The notes beneath the pieces were generated by a model that had not been told where the DNA came from, did no database searches, and saw nothing but the letters and a program-made list of their open reading frames with translations. The position numbers were made by a program, and so were the translations under genes. From assembly GCA_051599415.1 (NCBI GenBank), contig AP039697.1:1-64000 (forward strand): DNA of 64,000 nucleotides, in the 5' to 3' direction. This stretch comes from Savitreella phatthalungensis. Lineage: Eukaryota. Below are positions 1 through 64,000 of the stretch, piece by piece (the stretch's first letter is position 1; each line of letters begins with the position of its first letter).

Positions 1-91
1 GTATGCATGCATTTGACAGGTTAAGCATCATCAACTACTTGGTCAGTTTGCGTATTGCTAAGGTTAAGACTACTTTCTGCCTTTGCAGCCT

Positions 92-214
92 TAACCTAAC
101 CCTAACCCTAACCCTAACCCTAACCCTAACCCTAACCCTAACCCTAACCCTAACCCTAACCCTAACCCTAACCCTAACCCTAACCCTAACCCCTAACCCT
201 AACCCTAACCCTAA
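92..214. repeat. Telomeric repeat array (CCCTAA)n, ~20 copies, C-strand on + (left chromosome end)
   Basis: Tandem CCCTAA read directly, with one CCCCTAA variant near 190; reverse complement of canonical TTAGGG. Confidence 0.95.
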
Positions 215-415
215 CCCTGACCCTGACCCTGACCCTGACCCTGACCCTGACCCTGACCCTGACCCTGACCCTGACCCTGACCCTGACCCTGACCCTGACC
301 CTGACCCTGACCCTGACCCTGACCCTGACCCTGACCCTGACCCTGACCCTGACCCTGACCCTGACCCTGACCCTGACCCTCACCTTCACCCTGACCCTGA
401 CCCTGATCCTGACCC
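215..415. repeat. Telomere-variant repeat block (CCCTGA)n, ~27 perfect copies then degenerate
   Basis: Uninterrupted CCCTGA 215-380, then CACCTTCACC/CCCTGA/TCCTGA variants to ~415. Confidence 0.93.
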
Positions 416-1720
416 ACAACAACTAACCGCCGTCAAACTAACCCATGCCCCAACCCTTGCTCTGCTTTGCTCGCTCGCTTGCCTGCTAACTTTGTTTCTT
501 TGCTCACCCCTGCTGCCTTGCTACACCAAACTTGTCTGCACGCATACACCCCTGCTGGTCTTCAACATCTTCAGCATCTTGCTGTCCCTTCACTGCCCCT
601 CTCTCTGCCATACTCCTGCTCTCAATCCCTCATCTGTCTGACACTCTCCTTCCTGTTTACCTGAAACATCCCATGCCATTTGCTCCCCACATTCCTACTC
701 TTAAAATCCCTGCCATCTGTTTCATTTGCAACTGCACCGTCACCTGCCAAATGCCAAATGCTGTCATCTGCATGTCACCTGTCACATGCTGTTACCTGCA
801 TGTCGCCTGCCAACTGCTGTTACCTGAACTGCCACTCCCCCAATGCTGTTATCCGCCCTGCCGCCTCGCAAATGCCATTACCCGCCAAATGCCATCAACT
901 GTCAAAATCACTCATCAATCCCAACATCTCCACTGCCATCTCTCAATTGCCATTACACACCTTGTCCCCCTTATATGTTGTCACCTGCCCTGTCTCTGTC
1001 AAATTTCATTACCTGCCTGGTCTCCTTCGAATCCTGTTATCTGCACCATTGTCTGCCATGTGCTGTTGCCTGCACCATCATCTGTCACCTGGTGTTATCT
1101 GCACTGTCACTTGTGTCATCATCTCTCAAATACCTTTACCTGCGCTACTACTTGCCTCATTGCCCTGCTCTGCGGTCTGCCATTTGTCAAACCCTGGATC
1201 TGCCAATTGCTTTTCACTTTTGATCTCCTGTTTTCTGTTTCTGTCACTCACTGTTGCCCGGACTGGACCCTGTTCCATCACTGCACTGCCACTTGTCAAA
1301 TGCTGCCATTTGTTCAAACTGCACTGTCACTTGATATTTCATTACTGTACTGTCACTTGTCATTTGAACACCTGGCCTCTGCCACTGACTCTGTCTCTGC
1401 TTGTCATCAACACCGCTTGCTTGGCCCTGAACCTACCCTGTTGCATGCATTCTCTTTCCTCTGACAGCAATTGGCACCGGCGCCTGTTGTGCAACATCAA
1501 TTGACTCCAATCAATTGATTTCAATTTCACATGCCATCCACTGTTTCCTCCATTGTTGCATGTCAAATGCATTGCCTGCGCTGCGCTGAGCCCCTTCTTT
1601 CACAACTCACTCTGACTCACTCTCATTTGCTCCTATTGCCTGGCTTGTGCATTGTCACATGTACTACACCCTGTCATGCTTTGTACGCCTATATGTGCCG
1701 TCAGTCACTTTTTCAAGGGC
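416..1720. other. Subtelomeric low-complexity, CpG-depleted, C/T-skewed region with degenerate short repeats
   Basis: Recurrent TGCCA/TGTCA/CTGTCAC/TGCTGTTACCTG words, few CG dinucleotides, G-poor + strand. Confidence 0.7.
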
Positions 1721-2180
1721 GCAAGTTGGTCGAGGATACGCAGATTCGGGACAGACATCCATTTCCCGATATGTGCCGCCGTGACTGCTAGTACAGCTCT
1801 TGTGCACATGCTATCTGGCTTGCACCTGTTGCTGTACACGTGTCGTCCATCAATGACTGATTGACTTCGATTGTTCCACATGGCAGACATCGATCGCTCG
1901 GGATGTAGTCATCCGGCCGTTAATGGTCCGTGCAGCATGCAACAGTTGGCATCTGTCTATGGCATGTGTTACATATCAGCCTCGAATGCCATGGAAAGGG
2001 ATCTTTTCGCCAATTGCTCAGTAAGTTGATATCAGCTCAGCGCAGAGTTGCTACAGATGATTGCGCAGGCGACATATAGCCACCACCGCCAATAAATAGG
2101 AGTCGTCATTTGCCTCAGATAGAAGAGATGTACGGCACAGGCGTCGGTATATGAACAACAAACGTGATCGTGACTGCGCG

Positions 2181-3878
2181 ATGATGATTTCTTCACTACT
2201 GGTGCGCGCAGCCACTGCAATTTTGACCTATGATTCCTCGTCCTTCCTCCTCGATGGTAAGCCTTTCAAGATCTTGGGCGGCCAGATCGATCCACAGCGA
2301 GTACCCATGCCATATTGGGCGGCCCGATTGGATGCTGCTAAGGCAATGGGTTTGAACACGATCTTCAGCTATGTCTTCTGGAACGAGATCGAGATAGTTC
2401 AGGGTGAGTATCAGTTCGGGAATCTCTCAAACTGGGCGTCGCTAGTGACCGACAAGGGTCTTCAGTGGGTCCTGCGCCCAGGCCCTTATGTTTGTGGCGA
2501 GCGAGACTGGGGCGGATTGCCGTTCTGGCTGTATAATGCGAAGGTACGCTCGAGCGATCGATCCTTCCTAGAACCTGCTATCAAGTATCTAGAAGCGCTG
2601 GGGGCGCATCTCGGCAATACCAGGCCGGCAATGGTGCAGATCGAAAACGAGTATGGAGCCTTTGGCTCGGACAAGGTATATCTACAATCCCTGGTCACCG
2701 CTTTGAAGCGCCTCTTTCCGCAGTCGGTGTTGTACACAAACGATGCTGGCGATCTCCGACAGCTAGCGAGTGGGAGGATAGAGGGGGCACTGCAGGAGAT
2801 TGACGGCGATCCCCACATCGGATGGCCTTTATTGACCACGGGCCCGAAAATCACTGGGGAGTGGTACGTCCGTTGGTTTGACTACTGGGGTGGGGAACAT
2901 CAAATGGTCCGTGACGTGGATGCAAAGGCACGCGAACTGACGTGGATGATCAATAACGGCAACGGCTTCAGCCTGTACATGTTTCACGGCGGCACTAACT
3001 TAGGATTCAGCAATGGTGCAATTGACCTGCAAGGTCCTTTACAGCCTTTCACCACGAGTTACGACTACGGCGCACCCCTGGACGAGTCTGGCAGAACGAC
3101 CGTCCTGTACGAGGCATTGCGCAAAGCTCTGGGCGGCCCAGGACTGACGGTTCCTCCACTTCGCACGTATCCGTCAATTGAACTCGATCGGGTCGGTGGC
3201 CTGGCATACAAGGTCTTACACTCGGCCGATGATCCGCTGACATTCGAAGAGCTGGGAACGGGATTCGGTTTCGTGATGTACGAGCACACGGCATCAAGTG
3301 ATCTGTCCGGATCGCTCCTGCTCAAGCCGCGCGACAGAGTCATTGTTTATGTCAACGGCGTCGAGAAAGGTGTTTTCGATGCGACGCTCAAAGACCAGCC
3401 TGCTCTTCAAGTCAGCCTGCAGGTGAACGACAGCCTTTCGCTGCTCGTCGAGAACCTCGGCCGAGTAGACTATGGCGGAGGGATCAATAGTCCACGAAAA
3501 GGCCTTGTGGGCGACGTCACGATCGGCGGCCACAAAGTCGTGGGGTGGCGCATGTCTCTGCCAGACCTGTCGACGCCATCGACAAACGAAGACGTCGGTG
3601 GACCAGCCTTTTACCGGGGTTTATTACGATTGGACGACAGTCCGAAGGGTATGACAGAGGATACATTTTTGGGCGTTGGTGGTACTAAGGGCGTCGTGTT
3701 TGTGAATGGTATTAACCTCGGTCGGTATTGGTCGATCGGTCCACAGCAGGACTTTTATTTGCCAGCGTGCTACCTGAATAAGAACGAGAACGATATACTA
3801 GTCCTTGAGCTGCATCCTTCCCAAGCCGTCAGAACGCTGACGTTCTCGAGCACGAGAACTTGGAAAGGTCGAGCCTAG
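2181..3878 (+). CDS. Secreted GH35 beta-galactosidase, intronless
   Basis: Signal-like N-terminus; GLNTIFSYVFWN, LRPGPYVCGE, VQIENEYG, LYMFHGGTN, TSYDYGAPLDE, NLGRYWSIGPQ motifs. Confidence 0.93.
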   Translation: MMISSLLVRAATAILTYDSSSFLLDGKPFKILGGQIDPQRVPMPYWAARLDAAKAMGLNTIFSYVFWNEIEIVQGEYQFGNLSNWASLVTDKGLQWVLRPGPYVCGERDWGGLPFWLYNAKVRSSDRSFLEPAIKYLEALGAHLGNTRPAMVQIENEYGAFGSDKVYLQSLVTALKRLFPQSVLYTNDAGDLRQLASGRIEGALQEIDGDPHIGWPLLTTGPKITGEWYVRWFDYWGGEHQMVRDVDAKARELTWMINNGNGFSLYMFHGGTNLGFSNGAIDLQGPLQPFTTSYDYGAPLDESGRTTVLYEALRKALGGPGLTVPPLRTYPSIELDRVGGLAYKVLHSADDPLTFEELGTGFGFVMYEHTASSDLSGSLLLKPRDRVIVYVNGVEKGVFDATLKDQPALQVSLQVNDSLSLLVENLGRVDYGGGINSPRKGLVGDVTIGGHKVVGWRMSLPDLSTPSTNEDVGGPAFYRGLLRLDDSPKGMTEDTFLGVGGTKGVVFVNGINLGRYWSIGPQQDFYLPACYLNKNENDILVLELHPSQAVRTLTFSSTRTWKGRA

Positions 3879-3988
3879 ATATTGTGGGATCTGTCTGCAT
3901 CTGCGTCGGAGCTGGACTATCTATTCTTCTCTTGCGCGGACACGATTCATACCAGTCCTTCTGCCTTTCGGAATATGCTCAAAGAAGG

Positions 3989-5359
3989 CTATTCGAACCA
4001 TCCGCTGGTGTTCAGGTTGAGCTCTTTGGTAATTGGCTCTAGATCGACTCGTAGTGCGCTGGCGAGGAAGCCGCCAATCTCAATGTTTTCGTGGTTACCG
4101 CGCATGTGGTCGGTATTGCCAAATATGAGCACATCCGCTGCCGTGTGGCCGTGTGTAGTATATCCTATGCGAGCCCGCTCGGAGACGAGCTTCGATAAGG
4201 CGTATGCGCGGTTTGAGCTGGAAAGAACCTGATCCGCCTGTCCCTGTGTCACATCGAATCCGAGCCCTTCTTCGATGTCGCGACGGTCTCGAATACGAGG
4301 AGCAAGCCATTCCGTCGAGTGCTTTGTATCAACGAGTGCTTGAGGAAACCACTCATACGGCGGGTAGAGCGGTGTAAGCTGGAGGCCGGTAGCGACGCCA
4401 CCGGTTTCGTGGTCTGATGTCGCAATCAGGATTCCCCGTCCATCGAGCCAGCGATGCACCGCTCGAAATGCTCTGTTATATGCAAGGACATCACGAGCGT
4501 GAGCTGCCGGATCGTTGGCATGTGACGCCATATCGATTCGAGAGCCCTCAACCATCAGGAAAAAGCCGTGTGGTGACTGCCGCTCTAGCATGTCAAGCGC
4601 CTTGATTGCCATCTGCTCAAGGGACGGCTGGTCCGTGCGATCGATCTCATAGTCGAGGTTCCAGGGAGCAAAGAGACCAAGAGCTGGCAATGAGGAAATT
4701 TCAAGGTCTTTTCCAACGACCTCGAATCCGTTATTGCGGGCTTCTGTAAACAAGTCACGTTCGTCTGTCCTGCACGACTGCGGATTTGACTGGGGCAGGT
4801 AATGACAGTAACCACCGCCTAGCATCAGGTCGACCGTCCTTCCGAGTGGGATATCTCCGATCTGCTGTTGGGCGATGACATTCTCGCTCGACCGGTTTCT
4901 CACATGTGACGAGAAAGATGCGGGGGTTGCATCCGTGATGTCTGACGTGACGACCAGGCCTGTCGCAAGACCAGCACGCTTGGCAGCCTCAAGGACCGTA
5001 CCGCATGGTCTTCCGTGTTTGTCTACGCCAATTGCATTATTGTAGCTGTGCAGAGCACAGGAAAACGCTGTTGCGCCCGCGGCGGAGTCCGTTATTAGCG
5101 AATCGGATGATCGCGTGCGGCTTGTTCCAATCATGTGTAAATCCAAGAAGAGCTGCTGCGAATCTGGTTCGAGATCTCCGGTGATAGCAGCAACAGATCT
5201 GGCAAGCGACAGGCTGCTGGGTCCCATGCCGTCGGAGACCATCATGACCACACGCAATTTAGGACGCGGCTGGGTATGAAATGCGCCCAGCAGGCCTGAC
5301 CCCAGAAGACACAGGGCTACTCCGGCCATGATCACGTACGGCAGCCTGCGCCATGCCAT
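3989..5359 (-). CDS. PHO8: Pho8-type membrane-anchored alkaline phosphatase
   Basis: N-terminal TM; MVSDGMG, TDSAAGATA, TDATPA, VEGSRID, SDHETGG, GHT motifs; start set at first plausible ATG (MAWRRLP). Confidence 0.9.
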   Translation of the reverse strand: MAWRRLPYVIMAGVALCLLGSGLLGAFHTQPRPKLRVVMMVSDGMGPSSLSLARSVAAITGDLEPDSQQLFLDLHMIGTSRTRSSDSLITDSAAGATAFSCALHSYNNAIGVDKHGRPCGTVLEAAKRAGLATGLVVTSDITDATPASFSSHVRNRSSENVIAQQQIGDIPLGRTVDLMLGGGYCHYLPQSNPQSCRTDERDLFTEARNNGFEVVGKDLEISSLPALGLFAPWNLDYEIDRTDQPSLEQMAIKALDMLERQSPHGFFLMVEGSRIDMASHANDPAAHARDVLAYNRAFRAVHRWLDGRGILIATSDHETGGVATGLQLTPLYPPYEWFPQALVDTKHSTEWLAPRIRDRRDIEEGLGFDVTQGQADQVLSSSNRAYALSKLVSERARIGYTTHGHTAADVLIFGNTDHMRGNHENIEIGGFLASALRVDLEPITKELNLNTSGWFE

Positions 5360-5575
5360 CGAGATCTGAAATACGGTATACTGATTGGAATCCTCTTCTG
5401 CGTAGTATGACGATATGTCTGATTGAGCGCAGATGATCAGGACATTCACCGGATCGTCGTTGCACGGTTGACGACATAGGGACATTTTTTGTGGAGCCGT
5501 CACTAATACAAGACCTGGAGACTTCAAACCTCGGTCGCTAGCGACTTCTTGAGGTCCGCGGAGGTGGGCTGGGTT

Positions 5576-6991
5576 ATGCTCTTCGAGGCGCCCTATGATT
5601 CAGATTCTGAGGACGAGCGGTGGCCCGTACATGAAGATGGCAACGGAGGGTTCAGTTTCCATCAGCCACCACTTAGCTCAGTGGCAGATTGCCTGAGGTA
5701 CGACAGGGAAACACAAGCTGCAGTTCAGCGAGGCGTAGATCAACAGATCCGTCGCCTGCAGCTGGGAAGCAGATCAGCTGATGGCAGAAGATTCTTGCTT
5801 GAGGGAATCCTGGACGAGGTACTGACTAGTGCTCCTCCCGAACAGGAAGTTTACTTTGCCGACGAGACGCGACTGCTTGTTGCGGCCATAGAATCGTCAA
5901 TTGAAGCCACTGTTGCAAAACGGTTCGCAGAGGTCAAGCGGCAGGAATCCGAAACGGCCGAGAGACTAAGAAGAGAGGCTGACCAGCGTCTTCAAGAGCA
6001 AGCGCAACAAGATGAGCTACAGCGTAAAGAGCAACAGGAGGTCGCGGCCAGAGAGGCAGCAGACAAGGAGCGCAGAACCCAGCAAGAAGCGCTGGACAAG
6101 GCACGAAAGGCAGAGCAGGAGAGAAGCGAGCGAATGCAGCAGATTGCTCCGCGAGACGAGTCAAGGCGACTAAGGGCAGTCTTGGTCGAATTCGAGACCT
6201 CGACGCTGGCCCCTGTGTCCGAAAATCGAGAGTGGAAAAATGCCTGTGCCCGTGCTAGGCTCAAGATCAATCCAAAGCTAGGACAGCTCACGCAGACGAT
6301 CGGCCAGGTTGAACGGGTATTTCTGGATCTATGCGCGGTGATAGATCCGTTGCCGGAGATATGTCGGCGATGGTGCTTGAATTTCTTTTGCAAAGCCCTG
6401 GTAAAGCAAGCCGAGAACGAGGTGATGGTCAATCCTGCCGCGTGCTATCCGTTGGCTGTGGTGGCCATTGCGATGACATGCAAGTACGAAGGACTGGTGG
6501 ATCTTCTCTGCGCGCGCTTCTCGAAGAAGTGTCCGTGGACGATTGGCGACGTGACGGAGCATGACATGGGCACTGAGAGCGGTCGGAAACTACTAGGATG
6601 GCGTCGAAAGCCGGATGGCAAGTACGAGGACGCTACGTCTTATCTCGAACGTCAGACCGGCATATTCAGACTATATGCTGCTATACTTTCCTTCGACTTC
6701 CCGCAGAGTCCCTGGACTCCGCAATGTTCCTGGCGTTGGGTCGCACATCATCTCAACCTGAAAGTATCTGACGCGGATCTGCGCAATGTCAACTTCGCCA
6801 TCGCGGCTACCTTTCTAGATATTGCGGGCCGGTCCGCTGTCGCCGCCTTCGGAAGCGCAGCCGAGAAACTACTCGTGGCGCTTGGCAGATGGGTCGCCAA
6901 CGAAACGGGTCCAAACGCAAATCGTTTACGCATCCTTCTAGAGGAGTGTCAGCTGGGCAAGATCGGTTTAGACTTCAGCTTCGAGCGGTAG
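5576..6991 (+). CDS. GLE1: mRNA export factor/nucleoporin Gle1
   Basis: Charged coiled coil followed by GLE1-like domain (INPKLGQLT, KALVKQAENEV, YPLA, ARFSKKCP, YLERQTG). Confidence 0.85.
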   Translation: MLFEAPYDSDSEDERWPVHEDGNGGFSFHQPPLSSVADCLRYDRETQAAVQRGVDQQIRRLQLGSRSADGRRFLLEGILDEVLTSAPPEQEVYFADETRLLVAAIESSIEATVAKRFAEVKRQESETAERLRREADQRLQEQAQQDELQRKEQQEVAAREAADKERRTQQEALDKARKAEQERSERMQQIAPRDESRRLRAVLVEFETSTLAPVSENREWKNACARARLKINPKLGQLTQTIGQVERVFLDLCAVIDPLPEICRRWCLNFFCKALVKQAENEVMVNPAACYPLAVVAIAMTCKYEGLVDLLCARFSKKCPWTIGDVTEHDMGTESGRKLLGWRRKPDGKYEDATSYLERQTGIFRLYAAILSFDFPQSPWTPQCSWRWVAHHLNLKVSDADLRNVNFAIAATFLDIAGRSAVAAFGSAAEKLLVALGRWVANETGPNANRLRILLEECQLGKIGLDFSFER

Positions 6992-7620
6992 CCAAGAAGC
7001 GCTTTAGTTTTGATGACGTCGCGGACTGTCAGTGAAATACGCGTGCCCCTGGCAAGCGAGCCCTGGTGAATTTGCGATCTCGTCTTCTCTGACAGCATGT
7101 TCCAATTGTCAATGGTATCTCGCGAGAGATGCTTGTCAGTATCGCATGGCTCAATCCTGTGAACAAAATCACGGTATGCATCTCCTTGCGTGACAAGCAA
7201 ACTGCCCGGCTCCTGCAACAGCCGCATAGCCACTCTGCCGTCGGTCAGCACTTCGTAAACGCAGTGGCTCGCGAGGCTGATGGTTGCAACGCAAGGAGAG
7301 TAGACCGGACCATCGTTGTGCGCATCGATACCCTGACCGGCAAGATATTCATTGATTAGAACATGATTCGGTGCCGCATGAGCTGTAGCCTGAAACCAGC
7401 CTTCTCGCCTGAGTCGCTCGCAGAGTCCTTGAAGCCAATCAGGAAGGGCCTGCTCGATCAGGGTGTCCCCACGGACAAGCGCGGAGGGCCAGACTTGGAG
7501 TCGTCGCGCAGCTAGGTCCACCCAGCGAGCGGGCTGCTGCGCGTACACTCTATCGAGCAATGCTCTTTCGTCTTCCGAATTCAGCCAGTTACAGACATAA
7601 TTGACATTAGACAGCATCAT
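6949..7620 (-). CDS. AlkB-family 2OG-Fe(II) dioxygenase, ALKBH6-like
   Basis: PNHVLINEYLAGQGIDAHNDGP (HxD), TISL, distal H (HRI), RISLTVR. Confidence 0.88.
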   Translation of the reverse strand: MMLSNVNYVCNWLNSEDERALLDRVYAQQPARWVDLAARRLQVWPSALVRGDTLIEQALPDWLQGLCERLRREGWFQATAHAAPNHVLINEYLAGQGIDAHNDGPVYSPCVATISLASHCVYEVLTDGRVAMRLLQEPGSLLVTQGDAYRDFVHRIEPCDTDKHLSRDTIDNWNMLSEKTRSQIHQGSLARGTRISLTVRDVIKTKALLGYRSKLKSKPILPS

Positions 7621-9320
7621 CGCGATTTCTCGTATTCGTCCTCGAGACCCGTGCCAACGAATGCTCTATGTACGAACACATGCCAGAGCGAATCGTCTCG
7701 CTTGGTTTTGTGTTTCTTCTTCTTCTTGTTTTTATTCTTGCGCTTGTGTTTCTTCTTTTGCACTTCAGCGTCTGGGGACGATGATGAAAGTCCGCTTAGC
7801 CGATTACCCAATTTGATCCACTCTGACAGAGTCAAATCCTTCATCTTGTAGGGAGCCTCATTTGAGCGATATTCGACCTCGAAGTCTATAAACGTGTCGT
7901 TTCCTGCCTTGTGCGCATCATTGGCCGCGGTGGTATTGAGATAATATTGAGTGTAGCTGAGCGGACTGTAGCGCTGCTTGAGAAGGCCGGGACCGAGGGA
8001 GTCGACAGGTAGCGGCTGAGGACCTTTGGGCTTCTTGTGCTTGTTCTTCTTCTTCTCGTGCTTCACGGCGCCTAACTCGTGAGTGATACCAAGGCCCTGG
8101 TCGTCTGGACTCGCAAAATCTGCGGCGAAGGAGTCTTTCGTCTCGTAGTGGTAGACGCGCATTGTTGGAAAGTAGTTCGGTACGACACTCGGATGTACAT
8201 TGATGACCGCCAGGTGGCCGAGCTGGCGGTCTATTTGTCGTGGGCTTGAGCCTGTCAGCTCCAGATCCTCTATCTGAGGAAGACTATCATAATTCGCTCG
8301 GAGGCCATCCAGCACATCCAGAGGATTTCCGCCGAGCGCCTTGACAGGCTGTTCCTGCAGACCTGGCTCACCCTGACCTAGTTGTGTGAAGCCAAAGTAA
8401 TCGACGTTGACATGACCAAAGAGCTGGCCAATCACTAAATCTCGATAGTTGACAATCAGCTCAGCATATCGCGCATAGCAAGTGTCGTACCACTGCCGCT
8501 CGCTTGGCGGTACGTGGCCGATCACGTAAACTTTGGTCTTCGCTGCACGAAACAACTTGAACTGAATCTCAAGCCATTCGAGCTGGAGCGATCCTGGTTC
8601 GTCTCGCGAAGAGCAGTCATCTACCGCCTTGTTCTTCTCGTAGAAATACAGTGTATTCAAGGAGACCACAGACAACTGTGGTCCTACCTTGACGTGGAAA
8701 TAGGCGCCACGATCGAATGTATGACCCTGCTCAGGCGGGACATAGCTTTTCCAGAGATTCTTGTAGGTCGCGATAGTCTTGCTGCCAGGCCCTGCGAACA
8801 TCACATTATGCGGAAAGACGTCGTTGTTGCCCACGGTAGGAACAACGGGAATGAAGTCGTCAGCATACTTGTCTTTGCCGAAGACATGATGCATGTTCTT
8901 GATCATCATCTCGTTGAGACCATAAATCTGCTTTGGCGTGCGTGGATACCGATTATCATTGTCATGGCGCGCACTGTCGCCCGTCCATACGACAAAATCG
9001 ATTCCCTCGGGTAAGAGCCTTCGAGAGACGAACGCAAAGGTCGCGTTGACGAGGGAAAGAGGCGTATCGCAGTCAGTGCCTGGCGGTGGACCATAATGGC
9101 CCGCTCTGACCTTCTCTTTGCCCTTTTTGTCAGTCCAAAGCCGCTCGCTGTCCGGCTCATCGTGGCAGAAATCCTCAACATCCGCTCCTTCCGAATAGAA
9201 TGCGTCAGGGTGAAAATCCGTCAGATGAAGGAACCTTCCGTGTAAACTCTTCTGGGCGCTGAAAGGTCGCTGCTGTCCATAAGCACCAAGGAGCAGGCCC
9301 AGCGCCAGCAGAAGGCGCAT
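7617..9320 (-). CDS. PPN1: Endopolyphosphatase Ppn1 (metallophosphoesterase)
   Basis: LHGRFLHLTDFHPD, WTGDSARHDND, GNND, GHVPP, GH, SVVPNYFPTMRV, YTQYY, DLTL motifs. Confidence 0.92.
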   Translation of the reverse strand: MRLLLALGLLLGAYGQQRPFSAQKSLHGRFLHLTDFHPDAFYSEGADVEDFCHDEPDSERLWTDKKGKEKVRAGHYGPPPGTDCDTPLSLVNATFAFVSRRLLPEGIDFVVWTGDSARHDNDNRYPRTPKQIYGLNEMMIKNMHHVFGKDKYADDFIPVVPTVGNNDVFPHNVMFAGPGSKTIATYKNLWKSYVPPEQGHTFDRGAYFHVKVGPQLSVVSLNTLYFYEKNKAVDDCSSRDEPGSLQLEWLEIQFKLFRAAKTKVYVIGHVPPSERQWYDTCYARYAELIVNYRDLVIGQLFGHVNVDYFGFTQLGQGEPGLQEQPVKALGGNPLDVLDGLRANYDSLPQIEDLELTGSSPRQIDRQLGHLAVINVHPSVVPNYFPTMRVYHYETKDSFAADFASPDDQGLGITHELGAVKHEKKKNKHKKPKGPQPLPVDSLGPGLLKQRYSPLSYTQYYLNTTAANDAHKAGNDTFIDFEVEYRSNEAPYKMKDLTLSEWIKLGNRLSGLSSSSPDAEVQKKKHKRKNKNKKKKKHKTKRDDSLWHVFVHRAFVGTGLEDEYEKSR

Positions 9321-9479
9321 GATGTCCTTGCGTGCTACCTCGAGACATGCTGATCATGATTTAATTCGCTCTCGATCTATTTTCAGTGTCGATCGCTGCA
9401 TTCGATCTATCGTTGCGTGCTCCACGAGACGCGATTAAATCGACAGCTGGCCCGACGACAAGACGCCTTGGGAATCGTG

Positions 9480-11699
9480 ATGGACGTCTCCTCCAGGCAA
9501 GGATTGCTACGAGTGGCTATATTGATCGTCATCTCTCTAGCGGCTATTTCCAGCCGTCTTTTCTCCGTCATCCGATTCGAGAGCATAATCCATGAGTTCG
9601 ATCCCTGGTTCAACTTTCGCGCGACTAAGCACTTTGTCAAACATGGAGCCTATGACTTCATGAACTGGTTCGATGAGCGTTCGTGGTACCCGCTCGGAAG
9701 AGTCGCAGGCGGTACCCTATACCCGGGACTGATGTTCACATCTGGAGCTATTCATTGGGTTCTTGAGCTCATCAATTATCCAGTAGATATTCGCAACATC
9801 TGCGTCCTCCTAGCCCCCGGATTTTCTGCCTTGACGGCGATCGCCACATATCTCTTTACTTCAGAGATGAAGGATCGATCGGCCGGCTTATTGGCAGCCG
9901 CGTTCATCGGAATTGCACCTGGCTATATCTCTCGCTCCGTTGCAGGCTCCTACGACAATGAAGCAATCGCAATTACGCTTCTAATGACAACCTTTTACCT
10001 GTGGATCAAGGCTCTGAAGCTCGGCAGCGCCCTATGGGGCTGCATGACGGCTCTGTTCTATTTCTACATGGTCGCCGCGTGGGGAGGTTACGTCTTCATC
10101 ACGAACATGATTCCGTTACATGCATTTGTGCTTCTCCTGATGGGACGTTTCTCTTCTCGGCTGTACATCGCCTACTCATCTTACTATGCCCTCGGAACTC
10201 TCTTGTCGATGCAGGTTCCATTTGTCGGCTTTCAGCCTGTGCGGACCAGCGAACATATGTCCGCCCTTGGTATCTTCGGCTTGTTGCAGATAGTGGCCTT
10301 TGTTGGCCTGTTGCGCGGCTATCTGCCTGATCGGAAATTTCAGTCGCTTCTGCGTGTCCTCGTCCTCGTCATCTTCCTCGCCGCTGTCGGTGGTCTCGTG
10401 GGCCTGACCATGACAGGCACCATCGCACCGTGGACCGGTCGCTTCTACTCGCTATGGGATACAGGCTATGCAAAGGTACACATCCCCATCATTGCATCGG
10501 TGTCCGAACACCAGCCCACAGCATGGCCATCATTCTTCTTTGACTTGCAGATGCTGATTTGGTTGTTCCCAGCAGGCGTCTACATCTGCTTCCGCGAACT
10601 CAGGGACGAGCACGTTTTCGTGATCGTTTACGCGGTCCTTGCGTCATACTTCGCCGGAGTGATGGTCCGTTTGATGCTGACCCTTACACCGTGCGTTGTT
10701 GTCTCTGCAGCTGTCGCGAGTTCCTCCCTACTCGACAACTTCTTAGATTTCCGCAGGGATTACGAGACCGAAGACGACACTGCTTCCGAAAGCGGGCCCG
10801 CAACATTCCGTTCTCTACGCGCCCTGGCCGGTCAGCTACCCAATTATGGCGTCAGATCTCTGCCAGCTAAAGTTGGCACCTCTGGAGTCTTCCTCCTGTA
10901 TCTCGTACTCTTCGTGTACCACTGCACATGGGTTACCTCGAACGCATACTCATCGCCCTCAGTGGTACTTGCGTCCCGCATGGCTGACGGCAGCCAGTAT
11001 ATCATTGATGATTATCGTGAGGCTTACTACTGGCTACGCAAGAATACTGCAGACGACGCCCGAGTCATGTCCTGGTGGGACTATGGATACCAGATCGCCG
11101 GAATGGGTGACAAGGTTACTCTCGTCGACAACAACACTTGGAACAACACGCATATTGCGACCGTCGGAAAGGCTATGAGCACGCGTGAGGAGGTAGCATA
11201 CCCCATACTGCGAAAGCACGACGTGGACTACGTGCTTGTTGTATTTGGCGGCCTGCTCGGCTATAGCGGCGACGACATGAACAAGTTTTTGTGGATGGTT
11301 CGGATTGCGGAGGGTATTTGGCCTGACGAGGTCCGTGAGCGCGACTTTTTCACACCGCGCGGTGAGTATCGAGTCGATGGCGATGCTACCGACACAATGA
11401 AGAATTCCCTGATGTATAAGATGTCCTACAAGGGATTTTCCTCCATTTTCCCGCCCGGTCAGGCGCAAGACAGGGTTCGTGGACAGCAGATGCCAACGGT
11501 CGGGCCTGAACTCGACTCTCTGGAGGAGGCATTTACGACGGAAAATTGGATCGTGCGGATCTACAAAGTGAAACAGCCCGACAATCTGGGCCGCACACAT
11601 CAACAAGCGACAAGGTTCGCCGGGGGCAAGACGGCCAAGAAACGCATAAGCCGGCACAAAGGGCGCGCCGCACTCCAGCAAGCACGAGCACATGCATAG
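9480..11699 (+). CDS. STT3: Oligosaccharyltransferase catalytic subunit Stt3
   Basis: [44 protein letters not shown] motifs. Confidence 0.98.
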
Positions 11700-11745
11700 G
11701 TCGAACACAATAGAGTCATAAATAAGTCGTCTCTCAATAGAGTGC

Positions 11746-12449
11746 CTAGTACAGACGGAAAGGCTTGCCCATCGTCGTCTTGATGACGAGAGACGACATG
11801 CACTGCCAACCCTTCTTAAGAAGGGAGACGAGGAAGTTGACGGCGAGCATGATGTTGCCCACAAGCTCGTCGGCTGAGAAATCAACGTTGCCGATAGCGA
11901 CGGCCATGCACAGCACCTTCTTGAGCTGGAACTTGATCGTGCTGCGAACCTCGAGTAGCTTGCCGTTGAGGTCGTCAGAGTGGGAGACAGATGAGGGGAA
12001 TTTGCCAGCCTTGGACAATCCCGGGCCGAGGAGACGTGGAATTTGACGAATGAGCACCTCAGATGCGACGAAGGCGTCGTACTTTTTTGCGAGCTTCTGT
12101 AGAGGGGGTCAGTATGATGAGTGCAAACGCTTCCTATGGAGCTCCTCACCTTGACAAGCTTCTTGTTCTTGTTGAGCTTCTTCAGGTCCTCGACGGACAT
12201 AGCATCATTGCCGATGTGCTTTGCCCGATCGATATCGTGAGCATCACCCAGGATGCAAATGGACATCTGCGGACGGGGTGTCTTTGGCATGCGCACAGTG
12301 CCAGAGAAACGCTTGTCGCGCTGTGGGTCGTAATTCTTCAGGCCGATCTGGAGCTCGACGGTCTCGGTGAAGTTGCGCTTCTTCGCAGCCGACGCATCGA
12401 GTAGCTGCTGAACGCTCTCGCGCACAGACGCCACGGAGATCTTCGACAT
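11746..12449 (-). CDS. RPL1: 60S ribosomal protein uL1 (L1/L10a); exons 12449-12150 and 12096-11746, 53-nt intron 12097-12149
   Basis: [33 protein letters not shown]...CTGAC...CAG intron restores [27 protein letters not shown]. Confidence 0.97.
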
Positions 12450-12625
12450 GATAGTGTATCTTATGTATGAATAGACAATCTGATCTTGTTCTACTATGTA
12501 ACCCGTCCAGACCGAGAGAGGCCTATCCTCGTTAGGTTTTCTTGTCTCGTGATGATCGTTTCTCACGCTTCGATGGCCTAGGTTTCCAAACATATACATT
12601 CGTCAAAAAATAATTTACAGTGGCG

Positions 12626-14318
12626 TTAATGTGGCATTGCGGCTCGTGCATTGGCGAATTGTTCGCCCAGGGCTGGCAGGAATTTGTGCTGTCCACCCCG
12701 AAGGCGACCCAAAAGCTCGAGATAACCAAGCACAATCTGGTTGCAACGTTCTGGCTCCCTCGTTCCTACAGACATGCACAATGTAACAGTCGTGACGATG
12801 TCGTAAAGCCGCTCAATCTGCGAAGAATTAGTTCTTGGTCTCAGGAATCAGGGTGATCAGGGGGCATCGTACCATACCGAGACCATGCGTCTCGAGGTCT
12901 CCGAGCTTGAACCGGAGGCAACGTTGTAAAGTCGTCTCGGCTAGCTGCAGTGCATAGTCAATCCGAAGCCTAGGATCTGGTGATATGTCGTCGAGTAAGC
13001 CATGACTCAGGCAGATTGACCAGATGCGATTGTGCAGCCATTGTTGAAGAACATAGATGTCTGCGTGCTGACTGGATTCGAGCGATACGTTGCTGCTGTT
13101 ACCAATTTGCGATACGCGCTCGATCAAGGCCGTCTCAAGCGATTGCATATCGTCTGTGCCTCGCGTGGCCACCGCGATGCGATCATGTATATGACTGATT
13201 CGTCCCTGGTCAAACCTGCCGCAACCCTCGGCCTTGTCACCGGTGAATGTGGCACAAGTAGCGCTCCAGCACTCTATGACCTCATCGTCTATGCAATCGA
13301 GCAGTTTGACGAGTTGCAAAAGACCCAACAACGCGACCGCACCCTTCGAATCGTGGATGAATGCCTCTGAGGCATTGTGGAGCACTGCCTGGCGGACAAG
13401 CTCGTAGACGAGCTGAATATTTCGAACGAGAACGCCTCGAAGAGCGACCTGACGATATCGCTGAATAGCATAGCCGCGTTCCGTGACACAAAGAATGAGG
13501 AACGTTCGCAAACGGAGCTCACACTCTAGCGGAGGTAGCGTAGCGTAGGTCTCCGGTCGGTCAAGGCCTAAGATGCATGCCAAGCAGAGTGCTTCTCGAA
13601 GTCGCAGCCAGCCGGCATTGTCGAGGCCGAGTCCGAACAGGCTGCCAAACATAAAGAAGCTGGTCAGCACGGCCTCAAGGCCAATGTTCTCGCCATACTC
13701 GCCAGATGCTCGCATTCGCGCCGCAGCATTGAGCATCTCTCTCCCGCGGTCTAGGCGCCGGGCTAGACTGATCCTCTCCACAGTCTGAACGGGTTGTATA
13801 AGCGTAAATGCACAAAGCGCGAGAATTAAAGCGGCGAAGTCTCTCTCGCGATAGTGTCGCCGACGGGTGATGTCGCGAAATAGAGTTGGTCGGTCAAGCA
13901 GCGGTAGAGTCGGATGTAAGCGCTCGAAGAATACGTCGATGAGCTGAAACATCTCGGTCTCGTCCAGATCAGACGGCCAGGGATGCGCGGCAATAGATTC
14001 GCTATGCGTCTCTCCTTGAGAACCGCTCTCAAGAGAATCCGCTCGTGTTGGCTGCTGTTGCTGTAGATGGTCGTCGAGTGGGACAACCATTGTCTGTGTT
14101 GTCGGGGCACTTCGCAGGGCATCTACGCGTTTGCCGCCACGAGATCTCTTCTTCTTTGGTGCGACGTCGAAGGAGCAAGAGAATCGCATCTCGAGGCAAG
14201 TCGCGCACGGATGATTTCCGTCGCATTTCGTCTTGCGAAATTGACACTGATCGCATGCGCGTGCGACCTTCGGTGATCTGATCGGCCCGTTCGCAGCTCC
14301 TTCTTCTCCATAGCCCAT
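12626..14318 (-). CDS. Zn(II)2Cys6 transcription factor, Suc1/MAL/AmyR-like; intron 12818-12872
   Basis: ACDQCQFRKTKCDGNHPCATC...C; fungal TF middle region; GTACGA...CTAAT...CAG intron joins HGLGM to IERLYDIV, stop at 12626-12628. Confidence 0.88.
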
Positions 14319-14588
14319 GACTGTGGAGAGCGGAGCTGAGCCTGCAAGCAAGCAAGAGGTACCTATACCTTTGCCTTTGCCTGCCCGTGTGTTTGAGCTT
14401 ATCGGGTGCCCGTCAAGTTGGCGATGAGGATCGACCCGCACGTCAATTTTGCGTCGAGCGCATCCGCTGACGTCCCGGAGCAACTACAGAGAGCCGCTAT
14501 ACTTTTAAAAGCCGAAATTTCATCTGGGCTAGGCTCATGCAGCAGCGTCAGCATCGATGTGATTGGACGAAAAAGGTCTAACGCTGAA

Positions 14589-16175
14589 TTAGGCTATATC
14601 GAGCTCGAAGACGGAGCCATCTACAAGAAGACCTGTGACGTCGATACGCTCGATGCGCCCGCCCGCTGCCGGATAGATTCGTGTTGTGATAGCGGTACGC
14701 CCATTTGCGAAAAGCTCAAGGACCGAGTTGTCGAGTATGAGTCTTAGATCGAGAGTCTCATCCGCGCTGTCTTTGCGAGCAAAGACAGCGTGCGATGCTA
14801 CCTCTCGCTCGCTTGCAATATCCGAGTATGCCATGGCATGTGAGCGCTCGATGACGAGCTCAGATCTTGCGGGATCATAGACGACGTCTGTGTACTCCGA
14901 GGTCGAATGATGCAACCGCAGACCGATGGTCTGTGCATCAGCTTCTACTTTCAAACGCGCCAGGACTTCGACTAGAGAGCCGGAGTCGGGCGACATGAAA
15001 TCAAGTGATCTTCGACGTGCTCTCTCGAGATTCTCATGTGGTACAGCAGCCAATGTCCGTAGCGTATATGTATCGAGCTTCATATCTTTGTCCAACCACA
15101 TCCAATCGACATCGTCCGGATTGGCCAGGCCCGGGATGATGTTTGACACCTCCACAAGCCTCAGCACACGAGGAATGCTTAAGCAACCTGCCCATCCCTG
15201 CTTACCTCGGCGAGGTTCCGGCAAATCGCGCTCCAATACCCAGCCGAACAAGACATGATCGCCGTTGCTATCAGTCAACAGGTTGCCTGCGTAGAACAGT
15301 CCCCAGTCGAGGCAGCCCCCGTGGTTGGACAGCTTGAATGTATCTTCCTCAATGGCGATCCACATCTGACGATGTTCGAGTCTGCATGTTGAAATACCTG
15401 CGGGCTCGCGGCCACCTTCGACTCCGGTGATCAGGGCGTTCAGTCCTGACAGAGAGACGAAATTCGTCACTTCCCAGTTCGCTCCAAAATCCGGCAGCTT
15501 ATCGGAAAGACTCCACCACATGCGGGGTGCTTGTACGACTCTGAGGAATCTCCATCCATCGTCAACGTCATATAGAAATGCTGCAGGTCCATTGTCGACA
15601 ATGCTGCCGGCTAGCAGCCCATACATACCTGTCCCAACCTCGCGTCCGAGATGAAGATCAAACGCCGGCCATGAGCTCACGAATGGATCTCGCCAACCTC
15701 TGACATCAAGGCCATCAGGCGGGCCTGTGAGGACAGGATTGCGTTCGTCGCGTTGCCACGATCGAGCACCGTCTGTACTCGTGGCTCGATGCAGCTTTTC
15801 TGACCCTCGCTTGTATTCTCGGGTCCAATGAATCGGAAAGTCCTGAGCAGATGTATAATAGGCGATGAGCTGGTTCTTCTCTTTGATCGGTGGTACGATG
15901 CAACCGGTGAAGACGCCGCAAACATCCTGTGCGTTCGACGGCTCGATCGAGGGGGAATCCGAAACCGTCCAGCGAATTAGGTCCTTCGATGTTGCATGTC
16001 CCCAGCTCATATTTCCCCAAACATGGCTATGAGGATTCCACTGGAAAGAGACGGTATATTGCTCGCGCCGTTCATCCCATGCAAGTCCGCATGGGTCATT
16101 GAGCCATCCGCGCTTGGGCATTATATGCATTCGAGGTCGCCATTGCAGGCGGTCCTCGTCGCCGTCCTGTTTCAT
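14589..16175 (-). CDS. GH32 beta-fructofuranosidase/invertase, intracellular type (no signal peptide)
   Basis: WLNDPCG, WGHATSKDL, VFTGC, WRDPF, NWEV, SVLELFANG; start uncertain. Confidence 0.9.
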   Translation of the reverse strand: MKQDGDEDRLQWRPRMHIMPKRGWLNDPCGLAWDERREQYTVSFQWNPHSHVWGNMSWGHATSKDLIRWTVSDSPSIEPSNAQDVCGVFTGCIVPPIKEKNQLIAYYTSAQDFPIHWTREYKRGSEKLHRATSTDGARSWQRDERNPVLTGPPDGLDVRGWRDPFVSSWPAFDLHLGREVGTGMYGLLAGSIVDNGPAAFLYDVDDGWRFLRVVQAPRMWWSLSDKLPDFGANWEVTNFVSLSGLNALITGVEGGREPAGISTCRLEHRQMWIAIEEDTFKLSNHGGCLDWGLFYAGNLLTDSNGDHVLFGWVLERDLPEPRRGKQGWAGCLSIPRVLRLVEVSNIIPGLANPDDVDWMWLDKDMKLDTYTLRTLAAVPHENLERARRRSLDFMSPDSGSLVEVLARLKVEADAQTIGLRLHHSTSEYTDVVYDPARSELVIERSHAMAYSDIASEREVASHAVFARKDSADETLDLRLILDNSVLELFANGRTAITTRIYPAAGGRIERIDVTGLLVDGSVFELDIA

Positions 16176-16300
16176 GCGGTCAGGAAGTGATATTGCGCCG
16201 GTTCGTGTCTCGTTTTTCACTTGAACATATGACGCGGCTAAGCATAAAGATATCTCGCTAGGTATCCATGTATACTGTACAAGGTTCCTGGTGACTCAGA

Positions 16301-16342
16301 ACCCCACAACGGGGTAGCCAATGAATTTCTATTCGGCCCGAA
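16301..16342. promoter_or_regulatory. Candidate CreA/Mig1 site (CCCCAC) and inverted CGG-N-CCG Zn2Cys6 site in divergent GH32/transporter promoter
   Basis: ACCCCACAACGGGGT at 16301-16315 and TTCGGCCCGAA at 16332-16342; short motifs supported only by context. Confidence 0.35.
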
Positions 16343-16446
16343 CGTACTAAACCGTATCTGGCAAATATGTCAGACATGAGGTGACGCCTGCCTGACCTGG
16401 ACAAGAGAACGCTCTTCATCAGGTGGGTACATGATATTGGCTTCAG

Positions 16447-18012
16447 ATGTCCCAGCTAGGCAAGGGAACGTATCTAGACTCTGTTGAGCTCAAGATCACT
16501 CCTGTGCGTCGTGAAAGCTATGTTCGAAAAGGCGATGCGCAGACACGAGGCGTACCATGGACGCCGATGCTTGTGCTTGCCTGGTGCACCTTTGCAGCCT
16601 CGCAATTCGGCTACGGGTATGATGACAAAGTGATTTCACCGATTGCTGCGATTCCACAATTCGTGGAGCGATATCAAGGCCGAGATCGTGCTACTGGAGA
16701 GCTCGTCCTTTCTGCTCGACATCAGAATCTTGTTTTCTCTCTACCGCTCGTAGGCGCAATCATCGGCGCCATCATGACGACGCCCTTGAACAAAAAATTC
16801 GGCCGCCGTATTCCACTTGCTGCTAGCTACATATTCTCGCTTGGCGGCGGTTTCTTGCAGCTTTTTGCGCCAAATCTGGCTGCCTTTGTCTGCGGACGAT
16901 TCCTGAACGCGATAATCATGGGCATTGCCATGGCTACTGCACCGCTTTATCTCAGTGAGATTGTGCCACCTGCATATCGTGGAGCCGCGGTCACAACGAC
17001 GAACATATTCAACCTCGTCTCAGGCGTGGTGGCTACTGTGATCGCAAACGCGACCCACGCTAGGACAGGCTCATCGTCGTACAGAATACCACTCGCAGTT
17101 CAATGCTGCATTCCTGTGGTTCTCGTACCGCTCACATTGATCATACCGGAATCTCCTCAGTGGCTCGTTGCACATGGTCGATGGGACGAGGCACGGCGAA
17201 ATCTGCTCAAGCTACGTGCTTTTGGTGACATCGAGGAGGAGCTGCGGCTGATGCATCTTGTTGAAGACCATGAGCGCAAGTCTGATGTACAATTCAGCGA
17301 TCTCTTCAGTCGAAAAAACATACGTCGAACGATTACCGCAGGAGTCCTCTACTCCGCTAACCAAGTCTCCGGGATTATTCTTTCGACTACATATGCAACA
17401 ATATTCTTGACACAGCTGGGCGTTGCGGACCCTTTCGGTCTGACCATCGCCGCATCGTGCTCAGTCCTTGCTGGCACGGTGGTCGCGCCGTTCCTGATTG
17501 ATCGTGTTGGTAGAAGACCACTCGCGCTTGCAAGCATGTCAGCATTGTTCTTCATTGACCTGGTCTGCGGAGCGCTCGCTTTTTATACCGACCGGCGAAG
17601 CTATGCTCTGACTATCGCCATCCTGAGCTTCATATTCAATTTTTTCTGGGCGGCCGGGTTTTACTCGCTTTCACTTACCGTGCCCGCCGAGATCGCGACA
17701 CCGAAATTGCGGAGCCTTACAGTTTCATATACTGTCGGCTGGTCATATGTCACAGCTGTCATCACTACACTGGCTGTTCCTCAAATTACAGCTGCCGACG
17801 CGGGCAATCTTGGTAGCAAGGCCTATCTTATTTTCGCAGGCTGCGTTGCATGCGTTATCGTCTTCGTCTACTTTTGTTTACCGGAGACCGCGCGTCGGAC
17901 CTTCGCCGAAATTGACGAGTTGTACGATCGAGGCGTGCCGGCACGGAGGTGGCGTCACGCTCAGACGTCGCCGGAAGCACAAATCTCGAGTGGAGTCAGC
18001 GTGTCGGGATGA
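16447..18012 (+). CDS. MFS sugar porter (maltose/alpha-glucoside/sucrose permease-like)
   Basis: GYGYD, KFGRR, YLSEIVPPAYRG, PESPQWL, DRVGRRP, PET motifs; ~12 hydrophobic segments. Confidence 0.93.
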   Translation: MSQLGKGTYLDSVELKITPVRRESYVRKGDAQTRGVPWTPMLVLAWCTFAASQFGYGYDDKVISPIAAIPQFVERYQGRDRATGELVLSARHQNLVFSLPLVGAIIGAIMTTPLNKKFGRRIPLAASYIFSLGGGFLQLFAPNLAAFVCGRFLNAIIMGIAMATAPLYLSEIVPPAYRGAAVTTTNIFNLVSGVVATVIANATHARTGSSSYRIPLAVQCCIPVVLVPLTLIIPESPQWLVAHGRWDEARRNLLKLRAFGDIEEELRLMHLVEDHERKSDVQFSDLFSRKNIRRTITAGVLYSANQVSGIILSTTYATIFLTQLGVADPFGLTIAASCSVLAGTVVAPFLIDRVGRRPLALASMSALFFIDLVCGALAFYTDRRSYALTIAILSFIFNFFWAAGFYSLSLTVPAEIATPKLRSLTVSYTVGWSYVTAVITTLAVPQITAADAGNLGSKAYLIFAGCVACVIVFVYFCLPETARRTFAEIDELYDRGVPARRWRHAQTSPEAQISSGVSVSG

Positions 18013-18026
18013 GCAAGTAGCTAGCA

Positions 18027-19478
18027 TCATGCGACCAGTAAGAGCCACATGTAGATCGGTGCCACAAGGTTGTCATTCTGACTGCCGAATGCTTCAAGCA
18101 GCGCAGTCAACGTTGTCGCCACCAATAGCTTACTCCACGGCAGAGAATTTGACCAGTCGAAGTACATCGCAATATAGGAGAGCGCAACGACTGCGCCGAG
18201 AAAGGCGAGCGTGCCTTCGACCGTTTTTCGTGTTTCAGGCCAGTGGAGGCGGCCGAACTTCTTGCCAATCACGCTAGCCGCCGCATCGCCCGCGCCAAGA
18301 GTCAGGATGCCAGACAGATTCGCAAAGTGCGGCTGCGTACCAAGCGCGACTCCTGAAAGCCAACACGGCGCAGCGACACCGGCCAGGAGAAAGAGATGAC
18401 TTACGACGATACCGTTCCGATCACGTTCGTCGGTGAAACCACTGAGAAATTTGTGTATCGGAACACCAAGTGGGGGGAGCGCTGTGGCGCGAATTGTTTC
18501 CTCGATGAGAAACAGGGACATGGCGACACCGAGTGCGAAACGTGAGGTATCGAGGTCTCGATTCAATGTCGGTAAGAAAATCAACACGACCAAGACGTGA
18601 AAGAATTTGCGTCTCCTGTCAAGCGCGCGGGCACGTCTCGACGACGTGTTTTCCTCATCGAAGAAGAATGTAGCTTTGCCAGCGGCCTCATCGCCCGAAG
18701 AGCTCGCAAGAGGAGTCGGTGGAGGTGACTGTTGCTGCAGAAGGCGCATGGCAGAATGCGGAAACTTACTAATACCGTCCAGCGGCTTGGAGAAGAGGTA
18801 GACGCAGCAAAGAATGCCTGACGCGGTGATGATAAACCAGTAGCCTAATATGCCGAAGGAGAGCCGCTTGAGCAGAAATGAGATTGGCTCAGTTCCAAGC
18901 TCCAGATGCACAAACGTTCGGACGAACAGGACGGCGGACACGGAAAACAGTACGTAGACCCGAATGGCGATCCACAATTTACGACGTTCGGCGTCGATGG
19001 GTCGGCGTTGAGGCTTGGTTTTGACGATTTTCACATTAGCACGGAGTTGGGAAATGGCCGGCATGAAACAGAGCGGCAAACCGAGAATCAAGGCCGAATT
19101 GAAAAGCTGAGGCCAGCCTCCAGCAGCCACGGCGTAGCCTGCGATGGCTTGGGCGATGAGGGAGCGTTCAATGCGGTTGAACGAGCTCCCCGCAAGCTCC
19201 TGGGCGCAATCTGCCACAGCAGCATAAAGCCAGCCGCTTTCTCCAGCCGCAACCAGGATTGCGTCACCATAGAATTCACGCAGATAGCTGATTGTCGGCA
19301 GTGCGGTGCCTGGGAAACCAAGTCGATCTGATATCAAGCTAGGCAGAAGGACGATATATAGGAAAGCCGTCCATCTCGCACGGCTATGTAGGATAGAGAT
19401 CAAGACCGGCAAAGATGGTTTCGAGTCCGTAACCGCGAGAAGGCTCAGCAGCAGCCCAGTCTCAACAGCATGTCGCAT
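18027..19478 (-). CDS. SEC59: Dolichol kinase
   Basis: DRRRKFFH, FTDERD, SHLFLLAG, GILTLGAGDAAASVIGKKFG, KTVEGT, QNDNL; start uncertain. Confidence 0.9.
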   Translation of the reverse strand: MRHAVETGLLLSLLAVTDSKPSLPVLISILHSRARWTAFLYIVLLPSLISDRLGFPGTALPTISYLREFYGDAILVAAGESGWLYAAVADCAQELAGSSFNRIERSLIAQAIAGYAVAAGGWPQLFNSALILGLPLCFMPAISQLRANVKIVKTKPQRRPIDAERRKLWIAIRVYVLFSVSAVLFVRTFVHLELGTEPISFLLKRLSFGILGYWFIITASGILCCVYLFSKPLDGISKFPHSAMRLLQQQSPPPTPLASSSGDEAAGKATFFFDEENTSSRRARALDRRRKFFHVLVVLIFLPTLNRDLDTSRFALGVAMSLFLIEETIRATALPPLGVPIHKFLSGFTDERDRNGIVVSHLFLLAGVAAPCWLSGVALGTQPHFANLSGILTLGAGDAAASVIGKKFGRLHWPETRKTVEGTLAFLGAVVALSYIAMYFDWSNSLPWSKLLVATTLTALLEAFGSQNDNLVAPIYMWLLLVA

Positions 19479-19766
19479 ATGAGCATGGGAAAAGCGTTTG
19501 GCTCTGCTGCCGCGGAAGTCCTGTAGCTGAATACTGCCAGCAACAGTGCCAGCTTGCTGTGACGCGCGCACTCATCCTGGTTCCACACATCAGCTGGGAA
19601 TGTTAGCTAAATGCAGGGCGCTACCGATATCGGTCGCAATTAATTTATGAAATAAGGTCGAAAGGATTTATGATATTTTGTGAGATGTGCGTATACAAAC
19701 TGTTTGAAGGAAAATGATCGATCAATTGTATTTGAACGTGAAGCTCGAACATATATTGGGCAGTCC

Positions 19767-19887
19767 TGGAAGACTGGTCACACTGAGGAAAGGATGATCA
19801 TAAGATACGGGAGTGGGGGTGGATTTATACTTCCACCCCCGGACTAAACGAAAGTGTGGCTGTGCCCATGATCATGCTCACGTAGCA
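19767..19887 (-). repeat. 3' LTR (121 bp)
   Basis: Base-for-base identical to 25641-25761 by manual comparison. Confidence 0.95.
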
Positions 19888-22800
19888 TCTGCCGGGGTAG
19901 AAGTGAGTCGCGTCTCGCGACTGTCATTGTTGTCATCATCATCGTTTGACATTTCTTCGTTAATATCGTGCGTGGCCATTTGCGTAGCTCTTCGTTGTCG
20001 CTCTTTGCGAGTAATTTGTGTTTGTGCGCGTTGCTTCAGTATAAGCTCTTCCTGTTGCTGGCGGTGTGAGCGGTAAGCGTTCAGTAGGTCTCCTCCGCCA
20101 AGGTCTAGAACCGTTGCGACTTTCTCCCATGTACGGTCGACACTAGGCAGGCCCTTCCATAGCACACACACTTCGATATTGGTGCCACCTCGCCCACGTC
20201 CAATACGCTCTCCAAGGATGTCTTCAATTTCTTTTGGAGGTGGCATCGGCAGCTCCGACCGTCGAGGTGGTTCGGTGCCGGTTGCAGGCTCAAGTTTCGC
20301 GATAGAGAAGACGGGGTGCAAACCCCAGTCGTGAGGTATATCAAGTTTGTAGGCCAAATCACTGATCTTTTCTGTGACAGTGAATGGTCCAATTCGCTGC
20401 GGCCCAATCTTCCGGTTACCAGGTATGTTCTTGAATTCCCTGATGTCCAAATACACTTTGTCGCCTGTAGCGAAGCTTTGTTCCATACGCTTCTGATTGC
20501 AATGGACAGCCATCATGGCTTGGGCGTATTTGGTCGCTTCTTCGGCCGCTCTGGGTATCTTGTCTCTGGTGGAAATGAACTCCTCTACTGCGATCAGCTT
20601 CACGTTGTCTTCCAGGTTCATGGTAGAGTCCCTAGGTCGAGTACCATACAGAAGCTCAAATGGACTGGTTTTGATAGTGCGATGATAACTCGAGTTGATA
20701 GCAAATTCGACATCGCCTAGGAATCTCCACCAATCTCCCTGTACCAAGTCAACATAATGGCGGAGGGCTATTTCCACTGTCTGGTTTGACTTTTCGGACT
20801 GCCCATCTGCTCGGGGGTTATAAGCTGTCGACATACTCCTTTTGATTCCGGCCCTGCGCAGTAAGGAGGTCCAAAATGCTGAGGTGAAACGCGCATCACG
20901 ATCAGATATGATGCGACGCGGTAAGCCCTGGAATCGGACAATCTCGTCATAGAAGCGTTCTCCTACTGTATAAGCATCATCATCCTTGCGGCATCCCACA
21001 ATGCGTACAATTTTCGTGAACTTGTCGGTGACTGTGAGGAACGCATCCCACATCTCCCCTCTTGCTCCGGCTGGCCCTGACGGTGGCAACCCGGTGACGA
21101 AATCGATTGTAATAGTATCGAAGGGAACAGCTGGGGTTTGTATCGGTTGACTGAGTCCATACTCCGTATGCCTGAGGATGTTGTTTGATCGACACTGGGC
21201 GCAGGAAGCAATCATTGCCTTTAGCATAGAGCTGAGGCGAGGATGGTAAATGTGCTTTAGTCGATTAGATGATTTCAACACACCTTGGTGTCCGTGATCG
21301 CAGTGAGAGTGCTCAATCAGCTCCTTGACTTCTGAAATTGGGGGACATCGCCTGTCTTGCTCTCCGTCCTCTCGCATGAAGATGTAGTTGTCTTTCATAT
21401 AGAACGCATCCAACGGTACTCCCTGGACGAGTTGTTGGTGAATCATTTTCAGTGACTCATCTAGAGCATAGTTTGGTACCTCTTGTTCATTGCTCGCGGG
21501 AGGGGGATCGTCAGTCATATGTGCTGGTTGGTCTGTTTCCGACTCCACCGGGAAAACTTCTTCCATTCGACTGCCTGGCTGAGGGTCTTGATGCAGTCGA
21601 CTAAGTGCATCTGCATTGCTGTGTTTCTTCCCTTCTCGGTGTACAATCTTCAATGGATATCCTGCGAGGTAGATGGCCCATCGCGCAAGTTTACCATTGC
21701 GTCCTTTGCCGACAAGGTTTTGTTGTTTTTGAAGCCATTCCAGAGGTTTATGGTCAGTAACCACTGTTAGTTCATGGCCATTATCGAGGTAATGAGCAAG
21801 CTTTTCGACAGCCCACACGAGACATGCGCATTCCAGCTCGGTCACCGCATAGTTCTTCTTGTGATTGTTCAAGCCCTTACTAATGTATAGGACAGGTCTT
21901 TCTTGGCCATTTGAAACTTGGTGCAGTGTCGCGCCAAAACCGTCATAACTGGCGTCAATGTACAGCTTGAATGGAGCGGAAAAGTCAGGCGGAGCCAGGG
22001 TTTCGGTGCTACTCAGCTTATCGATAACTTGGTTCCATGCTTTATTGGCTTCGGGGGTCCAACGGAGTTGTTTTTGTTGTATGTCTTCGTATCGTGCCGT
22101 CGGTTTGTCCCCAAGTCCTTGCGGACATTGCGAGCCGTGAAAGATTAGCTTCACTCCCCTACTGATGTGATTCTTTAGTTCCAGCAGTGGTTTGATCGTT
22201 TGGGAGTACCCGGGTAAGAAGTGTCTGTAGTATCCGAACAATCCAAGTGCAGTTTCCAGCTCTCCGAAAGTCTCAGGTTTTTTGAGTTCTGTCATCGCTT
22301 TTACTTTCTCTTCATGCGAGGATAGTCCCAGTCTCCCCACCTTGTGACCTAACACCGCCACTTCTGAGTACGCCAGATGAGCCTTCTCTGGTGCCAGCGT
22401 AACATTGTTACTGTCCAATTGGTTCAAAATGTCGCTGACTAGGGTCAAATGCGATTCGAAGTCCGGGGACCACAATATGAGGTCATCCAGGTAAGCAACA
22501 GCATCTTTCCACAAGTGAGATCCTAGCAAAGTGTTCATTCTTCTTTGGAAATAGGCTGGGCTGTTGACATAACCCATAGCACACACCGTGAACTGCTCTA
22601 GTCCACGATGCGAGGTTACGGCAGCAAATTTTCTTGATCCTTCCTCAATGGGAACTTGATAGAAACCTTTCTTCAAATCAAATGTTGAGATGAAAGCCGC
22701 TCCCGCTACTGCCGACAGGACATCGTCCTGCCGCGGTAAAGGATGTGCGTCCTTCACCACTAACTGATTGATGGGTCTGAAGTCGATGACTGGACGGGCT

Positions 22801-23194
22801 TTTCCATTGTGATGTGTCACAAATACTCGCGATGCATAAGGCGAGTCCGATGGTTCCAGCCGGCCTAGTCTGGTGAGCTCATCAAACACCTCGTCCACTT
22901 CCTTTCTACCGTTTGGAGAGAGTCGGTACGGAGCAGGTGCATTGAAGCTAGTTTCCTTGTCTTTGAGTCGTATGTTCATTCCAGGTCCCGGCAAGAGGCC
23001 TAGCTCGGATCGGAATACCCGACTATACTTAGCAAGAACTGCTTGGAGTCGTGAACGTTCGTGCTCAGTCAATCCACTGTTGATGTCGATGGAAGCGAGT
23101 CGTTCAAGACCATCATTGTGGTTCATAGGTTGGGTGTAGTCAGGGACTGCCTTGTCCGCAGCGGAGTCGAGGTCTTCTGACTCCGCTGTTAAAA
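19878..23194 (-). CDS. pol: Pol: reverse transcriptase, RNase H, integrase, chromodomain; probably entered by -1 frameshift from gag-pro
   Basis: IDFRPIN, DLKKGFYQ, YLDD; YIDAS, TELE, TDHKPL, NADALSR; HHCC, IDFVTGLP, SDRD, DGQSE, GPF; LWKG..TWE chromodomain; frame open back through the gag-pro stop. Confidence 0.95.
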
Positions 23195-25561
23195 AGACTG
23201 GGAGTTGTCTTGAATTCTGGCGAGTATTTCTCCATTGCCGAGTACCTTGGGATGGTTACTGTGATTGGTAATGGGAACATACCCAGTTCCGTCACCGTTG
23301 ACAATGGATTCGCCATCAATGGTGATCTTGTCCAAGGCCGAATCAACCTGATAGACAGGGAAGATACGTGTTTGGGTGTTAGTAGGCATCTTGACAGGGA
23401 CTGCCGTTTGTGTAAGCGGAGGCAGAACAAAAGCCTTTGCCATGCGGACCCTTGTGTCAGGAACAGGTGAGTAGTCTTGCGTAAGTGCGTTGCGGTGAGT
23501 GTCAATGTAGTTCATTGAGCTTTTCATTGGGCCCACCAGCCTATGCTGGGGTATTTCGAACTGATTTCGTGCTCCATCAATCACCATGCCATAACACCTG
23601 ATCAAGTCTTGTCCAAGGATGATCCCAACGTTGAGCGACGATATGATGTGGAAGTATTGTTGCAACTTAGCGTACCCTGAAGTTGTAAGCAACCATATGT
23701 CGAGGTTGACACCACGCTCTGAGGCTGTATGGACTCCGGGCACAACTCCCTTGATGGTAATACGGTCCTTCTTCGCCTTAGTCTCGATCTTCGCTTTCGG
23801 GTAGTGGAAGTTTAGGTATTTCTCTGATACGATGGAGATTGCACTCCCGCCGTCCAGAGGCTTCCACTTGGCGACACCATCACGACGATGGGCCACTTTG
23901 ACTTGAGCGCTCACGGATTGCTTTGCATCCGGGGCTGAGGTTAGAGAACCAATGGGTCGAACCACAACTTCATGTTTAATAGGTTCGCTGAACCTCACCC
24001 TTTTTGATTTGTTACGCTCGTGCTGAACGGTTAAGGAGTTGGTGAGCTCGTCAGTCTCGATTTCGGCAAACCAGGTCGAAGAGTCGCAATCACTATCCGT
24101 ATTATCATTGGGAGGTGGACGTTTGTCATTACCTGCCTCATCCTCTGACAACTCTGGTGAGGGTAAAGTGTCTTGGGTTTCACCGAGGTGTGATCGGACA
24201 GCCGTGGTATCACAGGGAGTAGCATTTGGCCCACTATACCAATGATACTTGCCGCAATTGTGGCATGCCCTGCGTGGCTTACCTGAGCTTTGCGCATTGT
24301 CTTGAGCCTTGATCTCAGTACCCGTTGCCCGACTTTGATGATATCCCGAGGAGGATGAGAGGTTATGAAACTTGCGTGCCGCTTGATCGATACGGCGTAA
24401 TTCTTTCTCCAACTGCTCCACCGAGGTGAATGAAGTCTCATGCAGAAGTGACTGATATTCGTCAGGGAGGCGTCGGACGATTTCGTACGTGATTGCAGAT
24501 GGCGAGGTAATTGAAGCTTCGACACAAGCCGCTCGGACGCTTGCGGTGAAGCCCATAATTCCATCTCTCCAATTGAACTTGATCTTTTCCAGCATCTGCT
24601 GACCTTGGTACACTGTGGGAGCATATCGATTTTCAATTAGCCAACACCATCCTTCGACAGTGCGCCGAGCGTCCATGGCATCTTCATCGGTTGAAGCGAT
24701 GATTGAGTCGAACCAATCGACTATCTCCTTAGGTGTCTCTTCGTTAATAAGTGACCTTTTGAGTCCTCGGAGAGTTTTCTCTTCCCCGTAGAGCTCTTGC
24801 AGAGACTTGAGTCGGCGAGTGAATCGACGGGCATTCTCTGCCGTCAATATGCCGACGTCGTCTTGCCTGATCTGCGTCTTATTGTCTCCGCTGATGGAGC
24901 TGGACCCAAAGAATGGGGTGCCGAGGGCAGTTCCCTGCGGTGCAGACGGCCTGACAAGTCCCGGACTTTGACCAACACGGGTTTGACGCAGTACGGAAGG
25001 TGGAACATAGGCCGTTCGAATGTCATCCGGTCTGTAACTACCAGCCCGGCCGTCCCTTCCATACGTCACCTCCCTGGCTAATTGAATGTCACCCATGCTC
25101 GGCATTCCAGGAACGACGTTCGGAGTCATACTAGGGTGCATCGTTCGATCTTGGCGAATATCTCCAGACATGGATGGATTGCGGCGAGCATCTCCACTTT
25201 GGAACTCCGCACGAGGTGCCGATCCTTCTGGCATACGTCGGGGCATCTCCCGTGCAGGATCCGGTCGGACGGTTGGCGCACTCCTATCCTCTTGGAGATA
25301 GTGCTCCATGATATCCATTCGACCAGTCAAGGAACGACATTCTCCTCCTATCTGCGTAATGGATTCTTGGAGTCCTTCGATAAGGTCAAAGAGACGCAGT
25401 TTATCTTCACGAGTAAACGACTCCGCTTGCGACTCGGGATCCATGAAACGCGTTGATTCCTCCACTGGGGGACCAGCGCGAGACGCGTCATGTGCCGTAG
25501 GGGGTCTTTGCGCAGTCGCGCGTCCCTGAGCAGGATCGTCACGTGAACCACTGGACGACAT
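23189..25561 (-). CDS. gag: Gag-protease polyprotein
   Basis: CHNCGKYHW...C knuckle-like motif, LDGGSAISIV aspartic protease motif with IILGQD; first ATG at 25561. Confidence 0.85.
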   Translation of the reverse strand: MSSSGSRDDPAQGRATAQRPPTAHDASRAGPPVEESTRFMDPESQAESFTREDKLRLFDLIEGLQESITQIGGECRSLTGRMDIMEHYLQEDRSAPTVRPDPAREMPRRMPEGSAPRAEFQSGDARRNPSMSGDIRQDRTMHPSMTPNVVPGMPSMGDIQLAREVTYGRDGRAGSYRPDDIRTAYVPPSVLRQTRVGQSPGLVRPSAPQGTALGTPFFGSSSISGDNKTQIRQDDVGILTAENARRFTRRLKSLQELYGEEKTLRGLKRSLINEETPKEIVDWFDSIIASTDEDAMDARRTVEGWCWLIENRYAPTVYQGQQMLEKIKFNWRDGIMGFTASVRAACVEASITSPSAITYEIVRRLPDEYQSLLHETSFTSVEQLEKELRRIDQAARKFHNLSSSSGYHQSRATGTEIKAQDNAQSSGKPRRACHNCGKYHWYSGPNATPCDTTAVRSHLGETQDTLPSPELSEDEAGNDKRPPPNDNTDSDCDSSTWFAEIETDELTNSLTVQHERNKSKRVRFSEPIKHEVVVRPIGSLTSAPDAKQSVSAQVKVAHRRDGVAKWKPLDGGSAISIVSEKYLNFHYPKAKIETKAKKDRITIKGVVPGVHTASERGVNLDIWLLTTSGYAKLQQYFHIISSLNVGIILGQDLIRCYGMVIDGARNQFEIPQHRLVGPMKSSMNYIDTHRNALTQDYSPVPDTRVRMAKAFVLPPLTQTAVPVKMPTNTQTRIFPVYQVDSALDKITIDGESIVNGDGTGYVPITNHSNHPKVLGNGEILARIQDNSQSF

Positions 25562-25628
25562 GCTGTCGTCCAACTTGACACTTGATTGATGAGTTGTAAC
25601 ACTGAAAGCTTTGTACCCTCAGTCCACT

Positions 25629-25638
25629 AGCGCTACCA
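25629..25638 (-). other. Primer binding site complementary to 3' end of initiator tRNA-Met
   Basis: Minus strand reads TGGTAGCGCT 2 nt after the 5' LTR; TGGTAGCG is the Ty1/Ty3-type iMet PBS. Confidence 0.8.
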
Positions 25639-25640
25639 GA

Positions 25641-25761
25641 TGGAAGACTGGTCACACTGAGGAAAGGATGATCATAAGATACGGGAGTGGGGGTGGATTT
25701 ATACTTCCACCCCCGGACTAAACGAAAGTGTGGCTGTGCCCATGATCATGCTCACGTAGCA
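25641..25761 (-). repeat. 5' LTR (121 bp)
   Basis: Identical to 19767-19887; followed on minus strand by PBS; contains TATAAA. Confidence 0.95.
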
Positions 25762-25908
25762 AGTCCTCTGATTTTACAGTAGGCTGACTCGACACATACC
25801 AGGCTGTGCCCAGTTGCAATTCAATTGTGGAAGAACTGGCGACAGCGCAAGGATTCTTCAGGGGGCAGACGGCCAGAATCGTTCTGTAGGACACGCAGGC
25901 CGGGCACG

Positions 25909-26199
25909 ATGCTAATTACCAAGTACCTTGCCTCCGTCACAGCGAGTATCGATCCATTCAACACAGGCTCGAAGGCCACAAGGCTATTCCTTTCTCTCGT
26001 CACAAAGGAGAGTGCTCGCCGGGACAGCAACACAAAAATCCAGACGAAAGTGGTACCTACAGGGTCCGCGAGCACGCTCGAGGTGGCATACAAGGATGGC
26101 AAGAAGGAAGTCTTCCAGGCCCATACACTGGCTAAGCTCGTTGCACAAGTCAACAGACACTCACGTGCGCTACAGATAATGGAGCAGGCGTCTGCGTGA
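25909..26199 (+). CDS. MRPL44: Mitochondrial ribosomal protein mL53 (fungal MrpL44)
   Basis: MLITKYL..V...DPF...SKATRLFL and LEVAYKDGK pattern, 96 aa. Confidence 0.8.
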   Translation: MLITKYLASVTASIDPFNTGSKATRLFLSLVTKESARRDSNTKIQTKVVPTGSASTLEVAYKDGKKEVFQAHTLAKLVAQVNRHSRALQIMEQASA

Positions 26200-26240
26200 G
26201 CACTTTCATTTACCATTCATACAGAAGACTATCTCGGAAA

Positions 26241-27965
26241 TCACGCGAGTGCACCGTCTCGTATCCCTTGACCGAAGGCTTGTGCGGCGTCCTGACAATG
26301 CGTCTGACCTTCGCGAGTGTCGCGCAAGTCTATCACGAAGCACACGAAAACGGCATCGACGACGGTGCTAGCACAACTTTCCACAGCACCAACCATGGTC
26401 CAGCCAATCGTGGCGCTGGCGATGCCGATCACATGACCGTAGATCGAGTCTGACGAGACCCAAGCGACTGTGCCTAGCGCGATCGCGGTCGTCGCTCGCG
26501 CGGCCATCAGGTACATTTTCGCAGTCCGATAGGATTGCCATGGTCCTGAATGGTCAAGTAAATGGAGTCGTTGAGATTCAGCCGCTGCATCGCTGAGCTT
26601 GATCGCATGGATCGCCGCAAGTGATAAGGTCAGAGGATTACCGAGATTGAGTAGGGGCGCCGACAGGAAGACCTGGCCGGCGAGAGAGAGTGCTGCAGAC
26701 AATTTGCGAGGGAGGATTAGCAGTGGAATCCTTGCCGAGATGGCCAGCAAGCTGGAGAGGCAGATACTACCGAAGTTGGTACACAGCGCATGGCGAATAG
26801 CCGCACGACTCACCTGCTGTTCGGTCGGCGTTTGGTGTTCATGTCTGTGGAAGAACCAGTGAGACGCAATCGCGCTAATTGCAGCTCGAAGAAGTCCTTG
26901 TGTGACACCATAAGTCCACAGATAGACTGAACAGAAGAAGACGCCCATGCCGTAGCTTTCTGCAATAGAGCGCCAACCTCCATGGTAGCCTGTCGAGGTA
27001 CTGCGCAGGAAGATACGCTCGAAATGATACAGCCAGATAGCTGTGAAAGTCAGAAACAAGGCAGTCAGGCTAGCGGCCATCGCTATGATCTGTGGATAGC
27101 GGCGCAATACTGTGCAAGCGAGCGAGATGACTGACACTGCTCTACCCAGGGATGCCCGTCTTCGATATGCACCGATTAGCCAGATTCCTGTCGCTGCGTA
27201 CATTGCTAGGCCGAGGAGATACAGTCTGTTGACCGTCGCATATGTTCCAAACGCGCCGACAACTAGTGGTGGTACCGTTACGGAGACATACGTTACTGGT
27301 CTGACATGTCTGCACAGGAGCCAGAACCAAGCCGTCGCAATCAGCAGGGCGGTTGCACTGTGGCGCGCAACAGGGAGCATTCCGTAGTGGAGGGCTGAGT
27401 AGACTGAGTCGCTAGGTAGTGAAGAAGGCACTGATGTCGTGAGCCAAAGAAGCATCGACGTACTTCCGATCATCGCGAGGGAGAGAAAGTAGAAAGCACC
27501 GAAGGTGGCATCATGTCGCTTATCGACCACGGGTTCGATCGTGGAAGGAAGAGGTCGATCTGGGTGAGCGGTAAGGCCGCCAATAGATTCTGATGAGTGA
27601 TCTATGGCCGGCTGAATACCACCTGAGTTGTGCAATACTACTCTTGATTTGTCCAGAGGAACACCGAACATGATATCTTCGGGCGCCGCGCTGTTTTCAC
27701 TATCGCGTCTCTCAGGCAACGGCGGTCGCCAGCTAGAGCGCATGGCATGATCGTCGGGCTCATATTCTGCGACATCCTCTTCCTCATCAGACTCGACGGG
27801 CAGGAATGCGCCAAATCTGCCGCGAGATTGCCGAAGCGCCAATGACTCTCGGATATCCTCCCGATCATCATAGCGCCCATCAAAGAGAGGCGCAGGCTGA
27901 CATCGCACCACTCCAGTGCGTACTTGCGACTGATGCAGTAAGCGCGACGCATATTCTGAGAACAT
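26241..27965 (-). CDS. Choline transporter-like (CTL/SLC44/Pns1 family) membrane protein
   Basis: MFSEYASRLL N-terminus, multiple TMs, WFF, NFGSICLSSL, VVDAVFVCF. Confidence 0.8.
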   Translation of the reverse strand: MFSEYASRLLHQSQVRTGVVRCQPAPLFDGRYDDREDIRESLALRQSRGRFGAFLPVESDEEEDVAEYEPDDHAMRSSWRPPLPERRDSENSAAPEDIMFGVPLDKSRVVLHNSGGIQPAIDHSSESIGGLTAHPDRPLPSTIEPVVDKRHDATFGAFYFLSLAMIGSTSMLLWLTTSVPSSLPSDSVYSALHYGMLPVARHSATALLIATAWFWLLCRHVRPVTYVSVTVPPLVVGAFGTYATVNRLYLLGLAMYAATGIWLIGAYRRRASLGRAVSVISLACTVLRRYPQIIAMAASLTALFLTFTAIWLYHFERIFLRSTSTGYHGGWRSIAESYGMGVFFCSVYLWTYGVTQGLLRAAISAIASHWFFHRHEHQTPTEQQVSRAAIRHALCTNFGSICLSSLLAISARIPLLILPRKLSAALSLAGQVFLSAPLLNLGNPLTLSLAAIHAIKLSDAAAESQRLHLLDHSGPWQSYRTAKMYLMAARATTAIALGTVAWVSSDSIYGHVIGIASATIGWTMVGAVESCASTVVDAVFVCFVIDLRDTREGQTHCQDAAQAFGQGIRDGALA

Positions 27966-29487
27966 CAATACTATGTTCCAGCGCGCAATGCACTTCAGAC
28001 TCGGCTGTGTTATTGTGGCCTAATATCATTTACGCCATCGCGCGTCCTGGCTTTGGGCCTCGTCGGTGATTTGATCAATATATCACTCGCGGTGTCCAAG
28101 CTAAGAGCAGCAAGATACTCAAGATCATTGTAATCTAATCAGTTTGATCGTCTTCAAGGAAGCACGCGACAGCAGTATAAACTTCCAGTTCAATCAAATC
28201 CAATTGAGCATACCCTGCAAAATTTATGCATCGTTCAATCGAGTTGAATGCATTTTCGGTTGCTTGCACATGGTGTATGATGACCGGGTGTGAGTGAAAT
28301 ACAGCTCCAGACGAGTATTGACTGTTTCCTCGAAACTTGGAGTACATTCGGTAGATCTGGTTCTCGAGCTCAGCATATTTCAATGCATATGGCCAATCGA
28401 TACACACTTCGGATGGGGCAACGTGCTGACGGCCGAGCACGCGCCGATAGACTTTGGCTTTCTTGTTGTCCGGCCGAGCTTGTCGAATCTCAAGTGCATA
28501 GGCAAAAGTCGATTTCGACGAAGCGACTGAAACGAGGTGCTCTGGGCATCAGGCCAAATCTGCCGAGGAAGTAGACAAGGAACCCGAGCAGTGCAGTCAA
28601 TTTCTTTCCTGAACAATCCTTTGCCTTCCGCATTCCAGGCGTCTTATGAGGAAAGATCCAGCAGACTCTTGTCCCGATAGTGCTGACAAGTCATGTTAGC
28701 CAATCCGAGCGGCGCGCCAATGCATGCGATCTTGTAATAGATCCGGCATAGCAAACTAAGCTCTATCCCGCCGGAAGCATATGCTTGTCTGTCTGCGAGC
28801 CACCCGTTCTGATTCCAACGTTACGATCTGCAGCCCTATGCATCTCAGGCGTGTGCATCTTGGGCGACATCACTGACAAAGACCCCGGTCTAAGCCTCAG
28901 ATCAATTGCTGGCTATTCACCAATGAGATCCAATCATTCTACACGATCATGAATTTCCGCTTTAACCTTCGCCAAAATACGCTCTGTGCTGAAATCAACA
29001 TGAATTCTGATCAAGATTGACAGAGTGAAATTGACATGTGGACACTAAAGTAATCGGTGATTGGCTGTTCGGCCTCAATTTCCACATGAAGACGTTCCAA
29101 AGACGAAGATGAAGTGTATGCTTAATTAGAGTTGTCTGAAGTGTCCGGGTTCTGTTGTGTCCAGCAACGAGGTTCAGACATGAGCAACTATACGCGGGAG
29201 TGACATGTGTTTGCTAATTTTGAAAGGCTCGGATGCGATCCTCTAGCTCATCCAATAGATCCGCTGGCTCGATTGCACACGGATGAGGCTGCACAGCTGA
29301 TGTTTGCCTGTTTTGTCAGGAATCGACTGGACTTGCACGACTTCTTGGTGCCTCCCCAATGGGTGAGGCCGGCGTCCGAGGACGAGTGTCACGGTCTATA
29401 AAGAGAACGCATTCGCAACCTTGAGGGTGACACCATCGACTACCAGCAGACCTCCTTGCTTTTCCCTGCATACACCAGTCGCCTCAA

Positions 29488-31452
29488 ATGTCTTTCCTGG
29501 CTGTGGCTGCTCTTGCGGCGCTCGCAGGTTCGGCGCAGGCTCAAACATTCCGCCGTCTCGGTGGATGCCCTACACTCGGCTGCATCTTCCCACCTGACCA
29601 GGCAAATTTCATTCCCGGTGGACACTTTGACCTCCGGCTTGAGGTGCACGCTCCCCTCAACGGTAGCGAGGCCTTCAATGGTGGCACACCCGACCGAAAC
29701 TTCACAATCTTCATTGGCAAGCAGGGACAAACGCCCGTACCTGCCCAGCAGTTCTTCGCTACCCAGCAACAGCCAGCCCTTGAACAGTGGTCTTTCAACT
29801 ACTACGAGGACCTTTACGCGGAGGCCGCGAAACGTGCTACCCGCGTCAATGTGGCGTCACGTGCTTACCGCTATGTCTCAATCAATGAGCCGGGTACATA
29901 CATCGCCCAGCTTCGTTACTACAATGGCACCACTACGAACGCCACATGGCATGTTGTCTCGCCTCCTACCCCACGAAGGCGGGCAAAGAACGTTATCTTC
30001 TTCATCGGCGATGGCATGACAACAAATATGATCACAGCCGCACGACTAATCGGGCATCCCTCAGTCAATGGTATCTACCAGAGCAAACTCGCTTTGGATA
30101 CAATGGAATACCTGGGTCACTCCATGACCCACTCCTTGGACACTTTCATCACCGACTCGGCCAACTCGGCAACAGCGCTCTACACAGGTCATAAGTCTTC
30201 TGTTGATGCACTGGGCGTCTACGGCGACTCATCGCCATCCACTCTCGATGATCCAAAAGTTGAGACTATCGTTGAACTCTTCAAGTCGCTGCGTCGCGGC
30301 ACTTCGCAGGTTGGCATCGTGTCCACAGCGTTCCTCGCAGACGCGACTCCAGCTGCGCTGACCGCCCACACTCGCCAGCGTGGCGACTACCAGACTGTAC
30401 TTGAACAGTATCTCTATGGTGTCGGTGTCAATTACACTTGGACCAATTATACATCACCGGATTACATCGCAGGAGCTGGTGCAGAGAACTTCTTGAAGGG
30501 CGGTTCGATCTCGAACTCTTCCTTCTACTCCCAATTCGCTTCAAAGGGCTACCAGGTCTTGCTGAACCAGACTTCTCTAATGCGCTCGTCTAACACGACG
30601 CGCACGCTCGCAGTCATGTGCCAGAGCAACCTCAACAAGTGGCTGGACCGCAATGTCTACCGCCAGAACCTCATCGGCATGAAGAACGATCCCGCAGGCG
30701 GATCTGGCGATGCACTCGACCAGGCCGGTCTCCTCAATATGACAATCAAGGCCATCGACGTCCTGAACGCCCGTGACACGAACAAGGACGGATTCTTCCT
30801 CATGTCGGAGGCTGCCTCGATCGACAAGATGATGCACGTCCTCGACTACGACCGTGCTCTCGGTGAACTACTCGAGCTTGACCAGACAGTGAATGCCACC
30901 ATGCGTCATTTGCGTCGCCTCGGCATAGAGAACGACACCCTGATCGTTGTTACGGCGGATCACGGTCACGGCTTTGACGTTTTCGGCAATGCTGACACTC
31001 GTTACCTTGCAGATGCAAAGACTGACCGTCAGAAGCGTCAGGCGATCGGCAACTACGAACGCTCAGGTCTTGCCACAGGCCAGTACATCGCTGTCGGTTC
31101 GAACGCAGGCTTCCCAACGAATTGGAATCCGCGTTACACCCTGGCACAAGGCTTCGGAGCACACCCCGATGTGCGCGAGGACTACTCTGTCAAGCAGAAT
31201 GTCACGGGCGGCTCGCGTCTGCCTGCCGTGGCTAGCGCCAACGGCACCTCTGACTACATTGTCAACCCGCGTGACTCGCCTAATGGCTTTGTCACAAACG
31301 GCACTCTGCCAGTCTCTGCGCCCCAGGGCGTCCATTCGCTTACTGACGTCCCCGTTTATGCGACAGGACCCGGCGCCGAGCTCTTTTCCGGCACAATGAA
31401 TAACATCGAGGTCTTCCAGCGCATGGTTGGTGCGCTGCAGCTTCGCAAGTGA
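29488..31452 (+). CDS. Secreted alkaline phosphatase with N-terminal extension
   Basis: Signal peptide; FIGDGM, TDSANSAT, ADATPA, EAASIDKMMH, TADHGH, GVHSLTDV; TATAAAAG ~90 nt upstream. Confidence 0.93.
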   Translation: MSFLAVAALAALAGSAQAQTFRRLGGCPTLGCIFPPDQANFIPGGHFDLRLEVHAPLNGSEAFNGGTPDRNFTIFIGKQGQTPVPAQQFFATQQQPALEQWSFNYYEDLYAEAAKRATRVNVASRAYRYVSINEPGTYIAQLRYYNGTTTNATWHVVSPPTPRRRAKNVIFFIGDGMTTNMITAARLIGHPSVNGIYQSKLALDTMEYLGHSMTHSLDTFITDSANSATALYTGHKSSVDALGVYGDSSPSTLDDPKVETIVELFKSLRRGTSQVGIVSTAFLADATPAALTAHTRQRGDYQTVLEQYLYGVGVNYTWTNYTSPDYIAGAGAENFLKGGSISNSSFYSQFASKGYQVLLNQTSLMRSSNTTRTLAVMCQSNLNKWLDRNVYRQNLIGMKNDPAGGSGDALDQAGLLNMTIKAIDVLNARDTNKDGFFLMSEAASIDKMMHVLDYDRALGELLELDQTVNATMRHLRRLGIENDTLIVVTADHGHGFDVFGNADTRYLADAKTDRQKRQAIGNYERSGLATGQYIAVGSNAGFPTNWNPRYTLAQGFGAHPDVREDYSVKQNVTGGSRLPAVASANGTSDYIVNPRDSPNGFVTNGTLPVSAPQGVHSLTDVPVYATGPGAELFSGTMNNIEVFQRMVGALQLRK

Positions 31453-31712
31453 CAGTCCTTGGACCGTCATTGACATGCAAGCGAGAGTCATGAAAAGTAC
31501 GGCGCGCAATCAGTGTGAATATAATAGAACATTTTAAATTAGATTCTTGTCACGAAGGCTTAGACGGACGTGATCGCTAGGTGATAATTGATTCGCTGCC
31601 AAGACTTTTTCATCCGAACTCGTCGACTTGGATGGCCACGCTTTGCGAGCGCGCAAGGACCATATCAGTGGAAGAGCCGGACTCGCGGCATGTGAAGCAA
31701 TAGATATAGACG

Positions 31713-33221
31713 ATGCCGGATGCGAAGGCTATAGTCACGCTCGTCTTCTTTCTACTTTCCATATTCTTCATCCTCGTTCCCGTGCGAGTTTATCGCGGTC
31801 TCAAGCTCGATCTAGCCACCGCACCTCCCCTGTGCGTGTTGATCCTTTTGGCCTCGACATGCATACCTATCGAAGTGGTATGGGACGGTATCAGAGGCAC
31901 CGATGGCATCAAGCCGTTCAACATCCTGATTTTATTCTTCGGATTGGCCTACATGAGCATATCCCTGGATCTCACAGGGATTCTGCAATCAGCAGCATTC
32001 TGGGTTAGCAATCGGGGCGGCACATCAGGTCACCGGCTTTACCTTTATTTTTTCCTCTTTTCCGTTGTTCTCGCCATCATTCTCGGGAATGATCCGGTCA
32101 TCCTTAGCGGCACGGCTTTCCTCGTCTACTTCACAAAGGTCGCAGAAGTCAAGCCTCTGTCATTTCTCATTGCGGAGTTTGTGGGTTGCAATCTTGGAAG
32201 CATGGTGCTGTTTGTCGGCAATCCGACCAATGTTGTACTCTGCGAAGGCTTCAATCTCGGCTACATTGACTTCTCCGCATGGACACTGCTTCCCTTCCTC
32301 TTCTCCACAGCTGTAGGCTATGCTGCTCTGCTGGGTCAGTTTCACAGACGGATACCGAAGACCATCATTGCGCCAGAATTGGATCCGCGTTCAGTACTGA
32401 TAGATCCCACTGGCGCCATCGTGGGGAGCGTGATGATTCTTTCATGCCTTATCCTCATCATTGGCGTGTCGTTTGCTGGCGTCGAAGTCTGGGAGATCGC
32501 TTTGCCTTTCGCAGTCGCCAAAGCCTTGTGGGACGTGGCGTGGGATCTGTATCGTTCCAGGCGAGGAACAATGCCGGAAAACATCGAGCTCAAAAGTCGA
32601 GTCAAGGGGGACGCCCCGGTGAGCACGACGCAAGAACGCGCTCCTGGAGTTGTCAGAAAGCTCAGGGAAGCATTGCAGCGCTTTCATTGGCGCATGCTGA
32701 AGACGACACCGACTTTCACGACAGCGTTCTGTCGCTTACCCTTTCCGCTGCTGTCATTTACTTTCTCGCAATTTATGCTCGTCGAAGCTCTCGTATATCG
32801 AGGCTGGACAGCCATTTTCGCAGGATGGCTCTCGCACTTAACAATCAACGTTCCAGCAACCATATTCTCAGTGGGCTTCATCTCGATTGTGCTGTGTGCT
32901 CTGGCAGGTACAAATATTTTGTCCACCATCCTCGTCACTAAGTTGCTACAGCAGGCTCCACAAGCTCTAGATGATCGCCGAATGCGTGCAGCTAGCATTG
33001 CCCTCGCCGTGGGCAGTAACGTGGGTGCGATCAATGCCGTGTTCAGTGCAAGCCTCGCCGGCTTGCTGTGGCGGACGATTTTGCGGCAGAAGGCCATTCA
33101 CATGCGCACACGCGATTTTGCGAGATGGAACATGGGCATCCTGCCCATCGTGAGCTTCGTAGGTCTCTGCATCGTCTGGGCCGAGGTGGCAGTGTATTAC
33201 GGCAAAATACATCCAGCCTAG
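31713..33221 (+). CDS. ArsB/NhaD/CitM (IT superfamily) anion permease
   Basis: SISLDLTG, GNDPVILSGT, NLGSMVLFVGNPTN, SNVGA, SASLAGLLW. Confidence 0.85.
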   Translation: MPDAKAIVTLVFFLLSIFFILVPVRVYRGLKLDLATAPPLCVLILLASTCIPIEVVWDGIRGTDGIKPFNILILFFGLAYMSISLDLTGILQSAAFWVSNRGGTSGHRLYLYFFLFSVVLAIILGNDPVILSGTAFLVYFTKVAEVKPLSFLIAEFVGCNLGSMVLFVGNPTNVVLCEGFNLGYIDFSAWTLLPFLFSTAVGYAALLGQFHRRIPKTIIAPELDPRSVLIDPTGAIVGSVMILSCLILIIGVSFAGVEVWEIALPFAVAKALWDVAWDLYRSRRGTMPENIELKSRVKGDAPVSTTQERAPGVVRKLREALQRFHWRMLKTTPTFTTAFCRLPFPLLSFTFSQFMLVEALVYRGWTAIFAGWLSHLTINVPATIFSVGFISIVLCALAGTNILSTILVTKLLQQAPQALDDRRMRAASIALAVGSNVGAINAVFSASLAGLLWRTILRQKAIHMRTRDFARWNMGILPIVSFVGLCIVWAEVAVYYGKIHPA

Positions 33222-33231
33222 AAAGCTACTA

Positions 33232-34992
33232 TCATACAGATGCCTCGCTGCCGTTCGTACCGAACATCACGAACAAATCGTCAAAGTGGCCTCCAAGTGT
33301 GTCGTAAAACCCCTGTCTCGCAGAACGAAGCATTTGCTGCTGCGAAGGCTGATGCAGCGGATGTACATCAGGTGTGACGCTGACATCATCCTCGGGCGAA
33401 ATTGAGTCGATTACAGCATCTTGCTTGGTGGCTGGCGACATACTCGATGTAGTTGGCGACTGTGAGTAGACTCTAGAGTGGAGCTGCGGCTGAGGTTGGT
33501 GAAAATTCTGCTGTTGCTGCTGCTGCTGTTGCAGTTGAAGGGCAACCGAATCCTCCGTTATGAGGCTATGAACTTTGTCCAGCAGCATCGGCAGATAGGG
33601 ATTATGCTCCTTGCGCAGCTGCGAGACGAGTTTCACTAATGCTTGGAGCAGGTCCTGCGGACCGAAGCCGTGATACGAATGGGAGGATGCCGGCGTCGAC
33701 GGGCTCGCAGGAGGCACTGGTACAACTTGAATGAGATCAGCAAGGGTGGTCGCGATATCGTAGAACTTCTCGAGCATTGAATGCCCATGCACCTCGAAGG
33801 ACTCGCCACCGAGGAATTCCAGATTTTCAAGCAGATCTCGTGCTACCTTGATCGGATATAGCAGGCCCAAGTCTGCGTCTTGTGGCAGATAGGTCAGAAG
33901 CGAATGCTGTAGCGCGAGATGATATATCTTGATCAGCAACCACTGCTGATTGACGAGTAGGTCCGCGACCATTGCTTCCGGGAAAGACTTTGGGAAGTTC
34001 TGGAAATAGGCATACGGTGGACATGCCTCCACGACGGCGCGGTGCAATCCTAGAACATAATTATCGGGGTCTGCATATGGCAGCGTGCCACAGTCGCGAT
34101 AACTAGAGTACACTCGATCGAACGGTGTGAAGAGCGAATTGAGGATCTGAAAACCCCGTTGTAGAGGATCTGTGGTGTCGAGCGATGGAAAGCCGATACT
34201 GTGGTCCAGGGTCACAGGAACGTTGCGATGAATGCAACATGCTCGCTCTGAGATGGACATCAAATAATAAAGCAGACGCCAACGCTGCGCGTCATCTCCC
34301 TTATACGCGGTCTCGCAATGTAGGCCAAGCATCTGTATCAGTGTGCACGCCTCGCGCAAATAGTACCAACCCCTGAGGTCGCGTTCTTGCTGGAAGCACG
34401 CGACTGAGAGATAGAAAGAAGTCAGAACCGTCTCTAGATCTGGCTCGGTCACTTCTGTCATTGAGCGGGCCCGTTTTGCAGCTTTTAGCAGTCTATGCGA
34501 CAATTGGACTGGGGTCAGTCGACCGGTATCTGATTCGAAAATCTCGCTACTGGTGCACTGATAGATCGCAACTGCACATAGCGCAGCTAAAAGGCTGTAC
34601 TTTTTAGGAGAGTCTTGGAAACCTGCCACCATCCGATTGAAGGAGGCCAGATCATAGATGATGTTAATTGGGAAACACTGCTCGAAGAACGCCTTGACGC
34701 AGTGATAGACGAGAGAGGTAGACAGAAGCTTCGTGTCAAGCGCTCCAGACGAGTTCCGTGACATCTCCATTTGCTCCTCGATAGGTGCACGTCGGAGGTG
34801 ATGGAGTACCTTACTACGGCTCTTGACGCGATTTGCCGTGATGAAGGCGCATTGTATACCTGACTGTGAGCACGCCGTGCATGGCGATTTCTTGTCGCAC
34901 TTGATTTTCCTTTTGCGGCAGGCTAGACATGCTGTGCGCACCTCGTTTGAACCCACTTGCGCGGGCACGGTAGCTGATGCGCCAGTCATCAT
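33232..34992 (-). CDS. Zn(II)2Cys6 transcription factor, Suc1/AmyR-like, with polyQ tail
   Basis: ACLACRKRKIKCDKKSPCTAC...C; WYYLREA, ADLLVNQQWL, EVHG..MLEKFYDIA. Confidence 0.9.
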   Translation of the reverse strand: MMTGASATVPAQVGSNEVRTACLACRKRKIKCDKKSPCTACSQSGIQCAFITANRVKSRSKVLHHLRRAPIEEQMEMSRNSSGALDTKLLSTSLVYHCVKAFFEQCFPINIIYDLASFNRMVAGFQDSPKKYSLLAALCAVAIYQCTSSEIFESDTGRLTPVQLSHRLLKAAKRARSMTEVTEPDLETVLTSFYLSVACFQQERDLRGWYYLREACTLIQMLGLHCETAYKGDDAQRWRLLYYLMSISERACCIHRNVPVTLDHSIGFPSLDTTDPLQRGFQILNSLFTPFDRVYSSYRDCGTLPYADPDNYVLGLHRAVVEACPPYAYFQNFPKSFPEAMVADLLVNQQWLLIKIYHLALQHSLLTYLPQDADLGLLYPIKVARDLLENLEFLGGESFEVHGHSMLEKFYDIATTLADLIQVVPVPPASPSTPASSHSYHGFGPQDLLQALVKLVSQLRKEHNPYLPMLLDKVHSLITEDSVALQLQQQQQQQQNFHQPQPQLHSRVYSQSPTTSSMSPATKQDAVIDSISPEDDVSVTPDVHPLHQPSQQQMLRSARQGFYDTLGGHFDDLFVMFGTNGSEASV

Positions 34993-36400
34993 ACTAATTC
35001 CGCCGACCAGCTACGACATTTCATGCTGTCGAGGTCGAACGCACGTCGTTGTTCTTGCGGACTTGTACGGAGATTGAAGCCGTGTGTGATCTGTATCGCT
35101 GGATCAGTCACCGTCAACTGGCGCAGGTGTCGCCGCGCCGATAATCAAGACACGGACGCGATGAGGATCGACCTCGTGCGAGTAGCAGACGTGGGTGGAC
35201 TGAAATCGCATTTGCTGCATCTTTCCAATTGAAAGCACCCTCCCTTGCTAGCGGCACACTTTGCGGAGCTACATGGAGAATGGATCTGGCTTGGCAGCTG
35301 GATCTGGCTCAATCTGGGCTGGGCTCAGGTGGAGCTGGTAAGTAAAAGAATGACCCCAGGTCAAGTGCCATGTGCGACCTGGGGCCACAAGATGCCACAG
35401 TGCCACAGAATTCTGTCATGAGCCACATCCCTTTGTCAGGGCGCGCCTCAAATCTACTAAATTGATCAGTTGTTTTATTGATCCGTTGGATAGATGTTGA
35501 ACGGTAACTCGCATATTTACCTGAATCGAGACCTGTGGCTTGTGTGGCTCAGCTATCGCACGAACCACACCCTCCAAGATATAAGGCGACTCGCTACACA
35601 GTAGACACTAGTTAATACGATTCACCTTATAACAATAGATCTCCACCCGAAGACCGAGACCCGCTTGTATCTGATCTGCTGTCGACATTTTGCATCTCGA
35701 TTTGGATTATGGATCAGATCGATCAAGCTATGAAATCTTCGAGGTGAATCAAATTCGTTTGCTGTGATTTCTCCAACGATGCAGAGTCATCGGGACTGCA
35801 CCTCTTTGCACATGGGATGCAGGCAGACCTTTGCCCATTACGCAGCTTTGTCAACGCCGCGGCTGGTACAGGTGCTCCTACGTGCTGCACAAATAAGTCG
35901 GAGATGGAGAATTGCTTTGCTTCGAACAACTCATCGATCGATTTTGGACATCCTCGAATCTTCTCCACGTGGTCTGCAGCACGCGATGCAACCCAGATTC
36001 GCTGACTGCGGAACTTCTCAGCAAGTTTGCCCGGACAATCTAGCCGCTCACCGCTGCGACGACGCGGAGTATTCGAGCGTCCAGCCACTGCAAGGTAACA
36101 GCTAGCCGAAGTTACTCCACCTAAGAGGCGGTGAGTGACTCGCCACAGACCCCACCTCCTCTAGCCGATGCCTCACGTGTATTTCGTCTTCGTAGTATCG
36201 ACAAAAAGTCTTAAAGTGAAATGACGTCGCATGATGGTCAAAGAAGTTCAATTCCCGATCGGGAGCAATGTGGTTCTTAGAGACCGGGGTTCAAAATTTT
36301 GAAGAAACGATATTCGCATTTGGCAGAGCTACGTTTGAAGCAGAAGAAAGGGATAAAGAAAAGGATGTCTCACTTGGATTTTGTCCACGCGATACGTCGC

Positions 36401-36970
36401 TTAGGCGTTGACAGTAGGAGATGGGCTGTTGGTGAGGGGAACAGCCGTCAAAGTGATGGCATTGCAGTTGTCGTTCGTACCCTGCGGAACCTGTGTGCCA
36501 GTGTACAGCTTGTAGGCGTTGCCCTGCGGGTCATTCTTGCAGGCGTACCAAGTGCTCGTTCCCTGGTAGGTGAGGAGCGAGTTGGTGCAGAGACCAAAGC
36601 CAGAGGCTGTGGATGTGACATAAGGGTTGTCCTGGAATTGACCGGCAGAGCTGATCTCGGCAACACGGCCGGCAAAGTCACGAAGCTGTCCCGTAGCGAA
36701 GTGGAAGATAGCCTGGGGTGAGGTCTGGCCATTGTCACCCGTGTTGCAGTAGGTGACACCAGGCGCTGGTCCTGTGTACAGCTGTCCGTCGGCCTCAGCA
36801 GCCACGAAGGTCCCATCGCTTGATCGCAGGTAGAAGTCGGCGCCATAGCCAATGGCGGACGCGGAGCACGCAGGGTACTTGCTCGGGTCCAGGTCAGACT
36901 GGCCAATGCCACGAGCAGAGAGCATAGGCGAGGCCATGGCGGTGGCAATGAGGCTAGCGATGAAGAGCAT
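36401..36970 (-). CDS. Small secreted cell-wall protein, Pir/Cis3 C-terminal-domain-like
   Basis: Signal peptide, DGQ/NGQ motifs, GQLRDFAGRVAEISSAGQFQ, WYAC...YKLY...C pattern; strong codon bias. Confidence 0.75.
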   Translation of the reverse strand: MLFIASLIATAMASPMLSARGIGQSDLDPSKYPACSASAIGYGADFYLRSSDGTFVAAEADGQLYTGPAPGVTYCNTGDNGQTSPQAIFHFATGQLRDFAGRVAEISSAGQFQDNPYVTSTASGFGLCTNSLLTYQGTSTWYACKNDPQGNAYKLYTGTQVPQGTNDNCNAITLTAVPLTNSPSPTVNA

Positions 36971-39900
36971 GATGTGAGTGTGAGTGTGTTTGTATTGAGG
37001 GCTCGTTGGAAGACTTGGTTTGATGTTCTATCTTAGCAGGGGCGAGCGGGCTTCTTATAGACGTTTTCCGAGCCGGATGGGAGTCGTCATCGGCAACAGA
37101 CATAGAGGCCGCACGTCCAAGTGGGCGTGCTCTGGGCCCGTCCGCTTGGTCTTGGGCACGATGCCAGCCGCAGACATGCTGAGAATGACACGAACCCCGG
37201 CGCGGCTCGCGAGATCAGCTGGGAAAGGTCGTATACGACATCGCAGAGAAGTGGTCATGGACGGCTCGCCGAATCTCTCTTTCTCTCTTTGTCTAATGCT
37301 TCACTCGACCAGGGAAGAGCAGTATCGTGCAAGGATCCATTGCGGACTAAAAGATTCAAATTCGAGCACTGTAGCGCACTGAAAATTGCGCCCGCAAGCG
37401 ATCATGCTGTTGAACATGCCAGGTGGCAGGTACGATCATCCTGGCAACCTGCTATTGTCCCTAAGAGATGTGATACACCACATTCATTCATGAGCACAAC
37501 GGCAAAATCTGACGACGTTCGTTTGGGACCCTCCTCTACCAGCGGAGAGATCGAGTTGAATGGCATTGATTGGATCGCGGCTGACCGTAGACTTGCCATG
37601 TCTTGTGTCTACCCATCACGGCCCCTCCGGGTGTGTGACGGTGGGGCAGTTTGTGTTGCCTTCAGGGTTGAACTTCGTCGTGGTTGAAGTGAAGTGGCGT
37701 CGTGCATTTTAAGACTTTTTCCAAGAAGTGACCCGATTTCGCAGATCAGCTGGCTGGGAACAAAACTTGACGCGGGGAGCACTCAGCAGTCAACAGAGCT
37801 GAAATAGCCCAAATTGGCAACAACAGTCTAGGATCTTGCTAGCACATGGAAACGTTTTCACATGAAAGTCGAGCAGACGAGAACAAGGTATAACAGGCGA
37901 GGTACCTGGTACCGGACCCTTTGTCATGACAAACAGATTTGTGAATGTTCCGATCGCCTTCGATGTCTCCTATTGTCATGGCTTGGCGGGCAGCGCAACA
38001 ATTCAACAGGTTGTCAGTTGCGCCCGCGTACGTCAGCGGCTTCGTTGCGTTCAATATGAGCAACGGCGATATGAAAGTATGACCAGAGACCTGCAACAGA
38101 TCATCCGCCCAGGCCAGATTCCTTTTCGTGACCAAATTTGACCAAGGTTGCAAGATTTCACTCGGCATGGGTAGACGGCACTGCATGCCACGATCGCATT
38201 GCTAAGCTAGAGACCCAACCAAACATGAAGAATGTAGCCAAAGCTCGTGCGCCGCTTAGTCTAAGGTCGCGTGGCTTTGACAAACCAAGTTGTCTTGTGC
38301 CGGGGCACGCTCCCAATGGCAATGTCGCGCACGAACATCGCATGTGAGGCGGGGTTGAAGCCTGCTGCTATTTTGAGACGATTGCAGCCCTTCAGCTAGC
38401 CCTGAGCCAATTGGTGGTCGCTCTAAGCAGGACGGGTTTGCAAGAGAGGTCAGCTGGCCTAATGGCGGTGTCGATCGCCTAGTCAAGTTGCCATTCTGAT
38501 TTTGCAGTCTGTGACATTCAGACCAATGAAAGCAGCCAGCCCCGTATTCCGTTCAGTGATTTATGTCAAACCCTGCCTGGAATGGCTTGCTTACTTCTGC
38601 GAGTTCACAATATTCAGAGACCCTGCCGTGGAGCTAGCCAGATCGAATTTCCAGGTTGGGTGTCTCAGATTGGCGAATTTCTCTTGTCTCAGTCAAAAGC
38701 AAAATCTGGTAGCAAGCCGCGGAACTAGAGGGTTTGGGCCTCTAATCTCTGTCACTATTCGAAGGCACTCTCAAAGGGGGCTCGACCCATCTGCGCTCTT
38801 CGGTGCAGGAATAGGCGAAACTGTATCCGCGTAGACCGTTCAAGCGTACCCCGCGTTCACAGGGAAACAACACTTCAAGTATGCCAATCAAAATCCGGCT
38901 AAACACATGACGCGGCCGTTGCGAGCAATCCGGGTACCAAAACACATTCCAGATGGGGGCATGGACCACTTGTCGGAGGGAAGCTAGGCGGAATCCCGAT
39001 CACGGACCACGGCAAAGCCTTCAGATTCCTGACTCATGCGCGAGCCATAGATGACTCTGCTCCTTCGCTGCTGACTGCCCAGAAATACTATTGGACAAGG
39101 AGCTCAGCTTCTTGCGCCATAGAGACTTCGATCGCCTGACTCGACTGCCTTGACGGAAGGTCCCATGACCATATCGTATGCGGTTATGCTTGTGTCGCAT
39201 GTCCGGAATGAACTCGCCCACTCGGACACTGTGTCCGCTCGAATCCTTCTTAGGACTCTTCGCCGAGAGTGATTTTGGAGGCTCGTTTCGCCGGCCGTGG
39301 GGCTTCGTTTGCAGGGCATCTTTTGGTGATTCGAAGGTGAAGTCAGCTGCTCATCGCTAATGCGCTCACAATGAGTCTACCAATTGGCAGCGGGCTTTAC
39401 GCTGCGTCCTTGTAGCGTAGCAAAAATGAAGAGCTCAAGCGTCAAGGCGGCCATTCCGGGCATGCAATGTGCCATGTGTGCGTGCGGAAAGGCAAGCAAA
39501 TACCGTTTTACCTGAGAATCGCTACGTCTAAATCCATGGTAGAGCATATGCATTGGAGTGTGTGACACCTGCCTTGCACAATCGCAGGGGCTGACAAAAT
39601 ATCATGATTCTTGAAATGCAACCGCCGATGAGGTGCAAAATGCATGCTCGGCTGAATGGATAAGATCTGCAGATCTAATCGACCATTCCCGCGTTTAAGT
39701 ACGCCATCAGTGAACTACACTCGGATATGCTGATTGTATAAAGCTCTCTCGTCCGATCTGCTGCCATTCAGATGTGGGAACATCAACAATGACACCCTGC
39801 ATCGATGTCAACCTGGTTGTGCATATCGGGTATGACACATTCATCAGTCACGAATCAGTACCACCAATCAATCCGTCGCATTTTGGGAGTTTGGCTCTGC

Positions 39901-40939
39901 TTGAGATGATCCAGATCTTGCATTTGAACTCTCGTCGATACGAACATACCAATATTACCTAGCACGATTCCTAAGGTTGGCGCACGGGAGCTTGGATAGG
40001 GAGATATATATATAATTTATATATATAGCTCCTTATCCCAGCTCCATAGATCTATATACTCAGCTGTGGCCGGAGGGCTGTCAACATCAAGCACGTGTCC
40101 GATGTTGATCAAGTGGCTTGGTTAAGCCTGGTCACTACAAGACGCGAGATCCTCATGCGCAGGCAGGCAGCGCATGACAGGAACCGAGTCCTCTCGGTAC
40201 TGTTGCTATTTACGTCCCTTCATCTGTCACTTTGACGCATCCGGACATGGTGCAGGCGACGGACGGCGCTAGTGCGTGCTGCACTCGATGCCTCTGTAGC
40301 CTAAGTGTTCAAAGGAAAAGTACTGAGCATGAGAAGCAATTTTGAAATTCGTCAGGCTTGATCCATGCTGAAGAGTGCTCCAAGGTGAATTGAACGAATA
40401 GGTCTCAAAGCATCAAGGCAGAGACTTCAAGCTTCACAAAGTCGTAGTCTTGCGATTCAGCCAGTTAAGCCTCGCGCAATCAGGCTCTCGTGCCCGGGTC
40501 GATTGCTCGGGCGACATGACGGAGCTTTCCATGACCGTCGGACAGGGGAGATCACGGTGCAGTCCTGAAACTCTCGTACCAATACTATCGAGTGATCATT
40601 CGTCGAATCCCCACGCACAGACTTGCAGGTGAATTCCTTATGCAATTGGAATAGAGATCAAACTTGAATTCGACCTCTTCCAGGTCTAGCGTCGATCACT
40701 GCCGGGAATTGACAGCGTCACCAACGCAATCCGCGCGATCGTGAGGGCTGGTGGACGCACAAGTTGGTGATTGCGCGTACTTGGGGGTTCTGTAGACGAC
40801 GCGCTCCTTGGCGGCGCAAGGTCGAGAAAGAAATCTTTGTCACGCTCTCTTTTTTTAAGAAAAGTCATCATCACGCCCGCACGCATACAGTCTCTTTCTT
40901 ATTCACTTATTGCTGTCCGCAGATCTCTGTTGAGACAAG

Positions 40940-43900
40940 ATGCAGAGTCATCAAGCTCGTGCTGTTAGTTCCAGCAGTGGCGGCTCTAGCAGTGGCAATG
41001 CTGGCGGGCCTAATGGCGGAACTGGCAGTGGCAGGCCAAATCTTCGTATCGCTCACCGTCGCACTCCAAGTGAGTTGACTCCATTGATGATGGAGCAGTA
41101 CGCACTGCAGCAGCAAATTGAGATGCTCCAGGCGCAGCAAGCGCTCCTCCAGAATCAGCAGGCCACTTATGCCTCGCAGAATTCGACTGGCAGCGGAGGC
41201 TTCGTCTTTCCACCGCCAGGCTCATCGATGGGCCATCGGCGTGGGGCTTCCATCAATCAGTCGTACGTAGGTGGTCCCCCGCCAGCTCCAAGCACGCACG
41301 CCTTCAGTACAGAGCAACCGGTGCAGCAGCCTTCGGTGGGACATCAGCGCCGAGGGTCGCAGCCTGGTCACAACCGTCGACATTCACTTGCTCTGCCCGA
41401 AGCTCGGCGTGCAGCGGAGAAGGCACAGGCTCAACGGCTGGGCGCTTCGACCTCAGAAGAATCGAATCCTACAAACGCTCCTAGCCAGATGCCTCCACCC
41501 TCGCACCCGCGTCCGCCATCCCCTCAACGCCGAACGCAGGCCCATGGGCGCAGCCAGAGCATGGCTGTCGGCCTTCGTTCCACTTCGCCGGTCAGGGGAA
41601 CTCCATTCCAGTTTCCTCCCGCGCCTCGGAACGACGTGCAAAGTCGTCACAGCCACGGTCGTTCCCAATCGCGCTCAATCGAGGGCAACTGGCGAGCCAG
41701 CGCGGCAGCTCCGTCAGCAGATTTCCAGCCAGGTCACCGCGCTCGCGCTAGTATGGGCAGTAGTATCTCGTCCCTTCAGCAATTTGGTCAAAACTTCGCC
41801 TTCCCGCCGCAGCCCGGAGGCTTCAATGCACTGCTGCCACCGATGCTTGGCCAGAATGCTCTACTACAGCAAATGCAGCAGCAACAGCAACAGGCCGGTG
41901 CAGCACAGCAGCGTAAATCGCTCTTCAGTCCGTATCTTCCACAGGCATCACTCCCGAGCCTTATGAGCGACGGTCGACTGGTTGCTGGCGTGCTGCGCGT
42001 AAACAAGAAGAACCGCAGCGATGCATACGTTGCGACTGATATCCTTGATGACGACATATTCATCTGCGGATCGAAGGATCGCAATCGCGCACTGGAAGGA
42101 GATTACGTAGCTGTTGAACTGCTCGACGTTGACGAAGTCTGGGCTGCCAAGCGCGACAAAGAAGAGAAGAAAAAACGCAAGGATAATAATCCGAATCCGA
42201 ATCTGCGCCGTCAGGGCAGCATTCGGGACAGACCTGAGGCGAAGAAGAAAGATGATGTTGAAGTAGAGGGCCAGGGGTTATTGCTCGTTGACGAAGAAGA
42301 AGTCAGTGACACGCAGAAGCCTGCATATGCCGGACATATCGTTGCAGTCGTCGAGCGGACGCCGGGACAGATGTTCAGTGGTACTTTGGGCCTTCTGAGA
42401 CCTTCCAGCGCTGCGACCAAGGAGAAGCAGGATGCCGAGCGTCGCGAACGTGAAGGTCCTGGTGCGACAGCGCGTGAGCGCAATCAGGAGCGGCCTAAGA
42501 TTGTTTGGTTTAAGCCGACGGACAAACGCGTCCCGCTCATCGCGATCCCTACAGAGCAGGCGCCGCGTGACTTCGTGGAAAACCACGAAAACTACAAGAA
42601 CAGGATTTTCGTGGCCTCCATCAAACGCTGGCCGATAACATCGCTGCACCCCTTCGGTACTTTGACGGAAGAGCTTGGTAACATGGGTGACGTTGCTGTC
42701 GAGACCGAAGCTCTCCTGCGCGACAGCAGTTTCCTTACCGAAACATTCCCGTCCAATGTCATCGATGCTGTCGAACAGATGCGAAAGGAAGATATCGACA
42801 TCGAGGCCGAGAGCCGTAAAGACTTTCGCGGCGAACAGACGTTTGCAATCACTTCCGGTAACGCGAGCGAAATTGAGCACATTTTCCACATTCGTCAGTC
42901 CACAGATGGTTACGAAGTTGGTGTTCACGTCACCGACATGGCTCAGAGCATCGGCGTTGGCTACTCCGTAGACCGCGAAGCCAAGAAACGTGGTTCGAGT
43001 GTCAAATTGGTCAAAAGACAGGTCCCCATGTTACCAGAATCTTTTACACACGACGTCGGCTCTTTGCTGGTTGACCAAGATCGGCGCACCGTATCGATTG
43101 TGTTCAAAATTTCTACCGATTTTGAGCTTGAGGATAGTTGGGTGGGACGCTCGGTCGTGCGGAACTCGAGACAGCTATCAGAGGCAGAAGTCAACGAAAA
43201 GCTTTGCAGAGATGCTGCCACAACCGACACAGACCAGACAATTCACGAAGCTCTGAAATCGATGCACCAGGTCGCTTCCCGTCTCATCGCTCTCCGCATT
43301 CCCGGAGCTAATCTCGAGACGGCCTCGTTATCCATGCTTTCCAACATGGATCACGAAGAAGATAATCCGGAAGCCGTGTCGGCAGCCGTATTCGTCGACA
43401 ACGTTGCGCGTCACTTGGTCGAGGAACTTCTGATCCGTGCTGATATCACAGTTGCTGAGATGCTGGTGGAGAGGATCCCGCACGCCGCTGTACTGCGCAA
43501 ACAGTCGCCTCCAAGTGCTAAGCGTCTTGAGCTGTTCCTTGTGCGCGCGAGCCGTCTTGGCTATGATATGAAGGGTGCGACAAATTTGCCGGATCTTTTA
43601 AGCCGCATCCGTTCTGTGCCCGATCAGGCAGTTCGGAAGGCGCTTGAGATTTATCTGTTCAAAGCGTGTCAAGCCCCATCATACATCGTAGCCAACGTCA
43701 ACAATCAGCCAGACACACGTCACTATGGCTTGAACGTGCCCGTCTTCACGCACTTCACGAGGCCATTCGCGAATTACGCGCATCTCATTACTCACCGCCA
43801 GCTCACAGTTGCCCTTGCCGGAGGCCAGTGGAATGAGGATGGTGAATCATTCGGCAAGTCGATTGATCTTTGCAATATGAAATCTGACGCAGCCAAGAAT

Positions 43901-44716
43901 GCGCAACAACAATCTATCCACCTTATTCTGTGTTCGATGGTCGACAGATTGTCTGCCACAACGGGATATGTAATCCGTCAGGCTACCGTCATCGGCGTCG
44001 CTGAATCGAGCTTTGACGTACTTTTGCCGGAATTCGGCGTCGAGAAGCGCGTGCATCTCGATCAGTTACCTCTCCACAAGGCGGAGTTCGACCCAAAGAC
44101 CCGCGAGCTCGAGCTGTATTGGATTAAGGGCATTGACTCTGCCACTTTTGTTCCGGCTGAGTCCAACTCATCCGCGCCTGGCGGCAACGGACCTGTCGGC
44201 AGCAATTCAATCACGTCGATCTCTGCGGTAGCTTCAGCGGCCAAAAGCCCTCCCGCCGCAAGGATGCGTGGCGTCAGTGCAGTTGAGGAGGAGCTTCTCG
44301 ACCGGAAAATGCTCGAAATTGCTTCTCTCACAATCGACAACGAATCCGCGCTCTATGAGGATGATGAATCTGCTTTCAACGCTGAAGTAGAATCCACTAA
44401 ACAGTCCACAGCTTCAGAAGGACCGTCAGCTTCACTGAGCGCCCCGACTTCACCTCCGCCTCAAAGACCGACAGGGGCGCTGTCCCGTACGATCGCATCT
44501 TCCACATCCGTGCCAACTTTGGCAGAAGCTAGCCACGTGCCAAGAGACAAACCGGCGTTTGTCTTCGAGCAGATCGAGCGTCGTCAAGACGGCTCAATTG
44601 TGCAAACTATCTCCGAGCTCTCGAGTGTGCCTGTGGTGCTGCAAGCTGACTGCCTTTACAAATCACCTCCTCTCTTGCTCGTCCGCGCCATCAATCCTGC
44701 TGCACGTGACAGCTAG
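40940..44716 (+). CDS. SSD1: Ssd1/Sts5 RNA-binding RNase II-family pseudonuclease
   Basis: HRRTPSELTPLM, RKSLFSPYLPQ, LRVNKKNRSDAYV, ICGSKDRNRALEGD, KRWPITSLHPFG, FTHFT. Confidence 0.95.
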   Translation: MQSHQARAVSSSSGGSSSGNAGGPNGGTGSGRPNLRIAHRRTPSELTPLMMEQYALQQQIEMLQAQQALLQNQQATYASQNSTGSGGFVFPPPGSSMGHRRGASINQSYVGGPPPAPSTHAFSTEQPVQQPSVGHQRRGSQPGHNRRHSLALPEARRAAEKAQAQRLGASTSEESNPTNAPSQMPPPSHPRPPSPQRRTQAHGRSQSMAVGLRSTSPVRGTPFQFPPAPRNDVQSRHSHGRSQSRSIEGNWRASAAAPSADFQPGHRARASMGSSISSLQQFGQNFAFPPQPGGFNALLPPMLGQNALLQQMQQQQQQAGAAQQRKSLFSPYLPQASLPSLMSDGRLVAGVLRVNKKNRSDAYVATDILDDDIFICGSKDRNRALEGDYVAVELLDVDEVWAAKRDKEEKKKRKDNNPNPNLRRQGSIRDRPEAKKKDDVEVEGQGLLLVDEEEVSDTQKPAYAGHIVAVVERTPGQMFSGTLGLLRPSSAATKEKQDAERREREGPGATARERNQERPKIVWFKPTDKRVPLIAIPTEQAPRDFVENHENYKNRIFVASIKRWPITSLHPFGTLTEELGNMGDVAVETEALLRDSSFLTETFPSNVIDAVEQMRKEDIDIEAESRKDFRGEQTFAITSGNASEIEHIFHIRQSTDGYEVGVHVTDMAQSIGVGYSVDREAKKRGSSVKLVKRQVPMLPESFTHDVGSLLVDQDRRTVSIVFKISTDFELEDSWVGRSVVRNSRQLSEAEVNEKLCRDAATTDTDQTIHEALKSMHQVASRLIALRIPGANLETASLSMLSNMDHEEDNPEAVSAAVFVDNVARHLVEELLIRADITVAEMLVERIPHAAVLRKQSPPSAKRLELFLVRASRLGYDMKGATNLPDLLSRIRSVPDQAVRKALEIYLFKACQAPSYIVANVNNQPDTRHYGLNVPVFTHFTRPFANYAHLITHRQLTVALAGGQWNEDGESFGKSIDLCNMKSDAAKNAQQQSIHLILCSMVDRLSATTGYVIRQATVIGVAESSFDVLLPEFGVEKRVHLDQLPLHKAEFDPKTRELELYWIKGIDSATFVPAESNSSAPGGNGPVGSNSITSISAVASAAKSPPAARMRGVSAVEEELLDRKMLEIASLTIDNESALYEDDESAFNAEVESTKQSTASEGPSASLSAPTSPPPQRPTGALSRTIASSTSVPTLAEASHVPRDKPAFVFEQIERRQDGSIVQTISELSSVPVVLQADCLYKSPPLLLVRAINPAARDS

Positions 44717-44902
44717 ATCAGATATGATGATCAATGACATGCCTGAAGACAAATATTCGTATAGTATACTTTTGAGCCTCGTGATGACTCGAAGGGTAAA
44801 ATAACATTTAAGTCTACGTGATTGTCGAATATCGGAACCAGACGCTAGCGAACTCCCTCGGGTCTCCTTGCGTACTTCTCTGCAGGTCCGACCTCTGTTC
44901 AT

Positions 44903-46132
44903 TCATTCGTGGTACATTCTGTCGATCCAGCGCTGTGCGAGTGCGAGCTGTGGGTCGCAGCGATCATGTGACCAGTCCCAGTCCGGACTAAACAAACGCA
45001 TGTATCTTCCTGCCACAGACTCAATCATCTCATCTTCTTTGAGTTCATGAACGGCAATAGCCTCGTCGTGGAGATGAGCGTGACGATTTGGTGCTGACAG
45101 CTCAGATTGCGGATCGTAATGAATGAAAGGCATTGAACGAGGCTGCCAATTTAAAGTGCGATTTAAGGCCACCAGGTATGCAGCGGTATCTGCGTCCTCG
45201 TACAGCGCATACCGATGCGTCGTCTGCTCGTCTGGCTGAACTTGAGAGAGATCGTGCAAGCTATGCACCAAGCTATATGCATTTTGTGGCGACATGTCCT
45301 TGACCATGTCGAGACTGAGTCCATAGCACATTCCGGACATGTACAAATGCTTCTGAAAGAAGCTTGGAAAGCCAGGCAGATTCGCTGGCTTGCCCCAATA
45401 GACCTGTGGGAGCCCAACCAGAGACACCAAGTCGCGTGCTGCATTTGCAAAGACGACGAATGTGTCGTCATCAACCTTTAGCACCATGTCATAAGGCAGT
45501 TCTGGTGTGTATCGCGAGGAGCTATGTGTTGACTCAGGTGAACCTTTCTGCGCCATCGGACCACGCATGAGCGCTTCTCGAACGGCCTCCTGGCCGTATG
45601 TCTTGTCTACATGCTCAAACCAGGCAAACGTCTTGCCACGATTCATGTCCTCCCCGATATCGAGCTCGATCAGATCGTTGAACTCGGCTTGTTCAGCTTC
45701 GATCGCGATTCGAAGAGCTTCGTTTTCTATGCGACCGAGGACAAAGCGGATCTCGAAGTGTGCGCGTGGGAGGAACTTTGAAATCACTGGTTGCTGAGCC
45801 TTATAGACCCTGCGAAGCGTGTTGCGTCTCGATCGTGTGCCTGGTGTCGTGAAAATGCCAACGAGTACTGAGAGGCGCGCTTCAGAGCTACAGTCGTGCA
45901 GAAAATGTTGATGACTGACAGTGTCATCGCGAACGTCGGGTCCTACTTCGTTCTCAGGGGAGAAACTGTTCCACGCTACTGTCAAGTCACCTGCAATGAG
46001 CCGAAATGCTTTTGCAACACTCTCGCCATCGAGTGTGACATCGCGCGATAAAGAGAGGGCCACAAAAAAGACTGTGGAGCACATCAGTGCTATGATCCCA
46101 AGCAGACGTAAGCGCCGGCGGAACAGTATCAT
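44903..46132 (-). CDS. GT31 beta-1,3-galactosyltransferase-like type II membrane protein (Pvg3-like)
   Basis: N-terminal TM; RRNTLR, FVLG, EQAEFNDL, EDMNRGKT, KVDDDTFV, YMSGMCY, EDA motifs. Confidence 0.82.
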   Translation of the reverse strand: MILFRRRLRLLGIIALMCSTVFFVALSLSRDVTLDGESVAKAFRLIAGDLTVAWNSFSPENEVGPDVRDDTVSHQHFLHDCSSEARLSVLVGIFTTPGTRSRRNTLRRVYKAQQPVISKFLPRAHFEIRFVLGRIENEALRIAIEAEQAEFNDLIELDIGEDMNRGKTFAWFEHVDKTYGQEAVREALMRGPMAQKGSPESTHSSSRYTPELPYDMVLKVDDDTFVVFANAARDLVSLVGLPQVYWGKPANLPGFPSFFQKHLYMSGMCYGLSLDMVKDMSPQNAYSLVHSLHDLSQVQPDEQTTHRYALYEDADTAAYLVALNRTLNWQPRSMPFIHYDPQSELSAPNRHAHLHDEAIAVHELKEDEMIESVAGRYMRLFSPDWDWSHDRCDPQLALAQRWIDRMYHE

Positions 46133-46561
46133 CTTCGAATCTGTCAATCAAGCTGCCTTCAATAGCTTGAACTATTCTGTCGCAGCTCACGTTGCAATAG
46201 CCACGCTTTCCAGTGGTCAGCAAGAGCTATACCTTCGAAGATGTATGATTCGAGCGTCTTTGACCGCAAAGTTTACGTCAGTACAGGACCTGGATCTGCA
46301 ATGATAACTGTCTATACTGGACTCGGGTCTGTGTATATTGTTTGTACGAACATGTGATGTGCATCTTGGCCTCCACAAAACTCACAAAGCCGTCTTTCTC
46401 ACTCGAATAGCATCATGCAGACGTTCGCGAGCCAGTGAATACTGCGCCACTTCCGTATTGAACGCTCAAGTTGGAACTGATGACATTTGCCGTGGAACTT
46501 GGGTCTCAAGCACCCCTTTTTTCGAGACGAACCGTGAACTGCTCGCGGGTACACGAGCAAC

Positions 46562-48211
46562 ATGCGAGAGCAGGGTCTTGTGAAAACGGGCTCTTCTGCG
46601 ATTGAGCTTCAGCTGAGAAGCACCGAGCAGGATAGACCTGCTCCCTCGAGATTTCCATATTGCCGCCACCTGCGCAAATCAACAGCTTTGCTTGCACTTC
46701 TACTAACGGCACTTACGGCGATTTTCACAGTTTCACTACGATACTGCGATATAGGCATCGCCAGGGACTATCGGAAATCAGCAAGATCACCCGGCTATCA
46801 GTCTACGGCATGCCAGAATATGAGCCATCGTCCACATCTGACAGAGCCTGGGATTTGCCCGGAACACATACCAGATGTGGGAGTCTGGTTTGAGCTGGAG
46901 GCGCTACCGGCTGGTAATCTTAATGCGTTCGAATACGATCTATGTATGGTGCGTTTGACTGACTGCGTTCGCGCCGCTCCGTGGTCAAGTCCTTATGTGC
47001 TAATGCATCAGACCTCGCCAGAATCGAGTAGTTACAGCAATACGCGTGTCAATAGCACTGTCTTTCCACAGCTGATGCACACCTTCAAATTGGTGAATGA
47101 CGATCATGATCACTATGGTCGTCATAGAGAGAGCATGTTCAGGTGGCGACTCCGACAGCCTACGTGGCAGCACTTCCTGTGGGACGATGACAGCGGTTCT
47201 AAGCTTATCGAGCTGAATCTGCCGGAGATTCTGCCGATGTACAAGTCCGTGAGCCTCTCCCTCCGCGCTGAAGTCGTCAAAGTAGTAGTGCTCTGGCGGT
47301 TCGGTGGAGTATGGCACGATGATTTGGTTGAGAGTCTAGCCAGTTGGGAGGAGTTCGAGCGAGAGCTCATGAGATGTGTTATCGCTCCGCGATGGCAATC
47401 ACACGCACAGGTGTTTGTGTACGCAGATGACCCACAAACGAGATTGCCGTCGACGGCGCTTATCGCTTCGACATCGCATCATACCTTGCTTGAGGAATTC
47501 TTCGCGAGCTTGCAGCATCTCCGTGAAGAGGCAATTGCAATCCATGATGGTGAAGCTTTGCCAGCTTACCGGTCGCACTCACAGCTTCATAAGGTCAGAC
47601 TCATGTTTTCAGCAAATGGGCTTCGCGATGCGCTTCTGAGATTCGAGACTCGACGCGGCGCGGATGACAGAGTACTGTCAGAAGCATCTGGTCATAGGCT
47701 TGCCGACGGAATAGTTGTGAAGCTGTCAACCGACTTTGTGTATCCAAGCATCGATATCAGTCAACGCGTCTTGCAAAAGGGAGCCCTCTCCAACGACCTA
47801 GAGCAATTGAGAAAGGCCTCGTCCGAGATCAAATTAGGTTGGCAGACTTCAGAGTCTGCGGCCGAATACAAACAGGCGCTCTTTTATTCCGACACTCTTA
47901 GAGCGGCGTGCGACTTTGAGCATGTACTGTTCGATGCAGATCTATGCCAATCGAAAGGACTTCGATTGTATCGAGGCTTTCCCTGTCACATGCCCTACAA
48001 CAAGCAAGACTGTCTTCCGCTACATCGACACGACTTTAGACACGATATCGATGTCGCCACGAAGACTAGCACTCGAATGGGCCATGTACGTCAAGCTCTT
48101 TCGCCCGAATCTGATGTATCAGGAATTCCTCACACACGGCCGCCACGTTTTCCCCATCTGACACTCGACTGGCGAAAGGTTTTGGTCAACAGATCAAGAG
48201 CCGCTGCCTAG
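46562..48211 (+). CDS. GT32/DXD sugar-binding-like glycosyltransferase (Och1/Sur1-like fold), degenerate DXD
   Basis: TM anchor; FPQLMHTF, W...QPTWQHFLWDDD, RAEVVK..VLWRFGGVWHD, HH.LL. Confidence 0.65.
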   Translation: MREQGLVKTGSSAIELQLRSTEQDRPAPSRFPYCRHLRKSTALLALLLTALTAIFTVSLRYCDIGIARDYRKSARSPGYQSTACQNMSHRPHLTEPGICPEHIPDVGVWFELEALPAGNLNAFEYDLCMVRLTDCVRAAPWSSPYVLMHQTSPESSSYSNTRVNSTVFPQLMHTFKLVNDDHDHYGRHRESMFRWRLRQPTWQHFLWDDDSGSKLIELNLPEILPMYKSVSLSLRAEVVKVVVLWRFGGVWHDDLVESLASWEEFERELMRCVIAPRWQSHAQVFVYADDPQTRLPSTALIASTSHHTLLEEFFASLQHLREEAIAIHDGEALPAYRSHSQLHKVRLMFSANGLRDALLRFETRRGADDRVLSEASGHRLADGIVVKLSTDFVYPSIDISQRVLQKGALSNDLEQLRKASSEIKLGWQTSESAAEYKQALFYSDTLRAACDFEHVLFDADLCQSKGLRLYRGFPCHMPYNKQDCLPLHRHDFRHDIDVATKTSTRMGHVRQALSPESDVSGIPHTRPPRFPHLTLDWRKVLVNRSRAAA

Positions 48212-48314
48212 CATATGATGTGCGGCCGATGTGATTGACGAGCAGCGCTTCGTTACTATATATACTGCTCTAGCGTGCTGATTTGACGCATGAAAACTCG
48301 CCTCACGGCTGCCA

Positions 48315-49550
48315 TTATTTTTCTGCTTGTGAATGTCGACCCTGACAGAGCAACTTTTGCATTTCTTTGGCAGCGTCGTGCGTGTTGTGTGCGAACGTAG
48401 TGGTTCGACAATCTTGGAGCCAAGTCTGATCATATCGAGCGATTTTTGCGTACTCTCCCTCCTCCAGCACGACGTGTCGCAAACCCCAGAGCGAGCCCAG
48501 GATATGAGCGTGCAAGCGATCCGAGACATACGCTCGAGCAGATGTCAGGAACTTATTTGCAGCACGGACTCTGTCCAACGCACGATCTGGCAGGCTGATT
48601 CCTTCATACTTTGTCACGTCTTCATCGAGCCAGTCTCCAGCAATGACTGAGACTGCCGTTGATATGTTACTCTCGCCTTGGGAGCGCTGCAGATCGTCTC
48701 GGAAAGCTTGAAATCCTTTTCCGTGATTTTGTCCAGCCTCTAGATCCGTCCTAGCTTGAAGCAGAACATCTTCCGGGATCTTTATCTCGCTCTTCTGTCG
48801 ATCATGCGCGTATATAAACATTTCGCGCGGCAAGCAGAACAGCATAGTCGCTGCGTCCGGGAGCATTTCGATAGAATTAGCGCGGAATCTCTCGTGCATG
48901 AGGTCGAAAGACTCCAGATCACGTGCGGCTAGCTGAAGGTCTTGGTGTCTGCCGAAGACATCGACTGCACGCTGGAGATTCTCCTCAGAATTGAAAGCAA
49001 TCGTTTGCGGGAAGCTCCGAATACTGTAGTCAGGGAAATCAGCTGCCACATGTTCTCGCATTATTTGATGATCCGGGTAGAGGTCTCCGAAGTTACCACC
49101 GCCGTGAAAGATGATGCCAGCCACTGAAGCTCCCCCTGCAGCCTCGAGGACAGCCCTGATTTTTTGTTTGTCGTATGACGACAACCAAACGGTCATTCCA
49201 ATGATCGTCTTGTTAAGCATTCGCAGGAGCGTCTCCTCGCCCAAGAAGATCGCGCTATCACCCTTGTTGGCGTGGTCTGGGAATCCAACGAGAACAAATC
49301 CCTCTTTGTCACGGAGTAGGTCTTCATAGACACCAAGCAGTAGCTCGACCTGATTTTCAAAGCTCAATGCGCACTCGGGCGTCTCAGGCTGACCTGGGAA
49401 TTGCGTATTATCCACACACACGTTTGTTTCGGGGGATACCACTGTCGTACGCAATGTCACATGATTCTGACGATCAGAGACGACCAAAATCTGAAGGAAG
49501 AAGACCAATAACCCGGAGCCAATGAGTATCCCCGGCAAAAGGCGGCTCAT
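48315..49550 (-). CDS. pvg1: Polysaccharide pyruvyltransferase, Pvg1-like
   Basis: TM anchor; DHANKGDSAI, HGGGNFGDLYPDHQ, FPQTI, ARD..SF, LPDAA, SDRLHAHIL, Y.KI..Y..TW. Confidence 0.9.
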   Translation of the reverse strand: MSRLLPGILIGSGLLVFFLQILVVSDRQNHVTLRTTVVSPETNVCVDNTQFPGQPETPECALSFENQVELLLGVYEDLLRDKEGFVLVGFPDHANKGDSAIFLGEETLLRMLNKTIIGMTVWLSSYDKQKIRAVLEAAGGASVAGIIFHGGGNFGDLYPDHQIMREHVAADFPDYSIRSFPQTIAFNSEENLQRAVDVFGRHQDLQLAARDLESFDLMHERFRANSIEMLPDAATMLFCLPREMFIYAHDRQKSEIKIPEDVLLQARTDLEAGQNHGKGFQAFRDDLQRSQGESNISTAVSVIAGDWLDEDVTKYEGISLPDRALDRVRAANKFLTSARAYVSDRLHAHILGSLWGLRHVVLEEGEYAKIARYDQTWLQDCRTTTFAHNTHDAAKEMQKLLCQGRHSQAEK

Positions 49551-50725
49551 GATTATGTTCCTGGGCAGCACTTGACGATTACAAGCCTTCAAACAGCAAC
49601 CCCGGCCCTTGACAATCCGCACGCCTTACGCCGAACTCAACGACTTGTCCGGAATCTGTAATTTGGCGTCCAGTCTTGGAGAGACGCGTGATAATGCCAA
49701 ACCCTCCCTGCAATGCGTCAAATCTCCATCGTGATTCGGTACGATACTCGCGGGGAATGCAGACAATTTAATGAGCCTGAAAGCGGCGTGGCCATTTCCA
49801 AGCCAACACAGAAACGATGTGGTCAAGACTGCCTAGTCATTGTACTACAATAAGGACTAGTAAAAAGATCTATCAACTTGTTGTGCACTACGATTCCGCT
49901 TTGTAGTCAGAGAGAGCCAGTGAAGTTCCTATCGTGGTCGAATCGCCCAATTGAACTTGGATCTCAGTGTCGCGAACGCGCCCGGCCGAAGGTATGGCTT
50001 TCGTCAATCTCAAATGATCAGGACATGACAAAGAGCCTAGTAATGTTTGAGTAGGATGCACAGGAAGCTTGGAGAACAACGATTTGCATTTGACAGCCTT
50101 TCGACTTCGTCCAGACGAATGGTCCACGACATCGTCCGGCTCGTTCCCCGATCCGCTTCGTATGAACTATACGAGGGGAAATCGGCGTTTGTTGCGTTTT
50201 GCGTTCGCTGGCGTGTGCCCAAATCACCACGCGATAGCGAATGAGCCATGAAACCAACTAATACGAAGGATCAAGGATGTCGGAAGCCCACAATGTGCCA
50301 CCGGAACCTTTTCAAGCTTGTACCCACCCAGCGGTCGACCTGCTTTTCTGTGACGGCACGAGAATATTATCGCACAAGCATACGAAGTGACGTCAATTGA
50401 CACGAGTGAATGTGTATCACGCGATCTTGCTTCGATGACATTGTCTAGAACGCAGCAATAACTTCAATGAGGTTCCATGCACGCGATGCTTTCGTCAGAC
50501 TCACATTTTCTGAACGCAGCTGCTAGTCTTTACATTACAGGAATGATGCTAGCTATATATGTATATATATGCACGTCAGCAATATACACGTGCTTGCCCC
50601 GTAAAGTGTGTTCAGATGCTGACCACTGCACCGAACCACAGAGCTCAAGGTACTCAACACGACATCGACAGACGGTACTGAACCAAGTGTAAGGGTCTAC
50701 CAAAGATTGAGGGCGCCAAGTATCA

Positions 50726-51751
50726 ATGACCACAATGGACCGGACCGCTTCCAGTCGCATGTATGGAGCGTGCGCAATATCGACACACGTTGCCAGTGCG
50801 CTCGTTACGACGTTAATCAACAAAATTGCTCTTAATACTGCGGCACTTCCATGTCTTCTTATGCTCGCACAATCGCTTATTGCTATCACGATAATTTACT
50901 CGGGTAGTCTTGCAGGCTTATGGCAGGTCCGCTTCCTTCCAGCCAACGACTTGCGCCACTTGTTACCGTACTTTATTGCAAGGAGCGCATCACAAGCATC
51001 CAAATTGATCTGCTTGCGCGCTGTCGATGCGGCTTTCTACCAAGTCGCCAGAGGCCTCCTCCTGCCCTTCACAGTTATCCTGTCATTCTTCCTGCTGCGT
51101 AACTGGGCGATCTCAAGGCTCGCATTTGGCGGATGCATCATTGTGATCTTTGGCTTTGCCATTGGCTTGAGAGGTGAATTGCTGGCCAATACAACCAAGG
51201 CCGGTTTGCCGATGGGTTCTTTGTCGGCTCTTGCTACAGCGGCCGAGACTGTCTCGCTGAAGCGCTGCCTGGACGATAAAGGTCCCAAGTTGCTCGACAT
51301 TGCGCTGACTGCATCTTGCTTTAATGTACCATTCGCCGCGCTTCTGGCCTGGGTCACGGGTGATAATGAAATGCTAGTCAGGTATGTCTACAGCGATGCA
51401 CAAAGGTTATCTATTCAGAGACTGATCGGCATCTTCACCATTTCAGGACTATTCAGTTGCATCCTGTCGCTGGCTACGCTCCTACAGATTTCAGTCACCT
51501 CACCTGTGACGCATATGGTGTCGACGGCTTTCCGAGGAGTGCTGCAGTCCGTGATAGCCATTTGTGTCTTTCGGACGGAACGCCTCACTTCTTCGCGCAT
51601 CGTCTCCCTCTCCGTCATCATCTCAGGCACGCTGGCTTATAGCTACGGCAAGGAGCTGGAGCGTAGCATTGCTATCACCGAGTCTCGCAATCTTCAGATG
51701 CGCAAAAATGGAAATCTACAGGAGCAGCATCGGGGCGCCATTTTCGGATGA
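50726..51751 (+). CDS. TPT/nucleotide-sugar transporter family Golgi transporter (SLC35C1-like/Pet1-like)
   Basis: INK..L, CLRAVDAAFYQVARGLLLPFTV, LQISVTSPVTHMVS..RGV; ~10 hydrophobic segments. Confidence 0.85.
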   Translation: MTTMDRTASSRMYGACAISTHVASALVTTLINKIALNTAALPCLLMLAQSLIAITIIYSGSLAGLWQVRFLPANDLRHLLPYFIARSASQASKLICLRAVDAAFYQVARGLLLPFTVILSFFLLRNWAISRLAFGGCIIVIFGFAIGLRGELLANTTKAGLPMGSLSALATAAETVSLKRCLDDKGPKLLDIALTASCFNVPFAALLAWVTGDNEMLVRYVYSDAQRLSIQRLIGIFTISGLFSCILSLATLLQISVTSPVTHMVSTAFRGVLQSVIAICVFRTERLTSSRIVSLSVIISGTLAYSYGKELERSIAITESRNLQMRKNGNLQEQHRGAIFG

Positions 51752-52506
51752 CCTCCAAGCTTCGGTCTCAGTGGTCCTGACACGAATCAGAGAAACAGAG
51801 CCACAGGCTAATGACGTTGAAATATTCGCAGGCACGCATCCTGGCTGATCGGCCCATTGTCTGCTGTCGCCCAGGTGGTCGGTCGGGCACTGGTTCTGTG
51901 TTCTCCGTACTATATCACTCACGACCATTTCATTTTATCTGCAATCACTAGCAAGAGAAATCTAGCCCTCACATCAGAGCTTTTGCCTCACTGAGATGCT
52001 TCAGAAGCTGCTGGGTTGACGAATTTAAAACTTGCCCACACCACCCAAGTACTTAAGCCTAATGCAGCTAGTTGTCCATTGTGCCAAGCCGAATAATGTG
52101 CATATATCTGGTCTGCAATAGTTATTCTCAGGTTCAAGAAAGAGAAAACAATCACGTGTTCAGACAGTTGATAAGAAGCCGATCAAGTGATCAGAAGTTT
52201 TCGATCGTGAGACGAATTTCACACTTTCACAATACGCTGGGCCCCTAAAATTATACCATACAAGCTGCATAATGGAGAACCTGAAATCTAATTCACCATG
52301 TAATGAAATTGGGTTTTGCCTACTAGCTCGGTTTGCCCTCTCTCAGTGATTCTACGGACGCAATTTCCAACCACCAACTAGGTGTCACGCAAGGGAGACT
52401 AGCCAGCCTATACACTGTGATTCTGTCAGAGGCTGTCGACGTCGGTCGAGCAACAGTATACATAGAGATCTGCACGGTAACCGGAGAATAGAGACCGCTT
52501 ACGACA

Positions 52507-53076
52507 ATGGTGCGTTACGCTGCTCATCCAGCAAACGTGGAGAAGGTCGCAAAGGCCCGCGGCGACTACTTGCGAGTACACTTCAAGAACACGCGCGAGG
52601 CTGCCCAGGCAATCTCTGGACTCAAATTGGCGAAGGCGATCAAGTATCTCGAAGATGTGAAGGAGCACAAGCAGGCTATTCCATTCAGACGCTTCCAGGG
52701 TGGCATCGGTCGCACTGCACAGGGCAAGCCCTTCGGTACCGATAAGGCACGCTGGCCGGTCAAGTCCGCAGAGTTCCTCCTCGGACTGCTGAAGAATGCT
52801 GAGTCGAACGCCGATGCAAAGGGTCTCGACATGGACGCCCTGGTGGTCAAGCACATCCAGGTCAACCAGGCACCTAAGCAGCGCCGCCGCACTTACCGCG
52901 CTCACGGTCGGATCAACCCATACCTCTCGCACCCATCGCACATCGAGATCATTGTTGCTGAAGAGCAGGCCGAAGTGCCCAAGGCCACCGACGGCAAGGT
53001 TGTGCGTCTCAACAAGCGCCAGCTTGGTGCTAAGCGCACAATCGCCGCACGTGCAGCCAACGCCCCATCTGCATAA
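52507..53076 (+). CDS. RPL17: 60S ribosomal protein uL22 (L17)
   Basis: [34 protein letters not shown]. Confidence 0.98.
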
Positions 53077-53668
53077 GCCTCCTCGAAGGGCTTTTTTGAC
53101 CTGCCGATGCGGCTGCTTATAGGACCAGATGCGCGACTTGACTTCCGACGACGATGAGGGCTCTGGAAGGATCGCTGGTGGTGCAAAGCGCATGTGTAAA
53201 CGGAACACTCTACCTTATCATGTACCAAAGGCTTGAGCAAGCCAGATGCCATCGCAGCTCCACGACCGCTCCTTTCCCGTGGCTACTTACAACTCTTCTC
53301 TCGCTTTTCAGGCGCTGTCGGCTCCAATGCAGTTGCTCGATTGCTACACATACTCACACACTTCATCCTCCTTCTGACGATTACAAGACCTAAAAAGAAG
53401 TTTACACCAGATCCTTGATGGCTATTGTACTTCGCCGTGTCTATCCTTCTCGTTGATTGTCCTCGATACGTGTGATGTATGCTCGTAAATTGATTTCGAG
53501 TCGACCACTCCGAGTTGACTGCACCCTACTGTCTTCACGGTCCAGGCCGAACAGTACAGTCAATCGAGAGATCTGGCTTTTGTGCTCGGCTGCATTCCTT
53601 CTCACACGTGAAGCGGGCTCGCTTGATCAGCTAGCTAGATGCATGACCGTATGATCTGATTGTCCGAC

Positions 53669-54910
53669 ATGCTCGAGCAGCGGTGGTCGGTGGCCGTCTG
53701 CGGCGCCAAAGCTCTCCATAAAGCTATTGCTGTCTGCGCCATTGCCGTTCAGCCACGGCTTGATGGACATATCAAAGATAACTCGGCATGCTTGATTGCT
53801 GTCGCTAGCGATGACGGTGGAATCCGCTTGCTCGACCAGGAGACTGGTGTCGTTCGAATCGGCATACTTCGCACCAGCTTCTCGACTTCGCCTGACAAGA
53901 GTATCGGGAGTCTGCTCTGGCTGAGCCGGACGAAGTTGCTCGTTGCTGCGGCCGCAGACCTCTACCTCTTCGATCTTCGAGTCGCTTTTGATAGCGGCTC
54001 ACGTATCATTACAAGCCCATCTCTTCGTCTGTCCGCGATCGCAGCAGACAACATCGGCAGCATCTGTAGACTGCGAGAGCATCAGGTCGCTTTCTGCGAT
54101 GACACTGGTGCTGCAGGCATACTGACACTGCCGGATGCTCAGAATGACGGAACTGGCGTGCAGGTGCGATGGCTGACGCGCTCGGAATCTATCAATGAAC
54201 GAGCGCACGACAAGATCGCGAGCTGTCTCGTCAGCCTACGTGGAGGTGATTTTCTAGTCACCGGCGGCCTCGACTGCAACATCCGCATCTGGACAGGCGG
54301 AAGAAGGCTCGTGAAAGAGATTGACGCAGCAGCGCTACGCGCGCAGAATGCAGGCACAGCCATGGTGAATCCACCATACGTCTACAGCCTAGCTAAGACA
54401 GCAGATGGTACCCTCCTAGCCGCTGGACTCGGCGATGGTGGAATTTTACTGGTGCCGACCGCAGCGCTTGATGCCGAGGGCACCGCAGCTACGACGGATG
54501 TGGGACAATCAGCACACGGAATGAATCGCGCGCAACGACGAGCGATGGAGAAAAAGGCGGCTAAGGAGGAACGCAAGAAGACTGTCCCCATAACGAAGAG
54601 CAACCCGCTCGAAATCGCCGATCATTGGCTACACTCAATAGATGCGCACGGATTCGGCGTGACCGCTCTAGCATTTGCCACTACTGCACAGGGCACCTTG
54701 CTGATAAGTGCAGGCAACGACAAGAAACTTCGTGCATTCAAAGTCACGCTCGCGTCCGATCAGAGAGTCTTAGGCTCGGAACTGATCAAGTCTGTGGAGC
54801 TCCCGAATAAGACAAATGCTCTAGCCGTTCATATCCACGAAGCCGACGATACTTGTACAGCGGCAACACTCGGTTTAGTCGATGGCTCATTGGTGCAGTT
54901 CGCGCTCTGA
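53669..54910 (+). CDS. WD40-repeat protein, WDR53-like
   Basis: AFCDDTG, AH..IAS, LVTGGLDC.IRIW, NPPYVYSL, GLGDG, LISAGND. Confidence 0.7.
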   Translation: MLEQRWSVAVCGAKALHKAIAVCAIAVQPRLDGHIKDNSACLIAVASDDGGIRLLDQETGVVRIGILRTSFSTSPDKSIGSLLWLSRTKLLVAAAADLYLFDLRVAFDSGSRIITSPSLRLSAIAADNIGSICRLREHQVAFCDDTGAAGILTLPDAQNDGTGVQVRWLTRSESINERAHDKIASCLVSLRGGDFLVTGGLDCNIRIWTGGRRLVKEIDAAALRAQNAGTAMVNPPYVYSLAKTADGTLLAAGLGDGGILLVPTAALDAEGTAATTDVGQSAHGMNRAQRRAMEKKAAKEERKKTVPITKSNPLEIADHWLHSIDAHGFGVTALAFATTAQGTLLISAGNDKKLRAFKVTLASDQRVLGSELIKSVELPNKTNALAVHIHEADDTCTAATLGLVDGSLVQFAL

Positions 54911-54994
54911 TCTATCGACGCCCTCCTAATGTTCATGTCATGACTACGTATAGTGGTTTGATTCGGGACGATGAAATACCTTGATATGCCCGAC

Positions 54995-56476
54995 TCATGG
55001 CTCATGAAAGTCGCCACCACTTGAGCGGCGACGAACGCGCTGTCGAGTTCCGACAGAGGTCATCTTGCCGACCACCGGACTGACGTCAACCCTGCGACTT
55101 GGACAGCCTGCAGACTCAACAACTGGCGCATCGGCTAGACTGCAGGCGACCTCATGCGGTGAAGCCGACTTGCGCCCTGGCGTGACAACCTTGCCCAGAT
55201 TTGCGATTGAGGTCGCCTTGACTGCCTTGAACGTGAGCTTGCGCTGTCGCTTTCCTTCAAGGATCATCGGTAGATCCAGAAGAGCAGCTCGGCTTCGAAT
55301 CGTCTCGCTTTGTCCTGGGACTTGCTCAGTAGCGCTGTCTCCCATGGCTTGAGCTGTGCGCTTAGCATCATGTTGGTACGTCTTGGCGGTGTCCGCGGCA
55401 GGCGAAGGGGTGGCTTGCTCTGCCTTGATGACGACGATCGGCTTCTCAGTCTCAGGAGTGGCTCGAAGGCGGACCGTGCGCGTTTTGTGGGCCATGCCAT
55501 CACCCTTGTGCGCTATAGAGGGCGTATCCGACAACTGCATGGACCTCGGAATGACAAGCTTGATCTTGTGAGGTGTCTTCGGAGCTGCAGTACACAACGC
55601 CTCACCATGCGCGACAGAACCAACGCGCTTCGTGGGCAGTCGTAGTACAACCAATTTTGTCGCTTGCACATCTCTTTCTGGTCCTCGATCGTGATTCGCC
55701 CCTGTCTGAACTGGGCGCATGGGATTAATCCCTGTCCGACCACTGCGCAAAGACGTCGAGCTGGCAGATCTTGAAGAGTGTTTCGATCCGTCCGAGTACT
55801 TCCCATGCATGTCCACCAATTGCGTGCCGGAGTTCGGCTGTATCGCGCCGATTGCATCGGCCGGGTCTTGCGAGGAGGAGCGTAACAGTGTTTGAAATGG
55901 CTGTCTCTTCGTAGTGGGAACTTCACGAAGCTGTCCGTCGCACCCCTTGACTGCTCTGTATCGATCAGGTACACATACATGACAGAAGTAGTACGAAGGC
56001 CTAGAAGAATGGTCAGTCGGACTTCGATAGCAGCACGAAGAGCCTATTCCGTACGGTTCCGGTGCGTAGTCTTCCGGTAGTCCGAGACAGACCATGTGTT
56101 GCCTTGAAGAATGGAGTCAGTCTTGTCATTAGCCAGAGAAACTATAAGCGTACCAAGTCTCGCAGTGGTCACAACAGATCATCTTGCGACGTTCCTCTCG
56201 GTCGTCCAGGACGATGTTGCACGGACAGTTGACCGTGTTCCTCGAGGCCCGTTTGAGATACGATGGCTCCAATCTATCTGTCCAGCCGTCATCCCATGGC
56301 AGGAGGAAAGGTCGGATGTCGTCAGCGTGCTTGGTCTTAAGGTCAGGTCGTGTAGATGTGGTCGAAGGGGGGGCCTGCTGACGATGACGCTGGATTTTTC
56401 GTGGTGATGGGCGCTGCGCCAGTGGAGCAGCACTCGTACGAGCGATGTCTCTCCGGCGCTCACGATCTGTCGACAT
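54995..56476 (-). CDS. PHD-finger protein; introns 56103-56153 and 56001-56054
   Basis: Splicing GT...AG introns with CTAAT/CTGAC branch sites yields CPC...MICCDHCETWQHMVCLG...YFCHVC (C4HC3). Confidence 0.78.
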
Positions 56477-56818
56477 CGCGCAACAGATCAGCATGCAACG
56501 CGAGCGGACAGCCAGTTGCCACCCTTGAGCTCAAAAAGCTGTCACTCTCCAGGTGACATCGAAAGTGCCCGTCCAGAAGTAGATAAATTGCAAGCGCCAC
56601 ACGTCACGCGCTCGATGCAGCGGTATGCAAGCATCACAAAGGTCTCCGAATACACGGTCCCCGAGGATGCAACAGCGAATCAATATCTGCAGTATCACAG
56701 ACAGTCTAAGCATCATCATCCTATGCCTCAATTCGAGCACAGGGTCATTTATAAGCAGGGCGAGGCTCCAAGAGCGCCACTACACTTGAACACCAAAGGA
56801 TGCTATTTTCCGTTTACT

Positions 56819-58649
56819 CTATCTGAAGCGTGACAGATCGAGCGGGACTGTGCTGCCTCCAGGCCGACCGCTCTTGTATGGCTTCGGCTTGTTGCTGAAG
56901 GGTCGAGGTGCCGGCAATGAGCTGTCTGGCTGGAATTTGTATCGACTATCGTCGACTGGCTGTACTTGCTGAGGCCGCAAAGTATAGCTCGACGTCGACG
57001 GTCTGATCGCATTTGCAGGCGTTGGAGCAGCTGTGGGTGGCGCGGGCGCAGCTGCACTTGAAATGGACTCAGACCTGTCGCCGCGAGCATGACTTGAAAC
57101 CGGTCCGCCTAGCAATCCATTCAAAGCGGGAGCCGGTGCAGGGCTTCCATTTGAAGTGCTCTGCCCCGGCGGCATCGGAGCACGTCCAGGTGCGACGCTT
57201 GGTGGTGCGGGTGCGCGCGAGGCAGGGCTGGCAGGCGCTGGACCTCGACCATGTGAAGCTTGCGCAGACGACTCTGGCGCAGGAACCGGCGCAGTCGGCG
57301 CGGACATGGTTGGAGGGGGCAAGGTGGACAACGCTGGAGGAGGAGGAGGTGGCGGAGGGCCGCTCGACGGTAAAGCCGGTCTGCTGGGTCAGTCATCTGA
57401 GAACACATGAAGATGAGAATGCATACGCCTGAGCTGTGGGACGTGCCGGAGCCGCTGTGCCGGGGAGTGGAGGTGGAGGCGGTGGTACCATCGGAGGTGC
57501 TGCTGACGAGCTTCTGGATCGTGCAGGCGAGCTCATACCGGTCCCCGGCACCGGAGGTGGTCGCAATGACGGGGCTGACGGGGTGCTCCTCCCAGAAGAT
57601 GATGCAGAGGGATATGGTACGGAGGTCGGCGCTGGCGGGACAGATGGTGTCGAGCCATGATTCGTCGTCGCCGTTTTTAGCAACGAGGGCGATGTCGTCG
57701 GATTGCCCTTGATACTACCTGGGATAGGTGGCGGAGGTGGAGGTCCAGAGGCCGGACGGGACGGTGGCCCGCTGCTGGGCAACGGCGGCGGCGATAGGGT
57801 CGGTCCACCAGGACGACTTGCGGGCATCATGGGTCTGTGGAGCGTCAGTGGAGTGATGAAAAAAGGAGTTCGTGAGTCATTACGCCTTTGCAGCTGGTAA
57901 TGCAGGTGGGTTGGAACCTGGCAGAGGCGGTGGTCGTGATAGGGGAAGCGGGGAATTCCTCGTTGAAGGTGCCGGAGGCTCATCTATGCTCGTCGTCCGG
58001 ACACCACCTGAGGTCTTCTTCAGTGTTGGCATGCCGCCTGCGAAGAGTCCACCAAGCGAGGGAGGTGCAGCAGGGGTATCCTCGGGCGCTTCGCGCTGAG
58101 GCGGTCGAGACAAAGGAATTGCCGGTACTCGCGCCATGCCTCCTCCACCGCTTGCGCCGCCCGAAGATGATGCACCGCCGATAACACCACCGCCTCCTGT
58201 TGCCGGAGCACTCCTGTCATCTATAGGCGCGTGTTGTTAGCATTGACCTCTGCTTTGGTGCTGCATAGACTCTTACTTGTTACAGCCTTCTTGAGAGCAC
58301 GTCCCTTCTGAATGTCACCCAGCAGGCCCTTGCGGTCCGGGGTGATTGAGGGTAAAGGCGCAGGTGCGGCTATGACTGTCAGTCTCAGCCCCATAGTCGG
58401 TCAAGGGATTTGCTCTTGAAGAGAGAGCTGATACGTACGAGGTGCGCCAGGAGGACCGCCGCCTAGTGATTGGTGTCAGTTCCACTTGTTCAAGAATGAG
58501 AGGCATAAAGGATGTCCTTGATTATTTAGAAAGGCATACCTGGAGGTGGCCTGTGAGTGTGGTCAGCGCTGCTCTGCATCGATTAGGGAAGGGGTAGAGC
58601 AAGAGAAGAAGAATTGTACTTACGGTGGCGGGGGTGGAGGTGGTGGCAT
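56819..58649 (-). CDS. VRP1: Verprolin/WIP actin regulator, ~7 exons including 11-nt and 24-nt micro-exons
   Basis: Spliced MPPPPPPPP..., WH2 motif DRKGLLGDIQKGRALKKAVTNDRSAP, GGLFAGGMPTLKK, proline-rich body, C-terminal YKF...LPAPR...K.YKSG. Confidence 0.9.
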
Positions 58650-58889
58650 TGAGGTTCACCAGAAGTCAGACGGGGTCGGCAGACGACTGCCGTAGAGGTA
58701 GATCTATGCTGTGAGAAAGCGACTCCTTGTGCTTGAGGATGAGGATGATGGGATCTTTTGACGTTTGTTGGTAGTCAATCGTTAGCTCTCGACTACTAGA
58801 CTTGAAGACCCCGTGGATCGGGCTTTGAATTTGGGCGCGCGCGTCATAGCTTGGGTACGTTCAGTATACGTTTATTGGATGCATATCCA

Positions 58890-59135
58890 CGTACACATAC
58901 ACATACACATATGCACACACATACAATAATATAGAGACAATACACAGATAAAATTTACAGGTCTGGTCAGGTATGGTAATTTGATCTTCCAATGCATGCA
59001 CAGTTGAGTCAGGCAATCAGTCAGTCAGTCAGTCAATCAGTCAGTCAATCAGCCAGCCAGGGCATTATGCCAGTATGAATGTGAGTGTGGATGAGTGGAA
59101 GTGAGTGTGGATGTGAATGTGAGTGTGAGTTGTGA
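58890..59135. repeat. Microsatellite patch (ACAT-, CAGT- and GTGAGT-type repeats) between divergent VRP1 and LEO1
   Basis: ACACATACACATAC, CAGTCAGTCAGTCAGTCAATCAGT, GTGAGTGTGGA repeats seen directly. Confidence 0.7.
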
Positions 59136-59495
59136 GTTGTGCATTCAACTATCTAAATTACTTTTGCAAGCTTGTATGCATGCATCGTTCAATTGCAGTG
59201 AGCACAGGCGAACCAGGATTTCCGCTTCAGGGAAAATACGGTGAATGCAGCACCAGCACCAGCACCAGCAGCACCAGCAAGCAGCATCGACCACTGTTGC
59301 TCTCGACATCAGCACTCGCCAATTAAGAGATACAACGGCATCTGATCCGACATCTGCCACCCACTCATCCCAACTCGCGATTCGCAAGATCGAAAGACGT
59401 GTTGAATCAGGCTGTAATTTGATTTCAGCTCTACCAAGAAGGCCGTCCGATAGCGCGGTCCAGGGTTCACGGTCCACGGTCCACAACAATCCAGC

Positions 59496-60911
59496 ATGTC
59501 TGACCTAGCAGATGACTTGTTCGGCGGTGACGCCTCTGTCGCGAATTCCACGACAGATGCAGCACGCTCTTCTGAATCAGCAGTCCCGCAAGATGTTCCA
59601 GTGTCACAGGGCTCAGCAGGTTCCGAGGCCGAAGATGCAGGTGACGTGCCAGGGGGTGAGCTCAACCCAGAGAACTCGACTGCTTCCAAGATCGATCAGG
59701 AAGAGGACAAACAGCTGGATGGAGAGGACGCTGATGACGACCTCTTTGGAGACGAGGACGATGACGGAGGTTTTGTGGTTAAAGACGAAGACGCTGATGC
59801 TGATAAGGATGCTTTCGGTGACGACATCAATGAAGAATCTTCGCAGCAACAGCAGCTCCAAGTCCATGAGGTCGAGGTACCAAATTACGGCTATCTCAAG
59901 AGTGTGGACGATGACAGTCTATATCTGGCAAAATTGCCTAATGCGCTAAGCATTTCTTCAGACGCGTACGAGCCTGCCGTCCTCCTCCGAGAGATTCACG
60001 ATGACCGAGACGAGGCGGAGAGCGCAGTCGAAAGGTCCCGTCGCAAGACTGATCGTGTAGAGAACACCATTCGCTGGCGATGGGAGGGCACTGGCGACGA
60101 GCGCAAGCGTGTTTCCAATGCCCGGTTCGTCAAGTGGTCGGACGGCAGCATGTCATTGCAAATCGGAGCCGAGTTCTTCGATGTGCCAGTGCAAACGCTA
60201 GGTAAGGAGCACAATTACCTTACATTGATGCAGTCAGAGCAGCAGGTTTTGCGATCGGTCAAGCGCTTCACACATGGGCTCAACTTCCTGCCGTACAGTC
60301 TCAACTCGAAGGTCCACCGAGATATAAAGTCAGACATCGCTCGTCGCACACAACAGGAGAAGCAGCGCACCGTCAAGGAGATTGCGACGCTGGAAGATCC
60401 GGAGGAACGGCAGAAACGCGCTGCCAAGGCAGAAGCTGATCGGATCAAATCGCGACGGCGGCTAGAGATGCAGCGTGCCAGAGCTATGGGTATCTCATCT
60501 GGCACCTCTGACGGCAGACGGAGTCGACTGACTGCTGCTGCACTCGATGACAACTCAGATGATGAGCTCGGTGCAGGTACTCGTGGCGGCGCGGCCGGCA
60601 GATCGCGGTATTACGATGAGGACGATGACATGGCAGATTTCATCTCCGACGATGAGGCAGACGAGCAGGAGGAAGCTGGAGCTTCCCGCTTGCAAGGCAT
60701 TAAGGAGTCGAGCGCGGCGAGCTACGCCGACCGGAAGCGCAAAGCGACACAATACTCCGACGATGAGGATGATGAGGTGGACGATGAGGATGAAGAGGAA
60801 GAGGCCAAAATGACTGGCGATGAGGACGATGAACCAAAGAGCACAGACACTGCCTCTCGCAAAAAACTCAAGCGACGAATTGCAGACAGTGACGACGAAG
60901 ATGATGAGTAA
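59496..60911 (+). CDS. LEO1: Paf1 complex subunit Leo1
   Basis: DDLFG repeats, ENTIRWR, SNARFVKWSDGSMSLQIG.EFFD, acidic tail. Confidence 0.95.
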   Translation: MSDLADDLFGGDASVANSTTDAARSSESAVPQDVPVSQGSAGSEAEDAGDVPGGELNPENSTASKIDQEEDKQLDGEDADDDLFGDEDDDGGFVVKDEDADADKDAFGDDINEESSQQQQLQVHEVEVPNYGYLKSVDDDSLYLAKLPNALSISSDAYEPAVLLREIHDDRDEAESAVERSRRKTDRVENTIRWRWEGTGDERKRVSNARFVKWSDGSMSLQIGAEFFDVPVQTLGKEHNYLTLMQSEQQVLRSVKRFTHGLNFLPYSLNSKVHRDIKSDIARRTQQEKQRTVKEIATLEDPEERQKRAAKAEADRIKSRRRLEMQRARAMGISSGTSDGRRSRLTAAALDDNSDDELGAGTRGGAAGRSRYYDEDDDMADFISDDEADEQEEAGASRLQGIKESSAASYADRKRKATQYSDDEDDEVDDEDEEEEAKMTGDEDDEPKSTDTASRKKLKRRIADSDDEDDE

Positions 60912-61031
60912 AGCGTCCTCACTGATGAGCATGCGGCCCGTACACAACTGTAAAATACATACACGTGAAATGAAGGGAAAAGAAAGCATGTCGTGAGGTC
61001 ATACGTTGGAAAAATACTCGTCTCGGCATGA

Positions 61032-61610
61032 TCACAAAGGTGCAACGGTCTTCAGCCTAGACGCCGTAGGCTTCGGCCAAGCTGCAACGATGTGAGAAAT
61101 TGCTCTGTCCATCCTCTTTGAGTTGATGGGCTCGTTGTCCTCAACGCGCAGCAGGTGGAACGGGTTCATGGCTGCCTTTGTATATTCGGCATGGATACGA
61201 GCTAACGTGCCGCGCACCATTGCCTCACTCGTCGCTCCTGTTGTGACGCCGGGCAAGAGCTGCTGTCCTTGTGGATTCTGTCCGTACTCCTGCTGGGTTG
61301 ACAGCTTCTCCTCGACGGCGATAATGAATTTGATCTGGGTATTCGACATGAATCCATAGAGAACGGCATTTGTCAGGACGCTGAGAACGCCGAAGTAGAA
61401 GTCCTGCCGATGCGTGGTTGTACTGAGGGCGCTAGGGGTGGAGGTATTGCCGCCAGCTCCGGTGCTTCGCCGCACGCGCTCCTCAAAGATGTCTAGTGCG
61501 AGAAAAGCATTCTCCACCAGCTGGGCCTCTGTGTAGCTGCTGTCCTCCTCAAATGTCTTTAGGTAAAGTGGCTTGTCGCGTTTGCCGATTATCCCGACAA
61601 AAGTGATCAT
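61032..61610 (-). CDS. Sedlin-family TRAPP subunit (TRAPPC2L/Tca17-like)
   Basis: IIGKRDKPLYL, ALDIFEER, YGFMSNTQIKFI, IH.EY....MNPF. Confidence 0.85.
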   Translation of the reverse strand: MITFVGIIGKRDKPLYLKTFEEDSSYTEAQLVENAFLALDIFEERVRRSTGAGGNTSTPSALSTTTHRQDFYFGVLSVLTNAVLYGFMSNTQIKFIIAVEEKLSTQQEYGQNPQGQQLLPGVTTGATSEAMVRGTLARIHAEYTKAAMNPFHLLRVEDNEPINSKRMDRAISHIVAAWPKPTASRLKTVAPL

Positions 61611-62587
61611 GTGAAGGCGAATCGACGTCCCTGGGGGAGAGTGGCAATGAGGATGGTGATGGCGCTGCCACTCCTATTGTTTGCACGGCGCCGGACGACT
61701 ACAGTGATCAAAGATCAGTTCTGTCTACTGCCTGATGACGAGTTGGGTCAAACCTGACGTCCTACTGGCATACCTCACAACAACCAGCGTTGAGGCATGC
61801 ATAGCTGAGTGATATGCTGCACATTGTCACGTGCAGCCGTTTATTATATGCAAGCTCGATCGATCAAATATATGTAGTTACAGTTGGTAGTATGATTCGC
61901 AAATGCATGTCTGTGCGGATAAACAGCTGGCTGTAACGATACATTGGCATTAGCTATATGATCTCATTGTCACCACATATGCATATATTTATCTAATTCA
62001 TTTATATTCTCGACAGAGCTATCAAATCGATTATACCTTCGACTATCACAATTAATGAATTAATCCGGCGGGATGAGCCTGCTGCACTCACCAGCACTGA
62101 ATAATACTGTATACAGTGGAGTGGCTGATCGAACTTCTGAATGTCTACAGGTCTCAGCATCCACCCACACACATACGCCCCCCTGTTCTCTTCTCAAACT
62201 GTTCTCCCGCGGCTTACACCAATCGTGGGTTTGAATCCTTCTCACAGCAGCGCCTCTATCCGCATTCATCCATCCATTCAGCGGCAACTCCAGACCATCG
62301 ATCTGTCGACAGGATCTCGAGTCCGATCCTTGAGAAATCATCTCTATTTGTCAGAACGGCCGATAATCAGGAAGGAGCTTACATGTCGAATTGTGAAGCT
62401 CTGGCATACTACCATTGAAGTGTACAACGAACAGTTGCTGCTGCTGAAACATATTTCCTTTCGTCATTGTCAGACACGTCAGCGACACAACTATACGCGC
62501 TATTTCAGACAAAGCTGGAAGCATCACTCCAGCACCTTGCTAGCCAGTACGCAATAAACCACTTGCAATCTTCTGATAACAGCAATC

Positions 62588-63868
62588 ATGAATCCGGCAA
62601 TCTCATGGACTCTTTTCCTGGGTATCATTGGTACGATCTATGTCAGCGTCAATGGTGTCCCTCAAATTATCAAACGGGCAATTCAGCCGCAGTCTACGCC
62701 GCTCAGTGACAGTGAGATCGAGGCAGATAGCAAATCAGTCGCATCGACGACAACATCATCCAAACCGGGCAAGTCACGAGCTGGTGGTAGCAACAACAAC
62801 AGAAGAGCTGAAGCGTCGATTAACAGCAAAGCTAATGCGTCGTCTTCAGGCTCGAAGCAATCGACAGTCGCGAAGGTTGTGGGGCAGGCGCATGACGCTG
62901 TGACCACAATTGCTAAGGAAGTCAATAAGACAGCTTCCAGTGCGCTGAGGCAGCACAATGAAGTGATCGAGCCAAAGAATCAAAAGAAAGCTGGCAGCAA
63001 TAAGCAAGGGAACCAGAAAAACAAAGTTGCCGCATGGTATGATAAGGATGCTGAAGCCGTCCCGGAATACCTTGCACCGCGAGCTAACGATCGGCCTGCC
63101 ATTTCAGGTGAAGCTTGGCAACGCGTTCCGGGCACGTCCGAGGCTGGCAAGCACCTTGCACAGCAGCATTTTGAGAAGACACGCTCAGCTCCTCACATGA
63201 CTGACGATATGCTCGAGCCAGATTCGACCTTCGTGGCACGTACGCTTCGCATAGTGCCGAGTGGTAGTCCCGCGCAGTCGGCCAAGCAGTCGCGACCAAA
63301 GAAGCAGGAAGAACAGCCATTGACGAAGAAGCAACGACAAAATGCAGCTAAAAAGGCCAAAGCACAGCAGGAAAAGGAGCTTCTGCGAAGCGAACAGGAG
63401 CAAGCTCTACAGAAACACAAGAAGAATCTGGAAAAGCAACGCATTATCGAGCTCGATTCATTGGCCAAGCAGGCAGCTAAGAAGCAGTCGAATGGGCAGC
63501 AACATGCGGCGGGCAAATCTGTTTGGACCGATGAATCGACTTCCAGAGCAGGAGATGTGGATGGCTGGGCGTCGAACGACGGATCCTGGGCCGACGCCTC
63601 ATCGACTGTCAACAACATTCCCGAGACTGCTTCGAAGCAATCAACGAATGTTTCCAACACAACCAGGGAGCCTGCAGGGAATGCCAATGACGATTGGGAA
63701 ACCGTCACTTCAGGCAAGCGCTCCATCGCTGCAGCTTCTTCCACCGTCGCAGGATCTTCCACGTCGACGGCAGGCAATTCGAGCAAGGCTGCAGGAGTCA
63801 ATGGTCACGCTAGCAATGGCAAGGCCAGCGCCGATAACAATCGCTTCGGCAAGCTCATCTGGGAATAG
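62588..63868 (+). CDS. Hypothetical protein with N-terminal TM anchor and Lys/Gln coiled coil
   Basis: 426-aa ORF, hydrophobic N-terminus, LTKKQRQNAAKK coiled segment; no function recognised. Confidence 0.7.
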   Translation: MNPAISWTLFLGIIGTIYVSVNGVPQIIKRAIQPQSTPLSDSEIEADSKSVASTTTSSKPGKSRAGGSNNNRRAEASINSKANASSSGSKQSTVAKVVGQAHDAVTTIAKEVNKTASSALRQHNEVIEPKNQKKAGSNKQGNQKNKVAAWYDKDAEAVPEYLAPRANDRPAISGEAWQRVPGTSEAGKHLAQQHFEKTRSAPHMTDDMLEPDSTFVARTLRIVPSGSPAQSAKQSRPKKQEEQPLTKKQRQNAAKKAKAQQEKELLRSEQEQALQKHKKNLEKQRIIELDSLAKQAAKKQSNGQQHAAGKSVWTDESTSRAGDVDGWASNDGSWADASSTVNNIPETASKQSTNVSNTTREPAGNANDDWETVTSGKRSIAAASSTVAGSSTSTAGNSSKAAGVNGHASNGKASADNNRFGKLIWE

Positions 63869-64000
63869 CGCATTACCCCAAGAGTGGTTTAATCTTTTAC
63901 ATATATAGCTCGCTATTTAGCTCGCTTAGTTCCTTCCCACCAGGGGGCCACCTGGCCAAAATGAACGCACGGCTCCACAGCACACACATGTTCTCCCAGA

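Follow-up and report, generated by a model that had tools for sequence, protein, structure and literature searches.

A candidate clustered Golgi glycan-pyruvylation module in Savitreella phatthalungensis

Introduction

In the literature that we searched, ketal-pyruvylation in fungi is described only from fission yeast, where the Schizosaccharomyces pombe pathway to pyruvylated galactose (PvGal) requires five pvg genes (PMC6994554, PMC6801904). Here, we asked whether a block of four genes in S. phatthalungensis, which an earlier reading of the DNA letters (the sequence-only reading) had interpreted as a complete PvGal pathway, encodes such a system in clustered form. The window analysed is a stretch of 64,000 nt (GCA_051599415.1, contig AP039697.1, positions 1 to 64,000).

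Results

Arrangement of the locus

The features of the locus are as follows:

44903-46132, (-) strand: GT31-family gene, 409 aa, uninterrupted ATG ORF
46133-46561: GT31/GT32-like intergenic region, 429 bp between divergent starts
46562-48211, (+) strand: GT32-like gene, 549 aa, uninterrupted ATG ORF
48315-49550, (-) strand: pyruvyltransferase gene, 411 aa, uninterrupted ATG ORF
49551-50725: pyruvyltransferase/transporter intergenic region, 1175 bp between divergent starts
50726-51751, (+) strand: TPT-family transporter gene, 341 aa, uninterrupted ATG ORF

As first proposed, these are four consecutive single-ORF genes in two divergent pairs, GT31/GT32-like and pyruvyltransferase/transporter, which form one 6.8-kb block; the proposed position between SSD1 and RPL17 also holds, the flanking genes being an RNB-domain gene, which we take to be SSD1-like, and RPL17 (PF00237). 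The stop codons of the GT32-like and pyruvyltransferase genes are 103 bp apart, and the 429-bp region may be a shared promoter. The 1175-bp gap contains no ATG ORF of at least 80 aa and no notable repeat, and comparison of the cluster promoters revealed no convincing common repeat. The MADS-type site YTAWWWWTAR does not occur in the 64,000-nt window (0.74 expected), and there is no MADS-box or other transcription factor gene within the four-gene block. A single hydrophobic segment lies near the N-terminus of GT31, the GT32-like protein and the pyruvyltransferase (best windows of 19 residues: 10-28, 41-59 and 1-19, respectively), in agreement with the type II anchors attributed to them previously.

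The pyruvyltransferase closely matches Pvg1

The pyruvyltransferase, which is single copy (one match in the genome), scored 63 bits against PF04230 (cut-off 25.3) and matched S. pombe Pvg1p (PDB 5AX7) with E 2.9e-56 and 35% identity across 78% of the query. Using the Pvg1 active-site residues listed in PMC4872226 and PMC6801904, we found that seven of seven are identical, i.e. D98, H161, R210, D232, R345, L346 and H347 correspond to S. pombe D106, H168, R217, D240, R337, L338 and H339; the YPDH acceptor loop is also identical in the two proteins. S. pombe H168 shapes the acceptor choice of Pvg1 (PMC4872226), and of the 21 fungal sequences that have a residue at this alignment position, only six carry an equivalent of H161, i.e. 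the cluster protein and five Schizosaccharomyces sequences. Phylogenetically, the enzyme was placed in a fungal clade with Pvg1 (UFBoot 100) to which the bacterial pyruvyltransferases are the outgroup. Within the maximum-likelihood tree, it grouped on a long branch (1.0 substitutions per site) with proteins from Protomyces and Exophiala (UFBoot 99) and not with Schizosaccharomyces. We conclude that the enzyme is almost certainly a Pvg1-type ketal pyruvyltransferase, with a predicted type II topology.

Two putative glycosyltransferases and their acceptor

The GT31 protein scored marginally below the PF01762 cut-off (22.7 bits vs 23; E 9.5e-5) and reached 0.95 to PF01762 clusters in the ESM Atlas. 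The motifs that we take to be functional in this family are intact: RRNTLR (102), KVDDD (219-223) with the DxD at D221-D222-D223, GMCYGLS (267) and the downstream ED (312; E312-D313). A word-seeded search returned no GT31 homologue at E<=0.001 among 8000 candidates, and the PDB sequence search gave no meaningful match. The PF01762 profile search of the genome had 0 matches and also missed the cluster GT31 and the controls; therefore, it gives no GT31 paralogue count. GT31 is a probable type II membrane beta-galactosyltransferase that may have a Pvg3-like role, and we consider it fairly likely that it makes the acceptor for pyruvylation.

The GT32-like protein scored 21.5 bits against PF04488 (cut-off 23), 24.3 bits in a second run, and 0.96 to PF04488 clusters in the Atlas. 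The canonical GGxYxDxD is absent and reads GGVWHDDL (D253-D254-L255); the DxD is retained in all five aligned GT32 paralogues from the same genome. No meaningful match was obtained in the PDB sequence search. The AF2 model (pLDDT 52) had Och1 (9n3s) as its best Foldseek match with E 1.8e-4, a match that is partly circular because the model was built on a GT32 alignment. The protein is probably a degenerate Och1-fold type II membrane protein and a non-catalytic or atypical partner. By analogy with S. pombe Pvg2 and Pvg5, which we assume to contain GT32 domains, it may play a Pvg2/Pvg5-like role, and on balance we lean slightly towards its participation in pyruvylation.

We also considered that the pyruvyltransferase and the phosphoenolpyruvate (PEP) carrier act as proposed while the glycosyltransferases make some other acceptor (an O-glycan, a glycolipid, a secreted polysaccharide, another linkage or the product of an active GT32), in which case the locus would be a pyruvylation cluster and not S. 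pombe PvGal. Fungal GT31s include glycolipid and capsule side-chain enzymes, and in Cryptococcus, GIPC and capsule are the targets of GT31 paralogues (PMC11150766); in addition, the GT31 homologue search was empty. Moreover, the black-yeast-like metagenome contig L008, in which 12.3 kb were examined, lacks GT31 and GT32-like genes and carries two GT25-like genes in their place, so that acceptor-making partners vary; GT25 had no match in the S. phatthalungensis genome. Conversely, the set of GT31, GT32-like, Pvg1 and Pet1-like proteins mirrors that of S. pombe, provided that Pvg2 and Pvg5 have the presumed GT32 domains, and H161 matches the acceptor-shaping and, among the aligned fungal sequences, rare H168. 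A different acceptor is, in our view, unlikely, and we retain a beta-galactose acceptor as the working model.

The transporter and its probable substrate

The transporter has six hydrophobic segments above threshold (19-residue windows), scored 49.5 bits against PF03151 and belongs to the SLC35C1-related TPT subfamily; it shares ~20-24% identity with a group that we call SLC35C1-like, a label assigned on motifs that we assume to be diagnostic. The PDB sequence search gave no meaningful match, and a search there with the transporter profile retrieved Vrg4 and a plastid-type translocator alone. In a tree in which S. japonicus EEB06899.1, presumably the Pet1 orthologue, served as fission-yeast member instead of S. 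pombe Pet1, and from which support values were read in unrooted tree files, the transporter formed a clade with pyruvyltransferase-linked transporters (UFBoot 81), nested in a clade with EEB06899.1 (UFBoot 100; 33% identity); support was 100 for the clade of 19 and only 54 for an inner clade of 11. Positions 86 and 93 are K or R in all 25 clade members with letters there, including S. japonicus, in 0/27 SLC35C1-like and in 0/77 other sequences. The SLC35C1-like group has K at 270 in 26/27 and N at 93 in 23/27; where this group has F, N and K, the cluster transporter has R86, K93 and R270. One member of the transporter clade bears the JGI label 'GDP-fucose transporter C1'. The clade also contains a paralogue from the same genome (on contig C18, next to a SNARE-like gene) as well as Kwoniella and Microbotryomycetes proteins, and no pyruvyltransferase from the latter two was among the best 120 of 331 matches; because of these members, neither clade nor basic residues are exclusive to pyruvylation.

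A GDP-mannose dehydratase (gmd), the marker used for de novo GDP-fucose synthesis, was not found over cut-off in the possibly incomplete genome (the highest TIGR01472 score was 50.7, against a cut-off of 415; three candidates scored), and two weak matches score instead as dTDP/UDP-glucose dehydratase and GalE. Together with the absence of N93 and K270 equivalents and the basic 86/93 signature, this led us to reject a GDP-fucose carrier. The sequence-only reading had regarded grouping with GDP-mannose/fucose carriers as evidence against its proposal. The transporter is indeed SLC35C1-related, yet so is Pet1, whose human orthologue is SLC35C1 itself (PMC7218141 Table 1), which makes that test ill-posed; the transporter lies in the clade with the S. 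japonicus protein, marked by the two basic residues. Based on clade, linkage and Pet1, the transporter is likely a Pet1-type Golgi PEP carrier.

Alternatively, the transporter could supply the clustered glycosyltransferases with a nucleotide sugar, e.g. UDP-galactose or UDP-rhamnose, with PEP entering via unlinked Sly41-like/Ymd8-like TPT genes. The SLC35C1-family origin, the (automatic) UniRef name 'GDP-mannose transporter' on close relatives, a probable rhamnose-pathway gene pair in the genome, other TPT genes on contigs C7 and C15, and the presence of more than one PEP carrier in S. pombe (PMC4872226) are compatible with this. Nevertheless, the L008 transporter stays with the pyruvyltransferase although the glycosyltransferase family changes, residues that characterise the SLC35C1-like group are replaced, no gmd was found, and the SLC35C1-related carrier of S. 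pombe is Pet1; we therefore regard nucleotide-sugar transport as improbable and PEP as the favoured substrate.

Linkage of pyruvyltransferase and transporter in other fungi

A synteny check had been proposed with the original claim. The enzyme-transporter pair is linked in three of five other fungi, i.e. Protomyces lactucae-debilis (ORY78521.1 and ORY78522.1), Exophiala sideris (LTS07_001053 and LTS07_001052; accessions consecutive in three assemblies) and L008, where the genes are head to head (pyruvyltransferase 10001-10837(+), transporter 3585-4703(-)). The pair is not adjacent in the other two: EEB06382.1 and EEB06899.1 of S. japonicus are separated by 517 accessions, and in E. xenobiotica different scaffolds carry PV05_06760 and PV05_02859. 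The linked proteins of these distant fungi are 33-41% identical to the cluster proteins and fall in the same two clades. As a control, the transporter profile matched 1 of 82 loci around pyruvyltransferase relatives, which was L008; the other 81 are nearly all bacterial-type. The sequence-only reading had regarded the S. pombe genes as not forming one compact cluster; they are not entirely scattered, as pvg5 (SPAC22F8.02c) and pet1 (SPAC22F8.04) have near-adjacent systematic IDs. As in S. japonicus, pvg1 and the transporter gene presumably lie apart in S. pombe.

Because conserved linkage was seen for the enzyme-transporter pair alone, this pair could be the entire functional unit, with GT31 and GT32-like genes as unrelated neighbours; the genome has further glycan gene pairs elsewhere, so that glycan genes can meet by rearrangement. 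However, rough estimates, chosen post hoc and assuming 5000-6500 genes, put the chance of a four-glycosylation-gene run around Pvg1 at ~3e-6 to 1e-4, i.e. 1e-4 or less (and that of Pvg1 lying beside one of two SLC35C1-like genes at ~6-8e-4), and the 103-bp distance between stop codons and the S. pombe pvg5/pet1 neighbourhood also speak against unrelated neighbours, an explanation that we consider quite improbable. Finally, a silent or decaying relic, as the long Pvg1 branch and the degenerate GT32 motif might indicate, is hardly credible given four full-length open frames, an intact set of Pvg1 active-site residues and intact GT31 motifs.

Origin of the cluster

The GC3 of the cluster genes (0.52-0.59) overlaps that of the 18 other window genes (0.54-0.69), and we rejected a recent foreign origin on this basis. 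The maximum-likelihood tree is suggestive of horizontal transfer of the pyruvyltransferase, not significantly so: a tree keeping Schizosaccharomyces, Protomyces and the cluster protein together was not rejected (AU p=0.095). A viral collection yielded two distant matches only and no transfer vehicle. We tentatively speculate that fungal pyruvylation might descend from bacteria as an ancient, clustered cassette that passed as a unit between Taphrinomycetes and Chaetothyriales; its carrier would have been recruited from the SLC35C1 family through two basic substitutions, and its beta-glycosyltransferase would be exchangeable (GT31 here, GT25-like in black yeasts). Fission yeasts would retain it in scattered form, pvg5-pet1 being a remnant, and species of Exophiala, opportunistic pathogens among them, might bear unrecognised pyruvylated surface glycans.

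Discussion

Active site, phylogeny and conserved adjacency make it very likely that the locus encodes a clustered Golgi pyruvylation core consisting of a Pvg1-type enzyme and a PEP carrier. The physical clustering of PEP import and ketal-pyruvyl transfer claimed at the outset is supported by these data, including adjacency in distant fungi. That all four genes form a Golgi glycan-pyruvylation module is a prediction we favour with some reserve. The data do not support a complete pathway: the block has a single GT32-like gene and lacks a transcription factor, compared with five pvg genes in S. pombe.

In the proposed mechanism, the transporter would import cytosolic PEP into the Golgi lumen, as suggested by clade, linkage and Pet1; GT31, of which the family is better defined than the linkage type, would build a beta-galactose acceptor using UDP-Gal from unlinked genes; and the Pvg1 orthologue would place pyruvate as a 4,6-ketal on the terminal beta-galactose, as judged from S. 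pombe Pvg1, with the resulting caps making the cell surface negatively charged. Besides GalE, the genome has four GT34 genes and a nucleotide-sugar transporter that scores strongly against PF04142. The DxD-less GT32-like protein might act as partner or scaffold in the manner of Pvg2/Pvg5, the weakest step and one drawn by analogy.

Our literature search found no description of such a clustered fungal pyruvylation locus, and the data suggest that pyruvylation, known mainly from fission yeast, occurs as a clustered module in other fungi. From the compact cluster and the conservation of its core in Protomyces and Exophiala, we predict anionic caps resembling sialic acid on plant-associated and black yeasts, the surface charge of which bears on adhesion, flocculation and recognition. 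The linkage supports, on independent genomic grounds, the unusual specificity of Pet1-type carriers for PEP, and R86 and K93 are two candidate specificity residues. The four-gene block offers a minimal gene set with which one could reconstitute the pathway and probe DxD-less GT32-like proteins, the role of which was an unsettled step in a 2019 review (PMC6801904).

With the S. pombe PvGal pathway (Pvg1, Pvg3, Pvg2, Pvg5 and Pvg4, which is Mbx2 (PMC5990653), with Pet1 and Pet2), the cluster has in common the Pvg1 active-site residues, an SLC35C1-related TPT, a GT31 and type II topology. It differs in that its four genes are packed into a single 6.8-kb block, whereas in S. pombe only the pvg5/pet1 IDs are neighbouring, and in having a single GT32-like gene and no transcription factor. 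With the SLC35C1 GDP-fucose transporter family, the transporter shares the TPT fold and the YQVAR and SP-TH stretches. Cryptococcus neoformans Ggt1-3, found with Pvg3 as query, are likewise fungal GT31 beta-galactosyltransferases but target GIPC and the GXMGal capsule (PMC11150766). Bacterial exopolysaccharide loci with EpsO/EpsI-type pyruvyltransferases also cluster a pyruvyltransferase with glycosyltransferases; the S. phatthalungensis cluster, in contrast, consists of separate eukaryotic genes and includes a predicted Golgi donor importer. A fungal donor-plus-carrier gene pair is known in glfA-glfB.

Arrangement of the cluster

The window forms the start (64 kb) of contig C9 in a genome of 12.7 Mb in 27 contigs, and its genes are uninterrupted for the most part. 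The sequence-only reading had described two divergent gene pairs, and the four ORFs, their strands, their pairing and the flanking genes all agree with that description:

44903..46132, minus strand, GT31
46562..48211, plus strand, GT32-like
48315..49550, minus strand, pyruvyltransferase
50726..51751, plus strand, transporter

Each of the three enzymes has one N-terminal hydrophobic segment. The Pfam scores of the GT31 (22.7 bits) and the GT32-like protein (21.5 bits) are borderline against the cut-off of 23, and a language-model search concurs with both families (GT31 0.95, GT32 0.96). By a rough, after-the-fact estimate based on ~26 window genes counted by eye, the chance of such a four-gene run is 1e-4 or less.

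The pyruvyltransferase and the transporter

The window pyruvyltransferase, the only match of its kind in the genome, matches the crystal structure of S. pombe Pvg1 (E 2.9e-56) and has the Pvg1 motifs intact, with conservation of 7 of the 7 residues to which PMC4872226 and PMC6801904 give a role in catalysis, in binding PEP or in the choice of acceptor. From 331 matching relatives, the best 120 were listed, and the tree was calculated without matches 51-120. The window protein and the best 21 of the 331 form a single fungal clade (UFBoot 100), the named members of which are from five Schizosaccharomyces species, P. lactucae-debilis and four Exophiala species; two Elasticomyces-labelled entries cluster with E. 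sideris, and Knufia peltigerae and Rhinocladiella similis are represented through cluster members. The other matches in the tree lie outside this clade and are bacterial-type wherever named. Around Pvg1, the 2019 review (PMC6801904) mentions just a minor group of Ascomycota.

Within the TPT family, the transporter is a member of the SLC35C1-related branch. Table 1 of PMC7218141 gives SLC35C1 as the human orthologue of S. pombe Pet1 and none for S. cerevisiae, so this relatedness is no argument against PEP transport. The genome yielded no GDP-mannose 4,6-dehydratase. A profile search gave 4834 matches, with the best 150 listed, and trees were built from 138 sequences, each 270 aa or longer, and, for ML, from 39 sequences. 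The window transporter falls in a clade of nine (UFBoot 81, FastTree 0.98) with P. lactucae-debilis ORY78522.1, E. sideris, E. xenobiotica and the black-yeast-like metagenome contig L008; the enclosing clade (UFBoot 100, FastTree 0.99) adds S. japonicus EEB06899.1, labelled 'triose phosphate transporter', a paralogue on contig C18 and basidiomycete-yeast proteins. The putative orthology to S. pombe Pet1 runs through this S. japonicus protein. At window-transporter positions 86 and 93, K/R is present in all 25 larger-clade members with letters (3 of 28 gapped), in none of 27 SLC35C1-like and in none of 77 other sequences (6 of 83 gapped), the larger clade having been delimited on the same alignment that gave these counts. 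Two added basic residues on one helix face would suit a small polyanion.

The C18 paralogue (L003:1273-2442; ~277.3-278.5 kb) carries both basic residues and has no linked pyruvyltransferase; its nearest named relative among the matches listed is a P. lactucae-debilis protein (57% identity), and its orthologue in that species is ORY82535.1. On the strength of that relative, the genome probably belongs with Taphrinomycetes-like fungi. Kwoniella and Microbotryomycetes transporters (P0157, P0136, P0129, P0130) are in the same clade, with no pyruvyltransferase from these fungi among the matches listed; their cargo in some Golgi reaction may be PEP or a different small anion. Three database proteins, P0195, P0291 and P0163, combine a related TPT with a second domain, GT61 in two cases and galactose-1-phosphate uridylyltransferase in one, as either true fusions or merged gene models.

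Linkage and evolution of the two-gene core

Pyruvyltransferase and transporter are adjacent in three of the five other fungi tested, a set that covers one of the E. sideris copies and does not extend to E. spinifera or E. oligosperma. The first two cases are judged by accession order: ORY78521.1 and ORY78522.1 are consecutive on one P. lactucae-debilis contig, and E. sideris has LTS07_001053 and LTS07_001052, with consecutive accessions in three assemblies. On L008, which pairs with Exophiala in both trees, the two genes lie head to head with ~5 kb between them. The pair is non-adjacent in S. japonicus (517 accessions between, same scaffold length for both) and on different scaffolds in E. xenobiotica, where further copies are possible. 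As a control, the transporter profile matched 1 of 82 loci around pyruvyltransferase relatives. These loci, almost all of bacterial type, comprise two from viruses and the 80 top-ranked of 475 confirmed metagenome matches.

In the ML tree, the pyruvyltransferases of the window, Protomyces and the Exophiala-like group form a nest from which Schizosaccharomyces is absent (UFBoot 99). The transporter tree looks much alike, though its support is lower (66-81). These tree shapes, together with the patchy distribution, suggest joint transfer of both genes. The AU test, however, did not reject the vertical tree (p=0.095), and the cluster has no base-composition sign of recent import. An ancient origin with many losses may apply instead.

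The two glycosyltransferases and galactose supply

The cluster GT31 has the expected motifs intact (DDD 221-223 and ED 312-313, with the roles we presume for them). GT32-like domains occur in Pvg2 and Pvg5. The GT32-like protein of the cluster reads D-D-L where five of five aligned same-genome paralogues have DxD, and its structure model, of modest quality, resembles Och1. Because the homologue search with the GT31 retrieved no relative, the GT31 is not assignable to Pvg3 over the other clades of fungal GT31 (PMC11150766). That paper, citing Fukunaga 2023, states that Pvg3 works only within a complex, with which a GT32-like non-catalytic partner would fit.

Within 12.3 of the 17.6 kb of L008, neither the GT31 nor the GT32-like family was found; instead, the core genes have two type II membrane genes with introns as neighbours, one beside and one between them:

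1435-2956, minus strand, GT25-like gene
5987-7720, minus strand, GT25-like gene

We take these to be GT25-like on the basis of their motifs together with a single weak exon match (PF01755, E 0.015, one of six exon frames). Because beta-galactosyltransferases occur among GT25 enzymes, these genes may replace the acceptor-making GT31. The galactose-pathway needs in the window's genome (GalE, a strong PF04142 transporter and four GT34 genes) are all at unlinked loci.

Other features of the window and genome

Further features of the window are:

1-1500, near the start, CCCTAA telomere-type repeats and variants
2151-3878, after these repeats, GH35 beta-galactosidase gene
3989-5485 and 29488-31452, two alkaline phosphatase genes
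12828-18012, probable sugar-use cluster of three successive genes (Zn2Cys6 transcription factor, GH32 invertase-like, sugar transporter)
19878-25561, minus strand, LTR-retrotransposon-like element (gag/protease-like ORF and RT-RNase H-integrase ORF)

Three divergent pairs lie elsewhere in the genome. A dTDP/UDP-glucose 4,6-dehydratase-like and an RmlD-like gene (L006:985-3113; C3, ~14-16 kb) probably serve nucleotide-rhamnose synthesis. A UDP-galactopyranose mutase-like flavoprotein and a TPT transporter (L099:1-2394; C5, ~597-600 kb) presumably resemble glfA-glfB. An acyltransferase-3 and a GT32 gene near the contig end (L089:1-2559; C5, ~11-13.5 kb) are possibly another glycan-modification pair.

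Proposed mechanism and comparison with S. pombe

In our working model, PEP would be imported into the Golgi lumen, where beta-galactose would be added and 4,6-ketal pyruvylation would follow, with the GT32-like protein serving as a partner. The earlier reading of a complete PvGal pathway is supported in part: the analysis establishes the protein families, the topology, the intact Pvg1 and GT31 motifs, the transporter's clade and the conserved pyruvyltransferase/transporter linkage, whereas we infer the part of both glycosyltransferases, as well as substrates, glycosidic linkage and compartment. We consider it highly probable that the block serves glycan pyruvylation and somewhat favor the four-gene reading.

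In the literature searched, which holds few subscription journals (where much S. pombe work appears), we found no publication that describes a pyruvylation cluster in fungi and none that connects a pyruvyl transferase with Exophiala. Within this literature, the chemistry is known and the clustered arrangement, with a two-gene core conserved across distant fungi, is new. S. pombe pvg5 is SPAC22F8.02c (PMC5068932) and pet1 is SPAC22F8.04 (PMC5990653); the systematic IDs imply that they are near-adjacent on opposite strands, perhaps as a relic.
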